IMG/VR virus record: IMGVR_UViG_3300043399_000877
Coordinates: 186,001 to 250,000 of that record
Reading direction: 5' to 3' (one strand)
DNA length: 64,000 nt
The notes under the pieces are model-generated. The model did not search any database. It was not told where the DNA came from and was given only the letters and a program-made list of their open reading frames with translations. This document shows positions 1 to 64,000 of the stretch, piece by piece. Position numbers and translations under genes: made by a program. Numbering within the stretch: the first letter of the stretch is position 1; each line of letters starts with the position of its first letter.

Positions 1-1128
1 GTCAGCAATACCGATTTCTCTAACAGTATCTATAGCGTTTTTACTTCGTTTAAAGTATACTTTACCATCGGTATTGTTTACAAAAAGTTCAGCTTTTTCA
101 AGTGTTGACGCAGGTGGTATGTACCCAATTAAATCGGTATTTTTTAATATTATAATACTATCTTGAATTCTGCCTTGTTCAAAGAGAGTATTTTTAATTC
201 TACTACCTGGTAGAACTTCTAAGTCACCAGTCACTGCCAATTCAGTTTTTAAATTTGTTATACCACCAACAGCGCCGATGTTGATTACTTGCCCAGCACC
301 AAATGCGTTTATTGTTGAAGAATTTGTGTTGAAAAGATTTACATTTGGTTTAGTTGTTTCGAGATCAGTTTTAAAGCTAACTTTATCTTCAAAAAATTCA
401 GTTGTCGTAGTTCCATCTATAGATATTTTAGCATAACTTGATGGATATCCTTCTTCTGTAGAAAAAACTTCAACTCGAGTATTGCCTTCTGGTACTGGCG
501 CAACTATTTTGTTTTGCCAGTTATACAAGTTATAAGCAGTTACATAATCGATCATACCTCGCACGTTTACAAGTGCGTCATCATCTTTAGGATCGGCTAA
601 GTTGTTTGGATTTTCGTCGTTAAATTCAATGTATCCAGTTTCTGAATCATAAACGAAAACTTGTTGCTCATAATCGGTTGTATTCTTAACAGTGACAATT
701 CCGGTACCGGATCCGACTAGATAAAGATCCTGATTGTCATCTGTTAAGATAGCTCTAGTATAAAGCGATGCTAGATCCTGATTTTCGTATGTTAAACTAA
801 ATGAACCAGTTCTTGTAGAATCTGAAACTGGATCGTACCAAGTTTTGGATTCATCAAAAAGTATTCTTGCTTTGGGTTCTGAACCACGATCTATTAATAC
901 ACCAGAAACACCAAGGGTTACGCCGGCACCGGTTTCGCCCTTGTTAATTACTATAACATTGTCGGTGATATCTAAATCTTGTGACTCAACACTGGTTGTC
1001 GTACCGTAAACAACCATGTTACCTTTAACGTATACTGTACCAGTATTGTCAGTATCTAGAGTAATATTACCCCCTGGATTAACTATTAACTGGTAGTCAT
1101 CTACGCCGTATAGATCAATTTTAGACAT
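1..1128 (-). CDS. Virion structural / tail-fibre-like protein, 3' end truncated by the window edge
   Basis: Not in the ORF track. I translated both ends by hand: ATG at 1128 (MSKIDLYGVDDYQLIVNPGGNITLDTDNTGTVYVKGNMVVYGTTTSVESQDLDITDNVIVINKGETGAGV...) and, in the same frame at base 1, ...AELFVNNTDGKVYFKRSKNAIDTVREIGIAD. The middle was not fully checked. GGAG lies upstream. The 'V.GTTT.V.S..L.I.DN.I.LN' and 'ELF.N..DGKVYFK' motifs are typical of phage fibre/shaft proteins. Confidence 0.75.
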   Translation of the reverse strand, partial: MSKIDLYGVDDYQLIVNPGGNITLDTDNTGTVYVKGNMVVYGTTTSVESQDLDITDNVIVINKGETGAGVTLGVSGVLIDRGSEPKARILFDESKTWYDPVSDSTRTGSFSLTYENQDLASLYTRAILTDDNQDLYLVGSGTGIVTVKNTTDYEQQVFVYDSETGYIEFNDENPNNLADPKDDDALVNVRGMIDYVTAYNLYNWQNKIVAPVPEGNTRVEVFSTEEGYPSSYAKISIDGTTTTEFFEDKVSFKTDLETTKPNVNLFNTNSSTINAFGAGQVINIGAVGGITNLKTELAVTGDLEVLPGSRIKNTLFEQGRIQDSIIILKNTDLIGYIPPASTLEKAELFVNNTDGKVYFKRSKNAIDTVREIGIAD

Positions 1129-1145
1129 CGAAGTTCTCCGTTAAA

Positions 1146-1535
1146 TTAGATAGCTGTTAGTACTATGTAATCGTTTGAAGAATCGTTTTCTAGATACCAT
1201 GTATAGCGATTACCACTAAAGTCTTTTGCAGTTCTCTTGTTGATTTTTGCTAGGTTTATTTCTGCACCGCTGTTAGATGCAACGTAACCAAACAGTCTCA
1301 TTTCTTTAGCAGCACTCGGTGCACCGTCTTTTAACACGCAAGTTATATATTTGGTGCTATCACCTATATCGCCAACACGGCAAACGCGAAATGTTTTTGC
1401 GCCACGTTGTTTTAAAATTACACCGTCTGTACGTAGTGCAGTTCCATCGTGAAACTCAACACGCACACCAGTATTGCTTGCAAAAGTACCGATTACGTCA
1501 GTACCAAACACATCTTTTCTTAGAGGTCGTCCCAT
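1146..1535 (-). CDS. Hypothetical phage protein (MGRPL... family), probably structural
   Basis: 129-aa ORF with an AAGGAG Shine-Dalgarno and an upstream GATAAATA late promoter; co-oriented with the structural gene downstream. Confidence 0.75.
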   Translation of the reverse strand: MGRPLRKDVFGTDVIGTFASNTGVRVEFHDGTALRTDGVILKQRGAKTFRVCRVGDIGDSTKYITCVLKDGAPSAAKEMRLFGYVASNSGAEINLAKINKRTAKDFSGNRYTWYLENDSSNDYIVLTAI

Positions 1536-1635
1536 TTATTTCTCCTTTTGACGTTCTAGGTCATACGCCGGGAAGCGTAAGTCCGTGAGGACATTTACAT
1601 GACATAGTATTTATCAAATGGAGGTAAGAATAAAA

Positions 1636-1660
1636 AAGCCCGTTTAACACGGGCTTATTT
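1636..1660 (-). terminator. Rho-independent terminator
   Basis: AAGCCCG-N7-CGGGCTT hairpin followed by a T-run on the minus strand, right at the stop of ORF 1655-1921. Confidence 0.8.
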
Positions 1661-1921
1661 TCCAGAAAGTGTAGCAATAAATTCGTGTTTAGAAAATGTT
1701 TTAAACTCTGATACAGCTTTGTTTAAAATATCCTCAGCTTCTTTCTTATATCTGGGATTTTTTGTTTGAGATTGTTTAACTAGCAGTGAGAAATATTCTT
1801 TTTTAAGACGTTCAAATCTTTTCTGAAAAATAACAATCTGTGGTGCGTAACCGGGATGGTTTTTACGCCATTGTTTTATCGTGCGTTCGTATTCGTCCCA
1901 GGATGCATCAATGTTTGTCAT
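1655..1921 (-). CDS. Hypothetical basic protein (88 aa), probably from a leaderless mRNA
   Basis: ORF has its own sigma70-type promoter, with the ATG 5 nt after the -10 box, and a terminator at its end. Confidence 0.75.
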   Translation of the reverse strand: MTNIDASWDEYERTIKQWRKNHPGYAPQIVIFQKRFERLKKEYFSLLVKQSQTKNPRYKKEAEDILNKAVSEFKTFSKHEFIATLSGK

Positions 1922-1926
1922 GCTAT

Positions 1927-1955
1927 AATATAAAAAAAATAGCTGTTGTTGTCAA
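1927..1955 (-). promoter_or_regulatory. Sigma70-type promoter TTGACA-N17-TATATT, overlapping a terminator hairpin
   Basis: Minus strand: TTGACA (1955-1950), 17-nt spacer, TATATT (1932-1927). Confidence 0.8.
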
Positions 1956-1964
1956 CAGCTATTT
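1932..1964 (-). terminator. Rho-independent terminator (12-bp stem)
   Basis: AAATAGCTGTTG-N4-CAACAGCTATTT followed by a T-run on the minus strand. Confidence 0.75.
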
Positions 1965-1998
1965 CAGTTATTTTACACAGAGAAGTTTTTATTTAGAC

Positions 1999-2261
1999 GG
2001 CGGGTGGAGTAGATTAACAGCTGAGCAAATTGCAAGGTGAACCAGCACCTGTATACAATCCACAATTCACAACCTACAACGATTTGCATAAATCCGGGTA
2101 GCAAAAGACAGTCAACTAAGTTGATAATATAAACCCAGAACACGCAAATTGAATCTTATTTGAATAAGAGTATGACGGTTTCCCATAAAAGGAAAAATAG
2201 CCTTAATCCCATTCTCCACCCAACCGGGTAGTTTCCCTGGATCTCTCCGGGGTATACTACC
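1999..2261 (-). ncRNA. Candidate structured RNA downstream of the DIP1984-like gene
   Basis: Long-range pairings 2002-2009/2214-2221 (GGGTGGAG/CTCCACCC) and 2011-2017/2203-2209; a GAGA-tetraloop hairpin at 2227-2261; small hairpins at 2112-2124 and 2154-2169; no credible ORF. Confidence 0.55.
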
Positions 2262-2264
2262 AAA

Positions 2265-2825
2265 TTAGATTAAGTTAAGATCTCGCAGCGTTTGTTCAGT
2301 CTTGCTGGTAACGCTTATCTCGGTCTTAACGTTAAGTTCAAGAAGTTGATCCTGCATTGCAACTTTGTTCTTCTTGTATGCAGCGAGAGCAACTTTGTAT
2401 TCAGCAATATCAGCTTCATCAAAGATGTTGCTGGCTACTGTTTCGTCACGGCCGTAATAGTCTTCAGTACGGCCCTTGATTTTGCCCAGCTTTCCGACAA
2501 GTACGTCGTTTGCTAAGGCAGGCTCAAGTTTTGCAAGGCGGTTGTAAAGAACAATGTCTTTTTCAAGTCTTGCAAGTCTGGCAAGCACTCCGTCGATTCC
2601 GCTTGCGCTGTTAGCAGCAGCAACTAGATCGCGAATCTCGTACAGAGCATCAAGCAGGTCGGAACGAACCTGCATATTCTGTTTCATTCTGGTCTTTGCA
2701 AAAGCAATCTTTTCAGAAGGCTTTTCAAATTCGTTCATCTTTACTTCCGTAGTCAAATCCAAAGCATTTACTGCTTCGTTAATCACGGCTTGTAGTGCAT
2801 TGGCTTTTCTTAAGGAAATCTTCAT
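2265..2825 (-). CDS. Coiled-coil protein resembling the DIP1984/DUF6847 family
   Basis: 186 aa, helical. It starts MKISLRKANALQ and ends ...MQDQLLELNVKTEI, compared with the family-like ending 'LD..IQELNW.TEL'. GAGG SD and its own promoter. Family assignment is by eye. Confidence 0.6.
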   Translation of the reverse strand: MKISLRKANALQAVINEAVNALDLTTEVKMNEFEKPSEKIAFAKTRMKQNMQVRSDLLDALYEIRDLVAAANSASGIDGVLARLARLEKDIVLYNRLAKLEPALANDVLVGKLGKIKGRTEDYYGRDETVASNIFDEADIAEYKVALAAYKKNKVAMQDQLLELNVKTEISVTSKTEQTLRDLNLI

Positions 2826-2852
2826 GTGTGCCTCTTCGTTTGTCTTAAGCTT

Positions 2853-2880
2853 AATATAGCATCAGCACAGGAATAGTCAA
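2853..2880 (-). promoter_or_regulatory. Sigma70-type promoter TTGACT-N16-TATATT with extended -10 (TGn)
   Basis: Minus strand: TTGACT (2880-2875) and TGC-TATATT (2861-2853), directly after the capsid terminator. Confidence 0.7.
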
Positions 2881-2881
2881 G

Positions 2882-2910
2882 AAAAAAATAGGGCCTAAAA
2901 GGCCCTATTT
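2882..2910 (-). terminator. Rho-independent terminator of the capsid operon
   Basis: AAATAGGGCC-N5-GGCCCTATTT stem followed by a T-run, about 20 nt after the gp23 stop. Confidence 0.85.
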
Positions 2911-2931
2911 CGTTATACTTTTTACAGTATA

Positions 2932-4119
2932 TTAGCTGAAGCTTAGGTTTGCAGTAGTGATAGCAACCTTGCCCAGATAGTCTGCTGCGTTACCAAGTGA
3001 CGAAGCAGTGTTAGTCAATTCGACATAACCATAGCGAGTCATGAAGCTCACGACTGGTTCCATGGTTGACGGATCAAGAACAACACCGCTGCTCATCAAT
3101 GGAATGTATGGGCAGTAGAATGCTGGTGCGTCGCTTTCGCTTGCGCCCTTGTAACCGATTAGTACGTCATCGCTAGTTGCATATGTGTTAACATATACTT
3201 TCATAGCGTTGTTTAGAGTACCAACAAACTTGGTGTTAGTTGGGGCTTCAAAAGTACCTTCAGTAGTGCGAGCAAAAGCTGAAGTAGTTGCGCTCTGTAG
3301 GATAGTTAGAGCAGTTGGCGAAACAACAGCCCAGTTACCAGCGCCACGACGTGTACGCTGAGCGATTAGGTTTGATACCTTGTTGATTTGAACAGCTAGA
3401 GCAGCGTGTTCGTCACCAACGAAAGTAGCAGTACCACTTACTGATGCTTGGTCGTAGGTTTCAGCAGCAGCACCGGCTAGGATGCTTAGGCTACCAAGGA
3501 TTTCCTGGTCGATTTCAGCAGTAATTTCTTGTGCAAGAGCAGCCATGATTTCTGCTTCGACGTCAATACCGTGTTGTGCTTGAGCGTCTTGAGCAGCCTC
3601 GAAGGTCCAGCGAGCGCTGAGCTTACGGCTCTTTGCTTCGACTGTTTGCTTCAAGATTTGGATGCTCATACGCTTACCGATCTGACCTTCAAGAGCAGCA
3701 GTAGTGTTAGGACCACGGCTGTTGTAGGTAGCGGCATTACCAGCGCCTGAGTAGCCTTCAGCAATCTTGAATGGGCTTAGTGCTTCTTCACCAGCAGTGA
3801 TTCCAGTTCCGCTGCTTGCCATGCTGTCAGCATAGCGAACACGTAGAGTATGAATCTGTGCTACTGGGCCAGTCATTGGTTGAACACCAACAAGCTCGTT
3901 AGCGATAACTGTTGGCATCACACGGCGGATCACTGGAAGGATCACGCGGTTTAGGGTTGCGATATTACCGGCAGAAGTTGCACCAGCAGTTGCACTTTCA
4001 GCTAGGTACTTGCGAGTATTTTCTAGCGTGACAGACATAACTGCTTTCTTGTTGCCACCGAGGCCTTCAAGAAGTGCGTTTTTAGTCTCCTGCCAGCGAC
4101 TTTCTAATAGTTCTGACAT
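2932..4119 (-). CDS. gp23: T4-like major capsid protein
   Basis: Motifs RRVMPTVIANELVGVQPMTGP, KSRKLSARWTFEAAQDAQAQHGID.EAE, FYCPYIPL and MTRYG. Confidence 0.97.
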   Translation of the reverse strand: MSELLESRWQETKNALLEGLGGNKKAVMSVTLENTRKYLAESATAGATSAGNIATLNRVILPVIRRVMPTVIANELVGVQPMTGPVAQIHTLRVRYADSMASSGTGITAGEEALSPFKIAEGYSGAGNAATYNSRGPNTTAALEGQIGKRMSIQILKQTVEAKSRKLSARWTFEAAQDAQAQHGIDVEAEIMAALAQEITAEIDQEILGSLSILAGAAAETYDQASVSGTATFVGDEHAALAVQINKVSNLIAQRTRRGAGNWAVVSPTALTILQSATTSAFARTTEGTFEAPTNTKFVGTLNNAMKVYVNTYATSDDVLIGYKGASESDAPAFYCPYIPLMSSGVVLDPSTMEPVVSFMTRYGYVELTNTASSLGNAADYLGKVAITTANLSFS

Positions 4120-4133
4120 TTTTTATAATCTCC

Positions 4134-5225
4134 TTAGTTTAATCCTGCTAGACGTTTGATGTCTATTACATTGGTGTCAGCTGTTGACTTTGTGTTGTTT
4201 TCTCTATTGCCTGTAATTTCTTTGCCTTCAGTTATAATTGCCTTAGTTTGCTTTGCTGGAGATTTACCGTCTATTACTGCCGGTAGGTACTTCTCAAATG
4301 CAGCCTGTAGTCTGTTGGTCTGTACACTTTCCAGTAAGTCTTTCATTATTTCTTTTTGATCCCGACCCAACGGAGCCAAAAGTTCGTTTAATTTCTTTTC
4401 TCTGCTAACTGATTCGACTAAACGCTTGTTTTCGGCGTCCTTTGATTCAGCCAACTGCTTTGCCTTGACGGCAAAAGCCTTTGCTTCTGAAAGTTGACGA
4501 TCTTTTATTTCGATAACTTTCAATAATTTTGATGCTTCACTTTTCTCATTCAAATGACTGCCCATGTATTCAGCAGCAAATGATTCAAATAGTCTACGTC
4601 CAAAATCATTTTTACGTGCTTGGTCGATATCTTCTTTTAGTTGAGAGATTTCTGACTTCAAGCCTTTTTCTACAGTTTCCGCAACTAGTGCAGCACTGCG
4701 TTTGATGAATTGCTCTTTAACACGAGCAACATGTGACTTAGCTTCACGAACAAGTCTTACCTTTGTTTCAGCCAAATCTTTTTTGTCTTCTTGGAACTCT
4801 GCGATTTCTTTTGCAAGTTGCTCTACAATAAAATCTTCAAGCAAGCCAAATTTAGTAGCCATTGCTTTTTGATCTTCATGTAGTTCTGTGATCTCTTTCT
4901 TGAGTGATTCCATCACGAATGACTTCATAAGATTGGAATTTTCTCTCATTGCAATAGCAAATCTTGCTCTTGCTTCTGCGAGACTCTTACGATCTTCATG
5001 GAGTTCAGCAAGTTCGCTAGCCAGTCTTTCTTCAAGCATGGTTGCTACTGATTCTGCCATAACACTCTTGTCGTGTTCGTACTTTTGTGCGAACTCTTCA
5101 CGAAGTTCAGCAGTTGCGGCAAGGCGATTTTCCTTGACCTTGGCTTGCCAAGCTTCTTCGATTTCACTACGCATTTGCTCTGTAATCACATTGTTTTCAA
5201 ATAGTGATTTTAGTGCGTCCAACAT
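4134..5225 (-). CDS. gp22: Prohead core scaffolding protein (gp22-like)
   Basis: Glu/Lys-rich coiled coil with many LxE sites, located between the protease and the major capsid gene as in T4-like phages. Confidence 0.8.
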   Translation of the reverse strand: MLDALKSLFENNVITEQMRSEIEEAWQAKVKENRLAATAELREEFAQKYEHDKSVMAESVATMLEERLASELAELHEDRKSLAEARARFAIAMRENSNLMKSFVMESLKKEITELHEDQKAMATKFGLLEDFIVEQLAKEIAEFQEDKKDLAETKVRLVREAKSHVARVKEQFIKRSAALVAETVEKGLKSEISQLKEDIDQARKNDFGRRLFESFAAEYMGSHLNEKSEASKLLKVIEIKDRQLSEAKAFAVKAKQLAESKDAENKRLVESVSREKKLNELLAPLGRDQKEIMKDLLESVQTNRLQAAFEKYLPAVIDGKSPAKQTKAIITEGKEITGNRENNTKSTADTNVIDIKRLAGLN

Positions 5226-5238
5226 TTCTTTCTCCTCG

Positions 5239-5865
5239 TTATTGGAGACCGCTGATGATTTTCATCAAGCTCTCTTTTAAGTATTTTTGTGCCTTTACGT
5301 CGCCTTGAACTTCTCTCGCAATATTCATTGCTCGATACCCGCCTCTTGAATTCATTAAATGTTCGTATATTGGAGTCGGATAGGCGCCGGGGGCGCTGGG
5401 TTGCGCCACCACGTCAACAGTAATGATTTCAAAATCACTCACATGTCCGTTGCCATCTTCCGAAACGTTACCACTACCCCGAGAGGAAACACCCAGTTTG
5501 ACTCCGCTTTCTAGCATTGTTTTTACCAAGTTCCCCATCGGGGTAGGAAGTATTTTTAACTTACCATAACCGTTTGCGCCATCCATCCACATTTCTGTAA
5601 TCATATGGCTTACACGATCTAAGTTTATGTTGAGACCATCCGGATGATCCACTTCTCCGAGAACACTATAACCACCGGTTATCTGCTCGTTGAGAGAGTT
5701 GACAGCCCTACTGATTTCGCTTACAGGATAAACTCGCTGATTGGCGTTTCGTACTCCACCTTGAATGCAAATACCTTTCATGTAAAGATTTTTGCCTTCG
5801 TCGACAGACTCAATTACCATTCTAGCTTGGTCATAACTGAGATGCTCTCGTAAATAGTTCATCAT
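5239..5865 (-). CDS. gp21: Prohead maturation protease
   Basis: Motifs N.NQRVYP, LGEVDHP, RVSHMIT, GVSSRGSG and DVVAQPSAP.AY. Confidence 0.95.
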   Translation of the reverse strand: MMNYLREHLSYDQARMVIESVDEGKNLYMKGICIQGGVRNANQRVYPVSEISRAVNSLNEQITGGYSVLGEVDHPDGLNINLDRVSHMITEMWMDGANGYGKLKILPTPMGNLVKTMLESGVKLGVSSRGSGNVSEDGNGHVSDFEIITVDVVAQPSAPGAYPTPIYEHLMNSRGGYRAMNIAREVQGDVKAQKYLKESLMKIISGLQ

Positions 5866-5882
5866 CCTGCCTCTTTATCTGC

Positions 5883-6917
5883 TTACTTTGCGCGACTTGA
5901 AAGCTTTGTTAGTGTGCTTACAGCGCCTTTGTCAGCAGTCTCACCTGCGCCTTTTTTCTCAGCGCCGTGGCCCTTTGGTTGTGATTTAAGGTGCTTTACG
6001 CCAGCTTTACCGCCAGGAACGTTTACGTTCTTGGTGTTCATGTCTTTTGCAGTGCCCTTAAACACTCCGTTACCTTGTAGTTGACCTTTGTTGGCTTCAA
6101 CACCCTTTTCAACATCAGTTCTTAGAATGTTTTGAGTAGTTCCGCCCATATCATTCTTTCCTGCAACTGCTGATTTAGTGTTTGCACCGTTGTCGCCCAT
6201 TTTGCCGTACTGATTGTAGTGTGATCCACCAATCTTTTCGACATATTCTCTCATCTCTTCTGCGCTAGACTTTTTTGTCTTTTTGTCGTCCTTCTTAGCG
6301 TCCTTCTTGGCTTCGAAAGCAAATGATTCTTTTTCTTCTTCGCCTTCTTCGTCTTCGCCTTCTTCGTCGCCGAAGTCCATTTCGCCTTCTTCGTCGCCTT
6401 CTTCGTCTTCGCCTTCTTCATCACCACCGAACATGTCGTCGTGCTCTGGTTCGTTTTCTTCACCTGCCATCAAACGATCAAATTCTGCTTTTAGATCTTC
6501 TAGTGCGTCTTCTAGGTCTTGGATTCTTGCATCGGTGTCGCCGCCCATACCGTCGTCATCACCTAGTTCGCCCATGTCGTCGTCGCCCATGCCGTCGTCA
6601 GCAGCAACATCACCCATCATATCATCGGTTGCATCGCCACCCATTGGGGCTTCCATTTCGTACTCATCTTCGAGGCCGAACATTTCTTCGAGTTCGTCGC
6701 CATCGTCTTCTTCAGCTTCATCAACAGCTTCATCATCTTCATCTTCTTCAGCTGCTTCATCAACTTCCTCGTCATCCTCATAATCGCTTTCGAGAATGTC
6801 TTGATAAATCTCACGTGACTTTTCCACGACAATCTCATGGAATAGTTCTTCTGCGCCGGCGCGGTCTTCATTAACCAAGCGCTCTAGCATTTCTTCAAAT
6901 TTACTACGATCAGTCAT
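5883..6917 (-). CDS. Highly acidic prohead core / scaffold-like protein
   Basis: Asp/Glu-rich N-terminal half and Lys/Gly-rich C-terminal half; lies between portal and protease; upstream TAAATA at 6951-6956. Confidence 0.75.
   Translation of the reverse strand: MTDRSKFEEMLERLVNEDRAGAEELFHEIVVEKSREIYQDILESDYEDDEEVDEAAEEDEDDEAVDEAEEDDGDELEEMFGLEDEYEMEAPMGGDATDDMMGDVAADDGMGDDDMGELGDDDGMGGDTDARIQDLEDALEDLKAEFDRLMAGEENEPEHDDMFGGDEEGEDEEGDEEGEMDFGDEEGEDEEGEEEKESFAFEAKKDAKKDDKKTKKSSAEEMREYVEKIGGSHYNQYGKMGDNGANTKSAVAGKNDMGGTTQNILRTDVEKGVEANKGQLQGNGVFKGTAKDMNTKNVNVPGGKAGVKHLKSQPKGHGAEKKGAGETADKGAVSTLTKLSSRAK
6338..6425 (-). repeat. Imperfect coding tandem repeat (DEEGE units)
   Basis: Repeated GAAGAAGGCGA(A/C)GAC encoding DEEGEDEEGDEEGE...DEEGEDEEGEEE. 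Confidence 0.8.
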
Positions 6918-7010
6918 TTTATATCTCCTGTATAGCTAAGGCTGTCAGTTTATTTACACATTATTTGAAAAAAGTGTTTAAAATACATTGAAAATGCAGG
7001 TTTTTGGATG

Positions 7011-7610
7011 CTAAATAGTTTCCAAATTAAACTTACTTATAAAGTCTTGTTTATTAATATGTGTTAAGTTGTTTAACCTGGTGAATTCCTCCGGAATAAA
7101 ACTATTTTTATCATCTATAACTCTATAATAATTTATACCAGAATTGTTTTTTATGCATGTTTCGGTCTGTCTTAACCAATTTTTATAATAAGTTGCTGGT
7201 TGATCTGGTTGTTTATAATTTTCAGTACCGGTATATATATTGTTTACAAACTCATGTGAATCACCAATTCCTAGATAATCAAAACCTAAAATAAAAATTT
7301 GATCATATTTTTTTGATGAGGCAAAGTGTAGTGCTGTTGGACCGCTACTCCAACCAAGACTTGGATTAAAAATGTTTAGATTTCTATCGTTTTTTGTATT
7401 TTGTGATGAGTTTGTCCATACTGGATTCTTTAAATGATATTGAGATTGTACGATCTCTAAAATCATTTTAGTATCGACTGCTATGAGGTAATCAGGCTCA
7501 AACTCACGATATACTGCATTGCATGCATATATTTTTCCAATTCGCCTCAGTGATTCAAGAACTATACCGGCCCTACTGGTACCGTTTCCGACCACCACTG
7601 CGGAATCCAA
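7011..7610 (-). CDS. Enzyme-like protein of MptE/DUF115 (sialyltransferase-like) type inside the head operon
   Basis: VVVGNGTSR, ACNAVYR, GWSSGPTAL and ILGFDY motifs. Confidence 0.55.
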   Translation of the reverse strand: MDSAVVVGNGTSRAGIVLESLRRIGKIYACNAVYREFEPDYLIAVDTKMILEIVQSQYHLKNPVWTNSSQNTKNDRNLNIFNPSLGWSSGPTALHFASSKKYDQIFILGFDYLGIGDSHEFVNNIYTGTENYKQPDQPATYYKNWLRQTETCIKNNSGINYYRVIDDKNSFIPEEFTRLNNLTHINKQDFISKFNLETI

Positions 7611-7612
7611 AA

Positions 7613-7879
7613 TTACAATCCTTCTTGTGGTTGTTGTGCTGCCAAGCCATACATAGCTTGTATTCTGGAAAGATCTTTTTGCTTTTCTTTGCGATGCATA
7701 TCATCTGCGCGGCGGGCGCGATTTATGTCACGCAATGTGAGACGAGTTTTTCTAGTGTCGTCAGATTGTACTACAGAGTCGTCATAATCGGGATCGTATC
7801 TACCATCCTCGACCGGCTCCATAGTTTCTTTATCTAAGTAATAAATCTCACGTAACTGCATAACTTTATTTATCATCAA
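7613..7879 (-). CDS. Small head-assembly-associated protein
   Basis: 88 aa, overlaps the portal stop (ATGA-type coupling); DTRKTRLTLRDINR motif. Confidence 0.7.
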   Translation of the reverse strand: MMINKVMQLREIYYLDKETMEPVEDGRYDPDYDDSVVQSDDTRKTRLTLRDINRARRADDMHRKEKQKDLSRIQAMYGLAAQQPQEGL

Positions 7880-9603
7880 ACTGGAGGAGTTGCTGCCGGT
7901 GCCGCTGCGCCACCTGCTGCGGGAGTTGGGCTTCCGACACCAGCGGCCGGAGTCATTCCCTCGGGCTCGGCTTCGGTTTCAATGTTGCCCAAGTCACTGC
8001 TCAAATCACTACCGCTTATACCAGCGTCACGCATCTGTTGTCCACTATCAACAACAGCTTCGCCCATATCGGCATTTTCTTCCTGCCACAGTCTTTCGTT
8101 TTCAGCAATTTCAGCTTCAGTCAAACCAAGGAATCGTTTTAGAGCAAAACGATTACTGATATAAGGCAACGCAGCCATGGATCCAAATGTGCTAACTCTG
8201 TTATTATCAAGTTCAGCTTGACGATAACTAGCAAAGTTTTGCGGCGGATGCATAACTAAATCAAACATGCTAAAGTCGATATTAACTCCGCGCTTGTTTA
8301 AATAGAGTTTAAATTCTTGGCTAAACGATTCCACAAACAGTGTTTGCAGGCGTTCGCAGTACTTGTTAAATCTAAGTTCTTGAATATAAGCTGTACCCAC
8401 ACGTCCATCGTTATATTGTGCAGCACTGTCGTCAGCACCGGTAGGCAAATAACTGCTGGGAATTCTTAAACCACGAACTAATTTGTTTGTAAAATAACGA
8501 AGATCGTCAATTTCACCCAAGTTAGTACCGCCTGGCAGTGTTTCAACTTTACTACCACGACCTTCAGCAGTTTGCGGGAAGAAGTAATCTTCGTTAATAC
8601 TCAATGGGTTATAGCTACTATCAATTACGTTTGTGCCACCACCGGTCTTGCTCGGAATACGACGCTGGTGTATTTCTGTCTTAACACGTTCTACGAACTG
8701 CATAGCCAAGTGACTGGGCATATTACCTACGTCGATATAAAACACACGTCTTTCCGGCGCACGTTGTACACGATATATAATAATAGCATCTTCCAGCAAT
8801 TCCTTTTGCTTGTACACTTTGAAAACAGTCTCAAGCAAGCTGTTACCAAATGGATGATTTGGATCTAGCCCTTCGCTCAAACTCAAATGTATAACATGCT
8901 CGGCATTGATTGCTATTTCATTTTGATCTTGTCCAAAACGGTTTGCGTTTGCTGGACTGGTGGTTCCAGTAGGATATCGGCTGTCAACTACTGCTGCGCC
9001 GGGTAAACCTGCGCCGGGACCGAAGCTGTTGGTTGTGTTGATAGGTGTAGCTGCGAGTTGATCAAAACTTATGTTTATGTTTCTAAAAATGTATTGCTCA
9101 GGGCGTTTACCTTCGCTTTCGTTTACAATAATTTTAGTAACGTTGCTGGGATCAACGTGCATCCATTTTTGTGTTTCAGGATCACGAATAAAGAATTGGT
9201 CGCCATACTTAAAAGCATTGCGAACAATTTTAAACATTCGAGTATCAAATTCTTGAAGTTTGCACCACTGCTTCAGATATTTTTCAATAATAGTAACTTC
9301 GGAATTGGTAGGTTGATTGTGGTACTTTACAATAAACGGACTGTCGTTTTCGTCATTTTTTTCAGTACAAAACTCAGCAAGGATGTCCAGCGCAGCGTTT
9401 ACTTCGCTGTCGGTGTCCATGGTATTGTATTGGTTGTAGCGTTCAATACGATTTGGACTACCAACATAAACATCCGGTAAGTAACTGCTGTAATTGGTTG
9501 CAGCAGGACCAACTCCGCCCAGTCGTGTTAGGCTAAATGGGCTGTAGTTGCCGCCGGCGCCGCCACTTGATGGTGTAGGAGTGAAATAACGTTTCCAACT
9601 CAT
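7876..9603 (-). CDS. gp20: Portal vertex protein
   Basis: Motifs LLEDAIIIYRVQRAPERRVFYIDVGNMP, EDYFFP...EGRGSKVETLPGG and LRIP.SYL. Confidence 0.96.
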   Translation of the reverse strand: MSWKRYFTPTPSSGGAGGNYSPFSLTRLGGVGPAATNYSSYLPDVYVGSPNRIERYNQYNTMDTDSEVNAALDILAEFCTEKNDENDSPFIVKYHNQPTNSEVTIIEKYLKQWCKLQEFDTRMFKIVRNAFKYGDQFFIRDPETQKWMHVDPSNVTKIIVNESEGKRPEQYIFRNINISFDQLAATPINTTNSFGPGAGLPGAAVVDSRYPTGTTSPANANRFGQDQNEIAINAEHVIHLSLSEGLDPNHPFGNSLLETVFKVYKQKELLEDAIIIYRVQRAPERRVFYIDVGNMPSHLAMQFVERVKTEIHQRRIPSKTGGGTNVIDSSYNPLSINEDYFFPQTAEGRGSKVETLPGGTNLGEIDDLRYFTNKLVRGLRIPSSYLPTGADDSAAQYNDGRVGTAYIQELRFNKYCERLQTLFVESFSQEFKLYLNKRGVNIDFSMFDLVMHPPQNFASYRQAELDNNRVSTFGSMAALPYISNRFALKRFLGLTEAEIAENERLWQEENADMGEAVVDSGQQMRDAGISGSDLSSDLGNIETEAEPEGMTPAAGVGSPTPAAGGAAAPAATPPV

Positions 9604-9606
9604 AGT

Positions 9607-12306
9607 TTACACACTCCTAAATAAATCACCACCCATACCGCGCATGCTGTTGAGTGTTTGCTTTTCAATTTCATTAGTTTTTCTTATTTCCGATAATACT
9701 GCTACCATAGTACTATTTAATTGAATTAAGTATTTTATCAGGTTCTCTTGGTCAGTGCTGCTTCGTCCACCAGCAGTCTGTGTTACTGGTTGTGTTTTTG
9801 CTTGCCAGTCATTAGTAAAATATCGATCTAGGAAATCACCAGCTGGGGTATTTCTAGGAACGACTGCTTCGACTCCGTGTAGTGTTGCAACACTTTGATC
9901 TCCGAAATTTTGAAAACCACTAGTACCTTTTGCAAAACCAGACCCCATTGGGTCACCCATGGGAATGTCTGGTGACTCTGGGGTTTCTGTTTGTTCTGCA
10001 CCGGGCATGTATCCGCTTCTAGTCCACCTATTGAACATGCCAGCCAAATCTGCGTCTAAATCATTTTGAATACCCATTAAGTTTGCTGCACCGTATATGG
10101 TGTCACCAAGAAGGTCGGAAGTAAAAAGCAAACTTTCAACAGTGGCATTTGTGGCTTCTAATAATTCTGACGTATCAGCCTCATAACGTTCCTCTGCCAA
10201 AGTTGCTTTTTGTTCCGGTGTTACTGCTAGCCCGGCGTTAATTCTTTTTTCAATAATTGCACCTGCTTCATCACCAAAAAGTGCGCCTGCTGTGTACTTG
10301 TTGATACTTAAAATAAGACTATCAACTAGATTTTCAAAAAATCCAGAAATAGTATTTTTAAGTTCTGTACCATTTGGGCCTTCCCAAAAGTTAATTAATT
10401 GATTTTTTGCGAGATCAAATACGCTCCAAAATCCATCAACAATTGTTTTTAAAAATCCACCGGTTCTCAACTCACTGCCAGCGGCCTTTGCTGCTGCCGC
10501 CAATGCAGGATCCACCGCATTTTCACCATATCCCACATCAGCAACTTCACCATAAAAGAAATCTTTTAAAACTGGACCTATGTAGTTGGTTATTGCATCT
10601 TTAACTAAATTAAAAGTACTTACAAATCCTTCATAAATTACATCAAAGATTGTTTTTTCACCATTAAAAACTTGCTCAAAAGTAGTATAAATGTTTTCAA
10701 AAAGCCCACCAACTCTTTCGGTAGTCCTGCTGTCGGGGTCGCCCCCGGTTGTAACTTTTTTTCCAAAAAAGAAATCAATTAGATTATTTGTAACACGTTT
10801 TACGGTATCGAAAAACGCATCCATATTTTTTTCAAAATCTGGATCGCTTAAAAATTCAGTAAACCAATCTATAGCTTTGGTTACTGTGCCGTCTTTTCCA
10901 AAAAAGTAATTAAACAATCGATCGAGTCCAGATGAAAATCCATCTATACTTCCGTTATCACTTATCAATGTTAGAAGTTTTTCACCGAGTCGTTCGAGAG
11001 AACTAAATGCTTCGCTTTTTATAAATGCCGATATTAATCGTCCGCGAGCACTTTGTACGGTTTGTTCGAAATTACCAAATAGAGTAGTAAGTTTACTTCT
11101 TTGATCGGCTTCGAGTTTGTATTGTTCGGTGTTTATTTCAAGAACTTTGTTAAGTTCAAAAAGACTATCCAACATTGTGGCATACTCGGCAGTTATGCCA
11201 CCAGCTTGTCGCATTGCTGCTATCTGTTCTGTGCTGAATTGTTTCTGTAATCGATCTATCTGAGGTTTAAATTGTTTTAATTGATCTATAAAATCAACTT
11301 CGCTAATTTCACCACGAAACGCACGTTGCATAAGCGGACCTAAACCTTTTATTTGTGTCTGCATCAACACACCTAAGTCAGTTTGTGCAAGTCCGTCCAT
11401 AATATCTTCGAATCCGCTAGCAAGCCCGGGCATGCTGGAACGAACAAATGTCAATACTCCTTCAAGATTCTTTCTGTTTTCACCCTCGAGAGAATTAATC
11501 TGTCGTCGTAGTCCGGCATCTTGCTGCAATTGTGCCATTTCTTGGGCAAGCTGTTCACGTTGTTTTCCTGTGAGTTTTGCCAATTTATCCAATTGCATCA
11601 TGTATTCGCTACTGGATTCCATTAAACTTCGATCACGTAGTTCAATTCGTCTACCGGACATAAGTTGTGCATCCAAGTAAGTTGCAAGACTGCTGTTTAT
11701 TTCGTTAATTGTAAAACCCATGCCCATGAGTTCTTGACCGATCTTACTTGTGCGAAGATTTCTAGAAAAAATACCAAACTGTTTTGCGCCTTCGCTAGTG
11801 GTACCGCCCAGCTTTGCAAATAGTTGAGAATTGTTTCTAACAAGTGATGTAAAATCGTCAAATGCTACTTCACTTTCAGCAGCAGCCAGTCTCATATCAA
11901 AAAGACTGTTGTTAAAACTTGCACCGTACGTACTGAGATCACGGAATGCATCGGTCAACCCTTCGGTATAGCGTATTAGTTCCCCCATAGCCGTACCGGC
12001 ACCCAAAACCATTTCGGCAAAATCGCCCATGCGATCACCGCCGGTAATGAGTTCTTTACCGAAATAACCCAATCCCTTGACGCTGTCGGTTATACCGCTT
12101 ATAAAACCTTTGCGCGCTGCACCTTCATCCCTGATAGTTCGTGTATTGGCTTCTCTAGCTATTCTTTCTAATCGCGAAGCTTGATCTGTACCGTTGCGGC
12201 TGCGGCTAAGGGTGTCAACCAGTGCAGAAAGAGTGGCTTCACTTGCTACGCCAAACTTGCCACCTACATTTTTAATTTCTACTTCGTCAACCATTACCGA
12301 ATCCAA
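9607..12306 (-). CDS. Tape-measure-like protein
   Basis: 899 aa, Ala/Gly-rich helical, LAKLTGKQREQL segment, C-terminal G.F.(A)KGT.GF...G......LHGVEAVVP motif typical of tail-length determinants; sits next to the gp26-like gene. Confidence 0.75.
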   Translation of the reverse strand: MDSVMVDEVEIKNVGGKFGVASEATLSALVDTLSRSRNGTDQASRLERIAREANTRTIRDEGAARKGFISGITDSVKGLGYFGKELITGGDRMGDFAEMVLGAGTAMGELIRYTEGLTDAFRDLSTYGASFNNSLFDMRLAAAESEVAFDDFTSLVRNNSQLFAKLGGTTSEGAKQFGIFSRNLRTSKIGQELMGMGFTINEINSSLATYLDAQLMSGRRIELRDRSLMESSSEYMMQLDKLAKLTGKQREQLAQEMAQLQQDAGLRRQINSLEGENRKNLEGVLTFVRSSMPGLASGFEDIMDGLAQTDLGVLMQTQIKGLGPLMQRAFRGEISEVDFIDQLKQFKPQIDRLQKQFSTEQIAAMRQAGGITAEYATMLDSLFELNKVLEINTEQYKLEADQRSKLTTLFGNFEQTVQSARGRLISAFIKSEAFSSLERLGEKLLTLISDNGSIDGFSSGLDRLFNYFFGKDGTVTKAIDWFTEFLSDPDFEKNMDAFFDTVKRVTNNLIDFFFGKKVTTGGDPDSRTTERVGGLFENIYTTFEQVFNGEKTIFDVIYEGFVSTFNLVKDAITNYIGPVLKDFFYGEVADVGYGENAVDPALAAAAKAAGSELRTGGFLKTIVDGFWSVFDLAKNQLINFWEGPNGTELKNTISGFFENLVDSLILSINKYTAGALFGDEAGAIIEKRINAGLAVTPEQKATLAEERYEADTSELLEATNATVESLLFTSDLLGDTIYGAANLMGIQNDLDADLAGMFNRWTRSGYMPGAEQTETPESPDIPMGDPMGSGFAKGTSGFQNFGDQSVATLHGVEAVVPRNTPAGDFLDRYFTNDWQAKTQPVTQTAGGRSSTDQENLIKYLIQLNSTMVAVLSEIRKTNEIEKQTLNSMRGMGGDLFRSV

Positions 12307-12352
12307 TCTTTAAAATGATGTATATATACAATATATTTATCGGAGATTATAT

Positions 12353-13207
12353 ATGCATAATTCTGCCAATCCACTGTCAAGACATTTTAGACAACCCAAG
12401 TTATATATTAAATTACCCAGTAACGGAAATTTTTATCCGGATGGTGCCATTGATCGCACCACCAATAATGAATACCCGGTTTACAGTATGACAGCCAAGG
12501 ATGAATTAAGATTTAAAACTCCGGATGCATTGCTTAACGGACAAGCGACGGTGGATGTCGTTCAAAGTTGTATTCCAAATATTCGTGATGCTTGGTCAAT
12601 ACCCAGTATCGACGTTGACGCCATATTGATTGCTATAAGAATAGCAACTTATGGTGAAAAGATGGATATAACCACCACACTGCCCAACACCGAGATAGAA
12701 AAAACTTTTGAAGTTGATTTACGTCATTTATTGGATAACTTAGCCATTGCTGAATACGATAACGTTATTAAAATCGGAGATTTTACTATCGAAATAGCGC
12801 CGTTAAACTATCGTTCTTTTACAGAAACTGCTATGAAAACATTTGAAGAGCGAAGATTATTTCGAACTATAAACGACAGCGATCTTTCTGAAGAAGAAAA
12901 AATCAGTCGTTTTAACGAAAGTTTCAATCGTATAACCGAAATGAACATACGAATTGTTACTCGCAGCGTAGTATCTGTAAGATACAAATCTGAAGCGCCG
13001 GTGTTTGATCCAGATTACATAAACGAATTCTTTGACAACATTGACAAGGATGTGTTTAAGGCTATCATAAAACATGTTGAGGCCCAACGTGACCGATTCC
13101 GTATACCACCGTTAGAGGCTACCACTACCGAAGAAGAACAAGCTGCTGGTGCTCCGGATAAGTTTTCAATACCGGTTAACTTCGATCAATCAAATTTTTT
13201 CGCCTAA
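12353..13207 (+). CDS. gp26: Baseplate hub / tail-assembly chaperone (gp26-like)
   Basis: NPL..HFRQPKLYIKLPS.G.FY, VYSMTAKDEL..KTPDALLNG, D.DAILIAIRIATYG and C-terminal NFF motifs. Confidence 0.8.
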   Translation: MHNSANPLSRHFRQPKLYIKLPSNGNFYPDGAIDRTTNNEYPVYSMTAKDELRFKTPDALLNGQATVDVVQSCIPNIRDAWSIPSIDVDAILIAIRIATYGEKMDITTTLPNTEIEKTFEVDLRHLLDNLAIAEYDNVIKIGDFTIEIAPLNYRSFTETAMKTFEERRLFRTINDSDLSEEEKISRFNESFNRITEMNIRIVTRSVVSVRYKSEAPVFDPDYINEFFDNIDKDVFKAIIKHVEAQRDRFRIPPLEATTTEEEQAAGAPDKFSIPVNFDQSNFFA

Positions 13208-13431
13208 GGATCTCTAATTGGTCAGTTGACCAGATACTGGCCGAAGTAGAGGTCCTGGAGCAGCAAACCAAGCAGATGAAGTACAACCTCAGCAAGTTGT
13301 GCTGGCACATGCGCGGCGGGCTCAGCTTGACCGAAGCCTATGAGCTGAGCCCGGATGATCGGGAAGTAATGGGTAGATTGATCAAAGACAACTTTGAAGT
13401 GGCCAAGAAAACCGGCCAACCCTATTGGTAA
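13195..13431 (+). CDS. gp51-like ORF in the -1 frame, probably reached by frameshift from the gp26-like gene
   Basis: Not in the ORF track. The frame is open from the T-run at 13195 to TAA at 13429-13431: FFRLRISNWSVDQILAEVEVLEQQTKQMKYNLSKLCWHMRGGLSLTEAYELSPDDREVMGRLIKDNFEVAKKTGQPYW. No start codon at its 5' end. Confidence 0.75.
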   Translation, partial: FFRLRISNWSVDQILAEVEVLEQQTKQMKYNLSKLCWHMRGGLSLTEAYELSPDDREVMGRLIKDNFEVAKKTGQPYW

Positions 13432-14004
13432 TTAGGGATTACCGGTGGGTGGGGCGCCAGTACCACCCAACATGGCCAACAGCGCAGCCTTCTGTTGAGG
13501 GGTCATTCCGGCAACCGCGCTGGCTATATTAGGTGGGACCTGCTGTGTGCGGCGACTTCTAAAATTACCAGCATTTCTAGTTACCGGAGCAGCAAATGCA
13601 CCGCGCTTGACAGTTGTAGCAGCACCAGCAGCACCCTGGGTAGCTTTGAGCACTATCTGATCTATTTCTTTATTGCTCAACGGAGCATTTGCCGGTGTTC
13701 CTGCCGGTCTAACAGTGCGCATTATGTTTCTGACATTGTCACCGTATCCCTTTTGGGTAAGGAATGTGGTCATCTGTTGTGGAGTCAGTGCATTACGTGC
13801 TATACCGGCTCTTCCCATGAACTGACTGAGCTCTGCGCGAACTTTGTTTGCTTCATCACCGGCCTGAAGAGCACCGGTTGCTCTAGCACCTATCTGACCT
13901 GGGACCTTACTAGCAATCTTTTGACCCATTTTTTTGAACATACCCACCGGTGCTTCGGTTATGTCTGTGTCCGTTGATTCACTTAGAACTTCATATACTT
14001 TCAT
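13432..14004 (-). CDS. Hypothetical protein, possibly an internal head protein
   Basis: 190 aa, basic and Ala/Gly-rich. N-terminus MKVYEVLSES...ITEA; GAGG SD; late promoter GATAAATA around 14027-14032. Confidence 0.7.
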   Translation of the reverse strand: MKVYEVLSESTDTDITEAPVGMFKKMGQKIASKVPGQIGARATGALQAGDEANKVRAELSQFMGRAGIARNALTPQQMTTFLTQKGYGDNVRNIMRTVRPAGTPANAPLSNKEIDQIVLKATQGAAGAATTVKRGAFAAPVTRNAGNFRSRRTQQVPPNIASAVAGMTPQQKAALLAMLGGTGAPPTGNP

Positions 14005-14034
14005 GTTTAGATTCCCTCATTTGTTTTATTTATC

Positions 14035-14155
14035 CGGATATTATCAGGATGAGCTTGACGCTCATCCGTTCGTTTGTTCATATATACTCACTGACGTTCG
14101 TATATATTCACAACCTCACTGATGCTTCGCATAGCTAATATCCGATAAATTTATC
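14035..14155. repeat. Nested inverted-repeat (multi-hairpin) cluster
   Basis: CGGATATTA/TAATATCCG outer stem; GGATGAGC/GCTCATCC and ATATATAC/GTATATAT inner hairpins; palindrome GATAAATTTATC at 14144-14155. Confidence 0.8.
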
Positions 14156-14625
14156 AAGATGTCGATAAGATACTACGAGACTCAATGTCGAATGTTTCAT
14201 GTAGATCTAATTCAGTCAGACGGAACCGGTTTACGGTTCCGTCATCTTGAGCTTCATGTGAGTCTCACCCAGCCAAGACATGGAAGCAGGTATTTCTGTT
14301 TATACACCAACTCCAGGGACTCTAACCTTTTCCCTACCTGCGTCGACCCGGCAAATGCGTCATAAACAATGCACTCGATGCGTTGTTTGTGCTGCACTCA
14401 CCGTCCTTGAGCTCGTTCCTCAATCCTCAAGGTGTTTAGGAGTGTGCGGTGTGTTCGAACGACAGCAAGCATCCTACGCCAATACCTAACTCACTTCCAT
14501 TTTTCAGGATACAACGAATTCCTCGAGGGGGAGGGTATCAGAGTGTCACGTGTGCAGCCACGGTTTAACTGCTTTTTCCACAGCGGTATTATCTATCCGG
14601 CCCGCCAACCTTATGTGCTGTTATA
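14154..14625 (-). ncRNA. Candidate large (~470 nt) structured non-coding RNA
   Basis: GC-richer than the flanks, no credible ORF, at least six perfect 6-10 bp stems, including two interleaved 8-bp stems that would form a pseudoknot. Strand is inferred from the upstream operon. Confidence 0.65.
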
Positions 14626-14821
14626 TTGCGCCTTTGGGTAACCAGGTGACCCATTTGCCACCACAGGTTTTGCATATAATTTTGCCTGCATGTGGGCCTG
14701 GTACATCAAGTACAACGTCCCACTCGTGATTTTCGTGCTTGCCTAAGTTTATTTCAGTGTAATCCGGTAGCCTAGTTTGTGGCCTGTATCTTTTTCTAGC
14801 TGTTAGGTCATAATCATCCAT
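14621..14821 (-). CDS. Small zinc-finger-like protein
   Basis: 66 aa with PH.GKII-CKTC-GGKWVTWL (H + CxxC); coupled to the resolvase stop. Confidence 0.7.
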   Translation of the reverse strand: MDDYDLTARKRYRPQTRLPDYTEINLGKHENHEWDVVLDVPGPHAGKIICKTCGGKWVTWLPKGAI

Positions 14822-15338
14822 GATGTATTCCCTTGCAGCTATTCATAAAATTGTCTTTGTTTAATTCAAAAAAATCTTCAAAGCCTGTGATGCGCCAAAA
14901 GTTGCCTTGTTCGTCCTGATAGTCAATATAACGATGATTTTCAAAGCCTGCGGTTAATTTATAAGCTATGTATCTGCCTTTGCGATTGAACTTCATAAAA
15001 ATGATTGAAATGTCGCCTGGATCTGCTGCCTCAAGTGTTTGTTTCATCCATGATTCAAGTAAACCTATTTTGCCTTGTGTTAACAACTGGTGGAAAGGAA
15101 ATTCTGCGTAATTTTTACATTCACAATTGAATTTTTTCCATGAATCCGGTGGTATAACGTCGCCTTTGTATGCCCTAATCTGTCCCTCAGTAAGTGTTTC
15201 TTTTCTAACTGAATTTTTTCCGCCTGTAAATGCGCCTGAATGTGGTACTCTAGTAAAGCTATCATTGTAAAGGTCCGAAAGGTATTTCGCGACTTCCCTT
15301 TCAAATCCTTTACCCTTGGTCTTGCTTTTGCTCGCCAT
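14814..15338 (-). CDS. Holliday-junction resolvase, PD-(D/E)XK type
   Basis: SK.KGKGFEREVA, RVPHSGA, GDVI and ECKNY motifs; next to gp46/gp47. Confidence 0.8.
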   Translation of the reverse strand: MASKSKTKGKGFEREVAKYLSDLYNDSFTRVPHSGAFTGGKNSVRKETLTEGQIRAYKGDVIPPDSWKKFNCECKNYAEFPFHQLLTQGKIGLLESWMKQTLEAADPGDISIIFMKFNRKGRYIAYKLTAGFENHRYIDYQDEQGNFWRITGFEDFFELNKDNFMNSCKGIHHG

Positions 15339-15645
15339 CGTCGCTATCCTTCTTTATAGTAGATAGCGTTTTTATATTTTTCTCCTTGCGAATCTGATAT
15401 TTTTCAGGGTCGAGCTCTTTGAGTTTTGCGTTATGCTGTTTGATTATTTCAGATCTGCGTCGTTGTGCAAGAATTATTATTTCCTGCAACAGTTGTCGTG
15501 TTGACCAACGTGTTCTCCAGCTACAACGCTTTTCAAAATTTTCGTTTTCTTTAAAGTATTTTAAATAGGTTTGAACCAACAAGTCGTGAGTGTCGGTATC
15601 CTCACCCTTGTCAGCCTCAAACCTATTTCTATGCTTTTTTGTCAT
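15310..15645 (-). CDS. Basic helical protein, possibly Hc1 (histone H1-like) DNA-binding
   Basis: Pattern 'Y.K..ENFEK......R..L.EI..LA..RR.EI' resembles Hc1-type proteins; assignment by eye only. Confidence 0.5.
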   Translation of the reverse strand: MTKKHRNRFEADKGEDTDTHDLLVQTYLKYFKENENFEKRCSWRTRWSTRQLLQEIIILAQRRRSEIIKQHNAKLKELDPEKYQIRKEKNIKTLSTIKKDSDDGEQKQDQG

Positions 15646-17420
15646 TCGATTATATCAATATCCGTTTCATACGACGTAAATCCGTTCTCTTTTATAACTT
15701 TTAATACGTTATTAACACGGCCTATGAGTTCATCTTTGTGAGATATTAAGAAAATGTTCTTATCTCGTTCACGTCCCATCTTTTTAAGTATGGCTATCGA
15801 GTTTTCAACACCGGCAGTATCCATACCACTGTCAATAAGTTCATCAATGAACAGTAAGTTAACACCTTCGTACAAACTTTCCCAAACATCTCGGAATGCC
15901 CAGCTAAGTCCCAGTATGAGACGATTGCGTTCACCACGACTTAGGTTGTCAAAGTCCAAATCTTGTCCCAGTTGTGTAATTTCTACATTGAGGTCGTTTT
16001 GGAATACAACTTGATGTGGTAACCCTATGGTTTCCAAGTAATGACTCAATCTAGCATTTAAATAAGCCAAGTTTTGATCAATAATTTTCTTTCTAATAAA
16101 GCTGTCTTTGCTGGTTAACAACTTCAATAAGAATTCTTGATGCTCTTTTAGGGTGTTTAACTCGTTTATAGTTTTCCAATCTACTTCTTGGATAGCGGTG
16201 TTGTTTAAATCATCTATTTGATCTTGGTAAGGATCGGTTTCTTCTTTACGACCTTCCATGGCCCGTATTAAGCCGTCAACGTTGTTACGGTGTTCATATG
16301 CTTCACGAGCAGTTTCGTAAAAAGTAACCGGTTTAGACTCCGCTTCACCCAACTCTGATAAGTTGTTTACGATAATTTCAATCTTAATACCCACTTCACC
16401 AAGATACTTCTCAACATCAGCAAGCTCTTTTTGCTTTTTTTCTAATATTTCAGTCTTCTTGTGATCATGTAGGGCTTGCCCACATGCATAACAAAGTGCG
16501 CTATCTAGTTCACCGATGTCTTTTTGTATTTTCTTAAGAGTTTTATCAGACTGCATGTATGCACTCTCAAGTGCAGCCAGTTCTTTTGTAAAGCTCGAGC
16601 GTTTGTTGTTTATTTCAGTCCAACTTGCAAGCTTTTCATGTTTAGCAAGCTCGGATTCAATATCTAACTTTTCTAACTCAGCAATAGATTCCATAAACCG
16701 TTCAATATCTTGAGATTTCTTAAGATTCCATGCACGTTGCCGTGACTTGAGTGACTCGATGCTTTGTTTGATCTTTTCGTTGCTTGCCTGAACAGCATTT
16801 ATGCGGCTATTCTCTTCTTGAATAGCGTCTTTTGTGAATTTTATTTGTTCTTTTAGTGCTTCGGCCTTTTCGCTCAGTATAGTAATGCCCAACAGTTGCT
16901 CAATAATCTGTCGTTGATCACCACTGCGCATACTCAAGAATGGTTCAGTATAGGTGTTTAGTGCCACAATGTGTTTAAACATATCATGACTCATTCCTAT
17001 AACATCGTTTATGCTTTCTTGAGTTTTTCTACTATCACCCTGACTTTCATCCATGGTTTCGTCTACTTGCTCAGTACCGTTAACGTAATATTTTAAAATG
17101 TTTGGGCTCCTACCGCGTTCTATGCGATAGGAGACACCATTTCGTTCAAAGTTAAGAGTAACCAACATACCTTTACCGTTGGTTTTGTTTATAAGATTAC
17201 CCTTCTTGATATTAGTTAAAGCTTGGCCGTACAGTGCATATGATAATGCGTTGATTATCGTACTCTTGCCTGTACCGTTACGCGAACCAGAATCGTCACC
17301 TCCTTGATCTAAGTTTTCGCCAAGCACCAGGGTAAGTTGTTCCCTGTTAAAGTCGATAGCCTGTGTAACATTTCCGATTGAAAGAAAGTTTTTGGCTGTT
17401 AAATCTTTTAGTTTAATCAT
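15642..17420 (-). CDS. gp46: Recombination endonuclease ATPase subunit (SbcC/Rad50-like)
   Basis: Walker A NGTGKS, coiled coil with CYAC zinc hook, signature LSRGE and Walker B LFIDE. Confidence 0.96.
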   Translation of the reverse strand: MIKLKDLTAKNFLSIGNVTQAIDFNREQLTLVLGENLDQGGDDSGSRNGTGKSTIINALSYALYGQALTNIKKGNLINKTNGKGMLVTLNFERNGVSYRIERGRSPNILKYYVNGTEQVDETMDESQGDSRKTQESINDVIGMSHDMFKHIVALNTYTEPFLSMRSGDQRQIIEQLLGITILSEKAEALKEQIKFTKDAIQEENSRINAVQASNEKIKQSIESLKSRQRAWNLKKSQDIERFMESIAELEKLDIESELAKHEKLASWTEINNKRSSFTKELAALESAYMQSDKTLKKIQKDIGELDSALCYACGQALHDHKKTEILEKKQKELADVEKYLGEVGIKIEIIVNNLSELGEAESKPVTFYETAREAYEHRNNVDGLIRAMEGRKEETDPYQDQIDDLNNTAIQEVDWKTINELNTLKEHQEFLLKLLTSKDSFIRKKIIDQNLAYLNARLSHYLETIGLPHQVVFQNDLNVEITQLGQDLDFDNLSRGERNRLILGLSWAFRDVWESLYEGVNLLFIDELIDSGMDTAGVENSIAILKKMGRERDKNIFLISHKDELIGRVNNVLKVIKENGFTSYETDIDIIE

Positions 17421-17421
17421 A

Positions 17422-18432
17422 TTATAGCTCGTTGTAGATACTTAGTAATACTGACTTGTCGAACGAGTCACTATCGATAGCTGCAATCTCTTTACTCACA
17501 ATTTGATCTATACTCTCAAATTGTGATATATCTAAGTCACTATCAACTACATCTGATCCTTTTTGTGGTATTAGTGTTATTTCACGACAGTTGTATTGTT
17601 GAATAAATGTTTCTTTAATAAAAGTAGCTTCTTCAAAACTGATGTCAATATCCAAGTTAACTCTCAGATACATTTTGCTCTTTATTATGTTTTCAGTGTT
17701 ATCAAGTAACTTGCTGAGAGTGGTTGTACGGTACTTGGGGGCATCTGCCCAGTCTATATACTGCGGTTCAAGCCCATTTTCTCGGTCCAATACCATCATA
17801 CCACGATGATCATCCCATGCGTCAGCATAGTTGTGCGGGAAAGCATTACCGATATAGTGTATTTTACCCTGCACTTGTCTTTTGTGAAAATGCCCACTAA
17901 AAACGTAATTTTGATTAACAAAATCTTCAGATTTTAGTTCACCGGTGTCTGGCATTTGTACCATTGCATTCATGTAGAAGTTTGGTAGCTCAAAATGCCC
18001 AAAAACATACTTGCTTTTCAGTTTGGGTATCTTTTTCCACTCATCACCCACCAACCAAGGAATAAGAGTCACGTCTTCTATTGTGGTTAATTCATTAACC
18101 ACAGTTATTCCCGGTATATGCTTTGCAAATTCTGTGCTTTTTATGTCGCGACGGTCTTTATAATAAAGATCGTGATTTCCTGGAAACATAAAAAACTGAT
18201 CAAATGCCTGTCCGAGTCTTTCTAGACAGCGTATACCGCTGTCCATTGTAGTTAAATTTAAACTATTTCTATTGTGGTTCCAGTCTCCACAAAAAATTCC
18301 AGTTTCACAACCTTCTGACTTGGCTTTTTCTATAAACCAGTCTACAAAATCTTCGCAATCTTGATTGTGAACTCTTGAATTTCCTTTCATACCAAAATGA
18401 ATATCCGTAAAAACGGCTGCTTTTTTAAACAC
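17422..18432 (-). CDS. gp47: Recombination endonuclease nuclease subunit (SbcD/Mre11-like)
   Basis: Metallophosphoesterase motifs TDIHFG, GDW.H, GNHD, GHFE and SGHFH. Confidence 0.96.
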   Translation of the reverse strand: MFKKAAVFTDIHFGMKGNSRVHNQDCEDFVDWFIEKAKSEGCETGIFCGDWNHNRNSLNLTTMDSGIRCLERLGQAFDQFFMFPGNHDLYYKDRRDIKSTEFAKHIPGITVVNELTTIEDVTLIPWLVGDEWKKIPKLKSKYVFGHFELPNFYMNAMVQMPDTGELKSEDFVNQNYVFSGHFHKRQVQGKIHYIGNAFPHNYADAWDDHRGMMVLDRENGLEPQYIDWADAPKYRTTTLSKLLDNTENIIKSKMYLRVNLDIDISFEEATFIKETFIQQYNCREITLIPQKGSDVVDSDLDISQFESIDQIVSKEIAAIDSDSFDKSVLLSIYNEL

Positions 18433-18456
18433 TTAGCACCTCTTACAACAGTTCAC

Positions 18457-18485
18457 AATATAGCAAAATGTTCATAAGATGTCAA
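18457..18485 (-). promoter_or_regulatory. Sigma70-type promoter TTGACA-N17-TATATT (extended -10) for gp47-gp46
   Basis: TTGACA (18485-18480) overlaps the gp55 TGA stop; TGC-TATATT ends at 18457. Confidence 0.8.
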
Positions 18486-19303
18486 CGACTATTATTGTAA
18501 TCTCTCAACATTGCTTCCCATTCACCAGCATGTTGCCGTGTATAACTTGGATCCAAGTCGTTCATCTCAAGTATATCGTCTCGAATATTTTGATTTCTTT
18601 TTTCTAAATTAATGACTTTAATGAAACTGTTGGTAACAACTGCTGTGTAATAAGCAAACGGGTTGTTTGATTTTGATTCATCAAATTTAAGACCGATTTG
18701 GCTCAGTTGTAATATTGCCTGTCCCTTCATCTCATCATTGTAAGTGTATCCACGGACGTTGCCACGGGTTGCGTACCTATCACAAAGCTTCATCCACATA
18801 AGTGCAAGTTTGTTTGTAACCTGTCCATGATCTTTGCTAAAGTGACCGTTTTCCATACCGCCCACCCAGTGGCTCTTGCCAACACACACTAATTCATCAT
18901 TTTCGTTGTATTTCCAATGCTGGAACGGCGGAAAATTAAGTTTTACTTTACGGTCGTCAATACTTTTGGGTGTTTTTTTGCGACCGGGTTCATCTGGGAT
19001 ATGATCAAATGTCATTATTCTAAATATTAAATCAGTTTTTTTAATATCTTTGTAATCAACTTCGCAATCAACCATACGAATCTTTTTATCAGTATATTTT
19101 AACTCTTCGTAAGCTTCTTGTGACAGCTTTTTTGCGCGATTCTTTTTTGCTTCTGCTACAGTTTTTTGATTTATCTTGTCTACATCAGATAAGATAATAT
19201 CGTAATCGCAATACTCTGGTTCAACATAACTACAGTATGTGTTTTTGCTTCGGTGAATTTCCAGTAGCATGTCTTTGTTATTAAGGTAATTTACTTTTTT
19301 CAA
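18482..19303 (-). CDS. gp55: Late-transcription sigma factor
   Basis: NYLNNKD..., RGYTYNDEMKGQAILQL...KFDESKS.NPFAYYT motifs of T4 gp55-like sigmas; TTG start. Confidence 0.9.
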   Translation of the reverse strand: MKKVNYLNNKDMLLEIHRSKNTYCSYVEPEYCDYDIILSDVDKINQKTVAEAKKNRAKKLSQEAYEELKYTDKKIRMVDCEVDYKDIKKTDLIFRIMTFDHIPDEPGRKKTPKSIDDRKVKLNFPPFQHWKYNENDELVCVGKSHWVGGMENGHFSKDHGQVTNKLALMWMKLCDRYATRGNVRGYTYNDEMKGQAILQLSQIGLKFDESKSNNPFAYYTAVVTNSFIKVINLEKRNQNIRDDILEMNDLDPSYTRQHAGEWEAMLRDYNNSR

Positions 19304-19327
19304 ATTTCAGATCTCCAAACTTACTTA

Positions 19328-19356
19328 AATATAATATATGTATATAATTTTGTCAA
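19328..19356 (-). promoter_or_regulatory. Sigma70-type promoter TTGACA-N17-TATATT for gp55, back-to-back with a late TAAATA promoter (19358-19363, + strand)
   Basis: TTGACA at 19356-19351 and TATATT at 19333-19328. Confidence 0.8.
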
Positions 19357-19381
19357 CTAAATACCACTGGGGATACATTCT

Positions 19382-20245
19382 ATGTCTTTAAGCAATTTTT
19401 TAAACACTATAAGCACAACTGCTAACTCTATTGGACAAATTTTTGAAAATGGTCAAAATTTGGTTAATAATGTTAACAGCATCATAAATGATTTTTCAAA
19501 TCCTTGGCGAATTTTAACAAATCGCCGATCGGGTTCAATTCCAGTTGGTGCTGAGTCAGCAACACAGGTTTTTACCACCGGTACTTGGGTATCGGATCAA
19601 AGCGACGATTGGCGAGTACGCATATCAATACCGCCACTACCGCAATTCGATTCTAGTCCCATATTTGCTCCTTTGCGACTTTCTAATAATGCAATGGTGT
19701 GGCCAGTAACTCCCCAGGTTATGGTAAACCATAGTGCTACTTACAACAATATGACCCCCACACATACTAATTATCCGTTTCAAGTATATCAGCACAGCCA
19801 AGTAGAAGATATAACTATATCTGGAGACTTTCCGGTGGAAAATGAAGATGACGGCCGCTATTGGATTGCAGCAGTTCATTTTATGCGAAGTATGACAAAA
19901 ATGTTTTATGGTGAATCAACTTTGCGCGGGTCTCCACCCGCAGTTACACGTTTAAACGGATACGGCGGGTTTGTATTTAAAGATCTACCAGTGGTTGTAA
20001 AACTTTTTACTATGGACTTGCCTAACGGTGTTGATTACATTAAAGTTCCAGTTTCAGATGCAAGTTCTGTAGATCTTTCAACCGGAGAGACTGCAATTGC
20101 TTCTTCAGGAAACTTTGTATATGTTCCAACTTTGAGTATGATAACTGTGACTCTTGGCATAGCACAAAGCAGAGATGATACCAGAAGATTTAGTTTGGAC
20201 AGGTTTGTTCGTGGAGATTATATTTCGGAAGGTAAGTTTATATGA
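19382..20245 (+). CDS. Baseplate / tail-tube initiator-like protein
   Basis: DWRVRIS, WP.TPQV...HSATY....THTNYP and PP.V.RLNGYG..VF..LPVVV motifs; first gene of the baseplate operon. Confidence 0.65.
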   Translation: MSLSNFLNTISTTANSIGQIFENGQNLVNNVNSIINDFSNPWRILTNRRSGSIPVGAESATQVFTTGTWVSDQSDDWRVRISIPPLPQFDSSPIFAPLRLSNNAMVWPVTPQVMVNHSATYNNMTPTHTNYPFQVYQHSQVEDITISGDFPVENEDDGRYWIAAVHFMRSMTKMFYGESTLRGSPPAVTRLNGYGGFVFKDLPVVVKLFTMDLPNGVDYIKVPVSDASSVDLSTGETAIASSGNFVYVPTLSMITVTLGIAQSRDDTRRFSLDRFVRGDYISEGKFI

Positions 20246-20547
20246 TTGGAAATTACGGACAGTTTAGCCCATATGCGAGTACACCTATTTCACCTGAAGG
20301 GTATCTTGACTTGATGGTAAAGAGACCAGTGTTGGCTGAAGATGATGATTATCTTTATGAGATTGAACCACAGTATACGTTTAGACCCGATTTATTGGCA
20401 TTTGACCTCTATGAAAATGCTAAAATTTGGTGGATATTTGCGTTGAGAAATCCCAATGTTATTCAAGATCCGGTTTTTGATTTTGTATCAGGAACAAAGA
20501 TATTTTTACCCAAGGCTTCAAAGTTGAGAGTTTATATAGGAATATAA
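20242..20547 (+). CDS. gp53: Baseplate wedge LysM-like protein (gp53-like)
   Basis: Y..RPDLLAFDLY....WWIFA.RNP motif. Confidence 0.75.
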   Translation: MIGNYGQFSPYASTPISPEGYLDLMVKRPVLAEDDDYLYEIEPQYTFRPDLLAFDLYENAKIWWIFALRNPNVIQDPVFDFVSGTKIFLPKASKLRVYIGI

Positions 20548-20548
20548 T

Positions 20549-22879
20549 ATGTCAACACTTCTCCCAAATGAGCTTTCTAATTTTGCATCGTTTAACTATA
20601 TTTGGACATTTGCTGTTTTAACAGCTGATGAAATAAACAATGCTGAATATTTGGGGAAAGAACCAACTTACATACTTGCAAGAACCGGTGGTTACACAAA
20701 ACCCAGCACAATAACTACCGCAGCAGAAGATTTACTGGGAGTAAACGTTGAGTATTTTGTTGATAATGTAGAAATAAATTCGATCTATGCCCCAAATCCA
20801 AGATCTGGAATAACATCAGCTGTAAAGATAGATTTTAAAATCATCGAGCCATACAGTGTTGGATTATTTTTCCAAACAATGGCGTTAGCATCTAGCAAAT
20901 TGGGGCACGGTTCAAGTTATGCATCTATGCCTTGTTTGTTGCGTTGTGAATTTATAGGTTATAATAGTGATGGCTCTGTTGTTCAAAAAATAGTAAGAGA
21001 TCTTGCTATAAGTTTAATAAACATGAAATTCACAGTAGACGCCGGCGGTGCAACGTATAGTGTTGAAGCTATTCCGTGGAATCAGCTTGCGCTTGGTGAC
21101 CGCGCACAAAAAATGAGATCTGATATCAAGATATCTGGATTTAGCGTTGAAGAGATATTGGCATCTGGGCCAAACAGCCTAGTTCGTTATTTGAATCAGT
21201 ATGAAGAAAATTTAAGGACAGAGACTGGCGCACAGTTTGCGAATGAATATTTTATAGAATTTCCAGATAGTTTAGGTAGTTATGTTCAAACGGCCTATAC
21301 CCCCGTAGTCGGTTACACCCCGGGCACAGTTGATCCCGGATTGGCAGCCGCTGCAAATGCAGCAGCGGGCACAATTCAAGTAACAACCACACCGGTGTCA
21401 TCAATATCACGCCCGGGACTAAACTCTATAGGTGCAAGTTCTATAAGTGATGACTTTAACCAAATGGGCAACCAACCGCACGGTCTCGATTTAGTAGTTC
21501 TTGATGAAGCAAATAATACGTATAATAATGACTTGTTAACAATATTGCCTGATAGACAGTTTACGTTTAGACAAGGTGTTAGAATAGCTGAAATAATTGA
21601 ACAAGTTATTTTAACAAGCACTTGGGCTCGTAGTATTTTGGATAGGCTTGACGTTGCCAGTACTGGACGAGTTGATTGGTTTCGTATAGAAACTAATGTT
21701 TTTACATATGAAAACGGTGCAAAAACACGATATGTTTACAAAATTATACCATATCAGGTAGACAGAAGTATATTTGAAACTAAAACTGAAACACGCGATT
21801 ATACTCAAACGTTACCAAATGTAAAAAAAGGCTACAACTACATATACACCGGACTTAATTCTGATATTTTAAGTTTTGATATAAACATAAATTTTGCATT
21901 TTTTCAAAATATAATACCAGATGCAGGCGCCGGCGCAAATACTATTTTTACAGAGCTTTCAGCAGCTATCCCACAATTAAATGTGCCGTTTGTGTCAATA
22001 TCAAATGCATTTACAAACATTACAAACACGCTTATTAATACTGTTAATGCTGCCGGTGACTTAATCAGCTCGGCTTCTCAGATTGGATCCGGAACCGGAA
22101 TTGGTGCAAACAAGATAACTTCGACTCCAAATCCCGGAGGTGCTGGGGTTGATGACTCAAAGCTGCGAGTAGCAAATGAATTCCACAATGTATTGTTAAA
22201 CAGTGATGTTGAACTCATTGCAATTGATTTGGAAGTATGGGGAGACCCATACTTTTTGCCGGATAGTGGAATTGGTAACCATACGACTTCTCGTGGAATG
22301 GATTATCAAAATGGTGAAGTGGATATAGCTTTTAACTTTAATACGCCTATTGATATAAAAAGCGGATTGCTACAGATGAATGCAATAGGTTATTTTATAG
22401 GTTTGTATAAAATCGTAAAAATAACACACACGTTTAATAATGGTGAATTTAAACAATTGTTGAACATGATAAGAAGACCGAGTCAAGATCAAAAAACACT
22501 CGATGCTGTTAGAGCAATGATGATCGAATATATAACCGGCGTAGAAGTTCCTAATCTTTTAGAAATGGTTACTGGTTCACCAAGTCAACTTACATCTTTT
22601 GTGTACAGTCAAATTTTACAAACCACAACTGCACTAAACAGCATACTTTCAAAAGTTGTAGCTTTTCAAAACATATCAAATATTTTACCACTCCCAGCCG
22701 ATCTTCTCAATTTATTTGGGACAATAACCAACTTTGGTAACACAATTGCGGGTATAACTAACAGTGTAAATCAAGTTTTTGAAACTTTCAACTCAGCGGC
22801 GTCTCAAGTTACATCAGCCATATCCGGAATACAGTCGTCGTTCACTAATACAATAAATTCATTTAATTCATTATTTTAA
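20549..22879 (+). CDS. Baseplate hub protein (gp27/VgrG-like)
   Basis: N..SNFASFNYIWT, EPYSVGLF and L.V.GDPY motifs; G.Y.I..I.H.F..G.F.Q.L terminal motif; directly before gp5. Confidence 0.65.
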   Translation: MSTLLPNELSNFASFNYIWTFAVLTADEINNAEYLGKEPTYILARTGGYTKPSTITTAAEDLLGVNVEYFVDNVEINSIYAPNPRSGITSAVKIDFKIIEPYSVGLFFQTMALASSKLGHGSSYASMPCLLRCEFIGYNSDGSVVQKIVRDLAISLINMKFTVDAGGATYSVEAIPWNQLALGDRAQKMRSDIKISGFSVEEILASGPNSLVRYLNQYEENLRTETGAQFANEYFIEFPDSLGSYVQTAYTPVVGYTPGTVDPGLAAAANAAAGTIQVTTTPVSSISRPGLNSIGASSISDDFNQMGNQPHGLDLVVLDEANNTYNNDLLTILPDRQFTFRQGVRIAEIIEQVILTSTWARSILDRLDVASTGRVDWFRIETNVFTYENGAKTRYVYKIIPYQVDRSIFETKTETRDYTQTLPNVKKGYNYIYTGLNSDILSFDININFAFFQNIIPDAGAGANTIFTELSAAIPQLNVPFVSISNAFTNITNTLINTVNAAGDLISSASQIGSGTGIGANKITSTPNPGGAGVDDSKLRVANEFHNVLLNSDVELIAIDLEVWGDPYFLPDSGIGNHTTSRGMDYQNGEVDIAFNFNTPIDIKSGLLQMNAIGYFIGLYKIVKITHTFNNGEFKQLLNMIRRPSQDQKTLDAVRAMMIEYITGVEVPNLLEMVTGSPSQLTSFVYSQILQTTTALNSILSKVVAFQNISNILPLPADLLNLFGTITNFGNTIAGITNSVNQVFETFNSAASQVTSAISGIQSSFTNTINSFNSLF

Positions 22880-22891
22880 GAAAGGCATTTA

Positions 22892-25800
22892 ATGATAACG
22901 CCACGCCCAAATATAAATGCACGTACACCAAGAAATATGGACCGATCTGGTGGAATTCTTAATGGGCCCGGGCCGTATTTGGCACGGGTAGTTAACCACC
23001 TCGACCGTAAATTTGGTGGTGCTCTTGAGGTTGAACTTATAAAGTTTTCAACAACATCAAACACATATGAAACTGATAATCAACTGCGTGTTGTAAAATA
23101 CGCAAGTCCTTTTTACGGTGTGACACCGTTAAGAAATAACGAAACCAACGATGGATATGCGAGTTCACAACAGAGTTACGGATTCTGGGCAGTTCCACCA
23201 GATGTGGGATCGAAAGTTTTAGTGATTTTTATTGAAGGTCGCGACGATCAAGGATTTTGGATAGCCTGTGTTCAGGATGATTATATGAATTTTATGATTC
23301 CCGATCCTCGTGCAAGTACAACATTGACAACACCGTCAACACCGCCAGGGCTTGCTGGTAAAAAGTTGCCGGTTGGTGAATACAACAAGTTTTTAGCAAA
23401 TCCAAATAACAATTATCCAACAAGTCAACCCAAACCAGTAAATCTAGATTTTGTTGAAAAACTACAAGAACAGGGATTGATTGATGATGACATTCGTGGA
23501 GTGACGTCGACTAGTGCTCGTCGTGAAGCACCTAGCAATGTGTATGGGATGAGTACACCGGGACCTCTAGATAAAAGAAACGGTGCACCAAAAAATCCCA
23601 GAGGACCGCAAGGCTCACAAGCAAACATGTTTAGTAGCAGACTTGGTGGTCATAGTATAGTAATGGACGACGGTGACGAAACAATATTGCGTATTGGTTC
23701 AGCAGAATCCAGTCCAAAAGAATATGTGAGGTTCACTCCAGGATCAGTAACGACTGGGGATCCAGAACTACCTGCAAACGAATTATTTAGAATACGTACA
23801 AGAACCGGGCATCAAATTTTATTACACAATACTGAAGATTTAATTTACATAGGTAATGCTCGCGGTACTACTTGGATAGAACTTACTAGCAACGGTAAAA
23901 TTGATATATTTTCTCAAGATAGCGTAAGTTTGCACACACAACAAGATTTGAACGTAACTGCTGATCGTGATATAAACTTTTTTGCTAATGAAAATATCAA
24001 CATGGTTGCTGGAAAAGAATTAAAAATAAGCTCAGGAGCCAGCACAAGTCTTAAAACTGGTGAATTTTTCGCAGTTGACTCAGGGGACAATGTATCATTT
24101 AAGGCAAATACATTTATAGCAGGATACGCACAGACCAGTGTTACATTAACTGGCTCTACAGGTGCAGTAAATCTTTCGTCTGGAAAGTCGACAATACTTC
24201 AATCAACAGGTGATGTTGGTATTATAACTGAATCATCATATAGAATAAATGCGAGAGGAGATTTGCATTTGGGTTCAGAAGCCAGTGTATATATTTCATC
24301 ATCAGCTGGTGATATGCATATGAGTGCTAAAAATATTCAACAAGAAGCTAGTAGTAATTTTAATTCTAAAGCTGGAGGTAGTATATATCAACAAGCATCT
24401 TCAGGTTCAGTAAACATAAAAGCCGGAGGATCTATAAACACTGCATCATCAGCCTCGTTTAACATACAGTCTTCGTTAATTGCATTTGATGGTGAAAAGA
24501 TATCATTGAATAGTACTGATAGTTCACCAACAACCGGTGCTACTGATAGTGAAGAACTTGTAGCTTTTGGATCAGCAAGCGCAGGAACACCGCCCGCACC
24601 GAACCCACAAGACCCAATCCCAGTTAAACCGGCTCTAATGCCTTCAAGAATTCCACAACACGAACCATGGTTACAGCACGAGAACTTGAATCCAAATGTG
24701 TATACTCCTGAATATACTAGAGCAGGTATGCAAAGTATTGATTCATTCACACAACCACTACCAGATACGTTTGTTCCTACTTCAGGCAGTACGATTGGTA
24801 CTACTGTAACTGGACAAAGTTATCCAGCTGGTGGTGTGCCTTCCGGTTATGTTGATCAAAATCCAGAATTTGAAGATGGTTTGGAAGAACTTAATCGCAC
24901 AGATCTTGGAAATCCAAGAGCAATTAAAGTATTTGAATACTTCAAAGGAGTTGGATTTACTGCTGCACAAGCTTCTGGAATTGTCGGAAACTTAATGGTA
25001 GAAAGTGGTATTACTATAGACCATACAGCTACTGGAGACAGTGGCAATGCATATGGCATTGCACAGTGGAATGACAAAGGTTCACCTGATCGCGTAGCTA
25101 ACTTTGCTAAAATAATCGGAACTCCGTTGCGGAGTTCAACATTTGAACAGCAGCTTGATTTTATATGGTGGGAATTGCAGAATGAAAGTGGTGGAAAGGA
25201 AGCCAACACTAAGATCAGGGCGCTAGTTGATCCCCCGGATAACAATTTGCAGAAACTCATGCAAATAGCTGAGCAATCTGCAGCAATTTTTGATGAACAT
25301 TATGAAAGATCTCACAGAATTCATGGTCATCGTGAGAGACGTGAAAGTCTTGCGTCATCATTCTATGTTCAATCCACTGCCAACTTCGATCTAGCTTCAA
25401 ATCCAGGATTGATACAATCTGCGCAAACAGCTATTGATGGATCAAATGCTCCTGGATACCCAAATGTTCCGTCAGGACCGGTTAACATTATTGATCCGGG
25501 TTCTGGTAACTTGGCGATGCGAGTGGTTGAAAATCAGGGAGGCGCAACACGCAGACTTCCGATTCAAGAAGGGCTAAAAAATATTCTAAATCGCGCCGCC
25601 CATGCTGCAAGCATTGACCAAGTAGTAGTTTACAGTGGTGGACAACCTCCATATCCCAATGGGCCTCGCACTGGATCTCAAAGACACGACAACGGTCGTG
25701 CGGCTGACGTTTATCTTGTTGTGGGTGGACGAAAAATAGACAACGTGACCGGTAGGGGTTACATGGAAGCATTCATAACATCATGTGTAAAATACGGTGC

Positions 25801-25963
25801 AAGGGCAATCGGACATGCGAATGACTACATGGGACCAAGTAACATTCACGTCGATGTAATTGGTGCATGGGGATCAGGACAGTTAATCACATGGGGCGCT
25901 GGCGGGTCTTCAAGCACTAGATTACAATGGGTTGACGCGGCGGCGCGTAGGGGATTATTATAA
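22892..25963 (+). CDS. gp5: Central spike protein: OB-fold, beta-helix, phage-tail lysozyme and M15-type peptidase
   Basis: GPYLARVV, SYGFWAVPPDVG..VLV.F and R.RTRTGHQILLH motifs; GFTAAQASGIVGNLMVES..GIAQW lysozyme; S.RH..GRAAD...HVD peptidase. Confidence 0.85.
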   Translation: MITPRPNINARTPRNMDRSGGILNGPGPYLARVVNHLDRKFGGALEVELIKFSTTSNTYETDNQLRVVKYASPFYGVTPLRNNETNDGYASSQQSYGFWAVPPDVGSKVLVIFIEGRDDQGFWIACVQDDYMNFMIPDPRASTTLTTPSTPPGLAGKKLPVGEYNKFLANPNNNYPTSQPKPVNLDFVEKLQEQGLIDDDIRGVTSTSARREAPSNVYGMSTPGPLDKRNGAPKNPRGPQGSQANMFSSRLGGHSIVMDDGDETILRIGSAESSPKEYVRFTPGSVTTGDPELPANELFRIRTRTGHQILLHNTEDLIYIGNARGTTWIELTSNGKIDIFSQDSVSLHTQQDLNVTADRDINFFANENINMVAGKELKISSGASTSLKTGEFFAVDSGDNVSFKANTFIAGYAQTSVTLTGSTGAVNLSSGKSTILQSTGDVGIITESSYRINARGDLHLGSEASVYISSSAGDMHMSAKNIQQEASSNFNSKAGGSIYQQASSGSVNIKAGGSINTASSASFNIQSSLIAFDGEKISLNSTDSSPTTGATDSEELVAFGSASAGTPPAPNPQDPIPVKPALMPSRIPQHEPWLQHENLNPNVYTPEYTRAGMQSIDSFTQPLPDTFVPTSGSTIGTTVTGQSYPAGGVPSGYVDQNPEFEDGLEELNRTDLGNPRAIKVFEYFKGVGFTAAQASGIVGNLMVESGITIDHTATGDSGNAYGIAQWNDKGSPDRVANFAKIIGTPLRSSTFEQQLDFIWWELQNESGGKEANTKIRALVDPPDNNLQKLMQIAEQSAAIFDEHYERSHRIHGHRERRESLASSFYVQSTANFDLASNPGLIQSAQTAIDGSNAPGYPNVPSGPVNIIDPGSGNLAMRVVENQGGATRRLPIQEGLKNILNRAAHAASIDQVVVYSGGQPPYPNGPRTGSQRHDNGRAADVYLVVGGRKIDNVTGRGYMEAFITSCVKYGARAIGHANDYMGPSNIHVDVIGAWGSGQLITWGAGGSSSTRLQWVDAAARRGLL

Positions 25964-27327
25964 TGAACACACCTGAAAAATTCGATGGTATGACGGATCA
26001 GCAGATAATCGACTATCTGAATACACCTGGAAATTTGAATAACCTAGTTTCATACGATATAGCCTGGCTATTGACTGAAAAACAAACGGTGTTCAATGGA
26101 TTTACATTTGATACTTTAGAAGAATTTAATACTTTGTTGGCAACTGTTGACTTGAGTAATGACTTAACGTCATCTCAAATAATCTCAGTAACAAACGACC
26201 CAGTATTAAATGCAGTTCAAAAAACCAAGACAGTAACTGAGACTACTAGCGACGATCCACCAATTACGATAGTTAAAGAATCTACTACAATAAAACTTGA
26301 TATTCCGGCATTTGCAGCAAAAACAGCATCTGGACCGGGTGCAAGCCTTTCTGACATCATAGCATCAGCCAGTTTCTTAAACCAGTTGATAGGAGTTGTT
26401 TCAATACTTGACATGATTGCAAAAGGTATCCCCTCGATACAAACACTCTCGCAAACATTCTCGCAGACTTTAAATTCGATTTATAAAGATTTTTATTCTT
26501 CATTACAAACGTTGTCATCATCATTGCAAAACTTTCCAGTATCAGATATACGAAACAATACCGACCCTGGTTTTGGATTCGTGAATGGTTTGGGCGGGAC
26601 CGACAACACCGGCAATTCTCTCAGTTACGGTGGGGTACAAGATAACACACCGCAACCGACTCCAAATACTGAAATTTATGCGAAACTCGAAAACGTTATA
26701 AACACAACTTTGAGGCAAGATTGGCGAGCAAAAAACGCTAAACCCGGAAATCCATTGATTCTAGAAGCCTACGCAATAAGTGGCAGAAATTATGATAGAG
26801 ATGGAAACACCGGAGAATATGCTTGGGCCGCACCGTTTGTAAGTTGGGTTTTATATAAAACAGGTTTGCCATATTTAAAAGTCATGAGCCCCATGGCTTA
26901 TGCTGGATACGGAAATCCAGTAGAAATTGGTACTCTTAAAAAAATAAGAAAATATGATATTATAGTTTTTAATAGTGCATCCACTATATCACATGTTGGA
27001 TTTGTAATGTCGATCAACAAAAACGATAATACAATATCTGTATTGGGTGGAAACCAAGCAGGAACAGTAAAAATTACCAAGTTCCCGATAACACAAAATT
27101 CAGCACAGTTGTATATTTCGCATATAAGAAGAAATTGGGCAATTCCGGCTGATCGAGATACACCATTGATTCCAGTCACCCAGCCGACACGACCAGGACA
27201 ACAGACAAGCGGTGTAGTTCCTGCGGCAAGTTCGGGAGGAATAGCAAGATACACTCCTGAAACCCCTGCTGAACGTTCTGACAGACTATCCGGTGGTACC
27301 GCAGCATCCGGTGGTGTAATGCTTTGA
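25963..27327 (+). CDS. TIGR02594/CHAP-like protein with the catalytic Cys replaced
   Basis: AWAAPFVSWVL...GDIVVF-like YDIIVF...SHVGFV...VLGGNQ. Confidence 0.7.
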   Translation: MNTPEKFDGMTDQQIIDYLNTPGNLNNLVSYDIAWLLTEKQTVFNGFTFDTLEEFNTLLATVDLSNDLTSSQIISVTNDPVLNAVQKTKTVTETTSDDPPITIVKESTTIKLDIPAFAAKTASGPGASLSDIIASASFLNQLIGVVSILDMIAKGIPSIQTLSQTFSQTLNSIYKDFYSSLQTLSSSLQNFPVSDIRNNTDPGFGFVNGLGGTDNTGNSLSYGGVQDNTPQPTPNTEIYAKLENVINTTLRQDWRAKNAKPGNPLILEAYAISGRNYDRDGNTGEYAWAAPFVSWVLYKTGLPYLKVMSPMAYAGYGNPVEIGTLKKIRKYDIIVFNSASTISHVGFVMSINKNDNTISVLGGNQAGTVKITKFPITQNSAQLYISHIRRNWAIPADRDTPLIPVTQPTRPGQQTSGVVPAASSGGIARYTPETPAERSDRLSGGTAASGGVML

Positions 27328-27339
27328 GGTAAATACGAT

Positions 27340-27771
27340 ATGACTGATTTGTACAAAACGCCCACAATATCTGCTAAAACGGCAACCAAGAAACCGGTGA
27401 CAGCAAAAACCTATAAAGGTTTAAGCACTGTTGACCCGGATTCAGCATCTTTTAAAATTTACGATATTGAGTTAATAAAGCGTGATATTGTAAATCACTT
27501 TCATATACGTTATGGCGAGAAATTAGAAAATCCCACATTTGGTACAATCATTTGGGATGTATTATACGATCCGTTAACTGACAGCCTTAAAGAAGCAATC
27601 GTAAAAAATGTTTCTGATATCATAAACTATGACCCTCGAGTAAATGTTGATAAAATATCTGTTAATTCATTTGAAAGTGGTATACAAATTGAATGTGTTT
27701 TGACATATATTCCCTATTGTATCTCTGAAACTCTGCAATTTAATTTTGATAGAGAAAATGGTTTGATTTAA
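27340..27771 (+). CDS. gp25: Baseplate wedge subunit
   Basis: D.ELIKRDI.NHF.IR.GEKL.NP.FGT.IWD.LYDP and DPRV motifs. Confidence 0.9.
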   Translation: MTDLYKTPTISAKTATKKPVTAKTYKGLSTVDPDSASFKIYDIELIKRDIVNHFHIRYGEKLENPTFGTIIWDVLYDPLTDSLKEAIVKNVSDIINYDPRVNVDKISVNSFESGIQIECVLTYIPYCISETLQFNFDRENGLI

Positions 27772-27790
27772 CTGCGCACTTTATATTTTG

Positions 27791-27798
27791 TATAAATA
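27791..27798 (+). promoter_or_regulatory. T4-type late promoter TATAAATA
   Basis: Exact consensus 33 nt upstream of the gp6 start. Confidence 0.8.
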
Positions 27799-27831
27799 CA
27801 CTACGAAATATTCAAAGGAAAGTTAGCAAAC

Positions 27832-30800
27832 ATGTCATCAACTGATAGACAAAACGGTCTTTTACTAGCTGAAGATTGGAAAAAAATATACCAAAGCTTC
27901 AAAAATGCTGAATTCAAAAGCTATGATTTTGACACCCTACGTCGAACAATGATAGCATATATTCGCGAAAATTATCCTGAAGACTTTAATGATTACATAG
28001 AAAGTAGCGAATATCTAGCATTAATCGATCTTATAGCTTTCCTTGGACAAAACTTAAGTTTTAGAATTGATTTAAATGCTCGCGAAAACTTTATTGAATT
28101 AGCCGAACGTCGCGAAAGCATACTTCGTCTAGCTAGACTTCTAGCCTATAATCCTAAAAGAAATCGCCCAGCAAACGGTCTGCTAAAAATAGAAGCTGTG
28201 AGCACCAGTGAAAATATAGTAGATAGTAACGGTTTCAACGTAAAAGGTAGAACTGTTCTTTGGAATGATACAACTAATGAAAATTGGTACGAGCAATTTA
28301 TAAAAATAATAAATGCGGCATTGCCATCAAGTAATACTTTTGGAAAACCAGTAAACAGCCAGGTTGTTGCAAACATACCAACCGAACAGTACAGATTTAA
28401 CTCGACGTTGCAAACTGTGCCGGTTTTTACTTTTAGCAAAACAATAAACAACTTAAACACTGTTTTTGAAATAGTGAGTACAGCAGTATCAGGTGGAGTT
28501 ATTTATGAAGAATCACCAGTAACCGGGCAGCAAGTCTCGTTCATTTATCGTGATAATGGACAAGGTCCCAGCAGCAGCAATACTGGATTCTTTATGCACT
28601 TTAGACAAGGATCAATGCAGCGTTCTGATTTTTCTATAGACTTTCCAGTTCCAAATCAACGGGTAAACATAGATACTGATAATATAAACCAATCAGACAT
28701 TTGGCTTTATAGACTTGATAATCAAAATTCGGAAACTGAACTCTGGACCCGCGTTGACGCTGTTGAAGGAAACAATGTAATATACAACAGTTTGAATAAA
28801 AAAATTAGAAATGTATACAATGTTCTTACTAGAGAAAACGATAGAGTAAGCCTTATTTTTACTGATGGCGTGTTTGGTAATCTCCCACAAGGCAATTTTA
28901 GGCTTTACTATAGAACCAGTAATAACAGAAATTTTGCTATTTCTCCAAATGAAATACGAAATGTTTCTATAAGAATACCCTACATAAGTCGCAGCGGTAG
29001 AAACGAGATTATAACCCTTTATCTGGACTTAAAAACTTCAGTAAACAACGCAAGTGCCAGTGAAACTGACGCAGAGATAAAATCAAGAGCACCATCAACA
29101 TATTATACACAAAACCGTTTAATAACTGGTGAAGACTATAATATAGGTCCATTAGGTGTAAGTCAGGATATACTAAAAGTAAAGTCAATTAATAGAACAG
29201 CGAGTGGTATAAGCAGATATTACGATATTGTTGACCCTACTGGAAAATACAGTAAAACAAATCATTTTTCGGATGACGGTGTCATATATGAAGAAGATTT
29301 AGAAAATCAGTTGGAATTTACTTTTAATACTTTTACTGACGTAAACTTTGTAGTTGAGAATACGATATCACCGTTGTTGTCAGATATAAAAGTACGAGAT
29401 TTTTATTTAAAAAAATATCCATCAATAGATGTAATGACGTCAGCTGATATAAAATGGAACGCGACATCAAATAATACAAACATAAGCACTGGAGTATTTG
29501 AAAATTCCGCAAAGTTGCCTTATCAAGTGGGATCATTTACCAGCAGTATTCTCAAATTTATTGAGACGGGCGCAATGGTAAAATTTGTTCCACCCGCTGG
29601 ATATTATTTTAATGCAAATTCTCAGCTAGTAGCCGGGACACCATCCAAGATAGAAGATAGAATGTATCTATGGACCAAAGTTGTTTCAGTAAGTGGTGAT
29701 GGTACAACGGTGTCAAACAGTGTTGGACCAGTGGTTCTAAATGATGAAATACCCACCGGAGCCGTTTTATCAAAAATAAAACAAAAGTTTTCAATAAACC
29801 TTTCGTCATCCATAAAGACTAGAATAGCTGATCAAATATTTTCGTATAAAATATTTGGACTAAGATATGATAGAACTACTCGCCAATGGTCTATCATAAC
29901 TGAATCAAATCTGAATGTAAAAGATCAATTTAGCTTGTTAAATGAAGGTGACAAAACAAATCAAAAATTAGACTCAAGTTGGGTTATACTGTTTTCAACA
30001 AACGGTGAAAAGTACACAGTAACATATCGCGGTTATAGATATGTATTCGAAAGTGAAAAACAGGTAAGATTCTACTATGACTCAGTAACTCGCACGTTTA
30101 ATAACCGCACTGGTAGGATAATAAAGGATTCGATAAAGGTTTTGAATATAAATTCAATACCCAATGGTACAACTCCATTTACACAAGATTATGACTGGGA
30201 AGTTGTATCAGAGTTTACAAACGACCTCGGATACATTAACAACAACAAAATACAAATATCTTTTTTTGATAACGATAGTGACGGAATAATAGACGATCCG
30301 GATCTTTTTGAAAATATAGTAGGAACAAATTCTCTAGTTTTCTTTAAAAAGTCAGATTCTGATGGGATTGAAAATTACAAGTATGTAAATCAAACAGATG
30401 AAAACATTTTTGTAGTTAATAGTCAAAGAGAAATTAACGTATCACTATATAATTCCGGTGATATTTTTTATATTAAAAATACAAATGTTTTCAGAAAACT
30501 TACCAAGAATCCCACTCGTCTGACTATGATTTATGATTATAAAGCTAGAAACGGACGTGGTGGACTAAAATTCCAATACATTCATTCAAGTGATGAAAAC
30601 AACAGAATAGATCCTAGCAGCACTAATATTATTGATTTGTATTTGCTTACAAAACAGTATGATACACAATTTAGGCAGTACCTAAACGGTGCAGTAATAG
30701 CCAAACCTGAAGCACCTACTCCGGATTATCTGTTTAGGACTTATGGAAACGAAATAAACAAAATAAAAAGTATAAGCGATGAAGTAATATATCATCCAGT

Positions 30801-31230
30801 AAGATACAAAATACTCTTTGGAAATAAAAGTGATCCAAACTTGCAAGCAACATTTAAAGTTATAAAAAATTCAGACCGAGTAGTAAATGATAACGAAATA
30901 AAGTCAAAAATAGTGCAATACATAAATGAGTTCTTTTCGCTAGACAATTGGGATTTTGGTGATACATTCTACTTTAGTGAGCTGTCAGCTTACATAATGA
31001 AGCAAATGAGTCCAGACATAACCAGCATTGTGATTGTCCCCAAGCAAGCGTCACAATCTTTTGGTAGCATGTTTGAATTAAAATGCTCAAGTGACGAAAT
31101 CTTTATAAGCAGCGCAGGTGTTGATGACATTGAAATAATTTCAGGAATCACAGCTGACCGGTTGAGAACAACCGGAAACATAATTACTACAACAGAACCA
31201 ACAAGTGATCTAGGAGGCACAGTTATATAA
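27832..31230 (+). CDS. gp6: Baseplate wedge protein, extended
   Basis: YDFDTLRRTMI.Y....YPE.FND..ESS...ALID..A, NARE.FIE.AERRES and YTQNR..T.EDY motifs. Confidence 0.88.
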   Translation: MSSTDRQNGLLLAEDWKKIYQSFKNAEFKSYDFDTLRRTMIAYIRENYPEDFNDYIESSEYLALIDLIAFLGQNLSFRIDLNARENFIELAERRESILRLARLLAYNPKRNRPANGLLKIEAVSTSENIVDSNGFNVKGRTVLWNDTTNENWYEQFIKIINAALPSSNTFGKPVNSQVVANIPTEQYRFNSTLQTVPVFTFSKTINNLNTVFEIVSTAVSGGVIYEESPVTGQQVSFIYRDNGQGPSSSNTGFFMHFRQGSMQRSDFSIDFPVPNQRVNIDTDNINQSDIWLYRLDNQNSETELWTRVDAVEGNNVIYNSLNKKIRNVYNVLTRENDRVSLIFTDGVFGNLPQGNFRLYYRTSNNRNFAISPNEIRNVSIRIPYISRSGRNEIITLYLDLKTSVNNASASETDAEIKSRAPSTYYTQNRLITGEDYNIGPLGVSQDILKVKSINRTASGISRYYDIVDPTGKYSKTNHFSDDGVIYEEDLENQLEFTFNTFTDVNFVVENTISPLLSDIKVRDFYLKKYPSIDVMTSADIKWNATSNNTNISTGVFENSAKLPYQVGSFTSSILKFIETGAMVKFVPPAGYYFNANSQLVAGTPSKIEDRMYLWTKVVSVSGDGTTVSNSVGPVVLNDEIPTGAVLSKIKQKFSINLSSSIKTRIADQIFSYKIFGLRYDRTTRQWSIITESNLNVKDQFSLLNEGDKTNQKLDSSWVILFSTNGEKYTVTYRGYRYVFESEKQVRFYYDSVTRTFNNRTGRIIKDSIKVLNINSIPNGTTPFTQDYDWEVVSEFTNDLGYINNNKIQISFFDNDSDGIIDDPDLFENIVGTNSLVFFKKSDSDGIENYKYVNQTDENIFVVNSQREINVSLYNSGDIFYIKNTNVFRKLTKNPTRLTMIYDYKARNGRGGLKFQYIHSSDENNRIDPSSTNIIDLYLLTKQYDTQFRQYLNGAVIAKPEAPTPDYLFRTYGNEINKIKSISDEVIYHPVRYKILFGNKSDPNLQATFKVIKNSDRVVNDNEIKSKIVQYINEFFSLDNWDFGDTFYFSELSAYIMKQMSPDITSIVIVPKQASQSFGSMFELKCSSDEIFISSAGVDDIEIISGITADRLRTTGNIITTTEPTSDLGGTVI

Positions 31231-34200
31231 TGTCAACTTTTAAGCAAAATGAATCAGCTCTACCAGTACCGGGTACAAACGAAAAAAAGAGCGAGTATTT
31301 GCTACCAAAGTTCTTTAGAACTGATACTAACAAAAAATTTCTAGGTAGCACAGTTGACCAACTTATATCCTCTGGCTCTGTTGAAAAAATAAATGCGTTT
31401 GTTGGACGAAGAACAGCAAAATCTAAAGATATAACAAAAGTTGAAAACTACTTGCCGGATGTAACTCCTGATAGAGAAAATTATCAGTTTGAACCATCAT
31501 TAATAGAAGTTGATGAGCTTGATAACGTAACATACTATAAGGATTATATAGATTATGTTGGTCAGTTAAAAAACTTTAAATCACAAGCAGCTAACCATAG
31601 TAAGATGAATAGTCAAGAATTTTATGTTTGGAATCCAAATATAGATTTTGACAAGTTTACAAACTTTAGAGAATACTATTGGTTGCCAAACGGACCGTTG
31701 TCAATTCCAGTTTATGGAAAATCACGAGAGATTGAAAGTACTTATACTGTAAAAACTGAGAGAGATGACGATAACGTTGCATACGTGTTTTCACCAAACG
31801 GATTTACGAGAAATCCCACATTAACCCTGTACCGTGGAGAAACATATTACTTTGAAATCAATGCCAAAGGTTACGGCATGGCTTTTGCTATTAACAGAAC
31901 TTTTCTTGATTTAGATCCAGTAAAAGTAAATGATCGTGGTCAAAATGTGAGCGCACTTTATACCAAGGGAGTTGACAGCTCAGAAGACTATGTTGAAAAG
32001 GGGACAATTAAATTTAAAGTTCCTGACGATGCGCCGGATACTTTGTTTTATGTAAGCGAAACTGACATTAACGTAAGTGGTGTTATAAACATAAAAAATA
32101 TTGAAGAAAATACCTTTATTGATGTAGACAACGAGATTGTTGGCAAAAAAACTTATAACTCAACTCAGGGGATTGCATTTTCAAATGGTATGAAGGTGAG
32201 TTTTTTGGGAGATGTTACTCCTGAAAAATACAACACAGGTAACTGGTATGTTGAGGGTGTCGGTGATGCAATACGTTTGGTTTCAGAAATCGATCTAGAC
32301 ATTCCTGCACAATTTACTGAAGTAAAAAATACTCCTTTTGATGGTGTAGAATTTGACACTTTTCCGTTAGAGAATTCTTCCGGATTCCCTTCAGAAAAAG
32401 ATTATATTGTTATAAATCGTGCAAGTGCAGACGGCAATCCGTGGAGTAGATACAATCGTTGGTTCCACCAAGATGTTATTTTGCAAAGTGCAAAAATAAA
32501 CAATCAGTCAATAGCATTAGATCAAGACGCTAGAGCAAAAAGACCTATTATTGAATTTGAAGCAGGGCTTCGCCTTTTCAATCATGGAACTCAAGTAAAA
32601 GGTATTGTTGATTTAGTGGATAATTTTACTCGTGACGTCTTTAGCACTGTAGAAGGCAGTCTTGGCTATTACGTAGATAACACACCGTTGTCTGATGGCA
32701 TGAGAGTTTTGTTTACTGCTGATACGGATCCGCGAGTGCGTGGTAGAATATATCAAGTAAAGTTTATAGTTCACAATGCAAAGACAATAATTACGCTGAT
32801 TCCAACTGACGATAGCGAGCCAGCTGTTGATCAAGTTGTTGTGGTAAGAATGGGTGAAAAATTCGCCGGTTCTACATTTTATTATTCCGGATCAAACTGG
32901 CGCCAATCACAGAAAAAAACAAAAATAAATCAGCATCCGTTGTTTGATTTATATGATTCAAACGGGGTGTCATTTGCTAACAAGTCAGTGTACCCAGCAT
33001 CCAACTTTGTTGGTAATAGAATATTTGGATATAAAATAGGAAGCAGCGTAGTTGATGCTGAATTGGGATTTTCGTTAACATATCAAAATATTGCAAATAT
33101 TGGTGACATTGTTTTTGAATTTGACTTGTTGAAAAAATCGTTTATATATCAAAAAGATAACACAAATTTTGAAATTACCACCGACACTGGATTTGTAAGA
33201 AAATACAATTACCTTGGAAATAGATTTGAATATGTTTCGGGTTGGGTTAAATCTGATGAACCAAGCAAGCAATATGTTATTAGACAATATACTGCTTCTG
33301 GATTAAATGAATCATTTAAAATAGATGTTTATAAGGATTCTGCATCACTTAATGATTTAGACGTTAAAGTATTCGTAAACAACAATTTTAAATTTATAAC
33401 TAAAGATTATACTTTAGTTAAGATTTTTAGTGATTTGTACGTAAAGTTTAATTACAGTTTAGAAGAAAATGATAATGTTGTTATAAAGTGCCATAGTTCT
33501 GCAAATAAAACAGCTAATGGTTATTATGAAATACCTTTAAACTTTGAAAAAAATCCGTTAAATGAAAATATAACAGACTTTACCCTTGGGCAAGTTAATG
33601 ATCACGTTTCTTCTATTATAGAAGATCTTACAGCATTTTCTGGAACCTTCCCGGGATCTGGTAACTTGCGTGATCTTGGAAATTATAAAGTTTTTGGTAA
33701 AAAGTTTTTACAACACAGTGGTCCGGTAAACTTGGCCCTGTTTAACGTAACAAACCAAACAGCAAATGCCGTTAAAGCTATAAGAAAATCTAAAAAAGAT
33801 TACGCACTCTTTAAAAAGCAATTTTTAAAAGCAGCATACGACTCGCCTTTTACTGGTGGTGCAAGAGAACATGTGGATTATATTTTTTCAGTTTTAAATG
33901 CTGATAAAACTGAAAGTATGCCATATTTTTCAAGCGACATGGTTCCTTATACCGGAAACAGATTTGTTGAATACAATGTAATCGATGCTGGAAGTGTATA
34001 TTATGCCCTACCCGAAGTGTTTTCTTTGGATAACTTGTGCACCAGAGCAGTGTTGGTTTATATAAACGAAAACCAGCTAATACATGATATTGACTATATC
34101 TTTGACGCAGACGGTTTTGTAAAAATAAATAAACCGCTAGCAATTGGCGATGTTATACAAATATCTTATTATGAAAATACAAACGGTAGTTTTGTTCCAC

Positions 34201-37200
34201 AAACTCCAACAAAGTTGGGATTATATCCAAAATTCGTTCCTGAGATATATGTAGATGACACTTACTTAGAACCCAAAACACTCATACGTGGGCACGACGG
34301 TAGTGTAACATTGGCTTACGGTGACTATCGTGACGAGTTAATTCTTGAACTTGAAAAAAGAATATACAATAATATAAAAGTCAAGTACGATCCAAACATT
34401 TTAGATGTCCGTGAGTTTGTTGGTGGATCATTTAGAAACACTGGTTTTTCAAGTAAAGAAATAGATGATATACTAATAACTGACTTTTCACAGTGGATAA
34501 GTTCCCTGGGACCGGTTGATTATAACACAAATACGGCATGGGACGTTTCAAATCCGTTTACATATAATTATAAAAATGCACAAACAGTTACTGATGCAAC
34601 AATAAGCGGATCTTGGAGAAAGATCTTTATGGATCTGTACGACACTGACCGCCCGCACACCCATCCTTGGGAAATGTTGGGGTTCTACAATAAACCATCT
34701 TGGTGGGAAACAGTATATGGTCCTGCACCATACACAAGTAACAACCTAATTCTATGGAATGACATTGAACAGGGAGTAATACGTGAACCAAATAAGTCAG
34801 TAATTAAAAATTCAAAGTATACTAGATTTGGTATAAAATCTTATCTTCCAGTTGACGAAAATGGAAACCTGCTGAGTCCGTATGAAAATAATTATATATC
34901 TCAGATTTCTGTTTACGAGACTAACAAGCCGTTTGTGTTTGGTGACTGGTCACCTGCAGAAACAGCTTGGAGAAAAAGTAGCGAATACCCGTTTGCAATT
35001 ATAACAGCTTGGATGGTCTTACAACCACCAAAAGTTTTTGGATTGGGATTTGATCGTGCAAACATAGTGCGAGATATAAGTGGATCGTTAGTTTATAGAC
35101 ATACTCAAAAGAGAATAAAACTTTCCGATATACTTTTCCCTCAAAAAACAGACACCGTATGCAAAATAACTGGTAATTTGTTAAGCAAGTCTTTGACTGC
35201 CGGTTTAGTAAATTATATTTCCGAATATTTGACAGACGAAACTGCGAGATACGACGAATATTGTTCACGATACAAGAAATTACAAAATAATCTTGCATTT
35301 AGACTTGGTGGTTTTGCAGAAAAATCTAAACTTAAATTAGTGCTTGATAGCAGATCGCCGCTTAACAAGGGTAATGTGTTTGTTCCAGATGAAAATTACA
35401 AAATAATACTCAACAAAAGCAGTGCTCTTGAAACAGTAACTTATAGTGGTGTAATAATTGAAAAACTTTCACAAGGTTTTAGAATTTCCGGTTACGACGT
35501 TGATTCTCCATATTTTGAATTTAATCAACCAACTGTAACACAAACGGATGCATCCGTTGTTATCGGTGGGGTGAGCGAATCTTTTGTCGAATGGAATGAA
35601 AATAATACCTATGCATTAGGCACTGTTGTAAGGTATAACGGATCCTATTATAGAGCAAAAATATCCCACACAAGCGGAGCATCATTTGATGCATCAAAAT
35701 TTGCACAATTGCCCGACCTACCGTTAGTGGGTGGCCGTCGAATACTTATAAGAAAGTTGTTTGATCAAAATACATCTATTATGATGTATGGAACTATTTT
35801 AACAGATATACAGCATGTGGTTGACTTTCTTCTAGGATATCAAAACAGATTAAAAAATATTGGATTTAAGTTTGAATATGTAAATCCCAATACACAGGCA
35901 TTGGAAGACTGGTTACTTGCAGCAAAAGAATTTGTATTCTGGACTACACAAAATTGGGATGCTGGAAGCGTTATAACACTAAGTCCGAGCGCAAATAAAC
36001 TTATATTTGAAAAACCGTATTTTGTAGTTGATAACATTTATGATAGATTCTACAATTATAAAATATTAAAATCTGATGGAACTCCACTTTCTCAGGATTT
36101 AATAAACACTGTTAGAAGTAGCAGTAATGAGTTTAGTCTTGTTACAAAAACAACTACTGAAGACGGAATATATTTTGTAAAGTTACCATTGGTACAAAAA
36201 GAACATGTGGTTCTTGTTGATAACCGAACAGTATTTAACGACGTAATATACGATACTGCACCGGGATATAGACAAGAAAGACTATTAGTTGTCGGTTATC
36301 GTACAGATAACTGGAACGGAAGTTTGAATATACCGGGATTTGTTTATGATCAAGCATTTGTTCGCCAATGGACTCCATGGCAAGATTATCAAGTTGGTGA
36401 TTTGGTAAAATACAAGGAGTTTTACTATAGCTGTAATCAGCACCATGCCGGTCTCGAGCTGTTTAATGACGATTTTTGGAACATTCTACCAGAAAAACCA
36501 ACAACTGCGCTGCTGCCAAACTGGGATTACAAGGCCGGTCAAATAACGCAGTTTTACAGTCTTGAGGTCGAAAACTTTGACACAGAGCAACAACGGCTCG
36601 CACAACACTTGATAGGCTATCAGAAGAGACAGTATCTTGAAAATATAATAAATGACGAGGTAAGCCAATATAAATTCTATCAAGGATTTATACAAGACAA
36701 AGGTACAAAGAATGCTCTTGAAAAATTGTTTAATGCACTTGGAAATAGTGAAAAAGACAGCCTTGAGTTTTATGAAGAATGGGCAATAAGAGTTGGACAA
36801 TACGGTGCTGTTGATACTTTTAAAGAAGTAGAGTTTAAACTTGATGAACGAAAGTACAGACTTGAACCACAAACTGTTGAGCTTGTTGGTATTGAAGATC
36901 CCGACCGCACAGATCTGATTTATCAACTTCCAAAAAGTGAAGTTTACCTAGCACCTGTTGATTATAACAACAATCCGTTCCCACCGATGTATGTTAACAA
37001 AACATACACAAAAAATTCTGGTTATGTAAATCCAACAGATGTTCAATTTACCGTTACTACTTATGACAATATACTATCTCTTGATATTAATCAAATAAAA
37101 GTGGATGATTATGTATGGGTACTAAATCAAAATCAAAGTTGGGACATTTTAAAAGTAGTTAACACTGATTATAAAATAATTCAAATAACTTCTGAAAATA

Positions 37201-40200
37201 ATCAATATTTGATAAAATTCGATAATGTTGTATCCATTAATCCTGGAGATATAGTTGGTATATTCAGTAATGATACAATATTGCAAAAACTATACAAAGT
37301 TAATGAAATTTCTTTAGACACAATATATGTAGATAGTGAAAATGATTTAACTTCAATAGATTTTGAAAGCCTAATATCAACAACGTTTGTTTTTGAGTCA
37401 AGAAGATTTGAAACTTTTGAAGACGTTAATAATTCACTTAAAAATAATCTATATTATGATAATTTAGGTAAAATTTGGATAGACTCTGACGTGAATAACA
37501 AGTGGGTAGTTCTTGAAAATATTCCCACCGGTGAGTCAGTATCTAATATAACTCCGGTGACTGGATATGCAAATTCCGGTTATGGAAAATCATTAGCTGT
37601 AAGCGCAGATAATGCTATTATGGTGGTAGGATTGCCATCCAGTAAGACGGTTGGTGCAATTTTTGTATATCGCAGAACTACTGAATCAACACCTTTTAAT
37701 TCTAAAAATAACTTAATTCAAGTAATTTCTCCAATATCGGGTATAGGTTCAACTCCTAGTTATGGTCATGCTGTTGAAATAACAGCTGATGGCAAATTTA
37801 TCTTTGTGTCAGCACCCAATGCTTCAAATGTAAAAACTTTTTATACTGGGGAAATTAATACAGAAATATCACAGGCATACAACAAAGGTGATATTGTAAG
37901 TGATAATGGCAAACTCTGGAAAGCTAAAAAGAATATATCTTATTCTAATGCAGCAGACTTCCTGGATGACTGGGAACCAACTTATGCTATAAGTCATAAT
38001 AGCGATGGTGTGTCTTCTGGACTCGACAATCAAGGCTTGGTTTTTATATATGAAAAAGATATAACTTCAAATGTTTATATATTTAAAGATGCAATAACGA
38101 GCCCCTTCCCAGATCAAAATGAGCAATTCGGTTATACAATAAAATCATCAATAGAGAATAATGTCTACACGTTGTTTGTTGGTGCGCCCGGTAGCGGAAC
38201 TGTTTATGTAATTGACAATGCCAATGGAAGTTTTGGTTATAGGACAGCAAACGCATACGTTGGTAGTTACAAAGACACTTATTACTATTCCGAAGATGAT
38301 ATAGTTTGGCACAGTGGAAACTTTTATAAAGCAATAACAAATGTTGAATTTGAAGCAACTTTTGATGCTGAAAAATGGACACTTCTTTCAAACGCGGTGG
38401 CTTATACGTCTGCAATTCCGGGCATGGTTCCTGACACTGGATTACTGGGTTCTGAAGATGTGGGTAAAGCGTTCGATGTGAGTGATGATGGCTTGGTAAT
38501 TGCTGTTGTTGGAAAAAGAAGTTTAGAAAACGGCCCCAACAATGTTGTTAGCATTTATCGTATGATAGACGGCAATTATACATACGCTCAAACTATACAA
38601 AGTTTGAATAATTACGAATCTTTTGGAACTTCAGTATCTGTATCAGCTGACGGAAACAAGGTAGCAATCGGTGCGCCCAATAACGATTCACAAGGTGTAG
38701 ATAACGGGCAGGTGTATGTTTACAGACTTGTAAACACAAATTACACATTAGAACAAACTATTGTAAGTCCTGCAAACGAATTTAACGAAATGTTTGGGCA
38801 AGTGGTTCAGTTCAACGGATTAAACCTGTTAATTGGGAGTAAAAACGGTGATACAAAAGTTGCAACAACATTTGATGAAAACAGTACTACATTTGATAAT
38901 GGATTTACAGTTTTTAGTTCAACAAATATAAACACCGGAAACATATATGTTTATGAAAATTTAAGTAATTATTTGGTTTATGCTGAAACAAAATATGCAA
39001 CAGCACTAGGCACATATGAACTTACTGGATTTGTTGCCGTAGACAATCACATATATGTAGCTTTGCCAACTTTTGGAAATACTGGAAAAATAGTTGACAT
39101 TAGATCTGATAACCAAAATGCATGGAATGAAATTGCTTCACCAGTTGACGCTGTGGATCTAAACCGTATTAAAAATGTTTATCTTTACAGTACTGAAACA
39201 AACAGCATTTTGTTAAATCTGGATTATGTTGATCCAAGACAGGGAAAAATAGCAGGTCCAGCAGACCAAGAAATAGCTTTTAAAACATATTACGATCCTG
39301 CGGTTTACAATTATACAGACGGTGAGCAAAATGTTATAGTTGATGAGGATATGGCTTGGACTTTCCAAAATGTAGGAAAACTTTGGTGGGATGTGAGTAC
39401 TTCAAAATGGTTTAACCCTTACCAGGGCGACTCACAATATCGAGTTACATACTGGAATCAACTTCTGCCAGATTCAACTGTTGATGTGTACGAGTGGGTG
39501 GAAACAACACTATTACCAAGCCAATGGGATAGTATTGCTGATACAAATGAGGGATTTGCAAGAGGTGTAAGTGGTCAGAGCCTGTATGGTGATGCAGTTT
39601 ACACTTCTCGTAAAATATTTAATGATTCAAATACTGAATATACCGACTTGTATTATTATTGGGTTAAGAACAAAAGAATACTGCCCAATACAACGTTCAG
39701 AAGCTTGACTGCTGAAGCAGTAACCAATCTTATAAGAAATCCGCAATCATTTGGATATAGATTTATTGCTTTTACTGGTACTGATCGGTTTACAATTTAT
39801 AACAGTAAATCATTGATTGATGAAAACAATGTTGTACTACATGTATCATATTACAATGACAACGCACCCATTAATTTAAATATTCATAACGAGTATCAAA
39901 TACTGAGTGAAAACCTAAGTACAAGCAGGCCATCAAACGAAGTAGAGAAAAAATGGATAGACAGTCTTGTCGGTTATGATATAAATCGCAAAACGGTACC
40001 TGATGCATCACTTCCTGTTAAAAACAAATATGGTATTTTGAATTCACCTAGACAGGGAATGTTTGTAAATCGCACATATGCATTGCAACAAACAATTGAA
40101 AGAATCAACTCTGTTTTTACAGAAAATAACATTGCAGACGGGTATGATTTGACACTGCTGTATTCCAAAGATTCTGTACCAAATGCACTATCTGGGTTGT

Positions 40201-43200
40201 ATGATGTAGTTGTTGACACTCATAGCGAATTGCGCTTTGTGAATGTTGCAAGAGTTGAACAGGCAAAGTTAACACCGATTATTGAAGATGGAAGAATAAT
40301 TGAAATACAGATAGATAATCCAGGCCGCGGCTACAAGTTCGCTCCTAATGTTTTTGTAAACGACACATACGGTCGTGGAGCAACATTTAGTGTGACTTTA
40401 GATACTCTTGGAAAAATTGCAAGTGTTGAAGTTATAAAATCTGGAGAAAATTATTCAGAAGAATCAAGTATCTATGTTCGAGAATTCTCAGTATTAGTAA
40501 ACACTGATGAAACATCCGATAACAAGTGGACGATATATGAGTGGAACGTCTTAACTCAAGAATGGAATAGATCAATTGTACAGAGTTACGATACTACACA
40601 ATATTGGTTCTTTACTGACTGGTACAGCCCAGGTTACTCAAGTGCAACAAAAATAGATTATGTTGTAGATTATCCATATCTTTTAAGCTCTATACAAGAC
40701 AAAATAGGCGACATAACCAAAGTAAACAACCTTGGATCCGGTGGTTGGGCAATACTCAAGAAAATAGACAGCAAAAATACAACAGACTACACTGTCAATT
40801 ATCAAACCATTGCTAGACAAAATGGTACTATACAATTGAGTACAAAACTTTACGATTTTGCTGCAAACCTATCCGGATTTGACGCAAACATTTATGGAAC
40901 CGCAAGTTATGACACTGAGCCAGTTGTTGAACTTAGAAAAATATTTGAATGTTTAAAGAACGACATATTTGTGGGTGATCTTGAAATTGAGTGGAATAAA
41001 TTGTTCTTCTCAAGCTTGCGTTATGTATTGAGTGAACAACCAAATGTTGATTGGGTATTCAAAACTTCGTTTGTTAAAGTAAAACACAATTTTGGTAAAT
41101 TAGATCAAAAGGTTACTTTTAAAAATAACAATTTGGATAGTTACCAAGATTATGTAAATGAGGTAAAGCCGTATAGCACTAAGATTAGAGAATTTGTAAG
41201 TTCTTACGAACAAACTGATCCTACTGGAACAGCCACATTTGACTTTGACAATCCAGCTTTTTATAATCCAGAAACTATGAAAATAGAAAATACCTATGAA
41301 GTAGTGCTTGGTGGAAAACTAGCCGGAGTTTCCGATAACACAAATAACATATGGCTTGACAACGTGGGGTATAAAGTTGTTGAGATACGAATAATAAATT
41401 CAGGAAAGGACTTTGCAGTCCCGCCAAAAGTAATGGTTGACGGCGGAACGGTTCCGGTTAAGGTTTACCTACAACGTGGAAAAATAAACTACATTGAAGT
41501 ACTGCCACATAACAAGAGATACCTAACAGCCCCAGAAGTTGTGATAGAAGTATTGGATGAAGATAACGAGTCCAAGCCAAAAGCCATTGCAATATTGGGC
41601 GATGGTTTAACAAAAACGTTCAATATAGGAATGAATTTTGATCGTATATCCAAGACTCCACTGTATCAAAGCGTAAGGGCAACTGAACAATTTTTTGGAA
41701 CAGGGACTAAAACCGAATTTGCGCTTAAATGGCCAATAAACATTGATAATAAAAAAGTAGAAGTTTTTGTTGATGGAACAGAAATTCTATTTGACGAATA
41801 TGATGTTCTAAACGTGTCTGATGACAAAAAAACATACAAACGCATGTTGGGTATGCTTGAATTTAAACAGCCTCCGGTACAAGGTAGTAAAATAATAATA
41901 AATTATGATCGCGATGTATCAATGTTTGATGCAGTTGATCGCATAACATATTTTTACAAGCCTTCAGCCGGCATGCCTGGAGAGTTAGCACAACTTATGT
42001 CAGGAATTGAATATGGCGGAGTAAATGTAACCAGTTACGGATTTGGTAACGAACAAGGGTATGGGGCCGGTGGATTTGGTACAGTGCCGTGGGACACATA
42101 CGACTTGCTTTCCGACGACCGTCAGTACACAATTAATACTAGAAGAAGAAGACTGACTCTTGAAAAACCGTTTGACCGCGGAGAAATATACAACGTATAC
42201 CTTAATAATGTTCGCGTAGATGATCCAAATTACGGAACAGTCAGACCAGTTACCAACCCCAATGCAATGCTAAAAAGTATAATTGGAAACGGAACTTCGT
42301 TGACCTATACAATACCAAATACTCTAGTATATGTGGATGGCGATACTCTTATTTTTAGAAAGAGCACAAGTGACGGAAGTTTTGCTCCGAGAGACTTTAG
42401 TTATGACAGCATAGTACAGGGCGGGACCTTCCTGCCAGGATCAGCATCTGGTCTTGCTGCAAGCGACATAACAGTAGACGGTGAAGGTTTTGTAACTCGC
42501 ACAACAAGCGAGGGACCAGAAGAACTAGTTCCTGGACAGATAACAGACACACTTGACGTTAGTGTATATCATTCACCAACCGACGGATCAGGTCTCATAA
42601 GTTCAATTATACATAAAATTTACAATGGTCAAAAGACTTTTGCAATACCGGGTGATCCGATCACAAATGAAGCTATTTTTGTAAAAATAGAAAATGAGAT
42701 ATTGGGCGACGACGAGTATACAATCAATCATAAAAACGATGCTATAGTACTTAAAAATTCATATCCAGACGGTACATTCCTGTCAATACTAACAGTTGGA
42801 CCGAGCGGTAAAAACATTTATGAATATAACAAATTTGTTATAAGAAATAGAGTTTACAAATATCAACTTCCAGTAGTTTATCCATCAAACGCAGTGGTTG
42901 TATTGTCTCTAAATGGCGAGTTTTTGAGACAAAATGTTGATTACTCGGTAGCAGTGTCATCATCCGGAAAATTAGAAATAATATTCCCAACTGATAAGGT
43001 GATTGCAAACGATGTGGTAAATTATATAATATTTGCAGATACCGTAAACAATTTCAGTAGAGTTTCAATAGACAACACATTTATACCAGATGGTATAAAA
43101 ACTGTACATAAATTTGACGGTATGAAAAACCCTGTACCATTTAATACAAAACCGCTGGCACATAAAGTTTTAGTAAAAGTTGATGATACGATTCTAAATG

Positions 43201-44798
43201 CTGGATATTCGAAAAAGTTTGTAATACAACCAGGAGCAACATATAAAGTTGATACTTGGGCAATTGAATCTTCTGTAACTATAACAGAGTCAACTATAGT
43301 TGTTTTCCTTGATGGTCAAGAATTACCAAAATCTAGATACAATTGGAATCCATCCACAAAGTCTATAGAATTAATAGAACCAGAAAAATTCACAACTGGG
43401 TCAGAATTAGAAGTTACTGCTATAGACAATGCAGATTATTACTTTGTGGATACAGTAGTTGACGTTTTTGACATTTATAATGATCCACTCAATATGGAAC
43501 AAATATTGTCAGGTCGCAATAGTTTTGTTCTTACAGCCTTTGATGGAACAACCTATAACATAAACAAATTTACAGTTTCTAAAAATACAATAACTATGGA
43601 TTCATATTTAAATAATTTACCAGAGATTGTTTTACAAAACCCGCTTATGGGTATTGTTGTGCCTCCGCTAATTTATACTGTAAATATCAGAAATATACGT
43701 TACGTTGCTTCGTCTACTATGACGTTCGATCAGCCACCACCAGTGGGATCAAAGGTTGAAATATATCAGTTTAGTAACCATGATATAAACAACTTTGAAA
43801 GAGTGTCTTATGATCTTCTGGAAAGAAACAGTTTGATTTTAGATCCAAATGACGAAACTCAAAGAAACCTAGTGTCAAGTGGATTTATTAACCTGCGTTC
43901 GCCAGTTTATGGCACAAATTATGCATGGGTTATAAAAAATGGAAAACTGTTAACTCCTAATGCTGATTATGTTATTACACTTGACAAAGCTGCAATCGAA
44001 ATGAAAACACAGTTAATTACTGGTGATCATATTGAAGTTTTGACTTTTAACTCGGTTCCGAGCTTAAAGCGTTACGGATTCCGCATATTTAAGGACATGC
44101 TTGATAGATTCTCATATAAGAGAATCAATCAAAATAAAGTTTTTAGACTTGCAAAGCCTTTGAATTTTTATGACAAAAACATAACGCTTGTGTCTGCGGA
44201 AGGACTTTTTGTACCAAATCGAATAAACAACGTGCCGGGCATATTGTTTATTGGTAGTGAACGTATAGAATACTTTGAAATAAATGGAAATGTTATTTCA
44301 GATATACGCCGAGGCACTCTTGGTACCGGTGTGAGTGAACAATACGCAGTTGGGGCATTGGCATATGATCAAAACACTTACGAAAACGTAAAATATGCTG
44401 ACGAGTTTGTAACACAAACGTTCACATCAGACGGGATACAAACAAGATTTACTCTAGACTTTGCTTTAACTGAATGGATGCAAAGATTTGGATTAAGCGA
44501 AAATGACCTAAAAGACATGTTCGATGTCAAAGTAGCAGGCCGCCGTTTGGAAAAGAATTCAACTAAAAAGTATAACCCAAATATTGAGTTGGATAGCCCA
44601 GAAGCTGATCAGACAGTGCAGTCCGAGTACTACATAGACGTGAACAATAACCAACTTGTGTTGAGAAAAGTACCAGTTAACGGAGTTAAAATTGTAATAA
44701 TGAGAAAACTCGGAAAAATATGGAATGATTATGGTAAGTCTCTTGCTGATAGTTTAACTGATGTGTCGGCTTTCTTGCTAGATACAAGTGGGCAATAA
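31230..44798 (+). CDS. Giant (4522 aa) baseplate/structural protein with FG-GAP propeller and CBM5/12-like repeats
   Basis: Single uninterrupted ORF directly after gp6 (the gp7 position); DF.KF.NFREYYW motif; FG-GAP-like repeats around 37570-39100; 'Y..GD.V.Y.G..Y.A' repeats. Confidence 0.85.
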   Translation: MSTFKQNESALPVPGTNEKKSEYLLPKFFRTDTNKKFLGSTVDQLISSGSVEKINAFVGRRTAKSKDITKVENYLPDVTPDRENYQFEPSLIEVDELDNVTYYKDYIDYVGQLKNFKSQAANHSKMNSQEFYVWNPNIDFDKFTNFREYYWLPNGPLSIPVYGKSREIESTYTVKTERDDDNVAYVFSPNGFTRNPTLTLYRGETYYFEINAKGYGMAFAINRTFLDLDPVKVNDRGQNVSALYTKGVDSSEDYVEKGTIKFKVPDDAPDTLFYVSETDINVSGVINIKNIEENTFIDVDNEIVGKKTYNSTQGIAFSNGMKVSFLGDVTPEKYNTGNWYVEGVGDAIRLVSEIDLDIPAQFTEVKNTPFDGVEFDTFPLENSSGFPSEKDYIVINRASADGNPWSRYNRWFHQDVILQSAKINNQSIALDQDARAKRPIIEFEAGLRLFNHGTQVKGIVDLVDNFTRDVFSTVEGSLGYYVDNTPLSDGMRVLFTADTDPRVRGRIYQVKFIVHNAKTIITLIPTDDSEPAVDQVVVVRMGEKFAGSTFYYSGSNWRQSQKKTKINQHPLFDLYDSNGVSFANKSVYPASNFVGNRIFGYKIGSSVVDAELGFSLTYQNIANIGDIVFEFDLLKKSFIYQKDNTNFEITTDTGFVRKYNYLGNRFEYVSGWVKSDEPSKQYVIRQYTASGLNESFKIDVYKDSASLNDLDVKVFVNNNFKFITKDYTLVKIFSDLYVKFNYSLEENDNVVIKCHSSANKTANGYYEIPLNFEKNPLNENITDFTLGQVNDHVSSIIEDLTAFSGTFPGSGNLRDLGNYKVFGKKFLQHSGPVNLALFNVTNQTANAVKAIRKSKKDYALFKKQFLKAAYDSPFTGGAREHVDYIFSVLNADKTESMPYFSSDMVPYTGNRFVEYNVIDAGSVYYALPEVFSLDNLCTRAVLVYINENQLIHDIDYIFDADGFVKINKPLAIGDVIQISYYENTNGSFVPQTPTKLGLYPKFVPEIYVDDTYLEPKTLIRGHDGSVTLAYGDYRDELILELEKRIYNNIKVKYDPNILDVREFVGGSFRNTGFSSKEIDDILITDFSQWISSLGPVDYNTNTAWDVSNPFTYNYKNAQTVTDATISGSWRKIFMDLYDTDRPHTHPWEMLGFYNKPSWWETVYGPAPYTSNNLILWNDIEQGVIREPNKSVIKNSKYTRFGIKSYLPVDENGNLLSPYENNYISQISVYETNKPFVFGDWSPAETAWRKSSEYPFAIITAWMVLQPPKVFGLGFDRANIVRDISGSLVYRHTQKRIKLSDILFPQKTDTVCKITGNLLSKSLTAGLVNYISEYLTDETARYDEYCSRYKKLQNNLAFRLGGFAEKSKLKLVLDSRSPLNKGNVFVPDENYKIILNKSSALETVTYSGVIIEKLSQGFRISGYDVDSPYFEFNQPTVTQTDASVVIGGVSESFVEWNENNTYALGTVVRYNGSYYRAKISHTSGASFDASKFAQLPDLPLVGGRRILIRKLFDQNTSIMMYGTILTDIQHVVDFLLGYQNRLKNIGFKFEYVNPNTQALEDWLLAAKEFVFWTTQNWDAGSVITLSPSANKLIFEKPYFVVDNIYDRFYNYKILKSDGTPLSQDLINTVRSSSNEFSLVTKTTTEDGIYFVKLPLVQKEHVVLVDNRTVFNDVIYDTAPGYRQERLLVVGYRTDNWNGSLNIPGFVYDQAFVRQWTPWQDYQVGDLVKYKEFYYSCNQHHAGLELFNDDFWNILPEKPTTALLPNWDYKAGQITQFYSLEVENFDTEQQRLAQHLIGYQKRQYLENIINDEVSQYKFYQGFIQDKGTKNALEKLFNALGNSEKDSLEFYEEWAIRVGQYGAVDTFKEVEFKLDERKYRLEPQTVELVGIEDPDRTDLIYQLPKSEVYLAPVDYNNNPFPPMYVNKTYTKNSGYVNPTDVQFTVTTYDNILSLDINQIKVDDYVWVLNQNQSWDILKVVNTDYKIIQITSENNQYLIKFDNVVSINPGDIVGIFSNDTILQKLYKVNEISLDTIYVDSENDLTSIDFESLISTTFVFESRRFETFEDVNNSLKNNLYYDNLGKIWIDSDVNNKWVVLENIPTGESVSNITPVTGYANSGYGKSLAVSADNAIMVVGLPSSKTVGAIFVYRRTTESTPFNSKNNLIQVISPISGIGSTPSYGHAVEITADGKFIFVSAPNASNVKTFYTGEINTEISQAYNKGDIVSDNGKLWKAKKNISYSNAADFLDDWEPTYAISHNSDGVSSGLDNQGLVFIYEKDITSNVYIFKDAITSPFPDQNEQFGYTIKSSIENNVYTLFVGAPGSGTVYVIDNANGSFGYRTANAYVGSYKDTYYYSEDDIVWHSGNFYKAITNVEFEATFDAEKWTLLSNAVAYTSAIPGMVPDTGLLGSEDVGKAFDVSDDGLVIAVVGKRSLENGPNNVVSIYRMIDGNYTYAQTIQSLNNYESFGTSVSVSADGNKVAIGAPNNDSQGVDNGQVYVYRLVNTNYTLEQTIVSPANEFNEMFGQVVQFNGLNLLIGSKNGDTKVATTFDENSTTFDNGFTVFSSTNINTGNIYVYENLSNYLVYAETKYATALGTYELTGFVAVDNHIYVALPTFGNTGKIVDIRSDNQNAWNEIASPVDAVDLNRIKNVYLYSTETNSILLNLDYVDPRQGKIAGPADQEIAFKTYYDPAVYNYTDGEQNVIVDEDMAWTFQNVGKLWWDVSTSKWFNPYQGDSQYRVTYWNQLLPDSTVDVYEWVETTLLPSQWDSIADTNEGFARGVSGQSLYGDAVYTSRKIFNDSNTEYTDLYYYWVKNKRILPNTTFRSLTAEAVTNLIRNPQSFGYRFIAFTGTDRFTIYNSKSLIDENNVVLHVSYYNDNAPINLNIHNEYQILSENLSTSRPSNEVEKKWIDSLVGYDINRKTVPDASLPVKNKYGILNSPRQGMFVNRTYALQQTIERINSVFTENNIADGYDLTLLYSKDSVPNALSGLYDVVVDTHSELRFVNVARVEQAKLTPIIEDGRIIEIQIDNPGRGYKFAPNVFVNDTYGRGATFSVTLDTLGKIASVEVIKSGENYSEESSIYVREFSVLVNTDETSDNKWTIYEWNVLTQEWNRSIVQSYDTTQYWFFTDWYSPGYSSATKIDYVVDYPYLLSSIQDKIGDITKVNNLGSGGWAILKKIDSKNTTDYTVNYQTIARQNGTIQLSTKLYDFAANLSGFDANIYGTASYDTEPVVELRKIFECLKNDIFVGDLEIEWNKLFFSSLRYVLSEQPNVDWVFKTSFVKVKHNFGKLDQKVTFKNNNLDSYQDYVNEVKPYSTKIREFVSSYEQTDPTGTATFDFDNPAFYNPETMKIENTYEVVLGGKLAGVSDNTNNIWLDNVGYKVVEIRIINSGKDFAVPPKVMVDGGTVPVKVYLQRGKINYIEVLPHNKRYLTAPEVVIEVLDEDNESKPKAIAILGDGLTKTFNIGMNFDRISKTPLYQSVRATEQFFGTGTKTEFALKWPINIDNKKVEVFVDGTEILFDEYDVLNVSDDKKTYKRMLGMLEFKQPPVQGSKIIINYDRDVSMFDAVDRITYFYKPSAGMPGELAQLMSGIEYGGVNVTSYGFGNEQGYGAGGFGTVPWDTYDLLSDDRQYTINTRRRRLTLEKPFDRGEIYNVYLNNVRVDDPNYGTVRPVTNPNAMLKSIIGNGTSLTYTIPNTLVYVDGDTLIFRKSTSDGSFAPRDFSYDSIVQGGTFLPGSASGLAASDITVDGEGFVTRTTSEGPEELVPGQITDTLDVSVYHSPTDGSGLISSIIHKIYNGQKTFAIPGDPITNEAIFVKIENEILGDDEYTINHKNDAIVLKNSYPDGTFLSILTVGPSGKNIYEYNKFVIRNRVYKYQLPVVYPSNAVVVLSLNGEFLRQNVDYSVAVSSSGKLEIIFPTDKVIANDVVNYIIFADTVNNFSRVSIDNTFIPDGIKTVHKFDGMKNPVPFNTKPLAHKVLVKVDDTILNAGYSKKFVIQPGATYKVDTWAIESSVTITESTIVVFLDGQELPKSRYNWNPSTKSIELIEPEKFTTGSELEVTAIDNADYYFVDTVVDVFDIYNDPLNMEQILSGRNSFVLTAFDGTTYNINKFTVSKNTITMDSYLNNLPEIVLQNPLMGIVVPPLIYTVNIRNIRYVASSTMTFDQPPPVGSKVEIYQFSNHDINNFERVSYDLLERNSLILDPNDETQRNLVSSGFINLRSPVYGTNYAWVIKNGKLLTPNADYVITLDKAAIEMKTQLITGDHIEVLTFNSVPSLKRYGFRIFKDMLDRFSYKRINQNKVFRLAKPLNFYDKNITLVSAEGLFVPNRINNVPGILFIGSERIEYFEINGNVISDIRRGTLGTGVSEQYAVGALAYDQNTYENVKYADEFVTQTFTSDGIQTRFTLDFALTEWMQRFGLSENDLKDMFDVKVAGRRLEKNSTKKYNPNIELDSPEADQTVQSEYYIDVNNNQLVLRKVPVNGVKIVIMRKLGKIWNDYGKSLADSLTDVSAFLLDTSGQ

Positions 44799-44813
44799 AC
44801 TAATAAATAATGT

Positions 44814-45440
44814 ATGGGGAATAAAATGACATCAGGTATAAACGAAACTAGCGGAATACACGTTGAAGGGCACTTAAAAATATTTTGTCCAGAAACATCT
44901 CAAGTGTTTGTTAACAAAAGAAATGCAATACACTTTGAAAATATGAGTTATGCCTTGGCCCAAAGTTTGGCAAATGTTGGGCAAGGGTACATACAAGAAA
45001 TGGTTTTAGGAAACGGTGGGACTAGTATTGACCCAACCGGAATTATAACTTACTTGACACCCAATGTTTCTGGAACAAATGCAAGTTTGTACAATCAAAC
45101 TTACTCAAAGGTTGTAAATCCTCGGAGTTCGTCAAACTCTGATCCTACAAGAAACAAAACAGAAATACGCCATGTTACTGGTACAACATATACTGATATA
45201 TTGATATCTTGCTTATTAGACTACGGCGAGCCTGATGGTCAAGCAGCATATGATAATGTCAGTGACATGGAGCAATCATTTGTATTTGATGAAATAGGAT
45301 TGAGAAGTTTTAGTTCTTCTGGAACTGGCCGTTTGCTTACACATGTAATATTCCACCCCGTACAAAAGAGTTTAAATCGTTTGATACAAATAGATTACAC
45401 TATACGGGTCCAGAGCCTAAGTGGATTTAACGAGGTATAA
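44814..45440 (+). CDS. Baseplate-associated structural protein
   Basis: G.LKIF......V..RNAIHFENMS, FDEIGL and THVIFHPVQKSLNR.IQIDYT motifs; late TAAATA at 44804-44809; the real start may be the second ATG at 44826. Confidence 0.7.
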   Translation: MGNKMTSGINETSGIHVEGHLKIFCPETSQVFVNKRNAIHFENMSYALAQSLANVGQGYIQEMVLGNGGTSIDPTGIITYLTPNVSGTNASLYNQTYSKVVNPRSSSNSDPTRNKTEIRHVTGTTYTDILISCLLDYGEPDGQAAYDNVSDMEQSFVFDEIGLRSFSSSGTGRLLTHVIFHPVQKSLNRLIQIDYTIRVQSLSGFNEV

Positions 45441-45442
45441 CA

Positions 45443-47506
45443 ATGTCATACACAATAAATTTTACCGACAGTGTTAACAAAGGATCCATTGTTGTTGAAG
45501 ATGGAACAATAAACGTTGAAACCAGCTTGAGACTTCCTGGAAAGGATACAACCAGTTATGGACCATCAATATTAGAAAATTTTCTTCATATTTTAGAAAA
45601 TTTTGCAAACAACCAAAGTCCATCGAATCCAGTCGAAGGACAATTGTGGTATGACACATCTATCGGTGTTGATCAATTAAAAATATATAATGGCACAAAC
45701 TGGATAAGTGCCAGCGGCGTAAAAAAAGGTATAAGCCAGCCAGCAGTTGCGCAAAGTAGCACAGGCGATCTTTGGGTCAACACAACAACACAACAGGTTT
45801 TTGTGTTTTCTGGAGCAGCTTGGGTGTTGGTCGGACCGGAATTTTCTGATGGAACTGTTTCTGGAACGCGATATCAAACAATCATCTCCAGTGATAACAC
45901 AGAAGTTCCGGTAATTGTGTCTTATATACAAGACATTCCGGTTATGATTTTAAGTAAAAATGATTTTATACCTAAGCAAGTCATACCGGGATTTTCTAGA
46001 ATATATCCAGGAACAAACTTAAATCAAAACATATACGCAAAATATCGGGGAGTCGCTGAAAGCGCCGAACGATTAGTATACGGGTCAACATCTTTTTCAG
46101 CAGACACGGTTGTACGTAAAGATATTGAAAACACGTTATCAAAACCTTTAAGAATTAGAAATAATTCCGGATTGGATGTCGGTGAAACACAGACACTCAC
46201 TCTCACTGTTGAAGGAACATCCAGTGTTATAACCCATAGAGCAACTGGGTCGTCATTAGATTTCAGAATAAACGACACTGGCGGAATAACAAACGTAGTA
46301 AGAATTAAATCTGGTGTATCTGCACCGGTAGTTGGAATAAACAACCTTAGCCCAACTGAAGCCTTGGATGTGGTGGGAAATATAAAGTCATCTGGTAGAC
46401 TATTTTTAAGTGGCAATGCCGGCAGTAGTTCTATAAGTTCTGGTACACTCGTAGTAACCGGTGGTGTTGGTATCAGCCAGAATATGTTTGTTGGCGGTGT
46501 TCTAGATGTAAACGGTACAACATCAAAGATAAAAAACATAGAACCGAAAACATCTGGTACATTTAACATTGGGTCAGAAGTTGCAAAGTTTAACAACATT
46601 TATGCAAATAAGTTTGTTGGATCCTTTGAGGGTAACATAACCGGTAACATTGAAGGAACTTCATCTGTTGCTACCAAACTGGCAACAGTTACTACGTTTA
46701 GCCTAACCGGTGATGTTGTATCAGACAGTGTAACTTTTGACGGACAAGCTGGTGGCACTGTAAAAGTATTCAATACTGAAATAAGCACTGGATTTATAGA
46801 AAATAAACCGCTTGAATCGCAAAATATATATCCTGGAGACGAAATTCTTATAAATCGCCCAACTGTTGGGTTGTTTAGGGTACCACAATCAAAGTTAGTA
46901 TCAACTGTTCCAGTAACACCGTACGGTACAATTGTTGCCTTTGCTGGTAGAATAGCACCACCGGGTTGGGAGTTGTGTGACGGTCGAGAAATATTTTTTG
47001 CAGGACAAGCACCGGTGGGAATAGATTACGAACCTTCAGATTATGCTCCGTTTGTTGCAGCAATGGGATATGATTCAACAGATACTGCAAACTGGGGTTG
47101 GGGAATAACAGCCACACCGTCAGCATCTATATTTTTACCAGATTTGCGAGGAAGATTCCTACTAGGACATCTTGCAACAGCACAGACATTACTTAATGAT
47201 CGTGTCACCGACACTACTGCAACAAAAATTGGAAATTACGGCGGTAAACAAAAAACAAAAATAACCACAAATCAGTTACCAAATCACTCACATAGCCTAG
47301 TTAGTAATAACGGAACGCAGTTTTATGCAGTATCAGGTACAACCACCACTGATACTGACGTAGTTGCGTATAACGGCGTGGGGACTGGCACTGGGTCAGC
47401 GTTAACAAGAACACGAGGCGTAAACGGTACTACTGGTGATGATTTTAGCTTAGTAAATCCTTACGCAACAGTCAATTACATAATTTATACTGGAGTTATA
47501 AGATAA
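45443..47506 (+). CDS. Tail fibre protein with tail-collar domain
   Basis: PYGTIVAFAG..APPGWELCDG and PDLRGRF collar motifs; C-terminal NPY..VNYII.TG. Confidence 0.85.
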   Translation: MSYTINFTDSVNKGSIVVEDGTINVETSLRLPGKDTTSYGPSILENFLHILENFANNQSPSNPVEGQLWYDTSIGVDQLKIYNGTNWISASGVKKGISQPAVAQSSTGDLWVNTTTQQVFVFSGAAWVLVGPEFSDGTVSGTRYQTIISSDNTEVPVIVSYIQDIPVMILSKNDFIPKQVIPGFSRIYPGTNLNQNIYAKYRGVAESAERLVYGSTSFSADTVVRKDIENTLSKPLRIRNNSGLDVGETQTLTLTVEGTSSVITHRATGSSLDFRINDTGGITNVVRIKSGVSAPVVGINNLSPTEALDVVGNIKSSGRLFLSGNAGSSSISSGTLVVTGGVGISQNMFVGGVLDVNGTTSKIKNIEPKTSGTFNIGSEVAKFNNIYANKFVGSFEGNITGNIEGTSSVATKLATVTTFSLTGDVVSDSVTFDGQAGGTVKVFNTEISTGFIENKPLESQNIYPGDEILINRPTVGLFRVPQSKLVSTVPVTPYGTIVAFAGRIAPPGWELCDGREIFFAGQAPVGIDYEPSDYAPFVAAMGYDSTDTANWGWGITATPSASIFLPDLRGRFLLGHLATAQTLLNDRVTDTTATKIGNYGGKQKTKITTNQLPNHSHSLVSNNGTQFYAVSGTTTTDTDVVAYNGVGTGTGSALTRTRGVNGTTGDDFSLVNPYATVNYIIYTGVIR

Positions 47507-49167
47507 TGAGTTATCGTATTAATAAAACAGACGGAAGTTTGTTAGTAAATCTTATAGACGGTAGAATTGACCGAGATACTGCTGATGTTGCATTATTTGG
47601 AAAAAATGTAACAAGTTTTGGTGAGCTGCTAAACGAAAACTTTGTAAAATTAACTGAAAACTTTGCTAACTCTGCGCCTCCAGCAAATCCATTACGTGGA
47701 CAACTTTGGTTTGATACTAGTGAAAACCGTATGAAAGTTTTTGACGGGATACAATTTAAATCTACCGATACTACAGTAATAAGTACCTCCATGCCAATTA
47801 TGACAGCCGGAGACCTATGGATAGACTCTAGAAATAGGCAAATATATTTTTCAGATGGTAATGTAACACAACTTATTGGTCCAGCATACACGGCTTCACA
47901 AGGTGAATCCGGTTTTAAAATAGAAACAGTATTTGATGTTGCTGGAAATCCAAAAGTAATAGCCAAATTACTTATTGGTGGATCACTAATAGCAATTTTT
48001 AGTAAAGAAGAATTTACTCCCAATGCTACACAGATAGGGTTTACAGGTAACATAAAAAAAGGTATAAGTTTAAGTTCACTTTATACAGATTTTAAATTTT
48101 TTGGACAAGCTGAATCTGCTACCTCTTTATCTGACCCTGCGGGAAATTTATTAAATATTGACACCTTTTACAAAACAAACCAGAATACGACTGTGACTGG
48201 CTCGTTGTATATAAAGAATAACTCTGGTTTGCGTGTGGGCGCAAACAGCAATCATACAATACAACTATTAAATAACAATATAGTTGCACAAAATAACATA
48301 TTAAATCAAAATTACTCAATAAGAGTGACTAGGGGCAACGGAACAACTGACGCAGTATTTGTTAACACAGCCAATTCAAGAGTGGGTATATTTAGGAACA
48401 ACCCCCAATACACACTTGATGTGGCTGGTGACATGAGAGTATCCGGAAACCTTATAGTAGGCGGCGACAGTATATCACTCCAAGTTGGAAATTTAGAAGT
48501 TGAAAATAAGATAATTTATCTTTCAGTCGCAAATCCGTTGCTTTCCGACACTGACTTAAATGGATCGGGGATGATTATACGGGGATTAGTATCGGATAAA
48601 TCGTTTACATGGAAAGATTTGTCGGATTCCTGGTATAGTTCAGAAAACATTGAGATTCCATCTGACAAAACATACAAAATTGGTGTAGAAAATGTTCTCA
48701 GCCTAACCGCATTGGGCGAATCAGTAACTGATGCACTGGGTTTGCTGAGAATTGGTAAACTTGAATCTTTAGAAGTAGACGAGATACAATTAAACGGCTC
48801 AACAATAACCACTACTACACCTCTCGTAATAGCTAGTTCTGGTAATATAACAATAACCAATAATCGAAAAATAACAGGTTTGGGAAATCCAACATCAAAT
48901 CAAGATGCCTCAAACAAGTTGTATGTTGACAACAGCCACAAATCACAATCAGTTGCACTTTCATTAGATATAACCGGGCTCGATAATACCCAAATAGCAA
49001 GTATAATTGAAGATTTGGTTCCGGCAGCATCCAAAAATGCGAGCGTTACAGCAAAAATACATACAGTTATTAGATCTGGTGCATCAACACTGCGTGGACT
49101 CAAACAATTTATTGTTGTTTCTGGTTCATGGGTTTTTGACCAAGATTTGGTATCTAGCGTTAACTGA
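47506..49167 (+). CDS. Tail fibre / virion structural protein (paralogous N-terminal attachment domain)
   Basis: Shares the 'GK....G...ENF..L.ENFA...P..P..GQ.WFD' N-terminus with 45443 and 49200. Confidence 0.75.
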   Translation: MSYRINKTDGSLLVNLIDGRIDRDTADVALFGKNVTSFGELLNENFVKLTENFANSAPPANPLRGQLWFDTSENRMKVFDGIQFKSTDTTVISTSMPIMTAGDLWIDSRNRQIYFSDGNVTQLIGPAYTASQGESGFKIETVFDVAGNPKVIAKLLIGGSLIAIFSKEEFTPNATQIGFTGNIKKGISLSSLYTDFKFFGQAESATSLSDPAGNLLNIDTFYKTNQNTTVTGSLYIKNNSGLRVGANSNHTIQLLNNNIVAQNNILNQNYSIRVTRGNGTTDAVFVNTANSRVGIFRNNPQYTLDVAGDMRVSGNLIVGGDSISLQVGNLEVENKIIYLSVANPLLSDTDLNGSGMIIRGLVSDKSFTWKDLSDSWYSSENIEIPSDKTYKIGVENVLSLTALGESVTDALGLLRIGKLESLEVDEIQLNGSTITTTTPLVIASSGNITITNNRKITGLGNPTSNQDASNKLYVDNSHKSQSVALSLDITGLDNTQIASIIEDLVPAASKNASVTAKIHTVIRSGASTLRGLKQFIVVSGSWVFDQDLVSSVN

Positions 49168-49199
49168 TAAATACAGTATCACATAAGGACTAAGAACAC

Positions 49200-50714
49200 A
49201 TGGCTTATATAATAAACAGATTTAACGGCACTGTCCTAACTACTGTTGAAGACGGCACCATTAACCAGACAACTGATTTAAAGTTTATTGGTAAAAATTA
49301 CTCCGGGTACGGAGAAGCCCAAAACGAAAATCTTGTTTTCTTGCTAGAAAACTTTGCAGGAGCAACTCCTCCCCCAAGAGCACTAAGTGGTCAAATATGG
49401 TTTGATGCAGTTGCAAGTAAAATCAAGTTTTATGACGGTGTTAAATGGAGAACTGCCGGAACTGCGGAAGTTTCAAATAATGAACCAGTTGGATTAGTTG
49501 AAGGAGATCTGTGGTATAAGCCAACCACACGTCAGCTGTACGCAAGAACTGGTGATAATAACTTTGTTCTTATTGGTCCACAAGTTGCAGGAACGGATAC
49601 AACCCAGCTAGTAAGTGATACTGTAGTAGACTCGACTAGCGTAGTACGTCCCATAATTAAAGCTACCGTAAATGGTGTAGTTGTGTTTGTGACAAGTAAT
49701 ACTGAATTTACGTTGTCTCAAACTGACCCAATACCGGGATTTGACGTTATAAAACGTGGTATTACTTTGGTGAATACTCTTGCTAATACAAACGGTGTTA
49801 CCACAAATGCTGGGCAATCAGGTCAGCCTATTATATGGGGAACAGCTAGTAATGCTCTATTATTAAATGGTAAGACTGCTGCCGATTTTGCTACAATAGA
49901 AAATAATACATTTACTACAGTTGTAAACTTCCCAGATGATGGTATAGATATTGACGATCGTTATAAAATTTACGTTGGTTCCGAAGGTAATGGACGGCAT
50001 GACCTGTATGGTGCTAAACTTATAAGATTTGCCGTTACAAATATTGATAATAACGAAACTACCCCCACACTTATTGTTAAGGTAGCACCAGACGGATTCC
50101 ATCCAGAAACAACCGATTTGTTTAATCTTGGAAAACCGAGTCTGCGTTGGTCCAAAGTATATGCTGAAGAGTTTATTGGAACAGTTTCTCAATCTGATAA
50201 GCTAAAACTCGGAACTAGTTACATAAACGCATCAACTGTTGCAACACCAAATACAATTGCAGCAAGAACTACGGCAGATGAAACAATAAATGGCCAAACA
50301 ATAACTGCTGGCGCGCTAAAGGCAACTTTCTTTGTTGGAAGAGCAACACAGGCACAATACGCAGACTTGGCAGAAAAGTATACTACTGATCAAAAATATC
50401 CAACTGGAACTGTTATGACAGTATGTGATCATGGTGAACATGAAACAGAAGCATGCAGTGAAACATCAATTGCAGTTGGTGTAATTTCAGAAAAACCAGC
50501 ATATCTTATGAATTCAGAAATTGACGGCCAACCATTGGCACTTAAGGGACGAGTTCCGGTAAGAGTTGTTGGACCAGTAAAAAAAGGTCAAGCAGTTTAC
50601 ACTTTTGAGAACGGAACGGCTTCAACAAAAATTACTGGAAGTTTAGTGGGTGTTGCATTGGAATCAAATTTTGATGCTGCTGAGAAGTTAGTTGAGTGTG
50701 TTTTAAAGCTATAA
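49200..50714 (+). CDS. Tail fibre / virion structural protein with C-terminal intramolecular-chaperone (peptidase G2-like) domain
   Basis: Paralogous N-terminus; C-terminal ADLAEKY...VGVISEKPAYLMN...ALKGRVPVRV motif; late TAAATA at 49168-49173. Confidence 0.75.
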   Translation: MAYIINRFNGTVLTTVEDGTINQTTDLKFIGKNYSGYGEAQNENLVFLLENFAGATPPPRALSGQIWFDAVASKIKFYDGVKWRTAGTAEVSNNEPVGLVEGDLWYKPTTRQLYARTGDNNFVLIGPQVAGTDTTQLVSDTVVDSTSVVRPIIKATVNGVVVFVTSNTEFTLSQTDPIPGFDVIKRGITLVNTLANTNGVTTNAGQSGQPIIWGTASNALLLNGKTAADFATIENNTFTTVVNFPDDGIDIDDRYKIYVGSEGNGRHDLYGAKLIRFAVTNIDNNETTPTLIVKVAPDGFHPETTDLFNLGKPSLRWSKVYAEEFIGTVSQSDKLKLGTSYINASTVATPNTIAARTTADETINGQTITAGALKATFFVGRATQAQYADLAEKYTTDQKYPTGTVMTVCDHGEHETEACSETSIAVGVISEKPAYLMNSEIDGQPLALKGRVPVRVVGPVKKGQAVYTFENGTASTKITGSLVGVALESNFDAAEKLVECVLKL

Positions 50715-50738
50715 ATAGTTAAAATTTAGGAAAGTTTA

Positions 50739-51629
50739 ATGACTGTCGGATCATTAATTACAGCAGCAAGATATAATGCTATGCAATCAAAAGTTGCAAA
50801 TGTTCTTGGCGTCGGTCAAGAGCAATTTGGCTATGGGCAAATAGTTTCTAGTACACAACTAAGTGTAAGGTCAGTAGTAACTGAGCTAGAAATGCAAAAG
50901 TTAAAAACAGACATTGAAAAAACACATGTGCACCAATTTGGTGCACTACCTTCCGTACCAACCATAACCAACACACAGCTAATAACAAACGCTCAATATA
51001 CTAGTTATGAAACGGCTTCTGAATCTGTTTTAACAAATAAAAACCTAATACATCCCACACAGGCAAGTTTAGAAAACAAAATACAGTCTACTAGATCTTT
51101 ACCGTGGGGAGTTATTACTAGAGACGATACAATAGTTCATCGTGTAAGAGTACAATTTAATTCGACCAACCATGCAAGATATTTTTTTAATGCTGGTGGA
51201 GAAATAAGATTTTCAGCTAATATAGCAAATGGTACAGGATTCAAAACAGCAAACTGGGCAAATACGCTTAACTCTATAGGAACTGTTCGATTTGATTATA
51301 GAAGGACATATGCCGGGAACCTACCTGTCAGAAACATTGGATTTTTTCAATTAACAACAGAATATCAAACAGTGTTTGTTAAAGGTAATACCGATTTATA
51401 TCAAAATCCAACCGATCCTTATGAGAGCAATTACTATATGATAGATGCTCGACTTAGCGACAGCCTAAAAGATATTATTTTTAGAATAACATTTTATGAT
51501 GGTAACTCAAACGAGTACGATGAGTCAGTAAATGGCACACTAACCAGTAGTGTTTCACAGTATCGCCCGACCGGAAATTACGTCGAGGTCGCAACACCCG
51601 GTTATGTAAACGAAGTGCTGTTAGTATAA
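50739..51629 (+). CDS. Virion structural protein
   Basis: ITAARYN, ARYFFNAGGEIRFS motifs; exact TATAAATA at 50710-50717; AGGA SD. Confidence 0.7.
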   Translation: MTVGSLITAARYNAMQSKVANVLGVGQEQFGYGQIVSSTQLSVRSVVTELEMQKLKTDIEKTHVHQFGALPSVPTITNTQLITNAQYTSYETASESVLTNKNLIHPTQASLENKIQSTRSLPWGVITRDDTIVHRVRVQFNSTNHARYFFNAGGEIRFSANIANGTGFKTANWANTLNSIGTVRFDYRRTYAGNLPVRNIGFFQLTTEYQTVFVKGNTDLYQNPTDPYESNYYMIDARLSDSLKDIIFRITFYDGNSNEYDESVNGTLTSSVSQYRPTGNYVEVATPGYVNEVLLV

Positions 51630-51691
51630 CCATATTTGAGAACTAATACGAGTATCCCAGTTATATACTTTGTATAATATGGGATATTTCT

Positions 51692-52039
51692 ATGGACGAA
51701 AATTTAAAAAAAGCTCTTGAGTATAGCAAGTATATGATAACTCTAAATAATCAAAAAAGAGTTATATTAGAACAATACAACGAAAATTTAAATTTTTACT
51801 TTAACGGTGGAAAATTTTTTATTAGCCAGCAATTATTAAGTTTTTGTAAGACTCTATTAGATTGCAATCAAAAATCTGTTGTATTAATAGATGATGATGG
51901 AATCCCCATAGAGATAGCCGACCTAGAATCATTTTTGAAATCTATACTATCTCAGTATTCATCGGTTTCTAACAAATATTTGGCAGAATACCAAAAATTG
52001 GCAAAACAACGAAGTGTGCAGGGAATAGTTAGCTTATGA
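51692..52039 (+). CDS. Hypothetical protein
   Basis: 115-aa ORF coupled to the glycosyltransferase-like genes; YFNGG.F and IDD...PI.I.DL motifs. Confidence 0.7.
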   Translation: MDENLKKALEYSKYMITLNNQKRVILEQYNENLNFYFNGGKFFISQQLLSFCKTLLDCNQKSVVLIDDDGIPIEIADLESFLKSILSQYSSVSNKYLAEYQKLAKQRSVQGIVSL

Positions 52040-52881
52040 GTCGAGGAGTATTACTTATAGCAAATAATAATTCAAATATCGATTATTTGTTGCAAGCTAT
52101 AAATTCTGCAAAACGCATTAAAAAGTATACTAGTTTGCCAGTGACATTGGTGACTGAAACTCCGGAAATATTAAACACTGAGTATAAAAAAGAAAAAAAC
52201 GTTTTCGATAGAGTCATAGCGTTAAAACCAACTTCTGATTATACTAAAAAAATTTATAGAGATGGGGAAAACCAAACAAAATCGTTGGATTTTAAAAATA
52301 CAACTCGTTCTAAAATATACGATCTTACACCATATGATGAAACATTAGCACTAGATACTGACGTGATTATTTCTAATGACAATTTTTTAAAATGTTTTGA
52401 ACAAAAACACGATTTCTTGATTTATAAAAAGTCTTTTGATGTATGCGCCCACAGACATATAAAAGAATTTGATAACATAGTGGATCAAGGCATAGAGTTC
52501 TATTGGGCTACCTGTGTGTTTTTTAGAAAAACTGCAACTAATGAAATATTTTTTAACTTGATAAAGCACATACACGAAAATTACCTGCATTACAAAAATC
52601 TTTATTATGTTACATCGGGAATTTTTAGAAATGACTTTGTTTTCAGTATAGCTATTCATATTATGAATGGTTACCAAAAAGGAGACTTTGCAAAATCTAT
52701 GCCAGGCACTTTGTACTTTTCTTCTGACAAAGACGAGCTTGTGTATTTGAATGACAATCAATTAATTTTGTTACTTGAAAGCACGTCCAATAAGGAACAG
52801 TCAATAGTATCCCTTACAAACGCAAATGTCCATGTAATGAATAAATTTAGTATTGAAAGAATATTAAAAAATGACAGTTAA
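52036..52881 (+). CDS. GT-A fold nucleotide-diphospho-sugar transferase (GT8-like)
   Basis: DY...A..SAKRIK, TPYDETLALDTD (DxD) and FRND..FSIA motifs. Confidence 0.7.
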   Translation: MSRGVLLIANNNSNIDYLLQAINSAKRIKKYTSLPVTLVTETPEILNTEYKKEKNVFDRVIALKPTSDYTKKIYRDGENQTKSLDFKNTTRSKIYDLTPYDETLALDTDVIISNDNFLKCFEQKHDFLIYKKSFDVCAHRHIKEFDNIVDQGIEFYWATCVFFRKTATNEIFFNLIKHIHENYLHYKNLYYVTSGIFRNDFVFSIAIHIMNGYQKGDFAKSMPGTLYFSSDKDELVYLNDNQLILLLESTSNKEQSIVSLTNANVHVMNKFSIERILKNDS

Positions 52882-53707
52882 TTTTACTATGATGGCACAA
52901 AACAGTGATGTTGATTATGTTCAACAAGCAGCAGTTTGTGCTATGAGTATAAAAAACTCAATACCTGATAGCAAAGTATGCCTAATAACCAACGATGTAG
53001 TACCATCCAAATATAAATCATTATTTTCTGATATAGTAGAAATTCCCTGGGAAGATTTTTCAAAAAACAAAACATGGAAAATACAGAACAGATGGAAAAG
53101 TTATCATGCATGCCCATATGAGTCTACTATAATTTTAGACACTGACATGCTTGTTCTAGATGATATAACAAATTGGTGGAATGAATTACAAAAATATGAT
53201 TTGTATTTTGTTTCAGAACCAAAAACTTATAGACAAAACACGGTATCAAGTGTATATTATCGACAGGCGTTTGTAAATCATCAGTTGCCTAATGTTTATA
53301 CTGGATTTCATTTTTTTAAAAAAACGGATTCAGCACACACATTTTATAAATGGTTAGAACTTGTAATGAATAACTGGGAATTATTTCATGGGCAATTTGC
53401 TGGTGGTGCTTATTTTCAAAAATTCTTAAGCATGGATGTTAGTGCTGCTATTGTTACAAAAATATTAGATTGGGAAAGATTTGTGACTTCCAAAAACGGA
53501 CCTTACTTTGTTCATATGAAATCACAATGCCAAGATTGGAATAAGTTTCTCGGAGATTCATGGCAAACATACGTGAAATCTTTTGTTACTGACAATTTAC
53601 AACTTTATGTTGGCAACTATCGGCAATCTGGAGTATTTCACTATACCGAAGACAGCTTTTTAACTCCAAACATAATAAAAAAATATGAAAAGGTGTTGGG
53701 AATATGA
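52871..53707 (+). CDS. GT-A fold nucleotide-diphospho-sugar transferase (GT8-like), paralogue of 52036
   Basis: DY...A...AMSIK, CPYESTIILDTD (DxD), FVHMK and FHY motifs. Confidence 0.7.
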   Translation: MTVNFTMMAQNSDVDYVQQAAVCAMSIKNSIPDSKVCLITNDVVPSKYKSLFSDIVEIPWEDFSKNKTWKIQNRWKSYHACPYESTIILDTDMLVLDDITNWWNELQKYDLYFVSEPKTYRQNTVSSVYYRQAFVNHQLPNVYTGFHFFKKTDSAHTFYKWLELVMNNWELFHGQFAGGAYFQKFLSMDVSAAIVTKILDWERFVTSKNGPYFVHMKSQCQDWNKFLGDSWQTYVKSFVTDNLQLYVGNYRQSGVFHYTEDSFLTPNIIKKYEKVLGI

Positions 53708-54273
53708 CACAAACCTTTACGGTTCCCATGTATGTGCATTTTGATGAAAGTGGAAATGTATTAAAAATAACAAACTATAAATCTGAAGACAGTAGTTATA
53801 TCACAGTTACCTATCATGACGTAGAAAAAATTCTTGATGGTACCGAAACTATGAGTAATTTTTCTGTTAAAAAAGATAGTAGTAATATTTTTAAATTAGT
53901 AAAAAATTTAGCATATGATACAAACAACTATGATGTTGATCAGCGCATATATGCAATTCCTAAAAATAATCCCGGAGCAACTTTAAAAATATATCAGGAT
54001 GTAAAAAATAAAGAATGGATTTTTGACGTTGATCCTGATTTTAGAAAGTCGTATTTTGAAAATCAGTTTATAATTGATAACAGGATGTTTTTTAGTATAA
54101 CTGCAAGCGGTGATCCTAATGTCCTTTATCGATTTGTACAAATTAACTTTGCAGACGTAGTAAAACACAAAAAAGTTTTAAAGTTCATTACAGATGATGA
54201 ACAAAATAAAAATATTGAAATATACACGCATAAGAAAATAGACTCTTATACTCACGAGGTAATAAATGAATAA
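53704..54273 (+). CDS. Hypothetical protein
   Basis: 189-aa ORF coupled on both sides; FSIT..GDPN.LY motif. Confidence 0.7.
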   Translation: MTQTFTVPMYVHFDESGNVLKITNYKSEDSSYITVTYHDVEKILDGTETMSNFSVKKDSSNIFKLVKNLAYDTNNYDVDQRIYAIPKNNPGATLKIYQDVKNKEWIFDVDPDFRKSYFENQFIIDNRMFFSITASGDPNVLYRFVQINFADVVKHKKVLKFITDDEQNKNIEIYTHKKIDSYTHEVINE

Positions 54274-55183
54274 GAAATTTAAAGTTTTAGACTATGATAT
54301 AATATACTTGAGTTACGATGAACCAAATGCTGAAAAGAATTATGCGGATTTACTTAAAAAAGTTCCCTGGGCAAAACGAGTTCACGGTGTTGAGGGGTCT
54401 GATGCTGCACATAAGGCTTGTGCAAATTTAAGCGAAACCGATAGATTTATCACAGTTGACGGTGATAACATAATTCGCAGTGAGTTTTTATCTCAAGAAA
54501 TCGACTTTGATCAACATAAAGATTTGGAAAGTTGTGTTATAAGTTGGACAGCCCGAAATACCATAAACGGATTAATGTATGGAAATGGCGGAATAAAATG
54601 TTGGCCAAAGAAATATGTTTTAAACATGAAAACTCATGAAAATGCTGATCCAAACAATCCACATGCACAAGTTGATTTTTGTTGGGATGTGGAATACATA
54701 CAAATGAACAGTTGTTTTAGTGAAATACACAACAATGCAACGCCACAACAAGCATGGCGCGCTGGTTTTCGTGAAGGCGTTAAAATGGCACTGGATCGTG
54801 GTGTAAAACCTTCTATTGATGTTTTTCATAAAAATCATTGGAAAAATATGCATAGACTTTACATTTGGTTAATGGTTGGGGCAGACGCAGCGAATGGTGA
54901 TTGGGCAATATATGGTGCCCGACAGGGGCTAATTAAAACAATGCTCAGCGATTGGGATTACGTAAATGTTAGGAATTTCAAATGGCTCAACGATTTTTGG
55001 ATTAACGAAGTACAACATGTATCTGATATAAATGCGGATACTATCGAGTTTGGGCATATAATAAAAAACGAGTTGTCGCTGCCCATATCTGAAATGCCAC
55101 TTAACTCAGATCAAAGTAAGTTTTTTAAAACAGTTTACCAAAATCCACCTAGAGTTTCTCAAAAAATAATAGACAAAGAGTAA
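54266..55183 (+). CDS. Glycosyltransferase-like protein (GT-A, DxD)
   Basis: YDIIYLSYDEPNAE.NY, SD.AHKA, RFITVDGDN and AWRAGFREGVK motifs. Confidence 0.65.
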   Translation: MNKKFKVLDYDIIYLSYDEPNAEKNYADLLKKVPWAKRVHGVEGSDAAHKACANLSETDRFITVDGDNIIRSEFLSQEIDFDQHKDLESCVISWTARNTINGLMYGNGGIKCWPKKYVLNMKTHENADPNNPHAQVDFCWDVEYIQMNSCFSEIHNNATPQQAWRAGFREGVKMALDRGVKPSIDVFHKNHWKNMHRLYIWLMVGADAANGDWAIYGARQGLIKTMLSDWDYVNVRNFKWLNDFWINEVQHVSDINADTIEFGHIIKNELSLPISEMPLNSDQSKFFKTVYQNPPRVSQKIIDKE

Positions 55184-55187
55184 TATA

Positions 55188-56723
55188 ATGACTAACATTG
55201 ATAGCACAAATTGGGATAGAAACTCATCCGGTGAAATTATTAGAAATACTGAAAATGTAGAAAAATTAAAACCAATTTTGAATGCAGTTGGTCCGGGATT
55301 TTGTTTGGCAAAATTTACCCAAGTTAGTCTTCACTTGGGCACAGGATTGGTCCATAGTTGCCATCACCCAACACCACATAAGATTCCATTAGATGAACTA
55401 GAAAAAAATCCTGCTGCTTTGTTTAATACTGCTATTTTAAAATCTGCAAGATCAGAAATGTTAACTGGTGGTAAACCGTCTGAATGTGACTATTGTTGGA
55501 GAATTGAAAAAAATGGCGGTACAAGTGACCGGCATCATAAAAGTCTTGAACCCTGGGCATTGGATAACTTTGAAAATGTTATCTCACTTTCTGGTAAGGA
55601 ATTTATAAAACCAACCTACTTGGAAGTCAGCTTTGGTAACACTTGTAATTTAGCGTGTGCGTATTGCGGACCAGAGTTTAGTAGTAAGTGGGTTGAAGAG
55701 TTAAAACAGCAAGGGCCAATAATTATACGTGATTCCGGAAATAGCGATCAATGGGCGCAAGGCTGGCAGGATCTTGAAAATTTGTCATACCTAAATCGAG
55801 AGCATAATCCGTATGTTGAAGCTTTTTGGTCATGGTTTCCTGAAATATACCCAACTTTAAAACACTTTAGGATTACTGGCGGTGAACCGTTATTAAACAA
55901 AAATACTATGAAAAGTTTGGATTATATAATAGAAAATCCTCGTCCAGATCTCGAGTTGAGTATTAACACAAACTTATCGGTACCAGATGCAGTATGGGAT
56001 AGATTCTTAAATAAGATCATAACTCTTGAAAAGTCTTCAAAATTTAAAAAGATAACAATATTTACAAGCTTTGAGGGCTGGGAAGAACGGGCAACCTACA
56101 GTAGGCACGGTCTTGACTTTCAAAAACTTATATCTCGCTTTGAAGAACTTCTTGAAAAAACCGGTGTTCGATGTGTTGTAATGGCAACATATAACATACT
56201 TGCAATAACAAGTTTTCAAAAAGTTCTTGAATGGATCTTAGATCTAAAAGCTCGATTTAATAAAAATCACTATCGCACAGCACTGTATGAAAAAACAGGA
56301 TATGACTTTACAAATTCAGTTAAAAATATAGAAAATAGTTTTAGAGTGGGAATAGACGTTCCATATTTAAGACATCCTGAATGGTTAGATGTAATGTATT
56401 GTTCAGATGAGTTATTTGAAAAATACATGTTTCCAACATACGAGTTCATGGCAAAAAATACTGGGCATACTGAAGTCATGCAACACTATGGTTTTGAACC
56501 AGTTGAAACCAGTAAATTTGAAAGAATTGTTATGAATCGAGCATATTTTTTAAAAAAAGGGTTAGACGACAGTGTTCGAGATGATATTGTTAAAAATAGA
56601 TCAAAATTTTATGATTTTATAAACCAATTAGATTCTAGAAGAAATACTGATTTTGCTAAAACTTATCCAGAAATGGAAAATTTTTATAAATTGTGTAAAG
56701 AAAATAGGAATTTGTTAAAATGA
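55188..56723 (+). CDS. Radical SAM protein with N-terminal auxiliary Fe-S (twitch-like) motifs
   Basis: CNLACAYC (CxxxCxxC), ITGGEPL, INTN; N-terminal CLAK...SCHHP and ECDYCW. Confidence 0.9.
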   Translation: MTNIDSTNWDRNSSGEIIRNTENVEKLKPILNAVGPGFCLAKFTQVSLHLGTGLVHSCHHPTPHKIPLDELEKNPAALFNTAILKSARSEMLTGGKPSECDYCWRIEKNGGTSDRHHKSLEPWALDNFENVISLSGKEFIKPTYLEVSFGNTCNLACAYCGPEFSSKWVEELKQQGPIIIRDSGNSDQWAQGWQDLENLSYLNREHNPYVEAFWSWFPEIYPTLKHFRITGGEPLLNKNTMKSLDYIIENPRPDLELSINTNLSVPDAVWDRFLNKIITLEKSSKFKKITIFTSFEGWEERATYSRHGLDFQKLISRFEELLEKTGVRCVVMATYNILAITSFQKVLEWILDLKARFNKNHYRTALYEKTGYDFTNSVKNIENSFRVGIDVPYLRHPEWLDVMYCSDELFEKYMFPTYEFMAKNTGHTEVMQHYGFEPVETSKFERIVMNRAYFLKKGLDDSVRDDIVKNRSKFYDFINQLDSRRNTDFAKTYPEMENFYKLCKENRNLLK

Positions 56724-57916
56724 AAATACCTATGTACTTTGACTTTATTCAAAATGACGGAAATATAGAAAAGTTAAATGCAGTTGATATCACAATAAGT
56801 AAAAAATGTGCTGAGGGAAGCAATGCCTTAACAATGTTAGAAATTCAAGATCCTAAATCTGAAATAGAATTTATAAAAGAAAATTATTCAGGGTTTTTTT
56901 ATTATCCTATTTATTGGGTTTATAATGACATATATTTGAAATCTTTAACAATTCCAAAATTTGTGTTAAATGCAATTTCTAAAAATAAAGCGAAGATATT
57001 AATAGTTAACCTGTATGAGGGTTACGATATTTCAAATGCAGTTCGAGAGAATGTGTTATTAAAATTTAGTTTATCATTTGAAAATATTGTGCTTATGACT
57101 GGAAATAAATTTAAAATAGACGGGATAAACTCGATATACAATAATTATTGGGAACACATAGCGTCTTATGGGAACAAGTCACCGAGTAGTCTGTTTAACA
57201 AAGCACATAATTCAATATTTACTAAGAATAACTACCGGAAACACAAATTTATTTGCCTTCAAAGAAGACCAAAGCCATATCGTGTTGCATTATATTCTGA
57301 ATTATTTCCATATCGAGATATGGGAATTTTAACTTTAGGTCGTGGTGATTATGGAACCCACACATATAACAGATTTTATGATATAAATTTGTTTGGTGAC
57401 TCTTTCAAAGATAGCCATAAAAAATTTAAAAAAAACAAGTTGATATCAACGTTGCCCGCTGTGTATGATGTAGATGTTTCTTTAGAAAATCCTGCTTTTG
57501 ACGACGACGATGAAAAGTTTTATTCAGCATATCTGCATATAGTTTCTGAAACTTTTTTTGAAAAAGATACTAATACAACATTTTTTAGTGAAAAAGTATT
57601 CAAACCAATAGTATGTTTTCAACCATTTATAATGTTTAACCAGCACAATACTTTGGAAGAGTTTCGTTCGTTGGGATATGAAACTTTTCCTGACGTCATT
57701 GATGAAGCATATGACAAAATTCAAGATGATGAAAAAAGATTTTACACAGCGGTATCGTCAACTATTAATTTTATAAACCAAAACAACAAAACACTTTCTA
57801 AAATAATGAAAAAATTATTTCCAGTAATGGCACATAATTTTTACAATTTATTTTACACGGCTAATACAAAACAGGCTAAAATAAAAGCTGAACTGATATC
57901 TTTATTATATAACTAA
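56720..57916 (+). CDS. Putative GT-B glycosyltransferase (ET.F..SEK..KP family)
   Basis: HIVSETFF...FSEKVFKPI...QPF...L..LGYETF..VIDEAYD. Confidence 0.55.
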   Translation: MKIPMYFDFIQNDGNIEKLNAVDITISKKCAEGSNALTMLEIQDPKSEIEFIKENYSGFFYYPIYWVYNDIYLKSLTIPKFVLNAISKNKAKILIVNLYEGYDISNAVRENVLLKFSLSFENIVLMTGNKFKIDGINSIYNNYWEHIASYGNKSPSSLFNKAHNSIFTKNNYRKHKFICLQRRPKPYRVALYSELFPYRDMGILTLGRGDYGTHTYNRFYDINLFGDSFKDSHKKFKKNKLISTLPAVYDVDVSLENPAFDDDDEKFYSAYLHIVSETFFEKDTNTTFFSEKVFKPIVCFQPFIMFNQHNTLEEFRSLGYETFPDVIDEAYDKIQDDEKRFYTAVSSTINFINQNNKTLSKIMKKLFPVMAHNFYNLFYTANTKQAKIKAELISLLYN

Positions 57917-59104
57917 TTTTTTAAAAAAATATTTTGGTATGTTTTTTATGTGTCGACGGTTATGCAATAGGATGTCATTCATTTCAAAAAGAATTTTTTC
58001 TAAATCTTCTAGGTCATGCGACAAAATTTTTTGAATTAAACTATAAACCATGGCAAATCTTATGTTATGTTTTTTTTCGTCGTCATATGATTCGTCCCAC
58101 CATTTATCAAAGGTTTTAAATCCCATATGTTTGAGAAGGGCTAAGGTGTGTGGTGGGCCGAGAATTATAAACGGTCTGTTAACCATCATAGGTTTCAATG
58201 TTTTTTCACTTATGTATTGGATTGGCGTGCAAAATCTAGTTTCAGTTACTAAATTTACAAAACTGCGTTCAGTTAAGTTGTATATAGAATTGATATTTTG
58301 TGTTAATCCATTTAGATTTGTTCTAAGATTGTGCTGTTTAACAATGGAGCCATCGTCATCTACAAAAGTTATTGGTTCTGAATCATACTTTTTTATTTGA
58401 TCCAACAAATTAGATTTAAATGGATCTTTATATTTGTTAAAATTAATATAAGGATTTTTAAGAATAGCCGAATACTTATATTTGTTTGAATTAGTCAAAA
58501 ACACTCCGGCTTTATCAAATAACAGTGCAGACATCAGGTGTCGTTGCCAATCTCTTCTATGATTAAAACAAGTTACTTTATAGTCTAATGGAAGTTTTTG
58601 TACATAATTTTCATTTTTTTTAAAATAAACCCAATCATTTAAGTAAACATCGAAATAATTAATTTTATATTTAAATTTTTTAAGAAGTTTTTTTGGTATT
58701 CTCTCGCAGTGAAAAATTTTAAAATCTGATATTTTTGTTTGATTTAAAATGATTTCAATTAATCCTAATTCTAAAAAAATAGTATTCTCAAAATCTTTTT
58801 CTATAGTATGAGTATCCATTAAGTTTACAGACTGATCTGTTTTATGCCGTATTCTAAATACATCATCTATAAAAAAGTAAATTTTAGTTATATTGGATTG
58901 CACGAGCTCGTCTATAACATGCTGATAATATTTGTATTCTTGATTTAAGATTAAAATTGCAGATTGATGATTGCTATTAATTGATAATGATTTTTTTAAA
59001 TCTCTTATTAGTTTGTTGTTGTATACAATTGGTTTTTTATCTTTTTTTCCTGAATGGTATGTGAATCTTTTATTGTGGGTGATTAATACCATGTTTGGAA
59101 ACAT
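57905..59104 (-). CDS. Putative GT-B glycosyltransferase (ET.F..SEK..KP family)
   Basis: NLVTETRF...ISEKTLKPM..RPFIILG...GFKTFDKWWDESYD. Confidence 0.55.
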   Translation of the reverse strand: MFPNMVLITHNKRFTYHSGKKDKKPIVYNNKLIRDLKKSLSINSNHQSAILILNQEYKYYQHVIDELVQSNITKIYFFIDDVFRIRHKTDQSVNLMDTHTIEKDFENTIFLELGLIEIILNQTKISDFKIFHCERIPKKLLKKFKYKINYFDVYLNDWVYFKKNENYVQKLPLDYKVTCFNHRRDWQRHLMSALLFDKAGVFLTNSNKYKYSAILKNPYINFNKYKDPFKSNLLDQIKKYDSEPITFVDDDGSIVKQHNLRTNLNGLTQNINSIYNLTERSFVNLVTETRFCTPIQYISEKTLKPMMVNRPFIILGPPHTLALLKHMGFKTFDKWWDESYDDEKKHNIRFAMVYSLIQKILSHDLEDLEKILFEMNDILLHNRRHIKNIPKYFFKKLVI

Positions 59105-59652
59105 TATAGAATTCCTGTTATTTGCAATGTATAACGGTTATGTGGTCCTAGGTTAGCAGCCATATGTGGTACGTCGTAATTCCAGAGTACATAGTCGCCA
59201 GATTTATAGTTATATATTGGCACACCGTCTATTTCAAATATATGCCCCGGCTGCCAATCTTCTAAAAATACCAGAGCTCGATAAATCTTACTTGCATCTT
59301 CTATTTTATTATATTTTATAAATTTTACATATGCATCTTTATGATATGGTAATATTGTTCCCGGCTTCATTCTATAAAAACTACTACCAGATTTTTGCAA
59401 TCCCACTTCTTTAACAATTTGTGCAGTCCATTCTGGTTGAATTCCACGATAATCTACCATTTCGCCAGTGTCGTATATTTTACCATATACGCGATTCCAT
59501 TCTTCAACAGCAGCTGGGTCGTTAAATGGTTCTTTGATATATGACAACTTTTTAAAACTATCATCGATAATATCTGGTTTGATTTTTCCCAGTTTCCAAA
59601 CGGTCTTCTCAATAATTAACATTATTCTCTCTCCAAGTCCAAAGTTACACAA
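59104..59652 (-). CDS. 2-oxoglutarate/Fe(II) oxygenase-like protein (cupin fold)
   Basis: M.PG..LPYHKD (HxD), distal H in VPHMAAN and RYTLQITG; the true start may be about 59616. Confidence 0.75.
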   Translation of the reverse strand: MCNFGLGERIMLIIEKTVWKLGKIKPDIIDDSFKKLSYIKEPFNDPAAVEEWNRVYGKIYDTGEMVDYRGIQPEWTAQIVKEVGLQKSGSSFYRMKPGTILPYHKDAYVKFIKYNKIEDASKIYRALVFLEDWQPGHIFEIDGVPIYNYKSGDYVLWNYDVPHMAANLGPHNRYTLQITGIL

Positions 59653-60536
59653 TGATGCCCTCCCCCGAGAGTTCTACTGTGCCTAAGATTTATACCGATA
59701 CTTTCTACATTATATTTTTCCAGTTTTTTTCTTAATATATTTTGATTTGGGTCGCAAATTATTAAATTTGAATTAACAGTCAAAAAATTAAGTGCGATAT
59801 ATTTACTTGCATATGGATATCCAACAAAACCCTGTGGAATTATGTCATCTCCTGACATCCAAATAATATCCCAATTTTCAAAAACCTGTGGTAAATTCTT
59901 TTCCGATATTCGATCTTGATTTATTACTACTAAACCTTCGCGTATGGGAGATATAGTGCTATCGATGTGTACCCCGCTGTATATATTGTCTAATATATGA
60001 ACCTTGTATGAATCCCCAAGCGTTTCTTGAAGCCATTCCCCGCCTGTACGGTTTCCACTGCTACTTACCAAATACAGCAGATCTTTTCCAAGTCTGCATA
60101 CGTTAGCTGCGTCAAAAAAAGCATTTTGGTTATCGCAAGACACTGTTTTGGGTAAAAACTTTTTTAGTGCGTCTATTTCTGGCAATCTTGTGGGATAAAC
60201 CATTGGGGCATCTATAGCAACATCACCCACTATTAGTACACGATCTCTTGGGCAGTAGTTGTACATCCCATCAAAGTTTTTAAAATCTAAAATTTCTGGT
60301 CTTACAACATTTACACCTAGCTTTTCTAGTGTATTTGTTAAATTTTCTAAATCTTCATTTGCTTCTGAAATTATAAATTCTGATACCGGGCCAGCCGGCA
60401 GCGGGGTCTCCTGCCACAAGGAAGTTTTTTCTAAAGACCTAAATTTTTCGCAGTTAACTGGCCAATGTGCGTTTGTTGCACTCCCGACTACTATTTTTTT
60501 TAAAACGCCCCATTCGTTTTGAGAATATATCATCAA
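59622..60536 (-). CDS. Amidinotransferase (glycine / inosamine-phosphate amidinotransferase family)
   Basis: NEWG.LK..VVG, YCPRD, FDAAN (Asp), HIDST (His) and GGGHHCVTLD (Cys) catalytic motifs. Confidence 0.9.
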   Translation of the reverse strand: MMIYSQNEWGVLKKIVVGSATNAHWPVNCEKFRSLEKTSLWQETPLPAGPVSEFIISEANEDLENLTNTLEKLGVNVVRPEILDFKNFDGMYNYCPRDRVLIVGDVAIDAPMVYPTRLPEIDALKKFLPKTVSCDNQNAFFDAANVCRLGKDLLYLVSSSGNRTGGEWLQETLGDSYKVHILDNIYSGVHIDSTISPIREGLVVINQDRISEKNLPQVFENWDIIWMSGDDIIPQGFVGYPYASKYIALNFLTVNSNLIICDPNQNILRKKLEKYNVESIGINLRHSRTLGGGHHCVTLDLERE

Positions 60537-60590
60537 TTACCTTTTTATAAAATGATACAAAATGTATAATTATTTTCAATAAATATTGAC

Positions 60591-61565
60591 ATGATTGTAA
60601 ATGGATCACATCTTATAGGTTATTTATCAGACAAATTTACTGTATTTGATCTCTATGGTTATGACTTGTCGGTCTTTGACATTGACTCTATTAAACAAAA
60701 TAGCGTTGTATACGTAGATGATGAAATGATGTGTTTTAATCGTATGTTGCGCGTGTTTTTAAATTTAATAAAAGATAGAGATGACATAGTTTGGGTAGTC
60801 AAAATACCTTTTGTGTATGAAAAAATTATTAGTCTCGGTAAACGTGCAGTATTAGAACCTTATTTTCATATTATAGATGACCTCATGGGAATGAAAATTC
60901 AAAATGAACCTAGGGTAATTCCCATATACGGAGATAAAACATTTTTTTGTTTGAACAGAAATTTCAACGATCAACGACAAACATTATTAAAACAATTAAA
61001 AAAACATGATTTAATAAAATTTGGATATGTAACAGCAAACTCTGAAAGATTTAAAGATAGACATTTATTCGTGTGTGATCCCATGGATAACTATGTTGCG
61101 TCCACGTCTGGCTACGAGCGATGTAATGAAACAGACCTAATCTCATTAAATGTTAAAAATTTTTATAATATAGCAGCTAAACCAGGACAAATAGCAGTGG
61201 TTGTTGAGACCGGTTATTACCCATTGGAATACAAAAGGTTTTTCCCTACAGAAAAAACAATAATTCCGTTTATAACACACCGATTGCCTTTGATACACGG
61301 TGACTCCGGCATCCTTCGTAATTTAGAAAAGGATGGTATCGACATATTTAGAGATTTAATTAACCACTCCTATGATTTAATGGAATACCACGATCCCAAA
61401 AAGTCTAAAAAAATGATCAAAGATAACATTGAAATATTAAAAAACGGAGTTAACATACAAAAATTACAAAAACGATTAAAAAGAAATTATGATTTTTTAA
61501 CAAATCAGTGGTTTGAAGTCAAGTTGCAAAACTTTATAACTAATATTTCACAAAATCTCGATTAA
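60591..61565 (+). CDS. Putative GT-B glycosyltransferase (ET...TEK family), divergent
   Basis: CLNRN....R..L, VVETGY...FPTEKTIIPF and DIF.DLINHSYD motifs; TAAATA at 60580-60585 just before the ATG. Confidence 0.5.
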   Translation: MIVNGSHLIGYLSDKFTVFDLYGYDLSVFDIDSIKQNSVVYVDDEMMCFNRMLRVFLNLIKDRDDIVWVVKIPFVYEKIISLGKRAVLEPYFHIIDDLMGMKIQNEPRVIPIYGDKTFFCLNRNFNDQRQTLLKQLKKHDLIKFGYVTANSERFKDRHLFVCDPMDNYVASTSGYERCNETDLISLNVKNFYNIAAKPGQIAVVVETGYYPLEYKRFFPTEKTIIPFITHRLPLIHGDSGILRNLEKDGIDIFRDLINHSYDLMEYHDPKKSKKMIKDNIEILKNGVNIQKLQKRLKRNYDFLTNQWFEVKLQNFITNISQNLD

Positions 61566-62168
61566 TCTGCAATCAGGATATATTACTTTTTTTGATTGAA
61601 ACTTTCCGGTTTTTTTGTATCGTTTTAATGCCCTAGAGCCCCTGACACACTCTTCTGGATTTAGCTTATAATGATAACCCAACGTAAAACTTTTTTGATT
61701 TTGCCAAGGGAGTATGCTTAAATCTCGCCCGTCATATCTTAATTTTGACAAAACACAATAGTCATCGTACGAGTCAGTTAATATAGCACCACCACGGCCA
61801 ATATCAACTGGTTTTCCGTATCCAAAACTCAAGCATTGTAATTGGCCAGCCTTATACATATTTGGTTCAAGTTTTCTTGCACTATCCCAAATTCTGGTAT
61901 TATAAAACTGATACTCGCCAACCCATTCTTCGTCTATCAAATTATATGATATTTTTAGTTTATGCATAAGTTGGGGTATGCTTAAATATGTATATGCTGT
62001 AAAATGACAATCTTTTATGTTATCAAGTATCATACACAATTCTATTGCGTGAGTACAGCAATCGGTTGATACGGCATATTTTGCACCAGAAAACTCAGCA
62101 AGTTCATCTTCAAATTTTTTAATTTTTTCAAACATACCATATTTAATACCATAAAATAACACAGTCAT
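61548..62168 (-). CDS. Truncated DegT/DnrJ/EryC1/StrS-family PLP aminotransferase
   Basis: FE.ELAEFSGAKYAV..D.CT.AI, WDSAR and LSFGYGK...GRGGAILTD (Schiff-base Lys); only about 200 aa; real start probably at MFEKIKK. Confidence 0.8.
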   Translation of the reverse strand: MTVLFYGIKYGMFEKIKKFEDELAEFSGAKYAVSTDCCTHAIELCMILDNIKDCHFTAYTYLSIPQLMHKLKISYNLIDEEWVGEYQFYNTRIWDSARKLEPNMYKAGQLQCLSFGYGKPVDIGRGGAILTDSYDDYCVLSKLRYDGRDLSILPWQNQKSFTLGYHYKLNPEECVRGSRALKRYKKTGKFQSKKVIYPDCRLIEIL

Positions 62169-62174
62169 AAATAA

Positions 62175-63419
62175 ATGAAAAGGATTTTACACATGGATAT
62201 AGGGTTTATAGGTCTTGGAAAATTAGGCAAGGCCTGTGCAGAAGTTATTGCAAAAAAAGGATATAATGTAGCTGGTTATGATATAGCGCCGGTTACTAGC
62301 GAAGTTGTGGCAGTAAAAAACACCATTAAAGACTGTGTGACTGACCGCGATATAGTATTTGTTGCAGTACCTACACCACATAGTCCAGAATACGATGGTA
62401 GATATCCTACAATGCATTTGCCGCCTAAAGATTTTGATTATTCTATTGTAAAGTCGGTGATAACAGAAGCCACCAGTCACATGAATAAAAATCAAATACT
62501 GGTGTTAATATCAACAGTGCTTCCCGGAACAGTTCGTAGAGAATTTCAACAATTAGTAAAAAATGTAAAATTCGTGTACAACCCATATTTAATTGCAATG
62601 GGGTCTGTCGAGTGGGACATGGTAAATCCAGAGATGGTTATTATTGGAACTGACCACGGGTCGATTACTGATGAAGCTGCGGATCTTATTGATTTTTACA
62701 AAAATATTATGGAAAATGACCCGAAGTACCATGTTGGGACCTGGGACGAAGCAGAATGTATAAAGATTTTTTATAATACATGGATTAGCACTAAAATCGG
62801 GCTTTCTAATATGATAATGGATGTATCAGAAAGACTTGGAAATATAAATGTAGATATAGTAACAACTGCACTGTCACAAGCATCAATGCGCATTACTGGC
62901 CCGCAGTACATGAAAGCTGGTATGGGCGACGGCGGCGCATGTCATCCACGTGACAACATTGCATTGCGTTATTTGGCAAAAGAGCTTGATTTAAAGTACG
63001 ATCTTTTTGACGCCATTATGGGCGCCAGAGAACAACAAGCGTTTAATTTAGCAAATGAGTTAGTAACACACTCACAAAAAAATGGCTATCCAATTTATAT
63101 TCATGGTAAAGCATATAAGCCAAAAGTTTCATATGAAGATGGTAGTTACAGTATTTTGATTGGTGAATATTGTAAAAAATTAGGTGTTGAGCCCAGCTAT
63201 ATTGATCCGTTGACTGGTGACAACAACGTTCCTGTTGGTCCCTGTGTTATTCTGTTGGCCCATTCGCCAAGCACTACCTACAAATATACTAGACAAAACA
63301 ATACTGATGTGTTATATTGTGAAATACCCGATGGCAGTATCGTAGTTGATCCATGGAGATCTTATTATAATGATAGCTGCACAGTTATTCATTATGGAAA
63401 CACTCGAAAAGATGTATGA
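62175..63419 (+). CDS. ugd: UDP-glucose/GDP-mannose dehydrogenase family protein
   Basis: GFIGLGKLG Rossmann motif, VFVAVPTP, ISTV.PGT, K..YN...STKI and GMGDGGACHPRD (catalytic Cys). The start is probably ATG 62193, since late promoter 62168-62173 and SD AAGGA precede it. Confidence 0.9.
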   Translation: MKRILHMDIGFIGLGKLGKACAEVIAKKGYNVAGYDIAPVTSEVVAVKNTIKDCVTDRDIVFVAVPTPHSPEYDGRYPTMHLPPKDFDYSIVKSVITEATSHMNKNQILVLISTVLPGTVRREFQQLVKNVKFVYNPYLIAMGSVEWDMVNPEMVIIGTDHGSITDEAADLIDFYKNIMENDPKYHVGTWDEAECIKIFYNTWISTKIGLSNMIMDVSERLGNINVDIVTTALSQASMRITGPQYMKAGMGDGGACHPRDNIALRYLAKELDLKYDLFDAIMGAREQQAFNLANELVTHSQKNGYPIYIHGKAYKPKVSYEDGSYSILIGEYCKKLGVEPSYIDPLTGDNNVPVGPCVILLAHSPSTTYKYTRQNNTDVLYCEIPDGSIVVDPWRSYYNDSCTVIHYGNTRKDV

Positions 63420-64000
63420 TATTTTTTATGTAAGTGAACACGCTCCTTCAGAAGAATACCGTAAGTTAAAACAACGATTCCCTTTTACAAAACTTGTAGC
63501 ATCGTTTGATGATGCAAGGCAACAGTCACTTACTGACTTTTTTTGGGTAGTATGGGACGACTTGATCCCTCTTGAAACTTTTAACTTTGACTACGCCCCA
63601 GATGAGTGGAGCAAGAATTATATTCACTTATTTTTAAATTCGGAACATTATGATGGTATTTCGTTAATTCCAAAACATGCGCAAATAACCAATAAAGAAA
63701 TACAGCATAGATTTTTTATAAATCATAAAAAGGTTGAAATAATTGCAAGTATGCCCAAACCTTTTGACGTGTTTGTAATTGAAGACTACTCAGAGTACGA
63801 ACTTGCTTTTGAAACAACTACGACAGAAATGTTTTGGATGGTTAGTAATAACTTAACATATGACCATCAATTTGTTGAATCTTTCTATATAAGTCATCAC
63901 AACAGGTATGATAGAAATGAAAACCATGCCTTTGTACACGAAGCAAACGAGCAACGATTATACAATGGTATTTTTTTATTATCAAAGAATAAAAAAATAA
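63412..64000 (+). CDS. Glycosyltransferase-like protein (paralogue of 54266), truncated by the window edge
   Basis: Not in the ORF track. Hand translation of the 5' part: MYDIFYVSEHAPSEEYRKLKQRFPFTKLVASFDDARQQSLTDFFWVVWDD...; ATG overlaps the ugd stop. Confidence 0.7.
   Translation, partial: MYDIFYVSEHAPSEEYRKLKQRFPFTKLVASFDDARQQSLTDFFWVVWDDLIPLETFNFDYAPDEWSKNYIHLFLNSEHYDGISLIPKHAQITNKEIQHRFFINHKKVEIIASMPKPFDVFVIEDYSEYELAFETTTTEMFWMVSNNLTYDHQFVESFYISHHNRYDRNENHAFVHEANEQRLYNGIFLLSKNKKI

What the first reader, a model, noticed from the sequence alone, without database searches (positions are those of the whole stretch)
1999..2825. DIP1984-like coiled-coil gene with a ~260-nt structured RNA in its 3' region
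An independently promoted gene is followed by non-coding sequence that is closed by a long-range helix (GGGTGGAG/CTCCACCC plus AGATTAA/TTAATCC). It also has a GNRA-capped hairpin (2227-2261), two small hairpins, and two internal 8-mer direct repeats (CCGGGTAG at 2094 and 2224; GCAAATTG at 2025 and 2144), all before the terminator. A protein plus cognate RNA unit, such as an RNP or an antitoxin-like RNA, is a plausible unrecognised module. The function is inferred.
Basis: partly seen in the sequence, partly recalled or inferred. Interest (0 to 1): 0.65.

Follow-up and report, generated by a model that had tools for sequence, protein, structure and literature searches.

The report
New jumbo-phage protein–RNA gene pair
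Right after a small phage gene of unknown function lies a 267-base folded RNA that travels with that gene in hundreds of uncultured giant phages, and neither part belongs to any described family, so this is probably a new RNA–protein particle whose job is unknown.

Summary
One base after the stop codon of the 186-aa gene (2265-2825, minus strand) starts a 267-nt structured RNA (2264 to 1998).

- **Structure:** In 56 distinct homologues, 24 of 27 modelled pairs show compensatory changes. 92.8% of cells pair, against 72% in shuffles and 39-54% when partners are slid.
- **Strand and coding:** G-U outnumbers A-C 148 to 32, so the RNA is read from the gene's strand. Every copy has stops in all three frames.
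- **Linkage:** A covariance model finds one copy, on the gene's strand, in every related viral locus with enough flank (77 of 80). Of 55 distinct loci, 36 have it right after the stop, 9 after one ORF or tRNA, and 10 just upstream. All 14 hits of an RNA-first search have the gene.
- **No known family:** Neither part matches Rfam, Pfam, PHROGs, NCBIfam, PADLOC or any GenBank phage.
- **Motif:** The RNA carries invariant UG at an exact 7-nt period.
- **Protein:** It is a predicted helical homodimer; the nearest fold is 3kdq.
- **Transcript:** A metatranscriptome contig spans gene and RNA and ends, with adapter, at the last base of the closing helix.

Best reading: a new jumbo-phage protein-RNA module, probably an RNP. 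Its function is unknown.

The parts
2853..2880 (-). Promoter-like site of the module (TTGACT, 16-nt spacer, TATATT, TG before the second hexamer). It lies just after the capsid-gene terminator at 2911-2885.
   Evidence: The same terminator-promoter-gene-RNA-terminator layout is seen in relative L006. This is a consensus match only.
2265..2825 (-). Gene for a 186-aa all-helical protein. It is a predicted homodimer, belongs to no described family, and has a DIP1984/3kdq-like fold.
   Evidence: 1,654 clusters at E <= 0.001. (pLDDT 92). (3kdq, Z 10.9). (homodimer ipSAE 0.68, best control 0.00).
1998..2264 (-). The 267-nt structured RNA, starting 1 nt after the stop codon.
   Evidence: The model finds one copy in the whole 381,886-bp phage genome.
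2227..2261 (-). P1 hairpin (GGUAGU pairs with ACUACC) with an inner GNRA-capped stem. It is preceded by a conserved UUU.
   Evidence: Stems covary between homologues, for example GGTAGTT, GGTGGTT, GATGGCC, GGCGGCT.
2200..2226 (-). Purine-rich 5' strand of the long closing helix (CGGUUGGGUGGAG, then GAUUAAGGC).
   Evidence: Helix 1 has 12 pairs, 11 with compensatory change. Helix 2 has 3 of 3.
1998..2021 (-). Pyrimidine-rich 3' strand of the closing helix (GCU, GUUAAUC, CUCCACCCGCCG). The metatranscriptome contig ends at 2002.
2084..2147 (-). Internal domain. P3 pairs 2144-2147 with 2084-2087. P4 pairs 2133-2138 with 2094-2099. P4 encloses a small hairpin and heptad array A (2100-2111).
   Evidence: All 4 pairs of P3 and all 6 of P4 show compensatory change.
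2054..2080 (-). Heptad array B: four UUGYNNN units with invariant UG at an exact 7-nt period.
   Evidence: This is the only such site in the 64-kb window (expected 0.04).
2024..2035 (-). Heptad array C (UUGCAAU UUGCU). It is in phase with array B in homologues that lack the optional hairpin between them.
1936..1965 (-). Terminator-like hairpin with a T-run that closes the transcription unit. It overlaps the promoter-like site of the next gene (1955-1927).

Best explanation
The unit is a self-contained phage module: promoter, gene for a 186-aa helical protein, then a 267-nt structured RNA made on the same transcript, then a terminator.

**The RNA fold.** The RNA has a 5' hairpin (P1). A long purine/pyrimidine helix pairs its two ends. 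An internal two-helix domain (P3/P4) sits inside. Unpaired tracks of UUGYNNN heptads complete it: four plus two units in phase, and two more units inside the P4 loop.

**Proposed mechanism (inferred).** The protein is predicted to be an elongated symmetric dimer. I propose that it binds this RNA, most likely on the periodic UG tracks, as it is made next to it. The RNA is then trimmed to a discrete species ending at the closing helix. In relatives, flanking tRNAs would provide the processing sites. The resulting ribonucleoprotein acts in trans during infection. A role in the tRNA/translation take-over functions encoded around it in related phages is possible.

**What is shown.** The RNA structure, its strand, its non-coding nature, its obligate linkage to the gene, and co-transcription in one metatranscriptome.

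**What is inferred.** Direct binding, the binding site, processing and the cellular role.
For: **Structure.**
- RNAalifold on an unfitted MAFFT alignment gives 29 of 34 pairs with compensatory changes.
- On 56 distinct sequences, 92.8% of cells pair against 72.1% in shuffles. 24 of 27 pairs show double changes. Slid controls pair at 39-54%.
- The fold z-score is -4.3.
- P1 is present in 50 of 53 homologues, with varied stems.

**Strand.** G-U/U-G cells number 148 and A-C/C-A cells 32.

**Non-coding.** All 56 copies have stops in all three frames.

**Linkage.**
- The model R1 hits once, on the gene's strand, in each of the 77 loci with enough flank.
- Three different arrangements occur.
- The RNA-first search gave 14 of 14 hits with the gene, 4 of them on new contigs.
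- The only hit in 185,579 species genomes also has both parts.
- The closest cultured jumbo phages lack both.

**Periodic motif.** UG is invariant at a 7-nt spacing.

**Protein.**
- The model is confident (pLDDT 92).
- The homodimer scores ipSAE 0.68 against a best control of 0.00. That mark was reached by 20 of 30 solved homomers and 1 of 23 monomers. The runs agree in at least 94% of contacts, with pLDDT at least 90.
- Invariant residues R6, K7, K112, K115, K151, K154 could form a binding surface.

**Transcript.** A 603-nt metatranscriptome contig (95% identical, depth 56) runs from inside the gene through the stop into the RNA. It ends at 2002, the last base of CUCCACCC, joined to an Illumina adapter tail.

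**Processing.** A tRNA ends directly at the RNA's 5' hairpin in L024, L039, L051, L062 and L072. Another tRNA starts 12 nt after the RNA in L002.
Against: - No experiment or computation here shows that protein and RNA touch; the complex tool does not take RNA.
- The protein is not basic. The median pI is 6.0 over 256 family members and the net charge is about 0.
- Gene-RNA adjacency could reflect shared regulation or a shared pathway rather than binding.
- The metatranscriptome evidence comes from assembled contigs of a relative. DNA carry-over cannot be excluded, and contigs cannot prove an RNA end (caveat).
- The alignment used for one search was fitted to the model's structure, which favours pairing. 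The unfitted alignment gives the same picture with fewer sequences.
- The homodimer pass is a model's confidence, not a measurement.
Confidence: 0.55

Rival explanations
1. The RNA works on its own, as proposed for the phage RNAs GOLLD and ROOL. The neighbouring protein is only a co-expressed helper (folding, stabilising or processing) or a functionally related but non-binding product.
For: - In relatives the module sits in tRNA islands, often within 3 kb of GOLLD (7 of 20 loci).
- The window's own genome encodes GOLLD, as do 3 of 5 other large records.
- UGCA in the heptads is self-complementary and could mediate RNA-RNA contacts.
- The protein is not basic.
Against: - The linkage is far tighter than expected for a mere neighbour. 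Every one of 77 protein-first loci and 14 RNA-first loci has both parts on the same strand, although the order changes.
- GOLLD and ROOL have no such fixed protein partner (paper 10.1101/2024.12.08.627333, read).
Confidence: 0.22
2. The RNA is a cis-acting untranslated region of the gene's own mRNA. It would be a stabiliser, terminator or autoregulatory operator that controls how much protein is made.
For: - In 36 of 55 distinct loci the RNA starts 1-5 nt after the stop codon.
- In many relatives the closing helix is followed by a U-run, like a terminator.
- The metatranscriptome contig joins gene and RNA.
Against: - The RNA keeps its full structure when it lies upstream of the gene (10 loci) or is separated from it by an ORF or a tRNA (9 loci).
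- About 270 nt with four covarying helices and invariant periodic motifs is far more than a stabiliser or terminator needs.
- The window has a separate canonical terminator 33 nt further on.
- Flanking tRNAs imply release of the RNA from the transcript.
Confidence: 0.12
3. The RNA is a decoy or antitoxin-like sponge. Its repeated UG(Y) units would titrate either the neighbouring protein (a type III toxin-antitoxin logic) or a host RNA-binding or RNA-cutting defence factor.
For: - Eight or more copies of a short invariant motif lie in unpaired tracks.
- The module is phage-borne and accessory, absent from the closest cultured relatives.
Against: - There is no tandem array of roughly 36-nt repeats.
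- The protein is an all-helical dimer, not a ToxN/Kid-like fold.
- No PADLOC family matches.
- The module is essentially absent from bacterial genomes (1 of 185,579 species, on a phage-like contig).
- The RNA is usually downstream of the gene, not upstream behind a terminator.
Confidence: 0.08
4. It is not an RNA at all: either a DNA-level element (iterons, a packaging or replication site) or an overlooked protein-coding region.
For: - The heptad TTG repeats could in principle be DNA-binding sites.
- A 56-codon ORF (1973-2143, minus strand) overlaps the region.
Against: - Compensatory changes keep Watson-Crick and G-U pairs, with a strong strand bias (148 G-U against 32 A-C), which DNA sites would not show.
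- All 56 copies have stops in every sense frame, and a 7-nt period is incompatible with a reading frame.
Confidence: 0.02

Closest known systems
GOLLD and ROOL RNAs (large ornate phage/prophage RNAs of unknown function near tRNA islands)
   Same: - Phage-encoded, highly structured and of unknown function.
- In relatives the new RNA lies among tRNAs. It is often within 3 kb of GOLLD and sometimes directly after a tRNA-Met, as reported for GOLLD env-38 (paper read).
   Different: - There is no Rfam match, even at E <= 10.
- It is much smaller (about 270 nt against 600-800 nt).
- It has an obligate neighbouring protein gene and periodic UG heptads.
- GOLLD and ROOL are thought to be RNA-only assemblies.
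OLE RNA with OapA/B/C, and bacterial Y RNA with Ro60 (Rsr): structured RNAs encoded beside their partner protein
   Same: A sizeable structured non-coding RNA whose gene is kept next to the gene of a dedicated protein. For those systems the adjacency reflects an RNP (own knowledge).
   Different: - There is no sequence or structure match to OLE or Y-RNA models.
- The protein here is a 186-aa soluble helical dimer, not a membrane protein or a Ro60 ring.
- The module is found in lytic-type jumbo phages, not in bacteria.
TRAP and HutP target RNAs (periodic triplets bound by an oligomeric protein)
   Same: The RNA carries a short invariant motif repeated at fixed spacing in unpaired RNA. HutP sites are UAG triplets with 4-nt spacers, also a 7-nt period. 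TRAP sites are 11 (G/U)AG triplets (own knowledge). Here UG(Y) recurs every 7 nt, as 4+2 and 2 units.
   Different: - TRAP and HutP are beta-rich ring oligomers acting as attenuation regulators of bacterial operons.
- Here the protein is a helical dimer.
- Here the tracks are embedded in a large closed fold.
- Binding is untested.
DIP1984-type proteins / Pfam DUF6847 (PF20935); PDB 3kdq
   Same: - 3kdq is the best and only full-length structural match: Z 10.9, rmsd 6.3 A, 142 of 152 residues; Foldseek E 0.011.
- The nearest other ESM Atlas cluster is a 149-aa, mostly viral family carrying PF20935 (TM 0.55/0.66; feature score 0.91).
   Different: - No profile-level sequence similarity exists. 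PF20935 finds nothing in the phage genome even at E <= 10.
- The protein is about 35 residues longer.
- Z is below the level at which helical folds are diagnostic.
- That family has no known function either.
- That 3kdq is DIP1984 is from my memory.
Type III toxin-antitoxin systems (ToxIN)
   Same: A protein gene and a non-coding RNA with repeated units form one transcription unit and are linked to phage biology.
   Different: - The RNA is not a tandem array of roughly 36-nt repeats.
- It is usually 3' of the gene.
- The protein fold is unrelated.
- There is no PADLOC hit.

Membership tests
DIP1984 / DUF6847 (PF20935) protein family | Match to the family profile at or above its curated cut-off (27 bits) | tested here: not met
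   - The window protein has no Pfam hit at E <= 0.1.
- None of 29 family members hits PF20935 at E <= 1.
- The PF20935 model finds nothing in the whole 381,886-bp genome at E <= 10, nor in 5 related large records.
DIP1984 / DUF6847 (PF20935) protein family | Same fold as the solved member (3kdq) | tested here: inconclusive
   - 3kdq is the top hit in all three PDB searches: Z 10.9 over 142 residues; Foldseek E 0.011, TM 0.42/0.50.
- The Atlas cluster with PF20935 gives TM 0.55/0.66.
- The tool's own note says Z under about 13 can be a common helical arrangement.
GOLLD (RF02032), ROOL and every other Rfam 15 family | Covariance-model match at the gathering score | tested here: not met
   - The whole window has 0 matches at gathering.
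- Region 1850-2350 at E <= 10 gives only chance hits on the terminator.
- Across 20 relatives' loci, no family covers the element.
GOLLD/ROOL-like phage RNAs | Location in phage tRNA islands | tested here: inconclusive
   - Met in many relatives, with up to 27 tRNAs in 6.5 kb and tRNAs abutting the RNA.
- Not met in the window, which has no tRNA in 64 kb; the module lies next to the capsid gene.
GOLLD/ROOL-like phage RNAs | RNA-only homo-oligomeric assembly | not testable with these tools
   This needs native gels or cryo-EM.
Type III toxin-antitoxin (ToxIN-like) | Antitoxin is a tandem array of roughly 34-36-nt repeats upstream of the toxin gene | tested here: not met
   - TRF finds no tandem repeat in 1950-2300 at score >= 30.
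- The RNA is 3' of the gene in 45 of 55 distinct loci.
Type III toxin-antitoxin (ToxIN-like) | Toxin is a ToxN/Kid-like endoribonuclease | tested here: not met
   - The model is all-helical.
- There is no PADLOC, Pfam or PHROG match.
TRAP/HutP-type periodic-triplet RNA-protein systems | Target RNA with a short motif at fixed spacing in unpaired RNA | tested here: met
   - UG is invariant at alignment columns 229, 236, 243, 250 and 296, 303, and at 190, 197.
- The window site 2056-2079 is unique (expected 0.04).
TRAP/HutP-type periodic-triplet RNA-protein systems | Beta-rich ring-forming protein homologous to MtrB or HutP | tested here: not met
   - The protein is a helical hairpin bundle predicted as a dimer.
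- It has no family match.

So it may work like these systems but is not a member.
Cis-regulatory UTR element of the adjacent gene | Fixed position relative to the regulated coding sequence | tested here: not met
   Three arrangements occur: directly 3' (36 loci), 3' after an ORF or tRNA (9), and 5' (10).

The most novel reading that the evidence does not exclude
A previously unknown class of phage ribonucleoprotein. Dimers of a DIP1984-like helical protein would load in register onto a 7-nt-periodic UG track displayed by a closed, roughly 270-nt RNA scaffold. The particle would work together with phage tRNA arrays and GOLLD RNA to re-programme or protect host translation during jumbo-phage infection.
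Probability: 0.25. Interest if true: 0.9.

Novelty: categorically new. Interest (0 to 1): 0.8.

Why it matters
**Scale and novelty.** The protein family is large: at least 1,654 clusters at 50% identity. It occurs in freshwater, estuary and wastewater phages with genomes up to about 380 kb. No curated library describes either partner, and no cultured phage in GenBank carries it.

**Quality of the RNA evidence.** The RNA has unusually clean comparative support. It also has a rare feature, an exact 7-nt periodic motif, which gives a concrete handle for binding studies.

**Link to an open question.** The module sits beside tRNA arrays and GOLLD RNA in many phages. That ties it to what the large non-coding RNAs of phage tRNA islands do.

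**Testability.** The unit is short, under 1 kb with its own promoter and terminator. It can be synthesised and tested for RNP formation, structure and effect on host cells without needing the uncultured phage.

Tried and rejected
**Known RNA families.**
- Rfam at gathering found nothing on the window or on 20 relatives' loci. Rfam at E <= 10 on the region also found nothing.
- ARAGORN found no tRNA or tmRNA in the window.

**Coding explanation.** Rejected: stops occur in all frames in all 56 copies.

**Tandem repeat or type III antitoxin.** Rejected: TRF finds nothing.

**Protein families.**
- Pfam, PHROGs, NCBIfam and PADLOC gave no hits.
- The PDB by sequence gave only chance hits.

**Cultured phages.**
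- DNA and protein searches of 50,697 GenBank phage records found no match to the module.
- The closest cultured jumbo phages by capsid protein are Vibrio phage 2.275.O and Sinorhizobium phage Phosso. They have neither gene nor RNA, next to the capsid gene or anywhere else.

**DUF6847.** Absent from this genome and from 5 relatives' records, so I could not test whether DUF6847 proteins also have partner RNAs.

**Technical limits.**
The model used therefore omits P1, which was checked separately.
- The supplement of the viral structured-RNA catalogue (PMC10690425) is not held. I could not check whether this RNA is among its 8,495 unnamed IMG/VR candidates.
- Other flanking ORFs of relatives have no family either.
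- The loose end of the 7,843-nt wastewater contig turned out to be ordinary divergence in the next gene, not a second module.

Full report
**Setting.** The window is part of a 381,886-bp viral record, a jumbo phage (window = 186001-250000 of the record). All genes around the finding are on the minus strand. In transcription order they are:
- a prohead protease, a scaffold-like protein and a gp23-type major capsid protein (2932-4119; Pfam Gp23 E 8e-100);
- the 186-aa gene of the finding (2265-2825);
- 343 nt without a credible gene;
- an 88-aa gene (1655-1921).

The capsid protein is 69-72% identical to those of cultured jumbo phages: Sinorhizobium phage Phosso, Vibrio phage 2.275.O, and the Serratia BF / Pectobacterium CBB group.

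**Check of the observation.**
- On the RNA strand the stretch reads from 2264 down to 1998.
- A terminator-like hairpin of the capsid gene (2911-2885) is followed by a promoter-like site (2880-2853), the gene, the non-coding stretch, and a second terminator-like hairpin (1965-1936).
- The 267 nt fold to -89.6 kcal/mol against -66.8 +/- 5.3 for dinucleotide shuffles (z = -4.3).

**The protein family.**
- The word-indexed search found 505 relatives of 184-230 aa, nearly all full-length.
- The exhaustive profile search found 1,654 clusters at E <= 0.001 and 1,032 at E <= 1e-10.
- The alignment has 23 invariant positions.
- No Pfam, PHROG, NCBIfam or PADLOC family matches.
- tblastn finds nothing in 50,697 GenBank phage records.
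- One genome for each of 185,579 bacterial and archaeal species gave a single hit, on an 11-kb contig of an Alteromonadales MAG.
- The family is therefore essentially confined to uncultured phages.

**The RNA is conserved next to the gene.** I fetched 80 viral loci through the protein and printed what follows the stop codon. Most loci show the same layout:
- UUUGG, then a hairpin, then ACC-CGG;
- a purine-rich run;
- about 200 nt;
- a pyrimidine-rich run complementary to the purine run.

RNAalifold on a plain MAFFT alignment of 17 diverse copies predicts 34 pairs, and 29 of them have compensatory double changes.

I therefore built one without the 5' hairpin (238 positions, 27 pairs).
- It finds exactly one match, on the gene's strand, in each of the 77 loci that have enough flank, and one in the window. 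The three remaining loci end inside the gene.
- It finds only one copy in the whole phage genome.
- On the resulting alignment (56 distinct sequences), 92.8% of cells form standard pairs, against 72.1% in shuffles (0 of 500 shuffles reach this).
- 24 of 27 pairs have double changes.
- Sliding the partners by 1-3 columns drops pairing to 39-54%.
- That alignment is fitted to the model, which favours pairing. The unfitted alignment tells the same story.

The 5' hairpin P1 is present in 50 of 53 distinct upstream contexts. Its stems differ, for example GGTAGTT, GGTGGTT, GATGGCC, GGCGGCT, GCTAGTT.

**Strand and coding potential.**
- In the paired columns, G-U plus U-G cells number 148 and A-C plus C-A cells 32. 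This is what an RNA read from the gene's strand gives, and the opposite of what the other strand would give.
- All 56 distinct copies have stop codons in all three sense frames, so no hidden ORF explains the region.

**Anatomy in the window.**
- **P1:** 2261-2227, capped by GAGA.
- **Closing helix:** 2226-2214 pairs with 2009-1998. It continues at 2209-2200 with 2021-2011.
- **Variable hairpins:** two small ones follow.
- **P3:** 2147-2144 pairs with 2087-2084.
- **P4:** 2138-2133 pairs with 2099-2094. P4 encloses a small hairpin and array A (2111-2100).
- **Array B:** 2080-2054.
- **Optional hairpin:** present in this copy, between arrays B and C.
- **Array C:** 2035-2024.

The arrays are the most unusual feature.
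- UG is at least 95% conserved at alignment columns 229, 236, 243, 250, at 296 and 303, and at 190 and 197. That is an exact 7-nt period.
- Where the optional hairpin is missing (L001, L003, L006, L038), arrays B and C form one uninterrupted six-unit track of UUGYNNN.
- Four TTG at this spacing occur once in the 64-kb window, with 0.04 expected.
- The repeat CCGGGTAG is not conserved and is probably chance.

**Linkage of gene and RNA.** Among 55 distinct loci:
- the RNA starts within a few bases of the stop codon in 36;
- it lies after one intervening ORF or tRNA in 9;
- it lies directly upstream of the gene in 10.

To avoid circularity I searched the viral collection with an RNA-only pattern and scored the loci with the model.
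- There were 14 full-length hits.
- 10 were on contigs already known.
- The 4 new ones all have the gene directly upstream on the same strand.
- The Alteromonadales MAG contig and a 7,843-nt wastewater contig also have both parts.
- The two closest cultured phages by capsid protein have neither part.

Joint presence, joint absence and a changing order argue for a functional pair rather than a UTR.

**Transcript evidence.** One metatranscriptome (run X17) holds a 603-nt contig, depth 56 and 95% identical.
- It covers window 2002-2592, from inside the gene, across the stop codon and through the RNA.
- Its end at 2002 is joined to 13 letters, GCTCTTCCGATCT. From my own knowledge this is the end of the Illumina adapter.
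- Position 2002 is the last base of CUCCACCC.
- This suggests co-transcription and a frequent molecule end at the foot of the closing helix.
- It is contig-level evidence from a relative, and DNA carry-over is not excluded.
- The relative's changes keep the GNRA loop (GAGA to GCAA).
- In relatives, tRNAs abut the RNA. A tRNA-Met ends right at P1 in L024, L051 and L062, and a tRNA starts 12 nt after the RNA in L002. tRNA processing would therefore free the RNA.
- L006 repeats the terminator-promoter-gene-RNA-terminator layout.

**The protein.**
- AlphaFold2 gives a confident all-helical model: pLDDT 92, with long helical hairpins and two short strands joining the N-terminus to residues 169-171.
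- The top PDB match by Foldseek, by re-alignment and by an independent search of 48,161 chains is always 3kdq, an uncharacterised Corynebacterium diphtheriae protein. The figures are Z 10.9, rmsd 6.3 A, 142 of 152 residues, 17% identity; Foldseek E 0.011.
- From memory, 3kdq is DIP1984. The entry title does not say so.
- The nearest non-self ESM Atlas cluster is a 149-aa, mostly viral family in which 19% of members carry PF20935/DUF6847.
- No profile detects the relationship. 'DIP1984-like' is therefore a fold-level lead, not membership.
- A homodimer is supported by the complex test: ipSAE 0.68 against a best control of 0.00. That mark was reached by 20 of 30 solved homomers and 1 of 23 monomers. 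The runs agree in at least 94% of contacts, with pLDDT 90.
- The family is not basic, with a median pI of 6.0. This is a point against simple electrostatic RNA binding. Six invariant Lys/Arg (R6, K7, K112, K115, K151, K154) lie outside most of the predicted interface.

**Interpretation.**
- I rate the existence of a new structured RNA family at about 0.97.
- I rate its obligate pairing with the gene at about 0.95.
- That the two form an RNP, with protein dimers reading the periodic UG track, is my best mechanistic reading at about 0.55. It rests on the linkage pattern, the immediate juxtaposition of stop codon and RNA, the dimer prediction, and the analogy with TRAP and HutP. Those proteins read triplets at fixed spacing, with a 7-nt period in HutP (own knowledge).
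- The rivals are an RNA-only function with the protein as helper, a cis-regulatory UTR, a decoy or antitoxin-like sponge, and a DNA element or ORF. They are weighed in the rival list.

**Comparison with what is known.**
- No Rfam 15 family matches.
- The papers on GOLLD and ROOL describe no partner protein.
- A 2023 catalogue of 8,495 unnamed structured-RNA candidates from IMG/VR may contain this RNA, but its tables are not held here.
- DIP1984, DUF6847 and 3kdq have no functional literature in the library searched.
- I therefore rate the module as categorically new. The caveat is that it shares a habitat with GOLLD and ROOL, namely phage tRNA islands.

Noticed in passing
window 1533-1591 (-): A sub-threshold copy of the freshwater-2 RNA motif (RF02980; 29.6 bits, gathering score 49.9) lies in front of the 129-aa gene 1146-1535 (MGRP...). 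Full-score copies sit in the same place in L006 (3962-4029) and L017 (4435-4507), before a homologous MGRPI... gene.
   Followed up: partly
G000:C1:11513-11975 (-), outside the window; L029, L049, L055, L060, L065, L072, L080: The window's phage encodes a GOLLD RNA (187 bits) 176 kb from the module. GOLLD lies within 3 kb of the module in 7 of 20 relatives' loci, and somewhere in 3 of 5 other large records. Co-occurrence is frequent but not obligatory.
   Followed up: partly
L039 3574-3990; also L041, L062 1023-1433, L051 2040-2384, L079 4767-5126: A second conserved non-coding element of about 330-400 nt follows the gene in some relatives (it starts AGACCCCG...). L039 was among the loci scanned with Rfam at gathering, and no family covered it. 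It is possibly another unknown structured RNA.
   Followed up: partly
window 1927-1965 (-): The terminator-like hairpin that closes the module carries the -35 hexamer TTGACA of the next gene's promoter-like site in its own loop. Termination and re-initiation signals therefore overlap.
   Followed up: no
window 1655-1921 (-) and L001 3832-4080: The 88-aa gene after the module shares a WRK(N/E)HPGYAPQ motif with the ORF after the module in L001. Synteny therefore extends beyond the module in the nearest relatives. It has no family match.
   Followed up: no
L090 6270-6310, L128 8611-8651, L136 8717-8757, L161 10046-10086: Four 41-nt partial matches to the heptad-array part of the RNA model have identical scores (31.2 bits, GC 0.29). 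Two are on giant-virus MAG contigs. They are probably an unrelated TTG-periodic repeat.
   Followed up: no
L028 3574-3993, L033 3571-3987 and similar loci: In one subgroup, a conserved ORF of about 139 aa (MKIGLSYSRCVKD...) sits between the gene and the RNA. It has no Pfam or PADLOC match.
   Followed up: partly

What the first reader, a model, noticed from the sequence alone, without database searches (positions are those of the whole stretch)
13181..13431. Probable programmed -1 frameshift joining gp26-like and gp51-like ORFs
The gp26-like gene ends ...AAT TTT TTC GCC TAA and contains the canonical X XXY YYZ heptamer T TTT TTC (13195-13201). The -1 frame stays open for a further 76 codons with a gp51-like sequence (CWHMRGGLSLTEAYELS..DRE) and has no start codon at its 5' end. 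A short hairpin, TGGTC-AGTT-GACCA, follows about 17 nt later. This mirrors the lambda gpG/gpGT tail-chaperone frameshift. I am not aware of it being a standard annotation for T4-like gp26/gp51. Here the pair is transcribed away from the tape-measure gene rather than upstream of it.
Basis: partly seen in the sequence, partly recalled or inferred. Interest (0 to 1): 0.7.

Follow-up and report, generated by a model that had tools for sequence, protein, structure and literature searches.

The report
Conserved frameshift in jumbo-phage hub-assembly gene
A giant freshwater phage, and every relative examined, most likely makes a short and a long version of its T4 gp26/gp51-type baseplate-hub assembly protein from one gene by a programmed -1 ribosomal slip that none of the 15 GenBank records inspected annotates.

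Summary
The gp26-like gene (12353-13207, Pfam PF12322) carries an in-phase T TTT TTC at 13195-13201. The -1 frame then runs 76 codons to 13431.

- **Conservation:** 42 of 42 distinct related loci keep an in-phase T TTT TTY and a 69-91 codon -1 ORF (61 metagenomic and isolate loci in all, including RaK2, 121Q, PA5oct, GAP32 and Atu_ph07). In the 38 scored, the preceding codon encodes eight different amino acids but always ends in T.
- **Coding from the slip site:** the -1 peptide aligns from its first codon. Many loci have no start codon there, and PA5oct has none at all.
- **Stimulator:** a stem with compensatory changes starts 5 nt downstream, at 13207-13256.
- **Natural control:** a sister lineage encodes the short and long forms as two tandem paralogues. 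The long one is an in-frame fusion whose junction matches the predicted frameshift product, and there the heptamer is mostly lost.
- **T4 parallel:** gp26 and gp51 are likewise PF12322 paralogues, and gp51 has an extra C-terminal domain. Homology of the window's extension to that domain is only weakly indicated.

No protein-level evidence exists. No paper found and none of the 15 GenBank records inspected describes it.

The parts
12353..13207 (+). gp26/gp51-family (PF12322) hub-assembly gene. The 0-frame product is 284 aa and ends ...FDQSNFFA, with stop TAA at 13205-13207.
   Evidence: It is the only PF12322 gene in the 381,886-bp genome.
13195..13201 (+). Slippery heptamer T TTT TTC in X XXY YYZ phase. 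This is the proposed site of the tandem tRNA-Phe -1 slip.
   Evidence: in phase in 42 of 42 distinct loci. In the 38 scored, the preceding codon is always NNT although it encodes 8 different amino acids.
13207..13256 (+). Downstream stimulatory stem-loop. The outer stem pairs 13207-13219 with 13244-13256, 5 nt after the heptamer, and encloses an inner hairpin.
   Evidence: 13195-13270 folds at -29.5 kcal/mol, z = -3.68; 93.9% of cells paired in the 7 closest loci, with 4 pairs showing compensatory double changes; lowest mean folding energy of the whole -600 to +160 nt scan over 33 loci.
13201..13431 (+). Trans-frame (-1) extension of 76 codons plus stop TAA at 13429-13431. The predicted frameshift product is 283 + 76 = 359 aa with junction ...QSNFF|RLRIS... 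The extension folds as a four-helix domain.
   Evidence: codon-position periodicity from the first codon. AF2 pLDDT 92.7; natural in-frame fusions.
13276..13278 (+). First ATG in the -1 frame, the start required by the rival 'independent 51-aa ORF' reading.
   Evidence: this Met is not conserved (mostly I, L or F in relatives), and 24 conserved codons lie upstream of it.
9607..12306 (-). Divergently transcribed 899-aa virion protein, the probable tape-measure or gp29 analogue (context, inferred). The T4-type portal gene lies behind it at 7876-9603.
   Evidence: only weak PHROG hits (virion structural 2.7e-4, tape measure 0.029); the RaK2 homologue is annotated as tape-measure-like. Portal_T4 at 7.9e-111.

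Best explanation
**What it is.** One gene of the T4 gp26/gp51 hub-assembly family most likely yields two proteins through a programmed -1 ribosomal frameshift.

**How it works (inferred from anatomy and comparison).**
1. Ribosomes translating 12353-13207 reach T TTT TTC (13195-13201) with tRNA-Phe on UUU in the P site and on UUC in the A site.
2. A stem-loop starting 5 nt downstream (13207-13256) resists unwinding.
3. A fraction of ribosomes slips back one base, re-pairs on UUU UUU and continues in the -1 frame for 76 codons. This gives a 359-aa protein: the PF12322 body plus a four-helix C-terminal domain.
4. The remaining ribosomes read one more codon and stop at TAA 13205, giving the 284-aa body alone.

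**What it is for (inferred by homology).** A T4 review lists gp26 and gp51 as hub assembly chaperones. The gene sits next to the tape-measure-like gene. By these two facts, the two forms act together in building the central hub and tape-measure complex. The frameshift efficiency would fix their ratio, in the manner of lambda gpG/gpGT.

**Shown versus inferred.** The sequence anatomy and its conservation are shown here. Slippage itself, its efficiency and the function are inferred.
For: 1. **Heptamer conservation.** All 54 loci first examined (33 distinct), plus RaK2, GAP32, Munch, SCTP-2, Hallingskeid, WPEC3 and CBB, have T TTT TTC in phase. RsoM2USA and Xoo-sp13 have T TTT TTT. In the 38 loci scored, the preceding codon is AAT, ACT, AGT, GAT, CGT, CAT, GTT or GCT, so always NNT. 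This holds even in genomes where TTT makes up only 25-36% of Phe codons.
2. **The 0-frame stop moves; the -1 ORF does not.** The 0-frame stop lies 1 to 11 codons after the heptamer. The -1 ORF is always 69-91 codons. The +1 frame closes within 1-38 codons of that stop, mostly within 15.
3. **Coding from the slip site.** The -1 peptide aligns from its first codon (R-x-R/K-I/L-L...). In most loci it reaches the CWYMRGG motif 36 codons on without an indel. Entropy by codon position over the first 24 codons is 0.82 (position 2), 1.20 (position 1) and 1.62 (position 3).
4. **Missing start codons.** 8 of 28 loci have no ATG, GTG or TTG up to codon 24. PA5oct has none in the whole ORF. Only 7 of 39 have an ATG in codons 1-4.
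5. **Downstream structure.** The 70-nt window just after the heptamer has the lowest mean folding energy of a -600 to +160 scan: -16.9 against roughly -8 to -13 kcal/mol over most other offsets. For this window, see the parts list.
6. **Natural fusions.** A profile search found at least 18 proteins of 319-351 aa with the domain at their extreme C-terminus. Their junction, D-x4-F-R-x-K/R-I/L, superposes residue for residue on the predicted product D-QSN-F-F-R-L-R-I. One of them (P0037) aligns over 98% of its length to Atu_ph07 and Phosso in two pieces, the expected sign of a frame change.
7. **Natural control.** In that lineage, at the same portal/tape-measure-like locus, a short paralogue ending ...DFF or ...NFF precedes the long one. 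The short paralogue has lost the heptamer in 4 of 5 cases, for example GAC TTC TTT and AAT TTC TTT.
8. **Single gene here.** The window's genome has only one PF12322 gene.
9. **Not an assembly error.** Independent assemblies, including a run labelled RNA-seq, cover the T-run with no indel.
Against: - There is no protein, ribosome-profiling or reporter evidence for any member of the family.
- The two Phe residues are invariant at protein level, so part of the T-run is explained by the protein. Only the third positions of the preceding codon and of the first Phe codon are free.
- 7 of 39 loci have an ATG overlapping or adjoining the 0-frame stop (ATGA or TAATG). That would allow translational coupling, and annotators have called small ORFs there.
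- The position of the 3' arm of the stem differs between clades. In about a third of loci the downstream window is not among the most stable. RNAalifold found no single consensus across 11 loci.
- My stem was derived from the same sequences it was tested on.
- The efficiency of U UUU UUC in the unknown host is not known.
- The run data are contigs, which cannot exclude rare RNA-level insertions.
Confidence: 0.82

Rival explanations
1. The downstream ORF is an independent small gene. It would be translated by termination-reinitiation or coupling at the gp26 stop, or from the internal ATG at 13276. No fusion protein is made.
For: Atu_ph07, Phosso, 121Q and some metagenomic loci have an ATG overlapping the stop (ATGA or TAATG) in the -1 frame. 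Annotators and gene callers list about 70-aa ORFs there: 6238 clusters.
Against: - Only 7 of 39 loci have such an ATG. The window has CTA at that position.
- 8 of 28 loci have no canonical start up to codon 24, and PA5oct has none at all.
- The Met at 13276 is not conserved, and 24 conserved codons with coding periodicity lie upstream of it.
- This reading explains neither the invariant in-phase heptamer with forced NNT nor the in-frame fusions with the same junction.
Confidence: 0.08
2. The long form arises by transcriptional slippage. RNA polymerase would add one U in the T-run, and normal translation of the edited mRNA would then give the same fusion protein.
For: A one-base insertion in the run gives exactly the same product. 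RsoM2USA has a run of 9 T and Xoo-sp13 a run of 7 T, lengths at which slippage becomes plausible. Slippage is known for other recoded genes (my own knowledge).
Against: - The run is only 6 T in 40 of 42 distinct loci and is capped by a conserved C. Selection for slippage would favour longer runs.
- TTC is kept as the second Phe codon in 36 of the 38 loci scored, although TTT is the commoner Phe codon (about 70% on average).
- A structured element with covariation placed 5 nt downstream is the hallmark of ribosomal, not transcriptional, slippage.
- A contig from a run labelled RNA-seq crosses the site without an insertion, though contigs hide rare variants.
Confidence: 0.06
3. The -1 ORF is not expressed. 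On this reading the pattern is a leftover of an ancestral fusion gene broken by a one-base deletion.
For: In-frame fusions exist in a sister lineage, so a one-base difference separates the two states.
Against: A dead remnant would not stay open for 69-91 codons, without indels in most loci, and with coding periodicity. Nor would it stay recognisably conserved across loci whose trans-frame peptides are only 13-66% identical to the window's.
Confidence: 0.01

Closest known systems
Lambda gpG/gpGT and the conserved -1 frameshift of tail assembly chaperone genes in long-tailed phages, including P2 E/E+E' (slippery T TTT TTG as I recall it; not checked here)
   Same: - One gene gives a short product and a C-terminally extended product that share the N-terminal body.
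- The shift is a -1 slip on an X XXY YYZ heptamer close to the end of the short ORF.
- The gene lies next to the tape-measure gene.
- The presumed role is to set a fixed ratio of two assembly factors.
   Different: - It is a different protein family: PF12322, with no tail-assembly-chaperone Pfam hit.
- The gene is transcribed away from the tape-measure-like gene rather than lying just upstream of it.
- The body is about 280 aa, which as I recall is much larger than typical tail assembly chaperones.
- Binding partners are unknown.
T4 gp26 and gp51 (hub assembly chaperones; review PMC3004832)
   Same: - The window protein belongs to the same Pfam family, PF12322.
- T4 also has a short member (gp26, 208 aa) and a long member (gp51, 249 aa) with an extra C-terminal domain, Gp51_C PF28602. 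Both match the full PF12322 profile.
- Both T4 genes flank the hub/gp29 cluster.
   Different: - T4 uses two separate, divergently transcribed genes and no frameshift.
- Homology between the 76-aa extension and Gp51_C is only weakly indicated.
- The window protein lacks the Cys pairs present in T4 gp51 and in many relatives.
Metagenomic jumbo-phage lineage with tandem short and long PF12322 paralogues (L063, L066, L070, L071)
   Same: - Same locus: portal, tape-measure-like gene, then the PF12322 gene or genes, then the recombination nuclease genes.
- The short paralogue is 29% identical to the window's 0-frame product over its full length and ends ...DFF.
- The long paralogue carries the same C-terminal domain.
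   Different: - There are two genes instead of one gene plus recoding.
- The domain is fused in frame through non-slippery codons.
- The heptamer is lost in 4 of 5 short paralogues.
T4 gene 26 internal product gp26'
   Same: The T4 record annotates a second, nested product from the same hub-assembly gene. Producing two related proteins from this gene therefore has a precedent.
   Different: gp26' is an N-terminally truncated form made by internal initiation (at an AUU codon as I recall; not checked here). It is not a C-terminal extension made by frameshifting.

Membership tests
Canonical -1 programmed ribosomal frameshift site | An X XXY YYZ heptamer in the 0-frame phase that allows both tRNAs to re-pair | tested here: met
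   T TTT TTC at 13195-13201 is in phase. tRNA-Phe can re-pair on UUU UUU (established wobble rules).
Canonical -1 programmed ribosomal frameshift site | The heptamer is conserved at nucleotide level beyond what the protein requires | tested here: met
   42 of 42 distinct loci keep it. In the 38 scored, the preceding codon encodes 8 different amino acids and is always NNT. The naive product of codon-usage probabilities is 2e-20, though the loci are not independent. It is lost in 4 of 5 short paralogues where a separate long gene exists.
Canonical -1 programmed ribosomal frameshift site | A stimulatory RNA structure 5-9 nt downstream | tested here: met
   The stem starts 5 nt after the heptamer. 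Fold energy is -29.5 kcal/mol with z = -3.68. It is 93.9% paired with 4 compensatory pairs in the 7 closest loci. It marks the folding-energy minimum over 33 loci. The 3' arm is not conserved across all clades.
Canonical -1 programmed ribosomal frameshift site | The -1 ORF is under coding selection from the slip site and lacks its own start | tested here: met
Canonical -1 programmed ribosomal frameshift site | The trans-frame protein is detected and its efficiency measured | not testable with these tools
   This needs mass spectrometry, a western blot or a reporter. The run data here are contigs only.
T4 gp26/gp51 baseplate hub assembly proteins (PF12322) | Match to the family profile above the curated cut-off | tested here: met
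   45.5 bits against a 24.5-bit cut-off, E 9.6e-12. phrog_150 at 7e-14. The AF2 model of the fused relative hits T4-like hub assembly proteins in BFVD down to E 3.9e-20.
T4 gp26/gp51 baseplate hub assembly proteins (PF12322) | Role in hub assembly, and absence from or transient presence in the virion | not testable with these tools
   The PA5oct record marks the neighbouring 798-aa protein, but not the gp26-like protein, as detected by ESI-MS/MS. The numbering in the CBB paper was ambiguous.
Gp51_C domain (PF28602), tested for the 76-aa extension | Significant sequence or fold match to the C-terminal domain of T4 gp51 | tested here: inconclusive
   hhalign gives a co-linear hit of extension residues 38-74 to gp51 221-257 at E 1e-3, probability 21%. 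A richer profile gives E 9e-3, probability 5%. A home-made gp51 C-terminal HMM gives a best E of 0.005 in 284 sequences. The Atlas finds a similar 68-aa cluster, score 0.90, with PF28602 in 11% of members. No PF28602 is on record for the top 120 small ORFs or for the five fused proteins whose records were looked up. Foldseek with the domain alone finds no gp51.
Lambda-type tail assembly chaperones (gpG/gpGT families) | Sequence or fold membership in a known tail-assembly-chaperone family | tested here: not met
   No tail-assembly-chaperone Pfam or PHROG hit. No PDB fold match. One 'tape measure chaperone' appears only at E 6.7.
Lambda-type tail assembly chaperones (gpG/gpGT families) | Location immediately upstream of, and co-oriented with, the tape-measure gene | tested here: not met
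   The gene is adjacent to the tape-measure-like gene at 9607-12306 but transcribed in the opposite direction.

The most novel reading that the evidence does not exclude
The gp26/gp51 family may be the T4-superfamily counterpart of the G/GT tail assembly chaperones. On this reading the short-plus-long pair is the conserved functional unit. It is produced by a -1 frameshift in RaK2/121Q/PA5oct/Atu_ph07-type jumbo phages and by duplicated genes in a sister lineage and in T4 itself, where gp26 would be the short form and gp51 the long form with Gp51_C as the extension. That would close the long-noted gap that T4-like phages seem to lack the otherwise near-universal chaperone frameshift. It would also assign a concrete role to T4 gp51, described as 'essential, function unknown'.
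Probability: 0.35. Interest if true: 0.78.

Novelty: new variant of a known kind. Interest (0 to 1): 0.62.

Why it matters
- **Annotation.** It would add a recoding site that none of the 15 GenBank records inspected annotates. These include the well-studied jumbo phages RaK2, 121Q, PA5oct, GAP32, CBB and Atu_ph07. There the downstream part is called a truncated 'hypothetical protein' or is missed entirely. A family of several thousand metagenomic small ORFs would be affected too.
- **Evolution.** It gives a clean natural experiment. The same two proteins are made by a frameshift in one lineage and by gene duplication in another, and the slippery site decays where it is no longer needed.
- **T4 biology.** It gives a testable handle on the poorly understood T4 hub assembly factors gp26 and gp51, because it suggests that a short-plus-long pair at a set ratio is what matters.
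- **Practical use.** Phage-therapy and genome-engineering work on these phages should treat the heptamer and the downstream stem as functional sequence.

Tried and rejected
- **No nucleotide relatives.** blastn of 12000-14100 against 50,697 phage records found nothing.
- **No known RNA genes.** Rfam at gathering threshold and tRNA scans of the whole window found nothing.
- **Single-sequence comparison failed.** hhalign of the extension profile against single T4 gp51 and gp26 sequences gave only spurious or insignificant hits.
- **No one structure fits all clades.** RNAalifold on 11 loci gave no consensus structure because the clades place the 3' arm differently. I then tested a named stem on the 7 closest loci.
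- **No solved structure.** PDB sequence searches with the tape-measure-like protein and the gp26-like profile, and a PDB fold search with the fused model, found nothing.
- **Domain-only fold search.** It returned only small uncharacterised phage proteins of the same kind and no gp51.
- **Proteome papers.** The CBB and PA5oct papers could not settle whether the protein is in virions.
- **Read laying.** Only assembler contigs were available, so rare RNA-level insertions could not be assessed.
- **Promoters and terminators.** The consensus scan of 12200-14800 was at chance level.
- **Not run.** I did not run complex prediction, because binding of the extension to the body would not separate the fusion reading from the independent-gene reading.
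- **Literature.** Eight completed full-text searches on gp26/gp51, baseplate hub, frameshift, slippage, RaK2, jumbo phage and PRFect found no description of this site.
Full report
**Observation**

The window is bases 186001-250000 of a 381,886-bp virus record rated complete. The sequence is held by freshwater metagenome runs.

- The ORF 12353-13207 (284 aa) matches Pfam PF12322 'T4_baseplate' at E 9.6e-12, 45.5 bits against a 24.5-bit cut-off. It also matches PHROG 150 'baseplate hub'.
- It ends AAT TTT TTC GCC TAA. T TTT TTC lies at 13195-13201 in X XXY YYZ phase.
- The -1 frame is open for 76 codons from the C of the heptamer to the stop at 13429-13431. The first canonical start in that frame is the ATG at 13276.
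- The heptamer alone means little: the window holds 48 copies against about 40 expected.

**What kind of phage this is**

tblastn places the gene among jumbo myoviruses of the RaK2/121Q/PBECO4, GAP32/CBB, PA5oct, Atu_ph07/Phosso, SCTP-2, RsoM2USA and Xoo-sp13 groups.

The locus is syntenic with theirs. A T4-type portal (7876-9603, Portal_T4 at 7.9e-111) and an 899-aa tape-measure-like protein (9607-12306) lie on the minus strand. The gp26-like gene and its -1 ORF diverge from them on the plus strand. Further on lie gp46/gp47-like nuclease genes.

**Comparative test of the frameshift**

I fetched 49 IMG/VR loci at 34-61% identity and 15 isolate records.

- **Heptamer.** Every locus has an in-phase T TTT TTC. 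In RsoM2USA and Xoo-sp13 it is T TTT TTT. That is 42 of 42 distinct loci.
- **Preceding codon.** In the 38 loci scored it encodes N, T, S, D, R, H, V or A and always ends in T. TTT TTC is kept even where TTT is the minority Phe codon.
- **Frames.** The 0-frame stop lies 1, 2, 3, 4, 6, 10 or 11 codons downstream. The -1 frame is always open for 69-91 codons. The +1 frame closes within 1-38 codons, mostly within 15.
- **Coding signal.** The -1 peptides align from their first residue (R-x-R/K-I/L-L). In most loci they reach CWYMRGG 36 codons later without an indel. Entropy over the first 24 codons follows the coding pattern: position 2 lowest, position 3 highest.
- **Starts.** 8 of 28 loci have no ATG, GTG or TTG before codon 24. 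PA5oct has none anywhere in the ORF. Only 7 of 39 have an ATG in codons 1-4. The Met at 13276 is not conserved.

**RNA structure**

Across 33 loci, the 70 nt immediately after the heptamer have the lowest mean folding energy of a -600 to +160 nt scan. The value is -16.9 kcal/mol, against roughly -8 to -13 over most other offsets.

In the window, 13195-13270 folds at -29.5 kcal/mol with z = -3.68.

For the 7 closest loci I tested a 14-pair stem, alignment columns 12-25 with 50-63. In the window this is 13207-13219 with 13244-13256, starting 5 nt after the heptamer.

- 93.9% of cells are paired.
- Four pairs show compensatory double changes.
- The stem beats all slid controls.

More distant clades also have strong stems beginning 3-8 nt after the heptamer, but with differently placed 3' arms.

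**Natural fusions and a two-gene sister lineage**

A profile of the extension, searched against 1.8 billion representative proteins, gave 538 hits. Most are small ORFs of 40-100 aa. At least 18 of the best 150 are proteins of 319-351 aa with the domain at the extreme C-terminus.

Their junction...LD-x4-F-R-x-K/R-I/L-L/I..., superposes residue for residue on the predicted product ...FD-QSN-F-F-R-L-R-I-S.... It is encoded by non-slippery codons.

One of these fusions (P0037) aligns over 98% of its length to Atu_ph07 and Phosso in two tblastn pieces, the expected sign of a frame change.

Their contigs, one of 327 kb, show the same portal/tape-measure-like locus with two tandem PF12322 genes.

- The short gene (281-297 aa) is 29% identical to the window's 0-frame product over its full length and ends ...DFF...SFF or ...NFF.
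- The long gene (335-346 aa) carries the domain in frame.
- In the short paralogues the heptamer is gone in 4 of 5. The one survivor (L066) runs into a -1 stop after a single codon.

Where a separate long gene exists, the constraint on the slippery site is relaxed. The window's own genome has only one PF12322 gene.

**Link to T4**

T4 gp26 (208 aa) and gp51 (249 aa) both match PF12322 end to end, so they are paralogues. gp51 homologues carry an additional C-terminal domain, PF28602, named Gp51_C in Pfam 38.1. A T4 review lists both as hub assembly chaperones and calls gp51 essential with unknown function (PMC3004832).

Whether the 76-aa extension is homologous to Gp51_C is unresolved.

- hhalign gives the same co-linear match each time: extension 38-74 to gp51 221-257. 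It scores only E 1e-3 at probability 21%, and E 9e-3 at 5% with a richer profile.
- A home-made gp51 C-terminal HMM reaches E 0.005 at best.
- The ESM Atlas lists a similar 68-aa viral cluster at score 0.90 in which 11% of members carry PF28602.
- Foldseek with the domain alone finds no gp51.

**Structure**

- The fused relative P0037 folds confidently as one body: pLDDT 89, pTM 0.85. Its four-helix C-terminal domain spans residues 262-337.
- The window's own extension gives the same four-helix pattern at pLDDT 92.7.
- The fold matches T4-like hub assembly proteins in BFVD down to E 3.9e-20 and nothing in the PDB. This family therefore has no solved structure.

**Rival readings**

- **Independent small gene.** Translational coupling is possible only in the minority of loci with an ATG at the stop. 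It explains neither the forced NNT-TTT-TTC nor the fusions.
- **Transcriptional slippage.** It would give the same protein. It is disfavoured by a run of only six T capped by a conserved C, and by the structured element 5 nt downstream. Contigs from independent runs, one labelled RNA-seq, cross the site without an indel, but contigs cannot exclude rare variants.
- **Dead remnant.** This is excluded by the coding conservation.

**Novelty and verdict**

None of the 15 GenBank records inspected has a joined CDS. The downstream part is annotated as a truncated hypothetical protein or not at all. Eight full-text literature searches found no description of this site.

A -1 frameshift in tail assembly genes is a known kind of system. 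This case differs in three ways: it sits in a different protein family (gp26/gp51), the gene has a different orientation relative to the tape-measure gene, and there is a natural two-gene counterpart.

I rate it a new variant of a known kind. My confidence that the frameshift is real is about 0.8. All evidence so far is comparative and computational.

Noticed in passing
window 13200-14000: A patch of 50-55% G+C lies in a region otherwise about 32-46%. It covers the trans-frame extension and the convergent 190-aa ORF 13432-14004 on the minus strand. That ORF has no Pfam or PHROG match, and its stop codon abuts the extension's stop with no spacer.
   Followed up: partly
window 14005-14620: About 600 nt between two minus-strand genes hold no convincing ORF, only ORFs under 70 aa on either strand. 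G+C is about 49%. There is no Rfam or tRNA hit, and one terminator-like hairpin at 14047-14067.
   Followed up: no
window 12353-13207 compared with A5 rows such as L031, L034-L037, L041-L043 and L047-L048: Many relatives, the fused long paralogues and T4 gp51 have two Cys pairs (CxxC near residue 110 and CxxC or CxxxC near residue 260), as in a zinc ribbon. The window protein and its closest relatives have lost all four.
   Followed up: partly
L066:1689-1704: The short paralogue of one two-gene phage still carries an in-phase T TTT TTC, but the -1 frame stops after one codon. It looks like a relic, which suggests the two-gene state descends from a frameshifting ancestor.
   Followed up: partly
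L071:1-2709: The T4-type portal gene of a two-gene-lineage phage (963 aa) carries Intein_splicing and faint HNH hits between two Portal_T4 segments. This points to an intein inside the portal protein.
   Followed up: no
L059:2268-2276 (RsoM2USA) and L060:2352-2358 (Xoo-sp13): These two phages have longer T-runs at the slip site, 9 T and 7 T, with T TTT TTT instead of T TTT TTC. In them transcriptional slippage could add to ribosomal frameshifting.
   Followed up: no
L054:7803-8429 (T4 gene 26): The T4 record annotates a nested second product, gp26', from the same hub-assembly gene. That is a different way of making two related proteins from this gene.
   Followed up: no
L055:2313-2540 (RaK2), L059:2247-2519 (RsoM2USA), L053:3337-3570 (PA5oct): In these GenBank records the -1 ORF is not annotated at all. 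In others (Atu_ph07 AUZ95433, Munch, GAP32, CBB, Hallingskeid) the annotated small ORF begins at a start codon downstream of the slip site. It therefore omits the first conserved codons of the extension.
   Followed up: yes

What the first reader, a model, noticed from the sequence alone, without database searches (positions are those of the whole stretch)
14154..14625. Large (~470 nt), probably pseudoknotted RNA at the end of the gp47-gp46-resolvase-zinc-finger operon
This is non-coding, GC-richer DNA with many perfect stems (plus-strand coordinates): 14219-14228/14234-14243 (10 bp), 14286-14292/14335-14341 enclosing GGGA/TCCC, 14405-14411/14426-14432, and 14364-14369/14383-14388. Two 8-bp long-range stems are interleaved (14154-14161 with 14243-14250; 14177-14184 with 14259-14266), which gives a pseudoknot. 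ACATGAA occurs twice on the minus strand. It starts at the stop of a 66-aa His/CxxC protein that could be its partner. It shows no recognisable tRNA, tmRNA, RNase P or group I/II intron core, so it may be an unclassified large ncRNA or ribozyme, or an RNP tied to recombination.
Basis: partly seen in the sequence, partly recalled or inferred. Interest (0 to 1): 0.85.

Follow-up and report, generated by a model that had tools for sequence, protein, structure and literature searches.

The report
New large pseudoknotted phage RNA family
The flagged stretch is a real gene for a roughly 430-base, intricately folded non-coding RNA found in more than 130 uncultured large-phage genomes and matching no catalogued RNA family; it carries two short repeats that always change together, and its function is unknown.

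Summary
Window 14194-14621, read on the minus strand, is a conserved structured RNA about 430 nt long. It is not coding and has no Rfam 15 match. It occurs in at least 133 viral-contig loci (86 distinct full-length copies, mean identity 69%). Almost all lie at the end of the late-sigma/gp47/gp46/small-nuclease gene string.

Covariation is strong. In the 5' domain 97.3% of cells pair, against 80.0% in shuffles, and 16 of 24 pairs show compensatory changes. G-U pairs outnumber A-C mismatches 624 to 76, which fixes the strand. Those stems use unconserved DNA outside the element. The 66-aa zinc-finger protein accompanies only a minority of copies and is not a constant partner.

The two heptamers flank an invariant hairpin. 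They come in 8 sequence versions and are identical to each other in 133 of 133 loci, across at least 11 independent changes. No complementary partner lies inside the RNA.

The best reading is a trans-acting RNA with twin recognition sites for one external nucleic acid. A template-jumping role is the most novel alternative. The function is unproven.

The parts
14194..14621 (-). Whole conserved RNA element, about 430 nt. The 5' end is at 14621 and the 3' end near 14194.
   Evidence: It is 81-84% identical at nucleotide level in relatives whose neighbouring nuclease protein is only 70-85% identical. An nhmmer profile of 86 homologues hits window 14173-14640, E = 3.7e-89. Covariance model R2 hits 14449-14625 (minus) at 125.9 bits.
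14616..14621 (-). 5' strand of pseudoknot PK1 (ACAGCA). It overlaps the TAA stop of the 66-aa ORF.
   Evidence: It pairs with the loop of hairpin 14457-14474. Pair types seen include CG 58/AU 24/GC 3, CG 70/UA 16 and AU 61/GC 24, and 98-100% of cells are canonical.
14581..14606 (-). Hairpin Hb (GGCGGG ... CCGCUG) with a 15-nt loop
   Evidence: It is 99.8% paired, and 3 of its 6 pairs show compensatory changes (helix 2).
14543..14582 (-). Helix Hx (GUG/CAC) enclosing the variable hairpin Hc (14554-14572)
   Evidence: The middle Hx pair is UA 71/AU 15. The Hc pairs are GC 50/CG 32/UA 4 and CG 65/UA 21.
14477..14543 (-). Helix Hd enclosing an expansion segment whose length varies from about 20 to 90 nt among homologues
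   Evidence: Pair types are UA 57/CG 29, AU 52/GC 29 and CG 43/GC 14/UA 13/AU 9.
14457..14474 (-). Hairpin He. Its loop GCUGU (14462-14466) is the 3' strand of PK1.
   Evidence: The stem pairs show up to 5 canonical pair types each and are 97-100% paired.
14405..14432 (-). Hairpin Hf with an invariant loop motif GGAACGA
   Evidence: The stem covaries (CG 41/GC 23/UA 13). GGAACGAG is invariant in alignment A3.
14349..14404 (-). Variable-length hairpin Hg (0 to about 60 nt in homologues)
   Evidence: The base pairs at its foot covary: UA 30/CG 25/AU 17 and GC 30/GU 16/AU 15/CG 12.
14342..14344 (-). 5' strand of pseudoknot PK3 (GAC). It pairs with GUU at 14324-14326 in the loop of hairpin Hi.
   Evidence: All three pairs are 100% canonical with compensatory variants: GAC/GUC, GUG/CAC and GAU/AUC.
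14286..14341 (-). Helix Hh (GCAGGU/ACCUGC) enclosing hairpin Hi (14316-14334, loop AAAGGUUAGAG) and a small variable hairpin
   Evidence: Hh pair 309-361 is UA 71/CG 14. The Hi pairs are UA 61/GC 13/AU 4 and GC 71/AU 15.
14310..14314 (-). 3' strand of a long-range pairing PK5 (GGAGU) with ACUCC at 14439-14443
   Evidence: Alignment columns 209-337 (UA 32/CG 26) and 210-336 (UA 28/AU 27) are among the top mutual-information pairs. This pairing is less certain than PK1 and PK3.
14253..14259 (-). Matched repeat R1 (ACAUGAA), within ACUCACAUGAAG
   Evidence: It is identical to R2 at every variable position in 133 of 133 loci. There are 8 versions and at least 11 independent changes.
14219..14243 (-). 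Near-invariant hairpin Hj (GACGGAACC ... GGUUCCGUC) between the two repeats
   Evidence: GGTTCCGTCTGAC is invariant in alignments A3 and A5. Note that the search pattern required this 13-mer.
14196..14202 (-). Matched repeat R2 (ACAUGAA), within AUCUACAUGAAA. It lies 57 nt downstream of R1.
   Evidence: The evidence is the same as for R1. Mean predicted unpaired probability is 0.58 (R1) and 0.61 (R2), against 0.45 for the whole RNA.
14621..14821 (-). 66-aa His/CxxC ORF directly upstream. It is not a constant companion of the RNA.
   Evidence: Homologues occur in 8 of 109 loci with enough flank. It has no Pfam or PHROG family and no match in GenBank phages.
14814..15338 (-). PDDEXK_15 nuclease, annotated as a RusA-like resolvase. 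In most relatives a SegE-type GIY-YIG nuclease occupies this position.
   Evidence: Pfam PF24608, E = 3.8e-27. Among homologous loci, 93 of 109 have a GIY-YIG gene upstream and 8 have a PDDEXK gene.

Best explanation
Window 14194-14621 encodes, on the minus strand, an autonomously folding RNA of about 430 nt.

Shown:
- It is the last conserved element of the late-sigma (gp55-like), gp47, gp46, small protein, small nuclease gene string.
- It starts at the stop codon of whichever ORF lies upstream.
- It folds into about ten helices tied together by at least three pseudoknots.
- It has peripheral hairpins of variable length and near-invariant loops and junctions.

Inferred:
- No promoter or terminator of its own was seen, so it is probably made by read-through of the operon transcript and then persists as a stable trans-acting RNA.
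- Its working end is the 3' module: two single-stranded heptamers of the form ACA-N-N-A-N, 49-67 nt apart on either side of an invariant GC-rich hairpin.
- The two heptamers are kept identical to each other while their sequence drifts, and no complementary segment exists inside the RNA. The simplest mechanism is that both base-pair with the same external nucleic-acid sequence. That could be two copies of it or one copy bound alternately. The pseudoknotted body would act as a scaffold that presents the two sites at a fixed geometry.

The partner is unknown. A tRNA anticodon loop is one concrete candidate. Read as A-N-N plus an invariant A, the versions are AUG, AUA, AGA, AGG and AUC.
For: Reality and strand of the RNA:
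- There are at least 133 loci in viral contigs.
- The 86 unique full-length copies average 69% identity.
- In the 5' domain 97.3% of cells pair versus 80.0% in shuffles, and the covariation score is 0.514 versus 0.197 (0 of 500 shuffles reach it). Slid controls give 0.047-0.098. 16 of 24 pairs change on both sides.
- 20 of the 45 strongest mutual-information column pairs are at least 90% Watson-Crick or G-U.
- There are 624 G-U cells against 76 A-C cells.
- There is no conserved reading frame on either strand.

Position in the genome:
- The RNA lies on the same strand as, and downstream of, gp46 in 98 loci and the small protein p111 in 83. It lies upstream of the opposite-strand baseplate hub gene in 82.
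- No consensus promoter or terminator flanks it in the window on the minus strand.

Twin sites:
- The 8 versions are identical in both copies in 133 of 133 loci.
- At least 11 independent changes occur on a tree built without those columns.
- Each variable column shares all of its information only with its twin.
- No complementary 6-7-mer sits at a fixed position within -750 to +500 nt or in the 5-10 kb of flank held.
- The repeats are predicted to be more single-stranded than the rest of the RNA.
Against: - No transcript data exist for any member, so transcription, the RNA ends and stability are all inferred.
- No partner sequence was found. Only 5-10 kb around each copy could be searched, so a partner elsewhere in these genomes of 100-380 kb is untested.
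- Secondary-structure prediction puts the repeats only modestly above average in accessibility (0.58 and 0.61 versus 0.45).
- A protein dimer that reads both sites, or strand transfer between the repeats, would also demand identity.
- The collection scan required GGTTCCGTCTGAC and ATCTACA, so invariance of those bases is partly built in by the search. The variable positions that follow them are not affected.
Confidence: 0.5

Rival explanations
1. Template RNA with programmed strand transfer. A polymerase copies the roughly 57-nt hairpin unit from R2 towards R1. The nascent strand's end, complementary to R1, re-anneals at the identical R2 and synthesis continues, giving tandem-repeat product. 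This is the logic of DRT2 ACA-1/ACA-2 (matched motifs in a defence-system RNA), of retroviral R repeats and of telomerase template alignment regions.
For: - Identity of two direct repeats, rather than any particular sequence, is exactly what strand transfer requires. It is seen in 133 of 133 loci over at least 11 changes.
- Both repeats contain an invariant ACA and flank a segment bounded by a strong stem. In the DRT2 ncRNA, disrupting the homology between ACA-1 and ACA-2 abolishes function (bioRxiv 10.1101/2024.05.08.593200, read).
- The body of the RNA is pseudoknotted like known reverse-transcriptase scaffolds.
Against: - No reverse transcriptase or other dedicated polymerase is among the constant neighbours, which are gp46, p111 and a nuclease.
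- None was listed among the 25 most-matched PHROG families (of 34) returned for the window's 35 other large ORFs.
- The repeat spacing varies from 49 to 67 nt and is not held to multiples of three, so the product would not be a repeat-encoded ORF.
- An invariant 9-bp GC-rich hairpin is a poor template.
Confidence: 0.12
2. Cis-acting 3'-UTR element. The fold stabilises or processes the upstream operon mRNA, or controls read-through into the downstream gene, and has no trans function.
For: - It always abuts the stop codon of the upstream ORF on the same strand and shows no promoter of its own.
- A same-strand ORF follows it in many loci.
Against: - About 430 nt with three pseudoknots and invariant loops is far more than mRNA 3' protection needs.
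- The downstream gene differs among loci. A p190-like ORF follows in only 22, and the spacing ranges from 11 to 356 nt.
- The same 3' core occurs in unrelated neighbourhoods next to ClpP or SHMT genes.
- This reading does not explain why the matched repeats must stay identical.
Confidence: 0.15
3. RNA subunit or guide of the neighbouring small nuclease (GIY-YIG, or PDDEXK plus the zinc-finger protein).
For: - A nuclease gene lies within 900 nt in 102 of 109 loci.
- In L036 and L096 the gene order is reversed (RNA, then GIY-YIG) in a different neighbourhood.
Against: - A 67%-identical GIY-YIG homologue in cultured phage Melnitz sits beside ribonucleotide reductase genes with no copy of the RNA.
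- Relatives of this nuclease are scattered through T4-like phages, where records annotate them as homing endonucleases.
- Seven loci, including L109 and L115, have the RNA without a nuclease.
- Two unrelated nuclease folds occupy the same slot.
- A freestanding homing endonuclease that lands beside a highly conserved RNA gene would explain the linkage without any functional tie.
Confidence: 0.1
4. Self-splicing or otherwise mobile intron-like ribozyme, of the group I type, that carries a GIY-YIG homing endonuclease gene.
For: - Its size, pseudoknots and phage setting fit.
- So does the GIY-YIG ORF placed sometimes 5' and sometimes 3' of the fold.
Against: - It has no match to Rfam group I or group II models even at E <= 10.
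- The upstream flank is the complete 3' end of at least three unrelated ORF families, and the downstream flank is unconserved. No split host gene exists.
- The 5'-most bases are occupied by the covarying pseudoknot PK1, not by an exon-binding guide.
Confidence: 0.04
5. A DNA-level element such as a replication origin or packaging site, or a decayed or unusual coding region, and not an RNA.
For: - Both strands fold better than shuffles.
- Antisense stop-free stretches reach 144 codons in some homologues.
Against: - Compensatory changes preserve pairing, and G-U pairs outnumber A-C by 624 to 76. This asymmetry is expected for RNA of one strand and not for duplex DNA.
- The antisense open stretches lie in different frames in different members.
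- Insertions and deletions fall in hairpin tips.
Confidence: 0.03

Closest known systems
GOLLD and ROOL (large ornate RNAs of unknown function, often phage- or prophage-borne)
   Same: Both are large, GC-enriched relative to the genome, multi-pseudoknotted and carried by phages. Both have variable peripheral hairpins around a conserved core and no obligatory protein partner. Both are known only from comparative genomics.
   Different: There is no sequence or structure match to the Rfam models. This RNA is about 430 nt, against roughly 580-800 nt for those (from my own knowledge). No tRNA genes lie nearby. Its carriers are uncultured aquatic T4-like or jumbo phages related to PA5oct. It also carries the matched-repeat module.
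DRT2 non-coding RNA (ACA-1/ACA-2 template-jump motifs); by the same logic, retroviral R repeats and the telomerase RNA template
   Same: Both are pseudoknotted ncRNAs with two short identical direct repeats. Both repeats contain ACA and border a defined segment next to a stem, and their mutual identity is what matters (for DRT2; here).
   Different: No reverse transcriptase is adjacent. This RNA is phage-encoded and not a bacterial defence locus. The unit is 49-67 nt and not frame-preserving. No product has been observed.
T-box leader specifier loop
   Same: A single-stranded, codon-like triplet is followed by an invariant purine. The triplets here are AUG, AUA, AGA, AGG and AUC, followed by A. 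The T-box features are from my own knowledge.
   Different: There are two copies instead of one. It is not the 5' leader of an aminoacyl-tRNA synthetase or amino-acid gene. There is no Rfam T-box hit, and no tRNA link has been shown.
Phage group I introns with GIY-YIG homing endonucleases (for example T4 td with I-TevI)
   Same: Both are phage RNAs of several hundred nucleotides with pseudoknots that sit next to a GIY-YIG gene.
   Different: There is no interrupted host gene, no Rfam match and no conserved exon flanks.
HEARO / IscB omega-RNA and TnpB guide RNAs
   Same: Both are large structured RNAs found directly beside a small nuclease gene.
   Different: The neighbouring nuclease here is GIY-YIG or PDDEXK, not IscB or TnpB. 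There is no Rfam HEARO hit. The nuclease family also occurs without the RNA.

Membership tests
[quoted passage not shown] | A covariance-model match at or near the family's gathering score | tested here: not met
   There are 0 matches at gathering score in the whole window. Over 13900-14900 at E <= 10 there are only two chance-level hits, to eukaryotic families at 15.4 and 11.4 bits.
tRNA / tmRNA | A cloverleaf or tRNA-like domain recognised by ARAGORN | tested here: not met
   ARAGORN finds no genes in the window or in 60 homologous loci.
Group I intron | It interrupts a host gene whose exons are conserved and join into one reading frame or RNA | tested here: not met
   The upstream flank is the intact end of a GIY-YIG, PDDEXK or p66-like ORF. 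The downstream flank is unconserved and followed by differing ORFs.
Group I intron | A P3-P7 pseudoknot core with a guanosine-binding site and a P1 internal guide | tested here: inconclusive
   Pseudoknots exist, but PK1 pairs the 5' end with a hairpin loop, not with an exon. No tool here tests for a G-binding site.
GOLLD / ROOL | Frequent adjacency to tRNA genes in phage or prophage DNA (from my own knowledge) | tested here: not met
   No tRNA lies within the 5-10 kb held for 60 loci.
DRT2-type template ncRNA | Two identical short direct repeats bordering the template segment | tested here: met
   R1 and R2 are identical in 133 of 133 loci across 8 versions and at least 11 changes.
DRT2-type template ncRNA | An adjacent reverse transcriptase gene that binds the RNA | tested here: not met
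   The constant neighbours are gp46, p111, a GIY-YIG or PDDEXK nuclease and the baseplate hub. The rest of each genome was not searched.
DRT2-type template ncRNA | A concatemeric cDNA product | not testable with these tools
   This needs sequencing of nucleic acids from infected cells.
Nuclease guide RNA (HEARO/omega-RNA type) | Obligate co-occurrence of the RNA with its nuclease | tested here: not met
   Melnitz has a 67%-identical GIY-YIG gene without the RNA. Seven loci have the RNA without a nuclease within 900 nt.
T-box riboswitch | A 5' leader of an amino-acid-related gene with a T-box sequence and a terminator/antiterminator switch | tested here: not met
   The element lies at the 3' end of an operon. 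It has no Rfam T-box hit and no terminator on its strand.

The most novel reading that the evidence does not exclude
The RNA may be a phage-encoded template or guide module of a new kind. Its two obligatorily identical heptamers would program strand transfer, giving tandem-repeat synthesis of a roughly 57-nt hairpin unit. Alternatively they would clamp two copies of one target such as a tRNA anticodon loop. Either way the ornate pseudoknotted body would be the catalytic or scaffolding part, making this a new functional class of large RNA in uncultured jumbo and T4-like phages.
Probability: 0.15. Interest if true: 0.95.

Novelty: categorically new. Interest (0 to 1): 0.82.

Why it matters
Large RNAs with many pseudoknots and invariant junctions are rare. 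Of the bacterial and phage examples that have been characterised, most turned out to be ribozymes or to have exceptional biology: RNase P, group I and II introns, tmRNA, HEARO (the IscB guide RNA), and ROOL and GOLLD (RNA cages).

This family is abundant in aquatic viral metagenomes, well over 100 contigs in one collection, and absent from Rfam 15. It offers a clean, testable puzzle: two short sites that must stay identical through at least 11 sequence switches. That constraint narrows the mechanism to base-pairing with a shared partner or to strand transfer, and it can be attacked directly by genome-wide co-variation searches and by mutagenesis.

It also gives a marker RNA for a large clade of uncultured PA5oct-related phages.

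Tried and rejected
- **Coding or pseudogene reading.** Six-frame translation shows stops in every frame. Long antisense stop-free runs in homologues are in inconsistent frames.
- **Known RNA families.** Rfam was searched at gathering score and at E <= 10, and ARAGORN was run. Nothing was found.
- **Cultured-phage homologues.** blastn of two family members against 50,697 GenBank phage records gave no match.
- **Distant relatives.** Sequence profiles and covariance model R1 found nothing in PA5oct, Phosso, Atu_ph07, Melnitz or the L008-L017 clade. A shared GAGTCCCTGG..TTGGTGT string in PA5oct stayed an unconfirmed lead.
- **PA5oct transcriptome paper.** Its four ncRNAs lie elsewhere in the genome (PMC7318152).
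- **Literature.** Searches for a described family found none. The viral structured-RNA catalogue of Fremin et al. 2023 (PMC10690425) could contain fragments of it, but its tables were not checked.
- **p66 as partner.** Rejected on distribution.
- **Internal partner for the repeats.** Mutual information and wobble-tolerant complement scans found none.
- **Palindrome self-pairing of the repeats.** By inspection it fails for the UA, GG, GA and UC versions.
- **Translational bypass or a small ORF starting at the repeat AUG.** Rejected because 25 loci lack AUG and the upstream ORF ends at the RNA's 5' end, roughly 370 nt before R1.
- **Host inference from MAGs.** Six pattern hits fell in taxonomically scattered bins. 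Only three carry the RNA, probably on mis-binned phage contigs.
- **Technical limits.** A covariance model of the full-length RNA could not be built (400-column limit and calibration time). RNAalifold on the 3' domain recovered only 13 pairs, so the 3'-domain helices rest on my own pair counts.
Full report
**What is at the coordinates**

The window comes from IMGVR_UViG_3300043399_000877, a 382-kb viral contig. Its recombination genes are about 69% identical at nucleotide level to those of Pseudomonas jumbo phage PA5oct, and its gp46 protein is 50% identical.

On the minus strand the gene order is:
- a gp55-like late sigma factor (18482-19303);
- an SbcD/gp47-like nuclease (17422-18432);
- SbcC/gp46 (15642-17420);
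- a 111-aa basic protein, called p111 below;
- a PDDEXK_15 nuclease annotated as a RusA-like resolvase (14814-15338);
- a 66-aa His/CxxC ORF, called p66 below (14621-14821);
- 616 nt without an ORF;
- a GC-rich 190-aa ORF, called p190 below (13432-14004);
- an opposite-strand baseplate hub gene.

The ORF-free stretch has stops in all six frames. Its GC is 0.49-0.51, against 0.35-0.39 in the neighbouring genes. It folds 4.7-5.0 standard deviations better than dinucleotide shuffles on either strand.

**Known families**

Rfam 15 gives no match at gathering score anywhere in the window. At E <= 10 over 13900-14900 it gives only two chance-level hits to eukaryotic families. ARAGORN finds no tRNA or tmRNA.

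**Homologues**

Scanning IMG/VR with the neighbouring nuclease brought in 15 related loci. In the two closest groups the non-coding stretch is 81-84% identical in DNA, while the nuclease protein is only 85% and 70% identical. In the second group the element sits directly after the nuclease and there is no p66 ORF.

Two independent DNA patterns taken from invariant blocks then retrieved more loci:
- GGTAGGGAAAA..GAGTCCCTGG gave 17 stretches;

A profile search shows that about 80 of the latter carry the whole 400-450-nt element. The rest are cut by contig ends or carry only the 3' part. Together there are 86 distinct full-length copies with mean pairwise identity 69% and minimum 54%. The conserved element maps to window 14194-14621.

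**It is an RNA of the minus strand**

A covariance model of the 5' domain was aligned to 83 loci. The results:
- 97.3% of pair cells are canonical, against 80.0% after shuffling (0 of 500 shuffles reach it);
- the covariation score is 0.514, against 0.197 for shuffles and 0.047-0.098 when partners are slid by 1-3 columns;
- 16 of 24 pairs carry changes on both sides.

On the 86-sequence alignment, 20 of the 45 strongest mutual-information column pairs are at least 90% Watson-Crick or G-U and stack into helices. Across the helices there are 624 G-U cells and 76 A-C cells. On the opposite strand every G-U would be an A-C mismatch, so the RNA is read from the window's minus strand, the strand of the operon.

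Long stop-free antisense runs seen in some members lie in different frames in different members, which is a composition effect.

**Architecture** (minus-strand order; window coordinates are in the parts section)

- **PK1.** The first five or six bases (ACAGC here; CCAAC, CUAAC, GCAAC, CCGAC or AUAGC elsewhere) pair with the loop of a hairpin 150 nt downstream (GCUGU, GUUGG, GUUAG, GUUGC, GUCGG or GCUAU). Four of its six pairs covary.
- **5' domain.** After PK1 come hairpin Hb, helix Hx (GUG/CAC, becoming GAG/CUC in 15 sequences) around hairpin Hc, helix Hd around an expansion segment of about 20-90 nt, and hairpin He, whose loop forms PK1.
- **Middle.** An A-rich linker leads to hairpin Hf with the invariant loop GGAACGA, then to hairpin Hg of 0-60 nt.
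- **PK3.** A GAC triplet pairs with GUC in the 11-nt loop AAAGGUCAGAG of hairpin Hi. The compensatory variants are GUG/CAC and GAU/AUC, and all cells are canonical.
- **Hh and PK5.** Helix Hh encloses Hi. A further long-range pairing, PK5 (ACUCC/GGAGU in the window), is less certain.
- **3' module.** It consists of repeat R1, the near-invariant hairpin GACGGAACC/GGUUCCGUC, UGAC, and repeat R2.

Sixteen loci keep the 3' 250-nt core but carry a different 5' domain of about 130 nt. The core is therefore Hf through R2.

That stretch is outside the element and not conserved even in the nearest relatives.

**Genomic setting**

The RNA lies downstream of, and co-oriented with, gp46 in 98 loci, p111 in 83 and the sigma factor in 63. 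It lies upstream of the opposite-strand baseplate hub in 82.

The ORF that ends at its 5' edge is a SegE-type GIY-YIG protein of about 145 aa in 57 of 74 distinct cases and a PDDEXK_15 protein in 2. In the remainder it is a small ORF, some of them p66-like. Counting anything within 900 nt upstream, among the 109 loci with enough flank:
- 93 have a GIY-YIG gene;
- 8 have a PDDEXK gene;
- 8 have a p66-like ORF in between;
- 7 have no nuclease.

In L036 and L096 the GIY-YIG gene follows the RNA, and no gp46-operon gene was detected nearby by BLAST. L109 and L115 carry the alternative-5'-domain form next to ClpP or SHMT/aldolase genes, with no nuclease.

A 67%-identical GIY-YIG homologue in cultured Methylophilales phage Melnitz sits beside ribonucleotide reductase genes with no copy of the RNA. 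Relatives are scattered through T4-like cyano- and rhizobiophages, where several records annotate them as homing endonucleases.

The linkage is therefore as well explained by synteny, or by a freestanding homing endonuclease landing beside a very conserved gene, as by a functional partnership. No minus-strand promoter-like or terminator-like site brackets the element in the window.

**The matched repeats**

R1 (ACUCACA-NNAN) and R2 (AUCUACA-NNAN) lie 49-67 nt apart. The four positions after ACA occur as UGAA (94 loci), UGAU (12), UAAU (9), GAAA (6), UAAA (5), GGAA (3), UGAG (2) and UCAA (2). The two copies are identical in all 133 loci.

- On a maximum-likelihood tree built without those columns, the version changes at least 11 times.
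- Each variable column shares its full entropy only with its twin. No third column comes close.
- No complementary 6- or 7-mer, with G-U allowed, recurs at a fixed place from -750 to +500 nt or in the flanks held.
- Predicted accessibility is somewhat above average: 0.58 and 0.61, against 0.45.

What is selected is identity between the two sites, not a particular sequence. A fixed-specificity protein or nuclease would not demand this. Base-pairing of both sites with one co-varying external sequence would, and so would transfer of a nascent complementary strand from one repeat to the other. The second logic is established for DRT2 ncRNA, where homology between ACA-1 and ACA-2 is required for template jumping (10.1101/2024.05.08.593200).

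Read as A-N-N plus an invariant A, the versions are AUG, AUA, AGA, AGG and AUC. This resembles a T-box specifier facing a tRNA anticodon and U33. That is a lead from my own knowledge, not a test.

**Verdict**

The finding is real and its central interpretation is right. The partner protein and the specific pseudoknot proposed are not supported.

The family matches nothing in Rfam 15 or in 50,697 GenBank phage records, and I found no description of it in the literature searched. A catalogue of 10,006 viral structured-RNA candidates (PMC10690425) might include pieces of it; that was not checked.

My best mechanistic reading is a stable trans-acting scaffold that presents twin recognition sites for one external nucleic acid (confidence about 0.5 for the package, far lower for any named partner). 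The rivals are a template-jump RNA (0.12), a cis-acting 3'-UTR element (0.15), a nuclease cofactor (0.10) and an intron-like element (0.04). No transcript evidence exists and no member is in a cultured phage. Both points limit certainty about everything beyond structure and conservation.

Noticed in passing
L009:6545-6910 and the equivalent places in L010-L017 (alignment A7 columns about 66-430): This sister clade lacks the RNA. At the same syntenic spot it has a different ORF-free block of about 360 nt with 91% mean column identity among five loci. The block opens with three direct CTAACACA repeats. It may be an analogous RNA.
   Followed up: partly
L001 (PA5oct NC_071039.1) locus 5211-6720, record about 75.7-77.2 kb: This is 1.5 kb at the syntenic position with only four annotated ORFs of 38-50 aa. 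It shares just a GAGTCCCTGG..TTGGTGT string with the window's RNA. It is not among the four ncRNAs reported for PA5oct.
   Followed up: partly
L041, L047, L084, L073, L128, L065, L069, L112, L140, L142, L055, L132, L043, L146, L109, L115: A second architectural type of the RNA keeps the 3' 250-nt core, but a different conserved 5' domain of about 130 nt replaces the PK1-containing domain. L109 and L115 sit among ClpP, SHMT, aldolase and Bax1-I genes.
   Followed up: partly
L036:2222-2644 and L096:5700-6161: A SegE-type GIY-YIG gene lies immediately downstream of the RNA, not upstream. No gp46-operon gene was detected nearby by BLAST.
   Followed up: partly
window 13432-14004 (minus): A 190-aa Ala/Gly/Thr-rich ORF has GC up to 0.55 in a genome of about 38% GC. 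It has no Pfam or PHROG family and no match in GenBank phages. Weak homologues follow the RNA in 22 loci.
   Followed up: partly
window 31230-44798 (plus): A single 4522-aa ORF lies within the virion-structural gene block.
   Followed up: no
L151 (Sinorhizobium phage Phosso) locus 10410-11425: About 1 kb beside the annotated Holliday junction resolvase carries no annotation. The 3'-domain model does not hit it.
   Followed up: partly
L153, L154, L155 (MAG contigs): These contigs contain the 20-base search pattern but give no match to the 3'-domain model. They are either chance hits or very divergent or partial copies.
   Followed up: no
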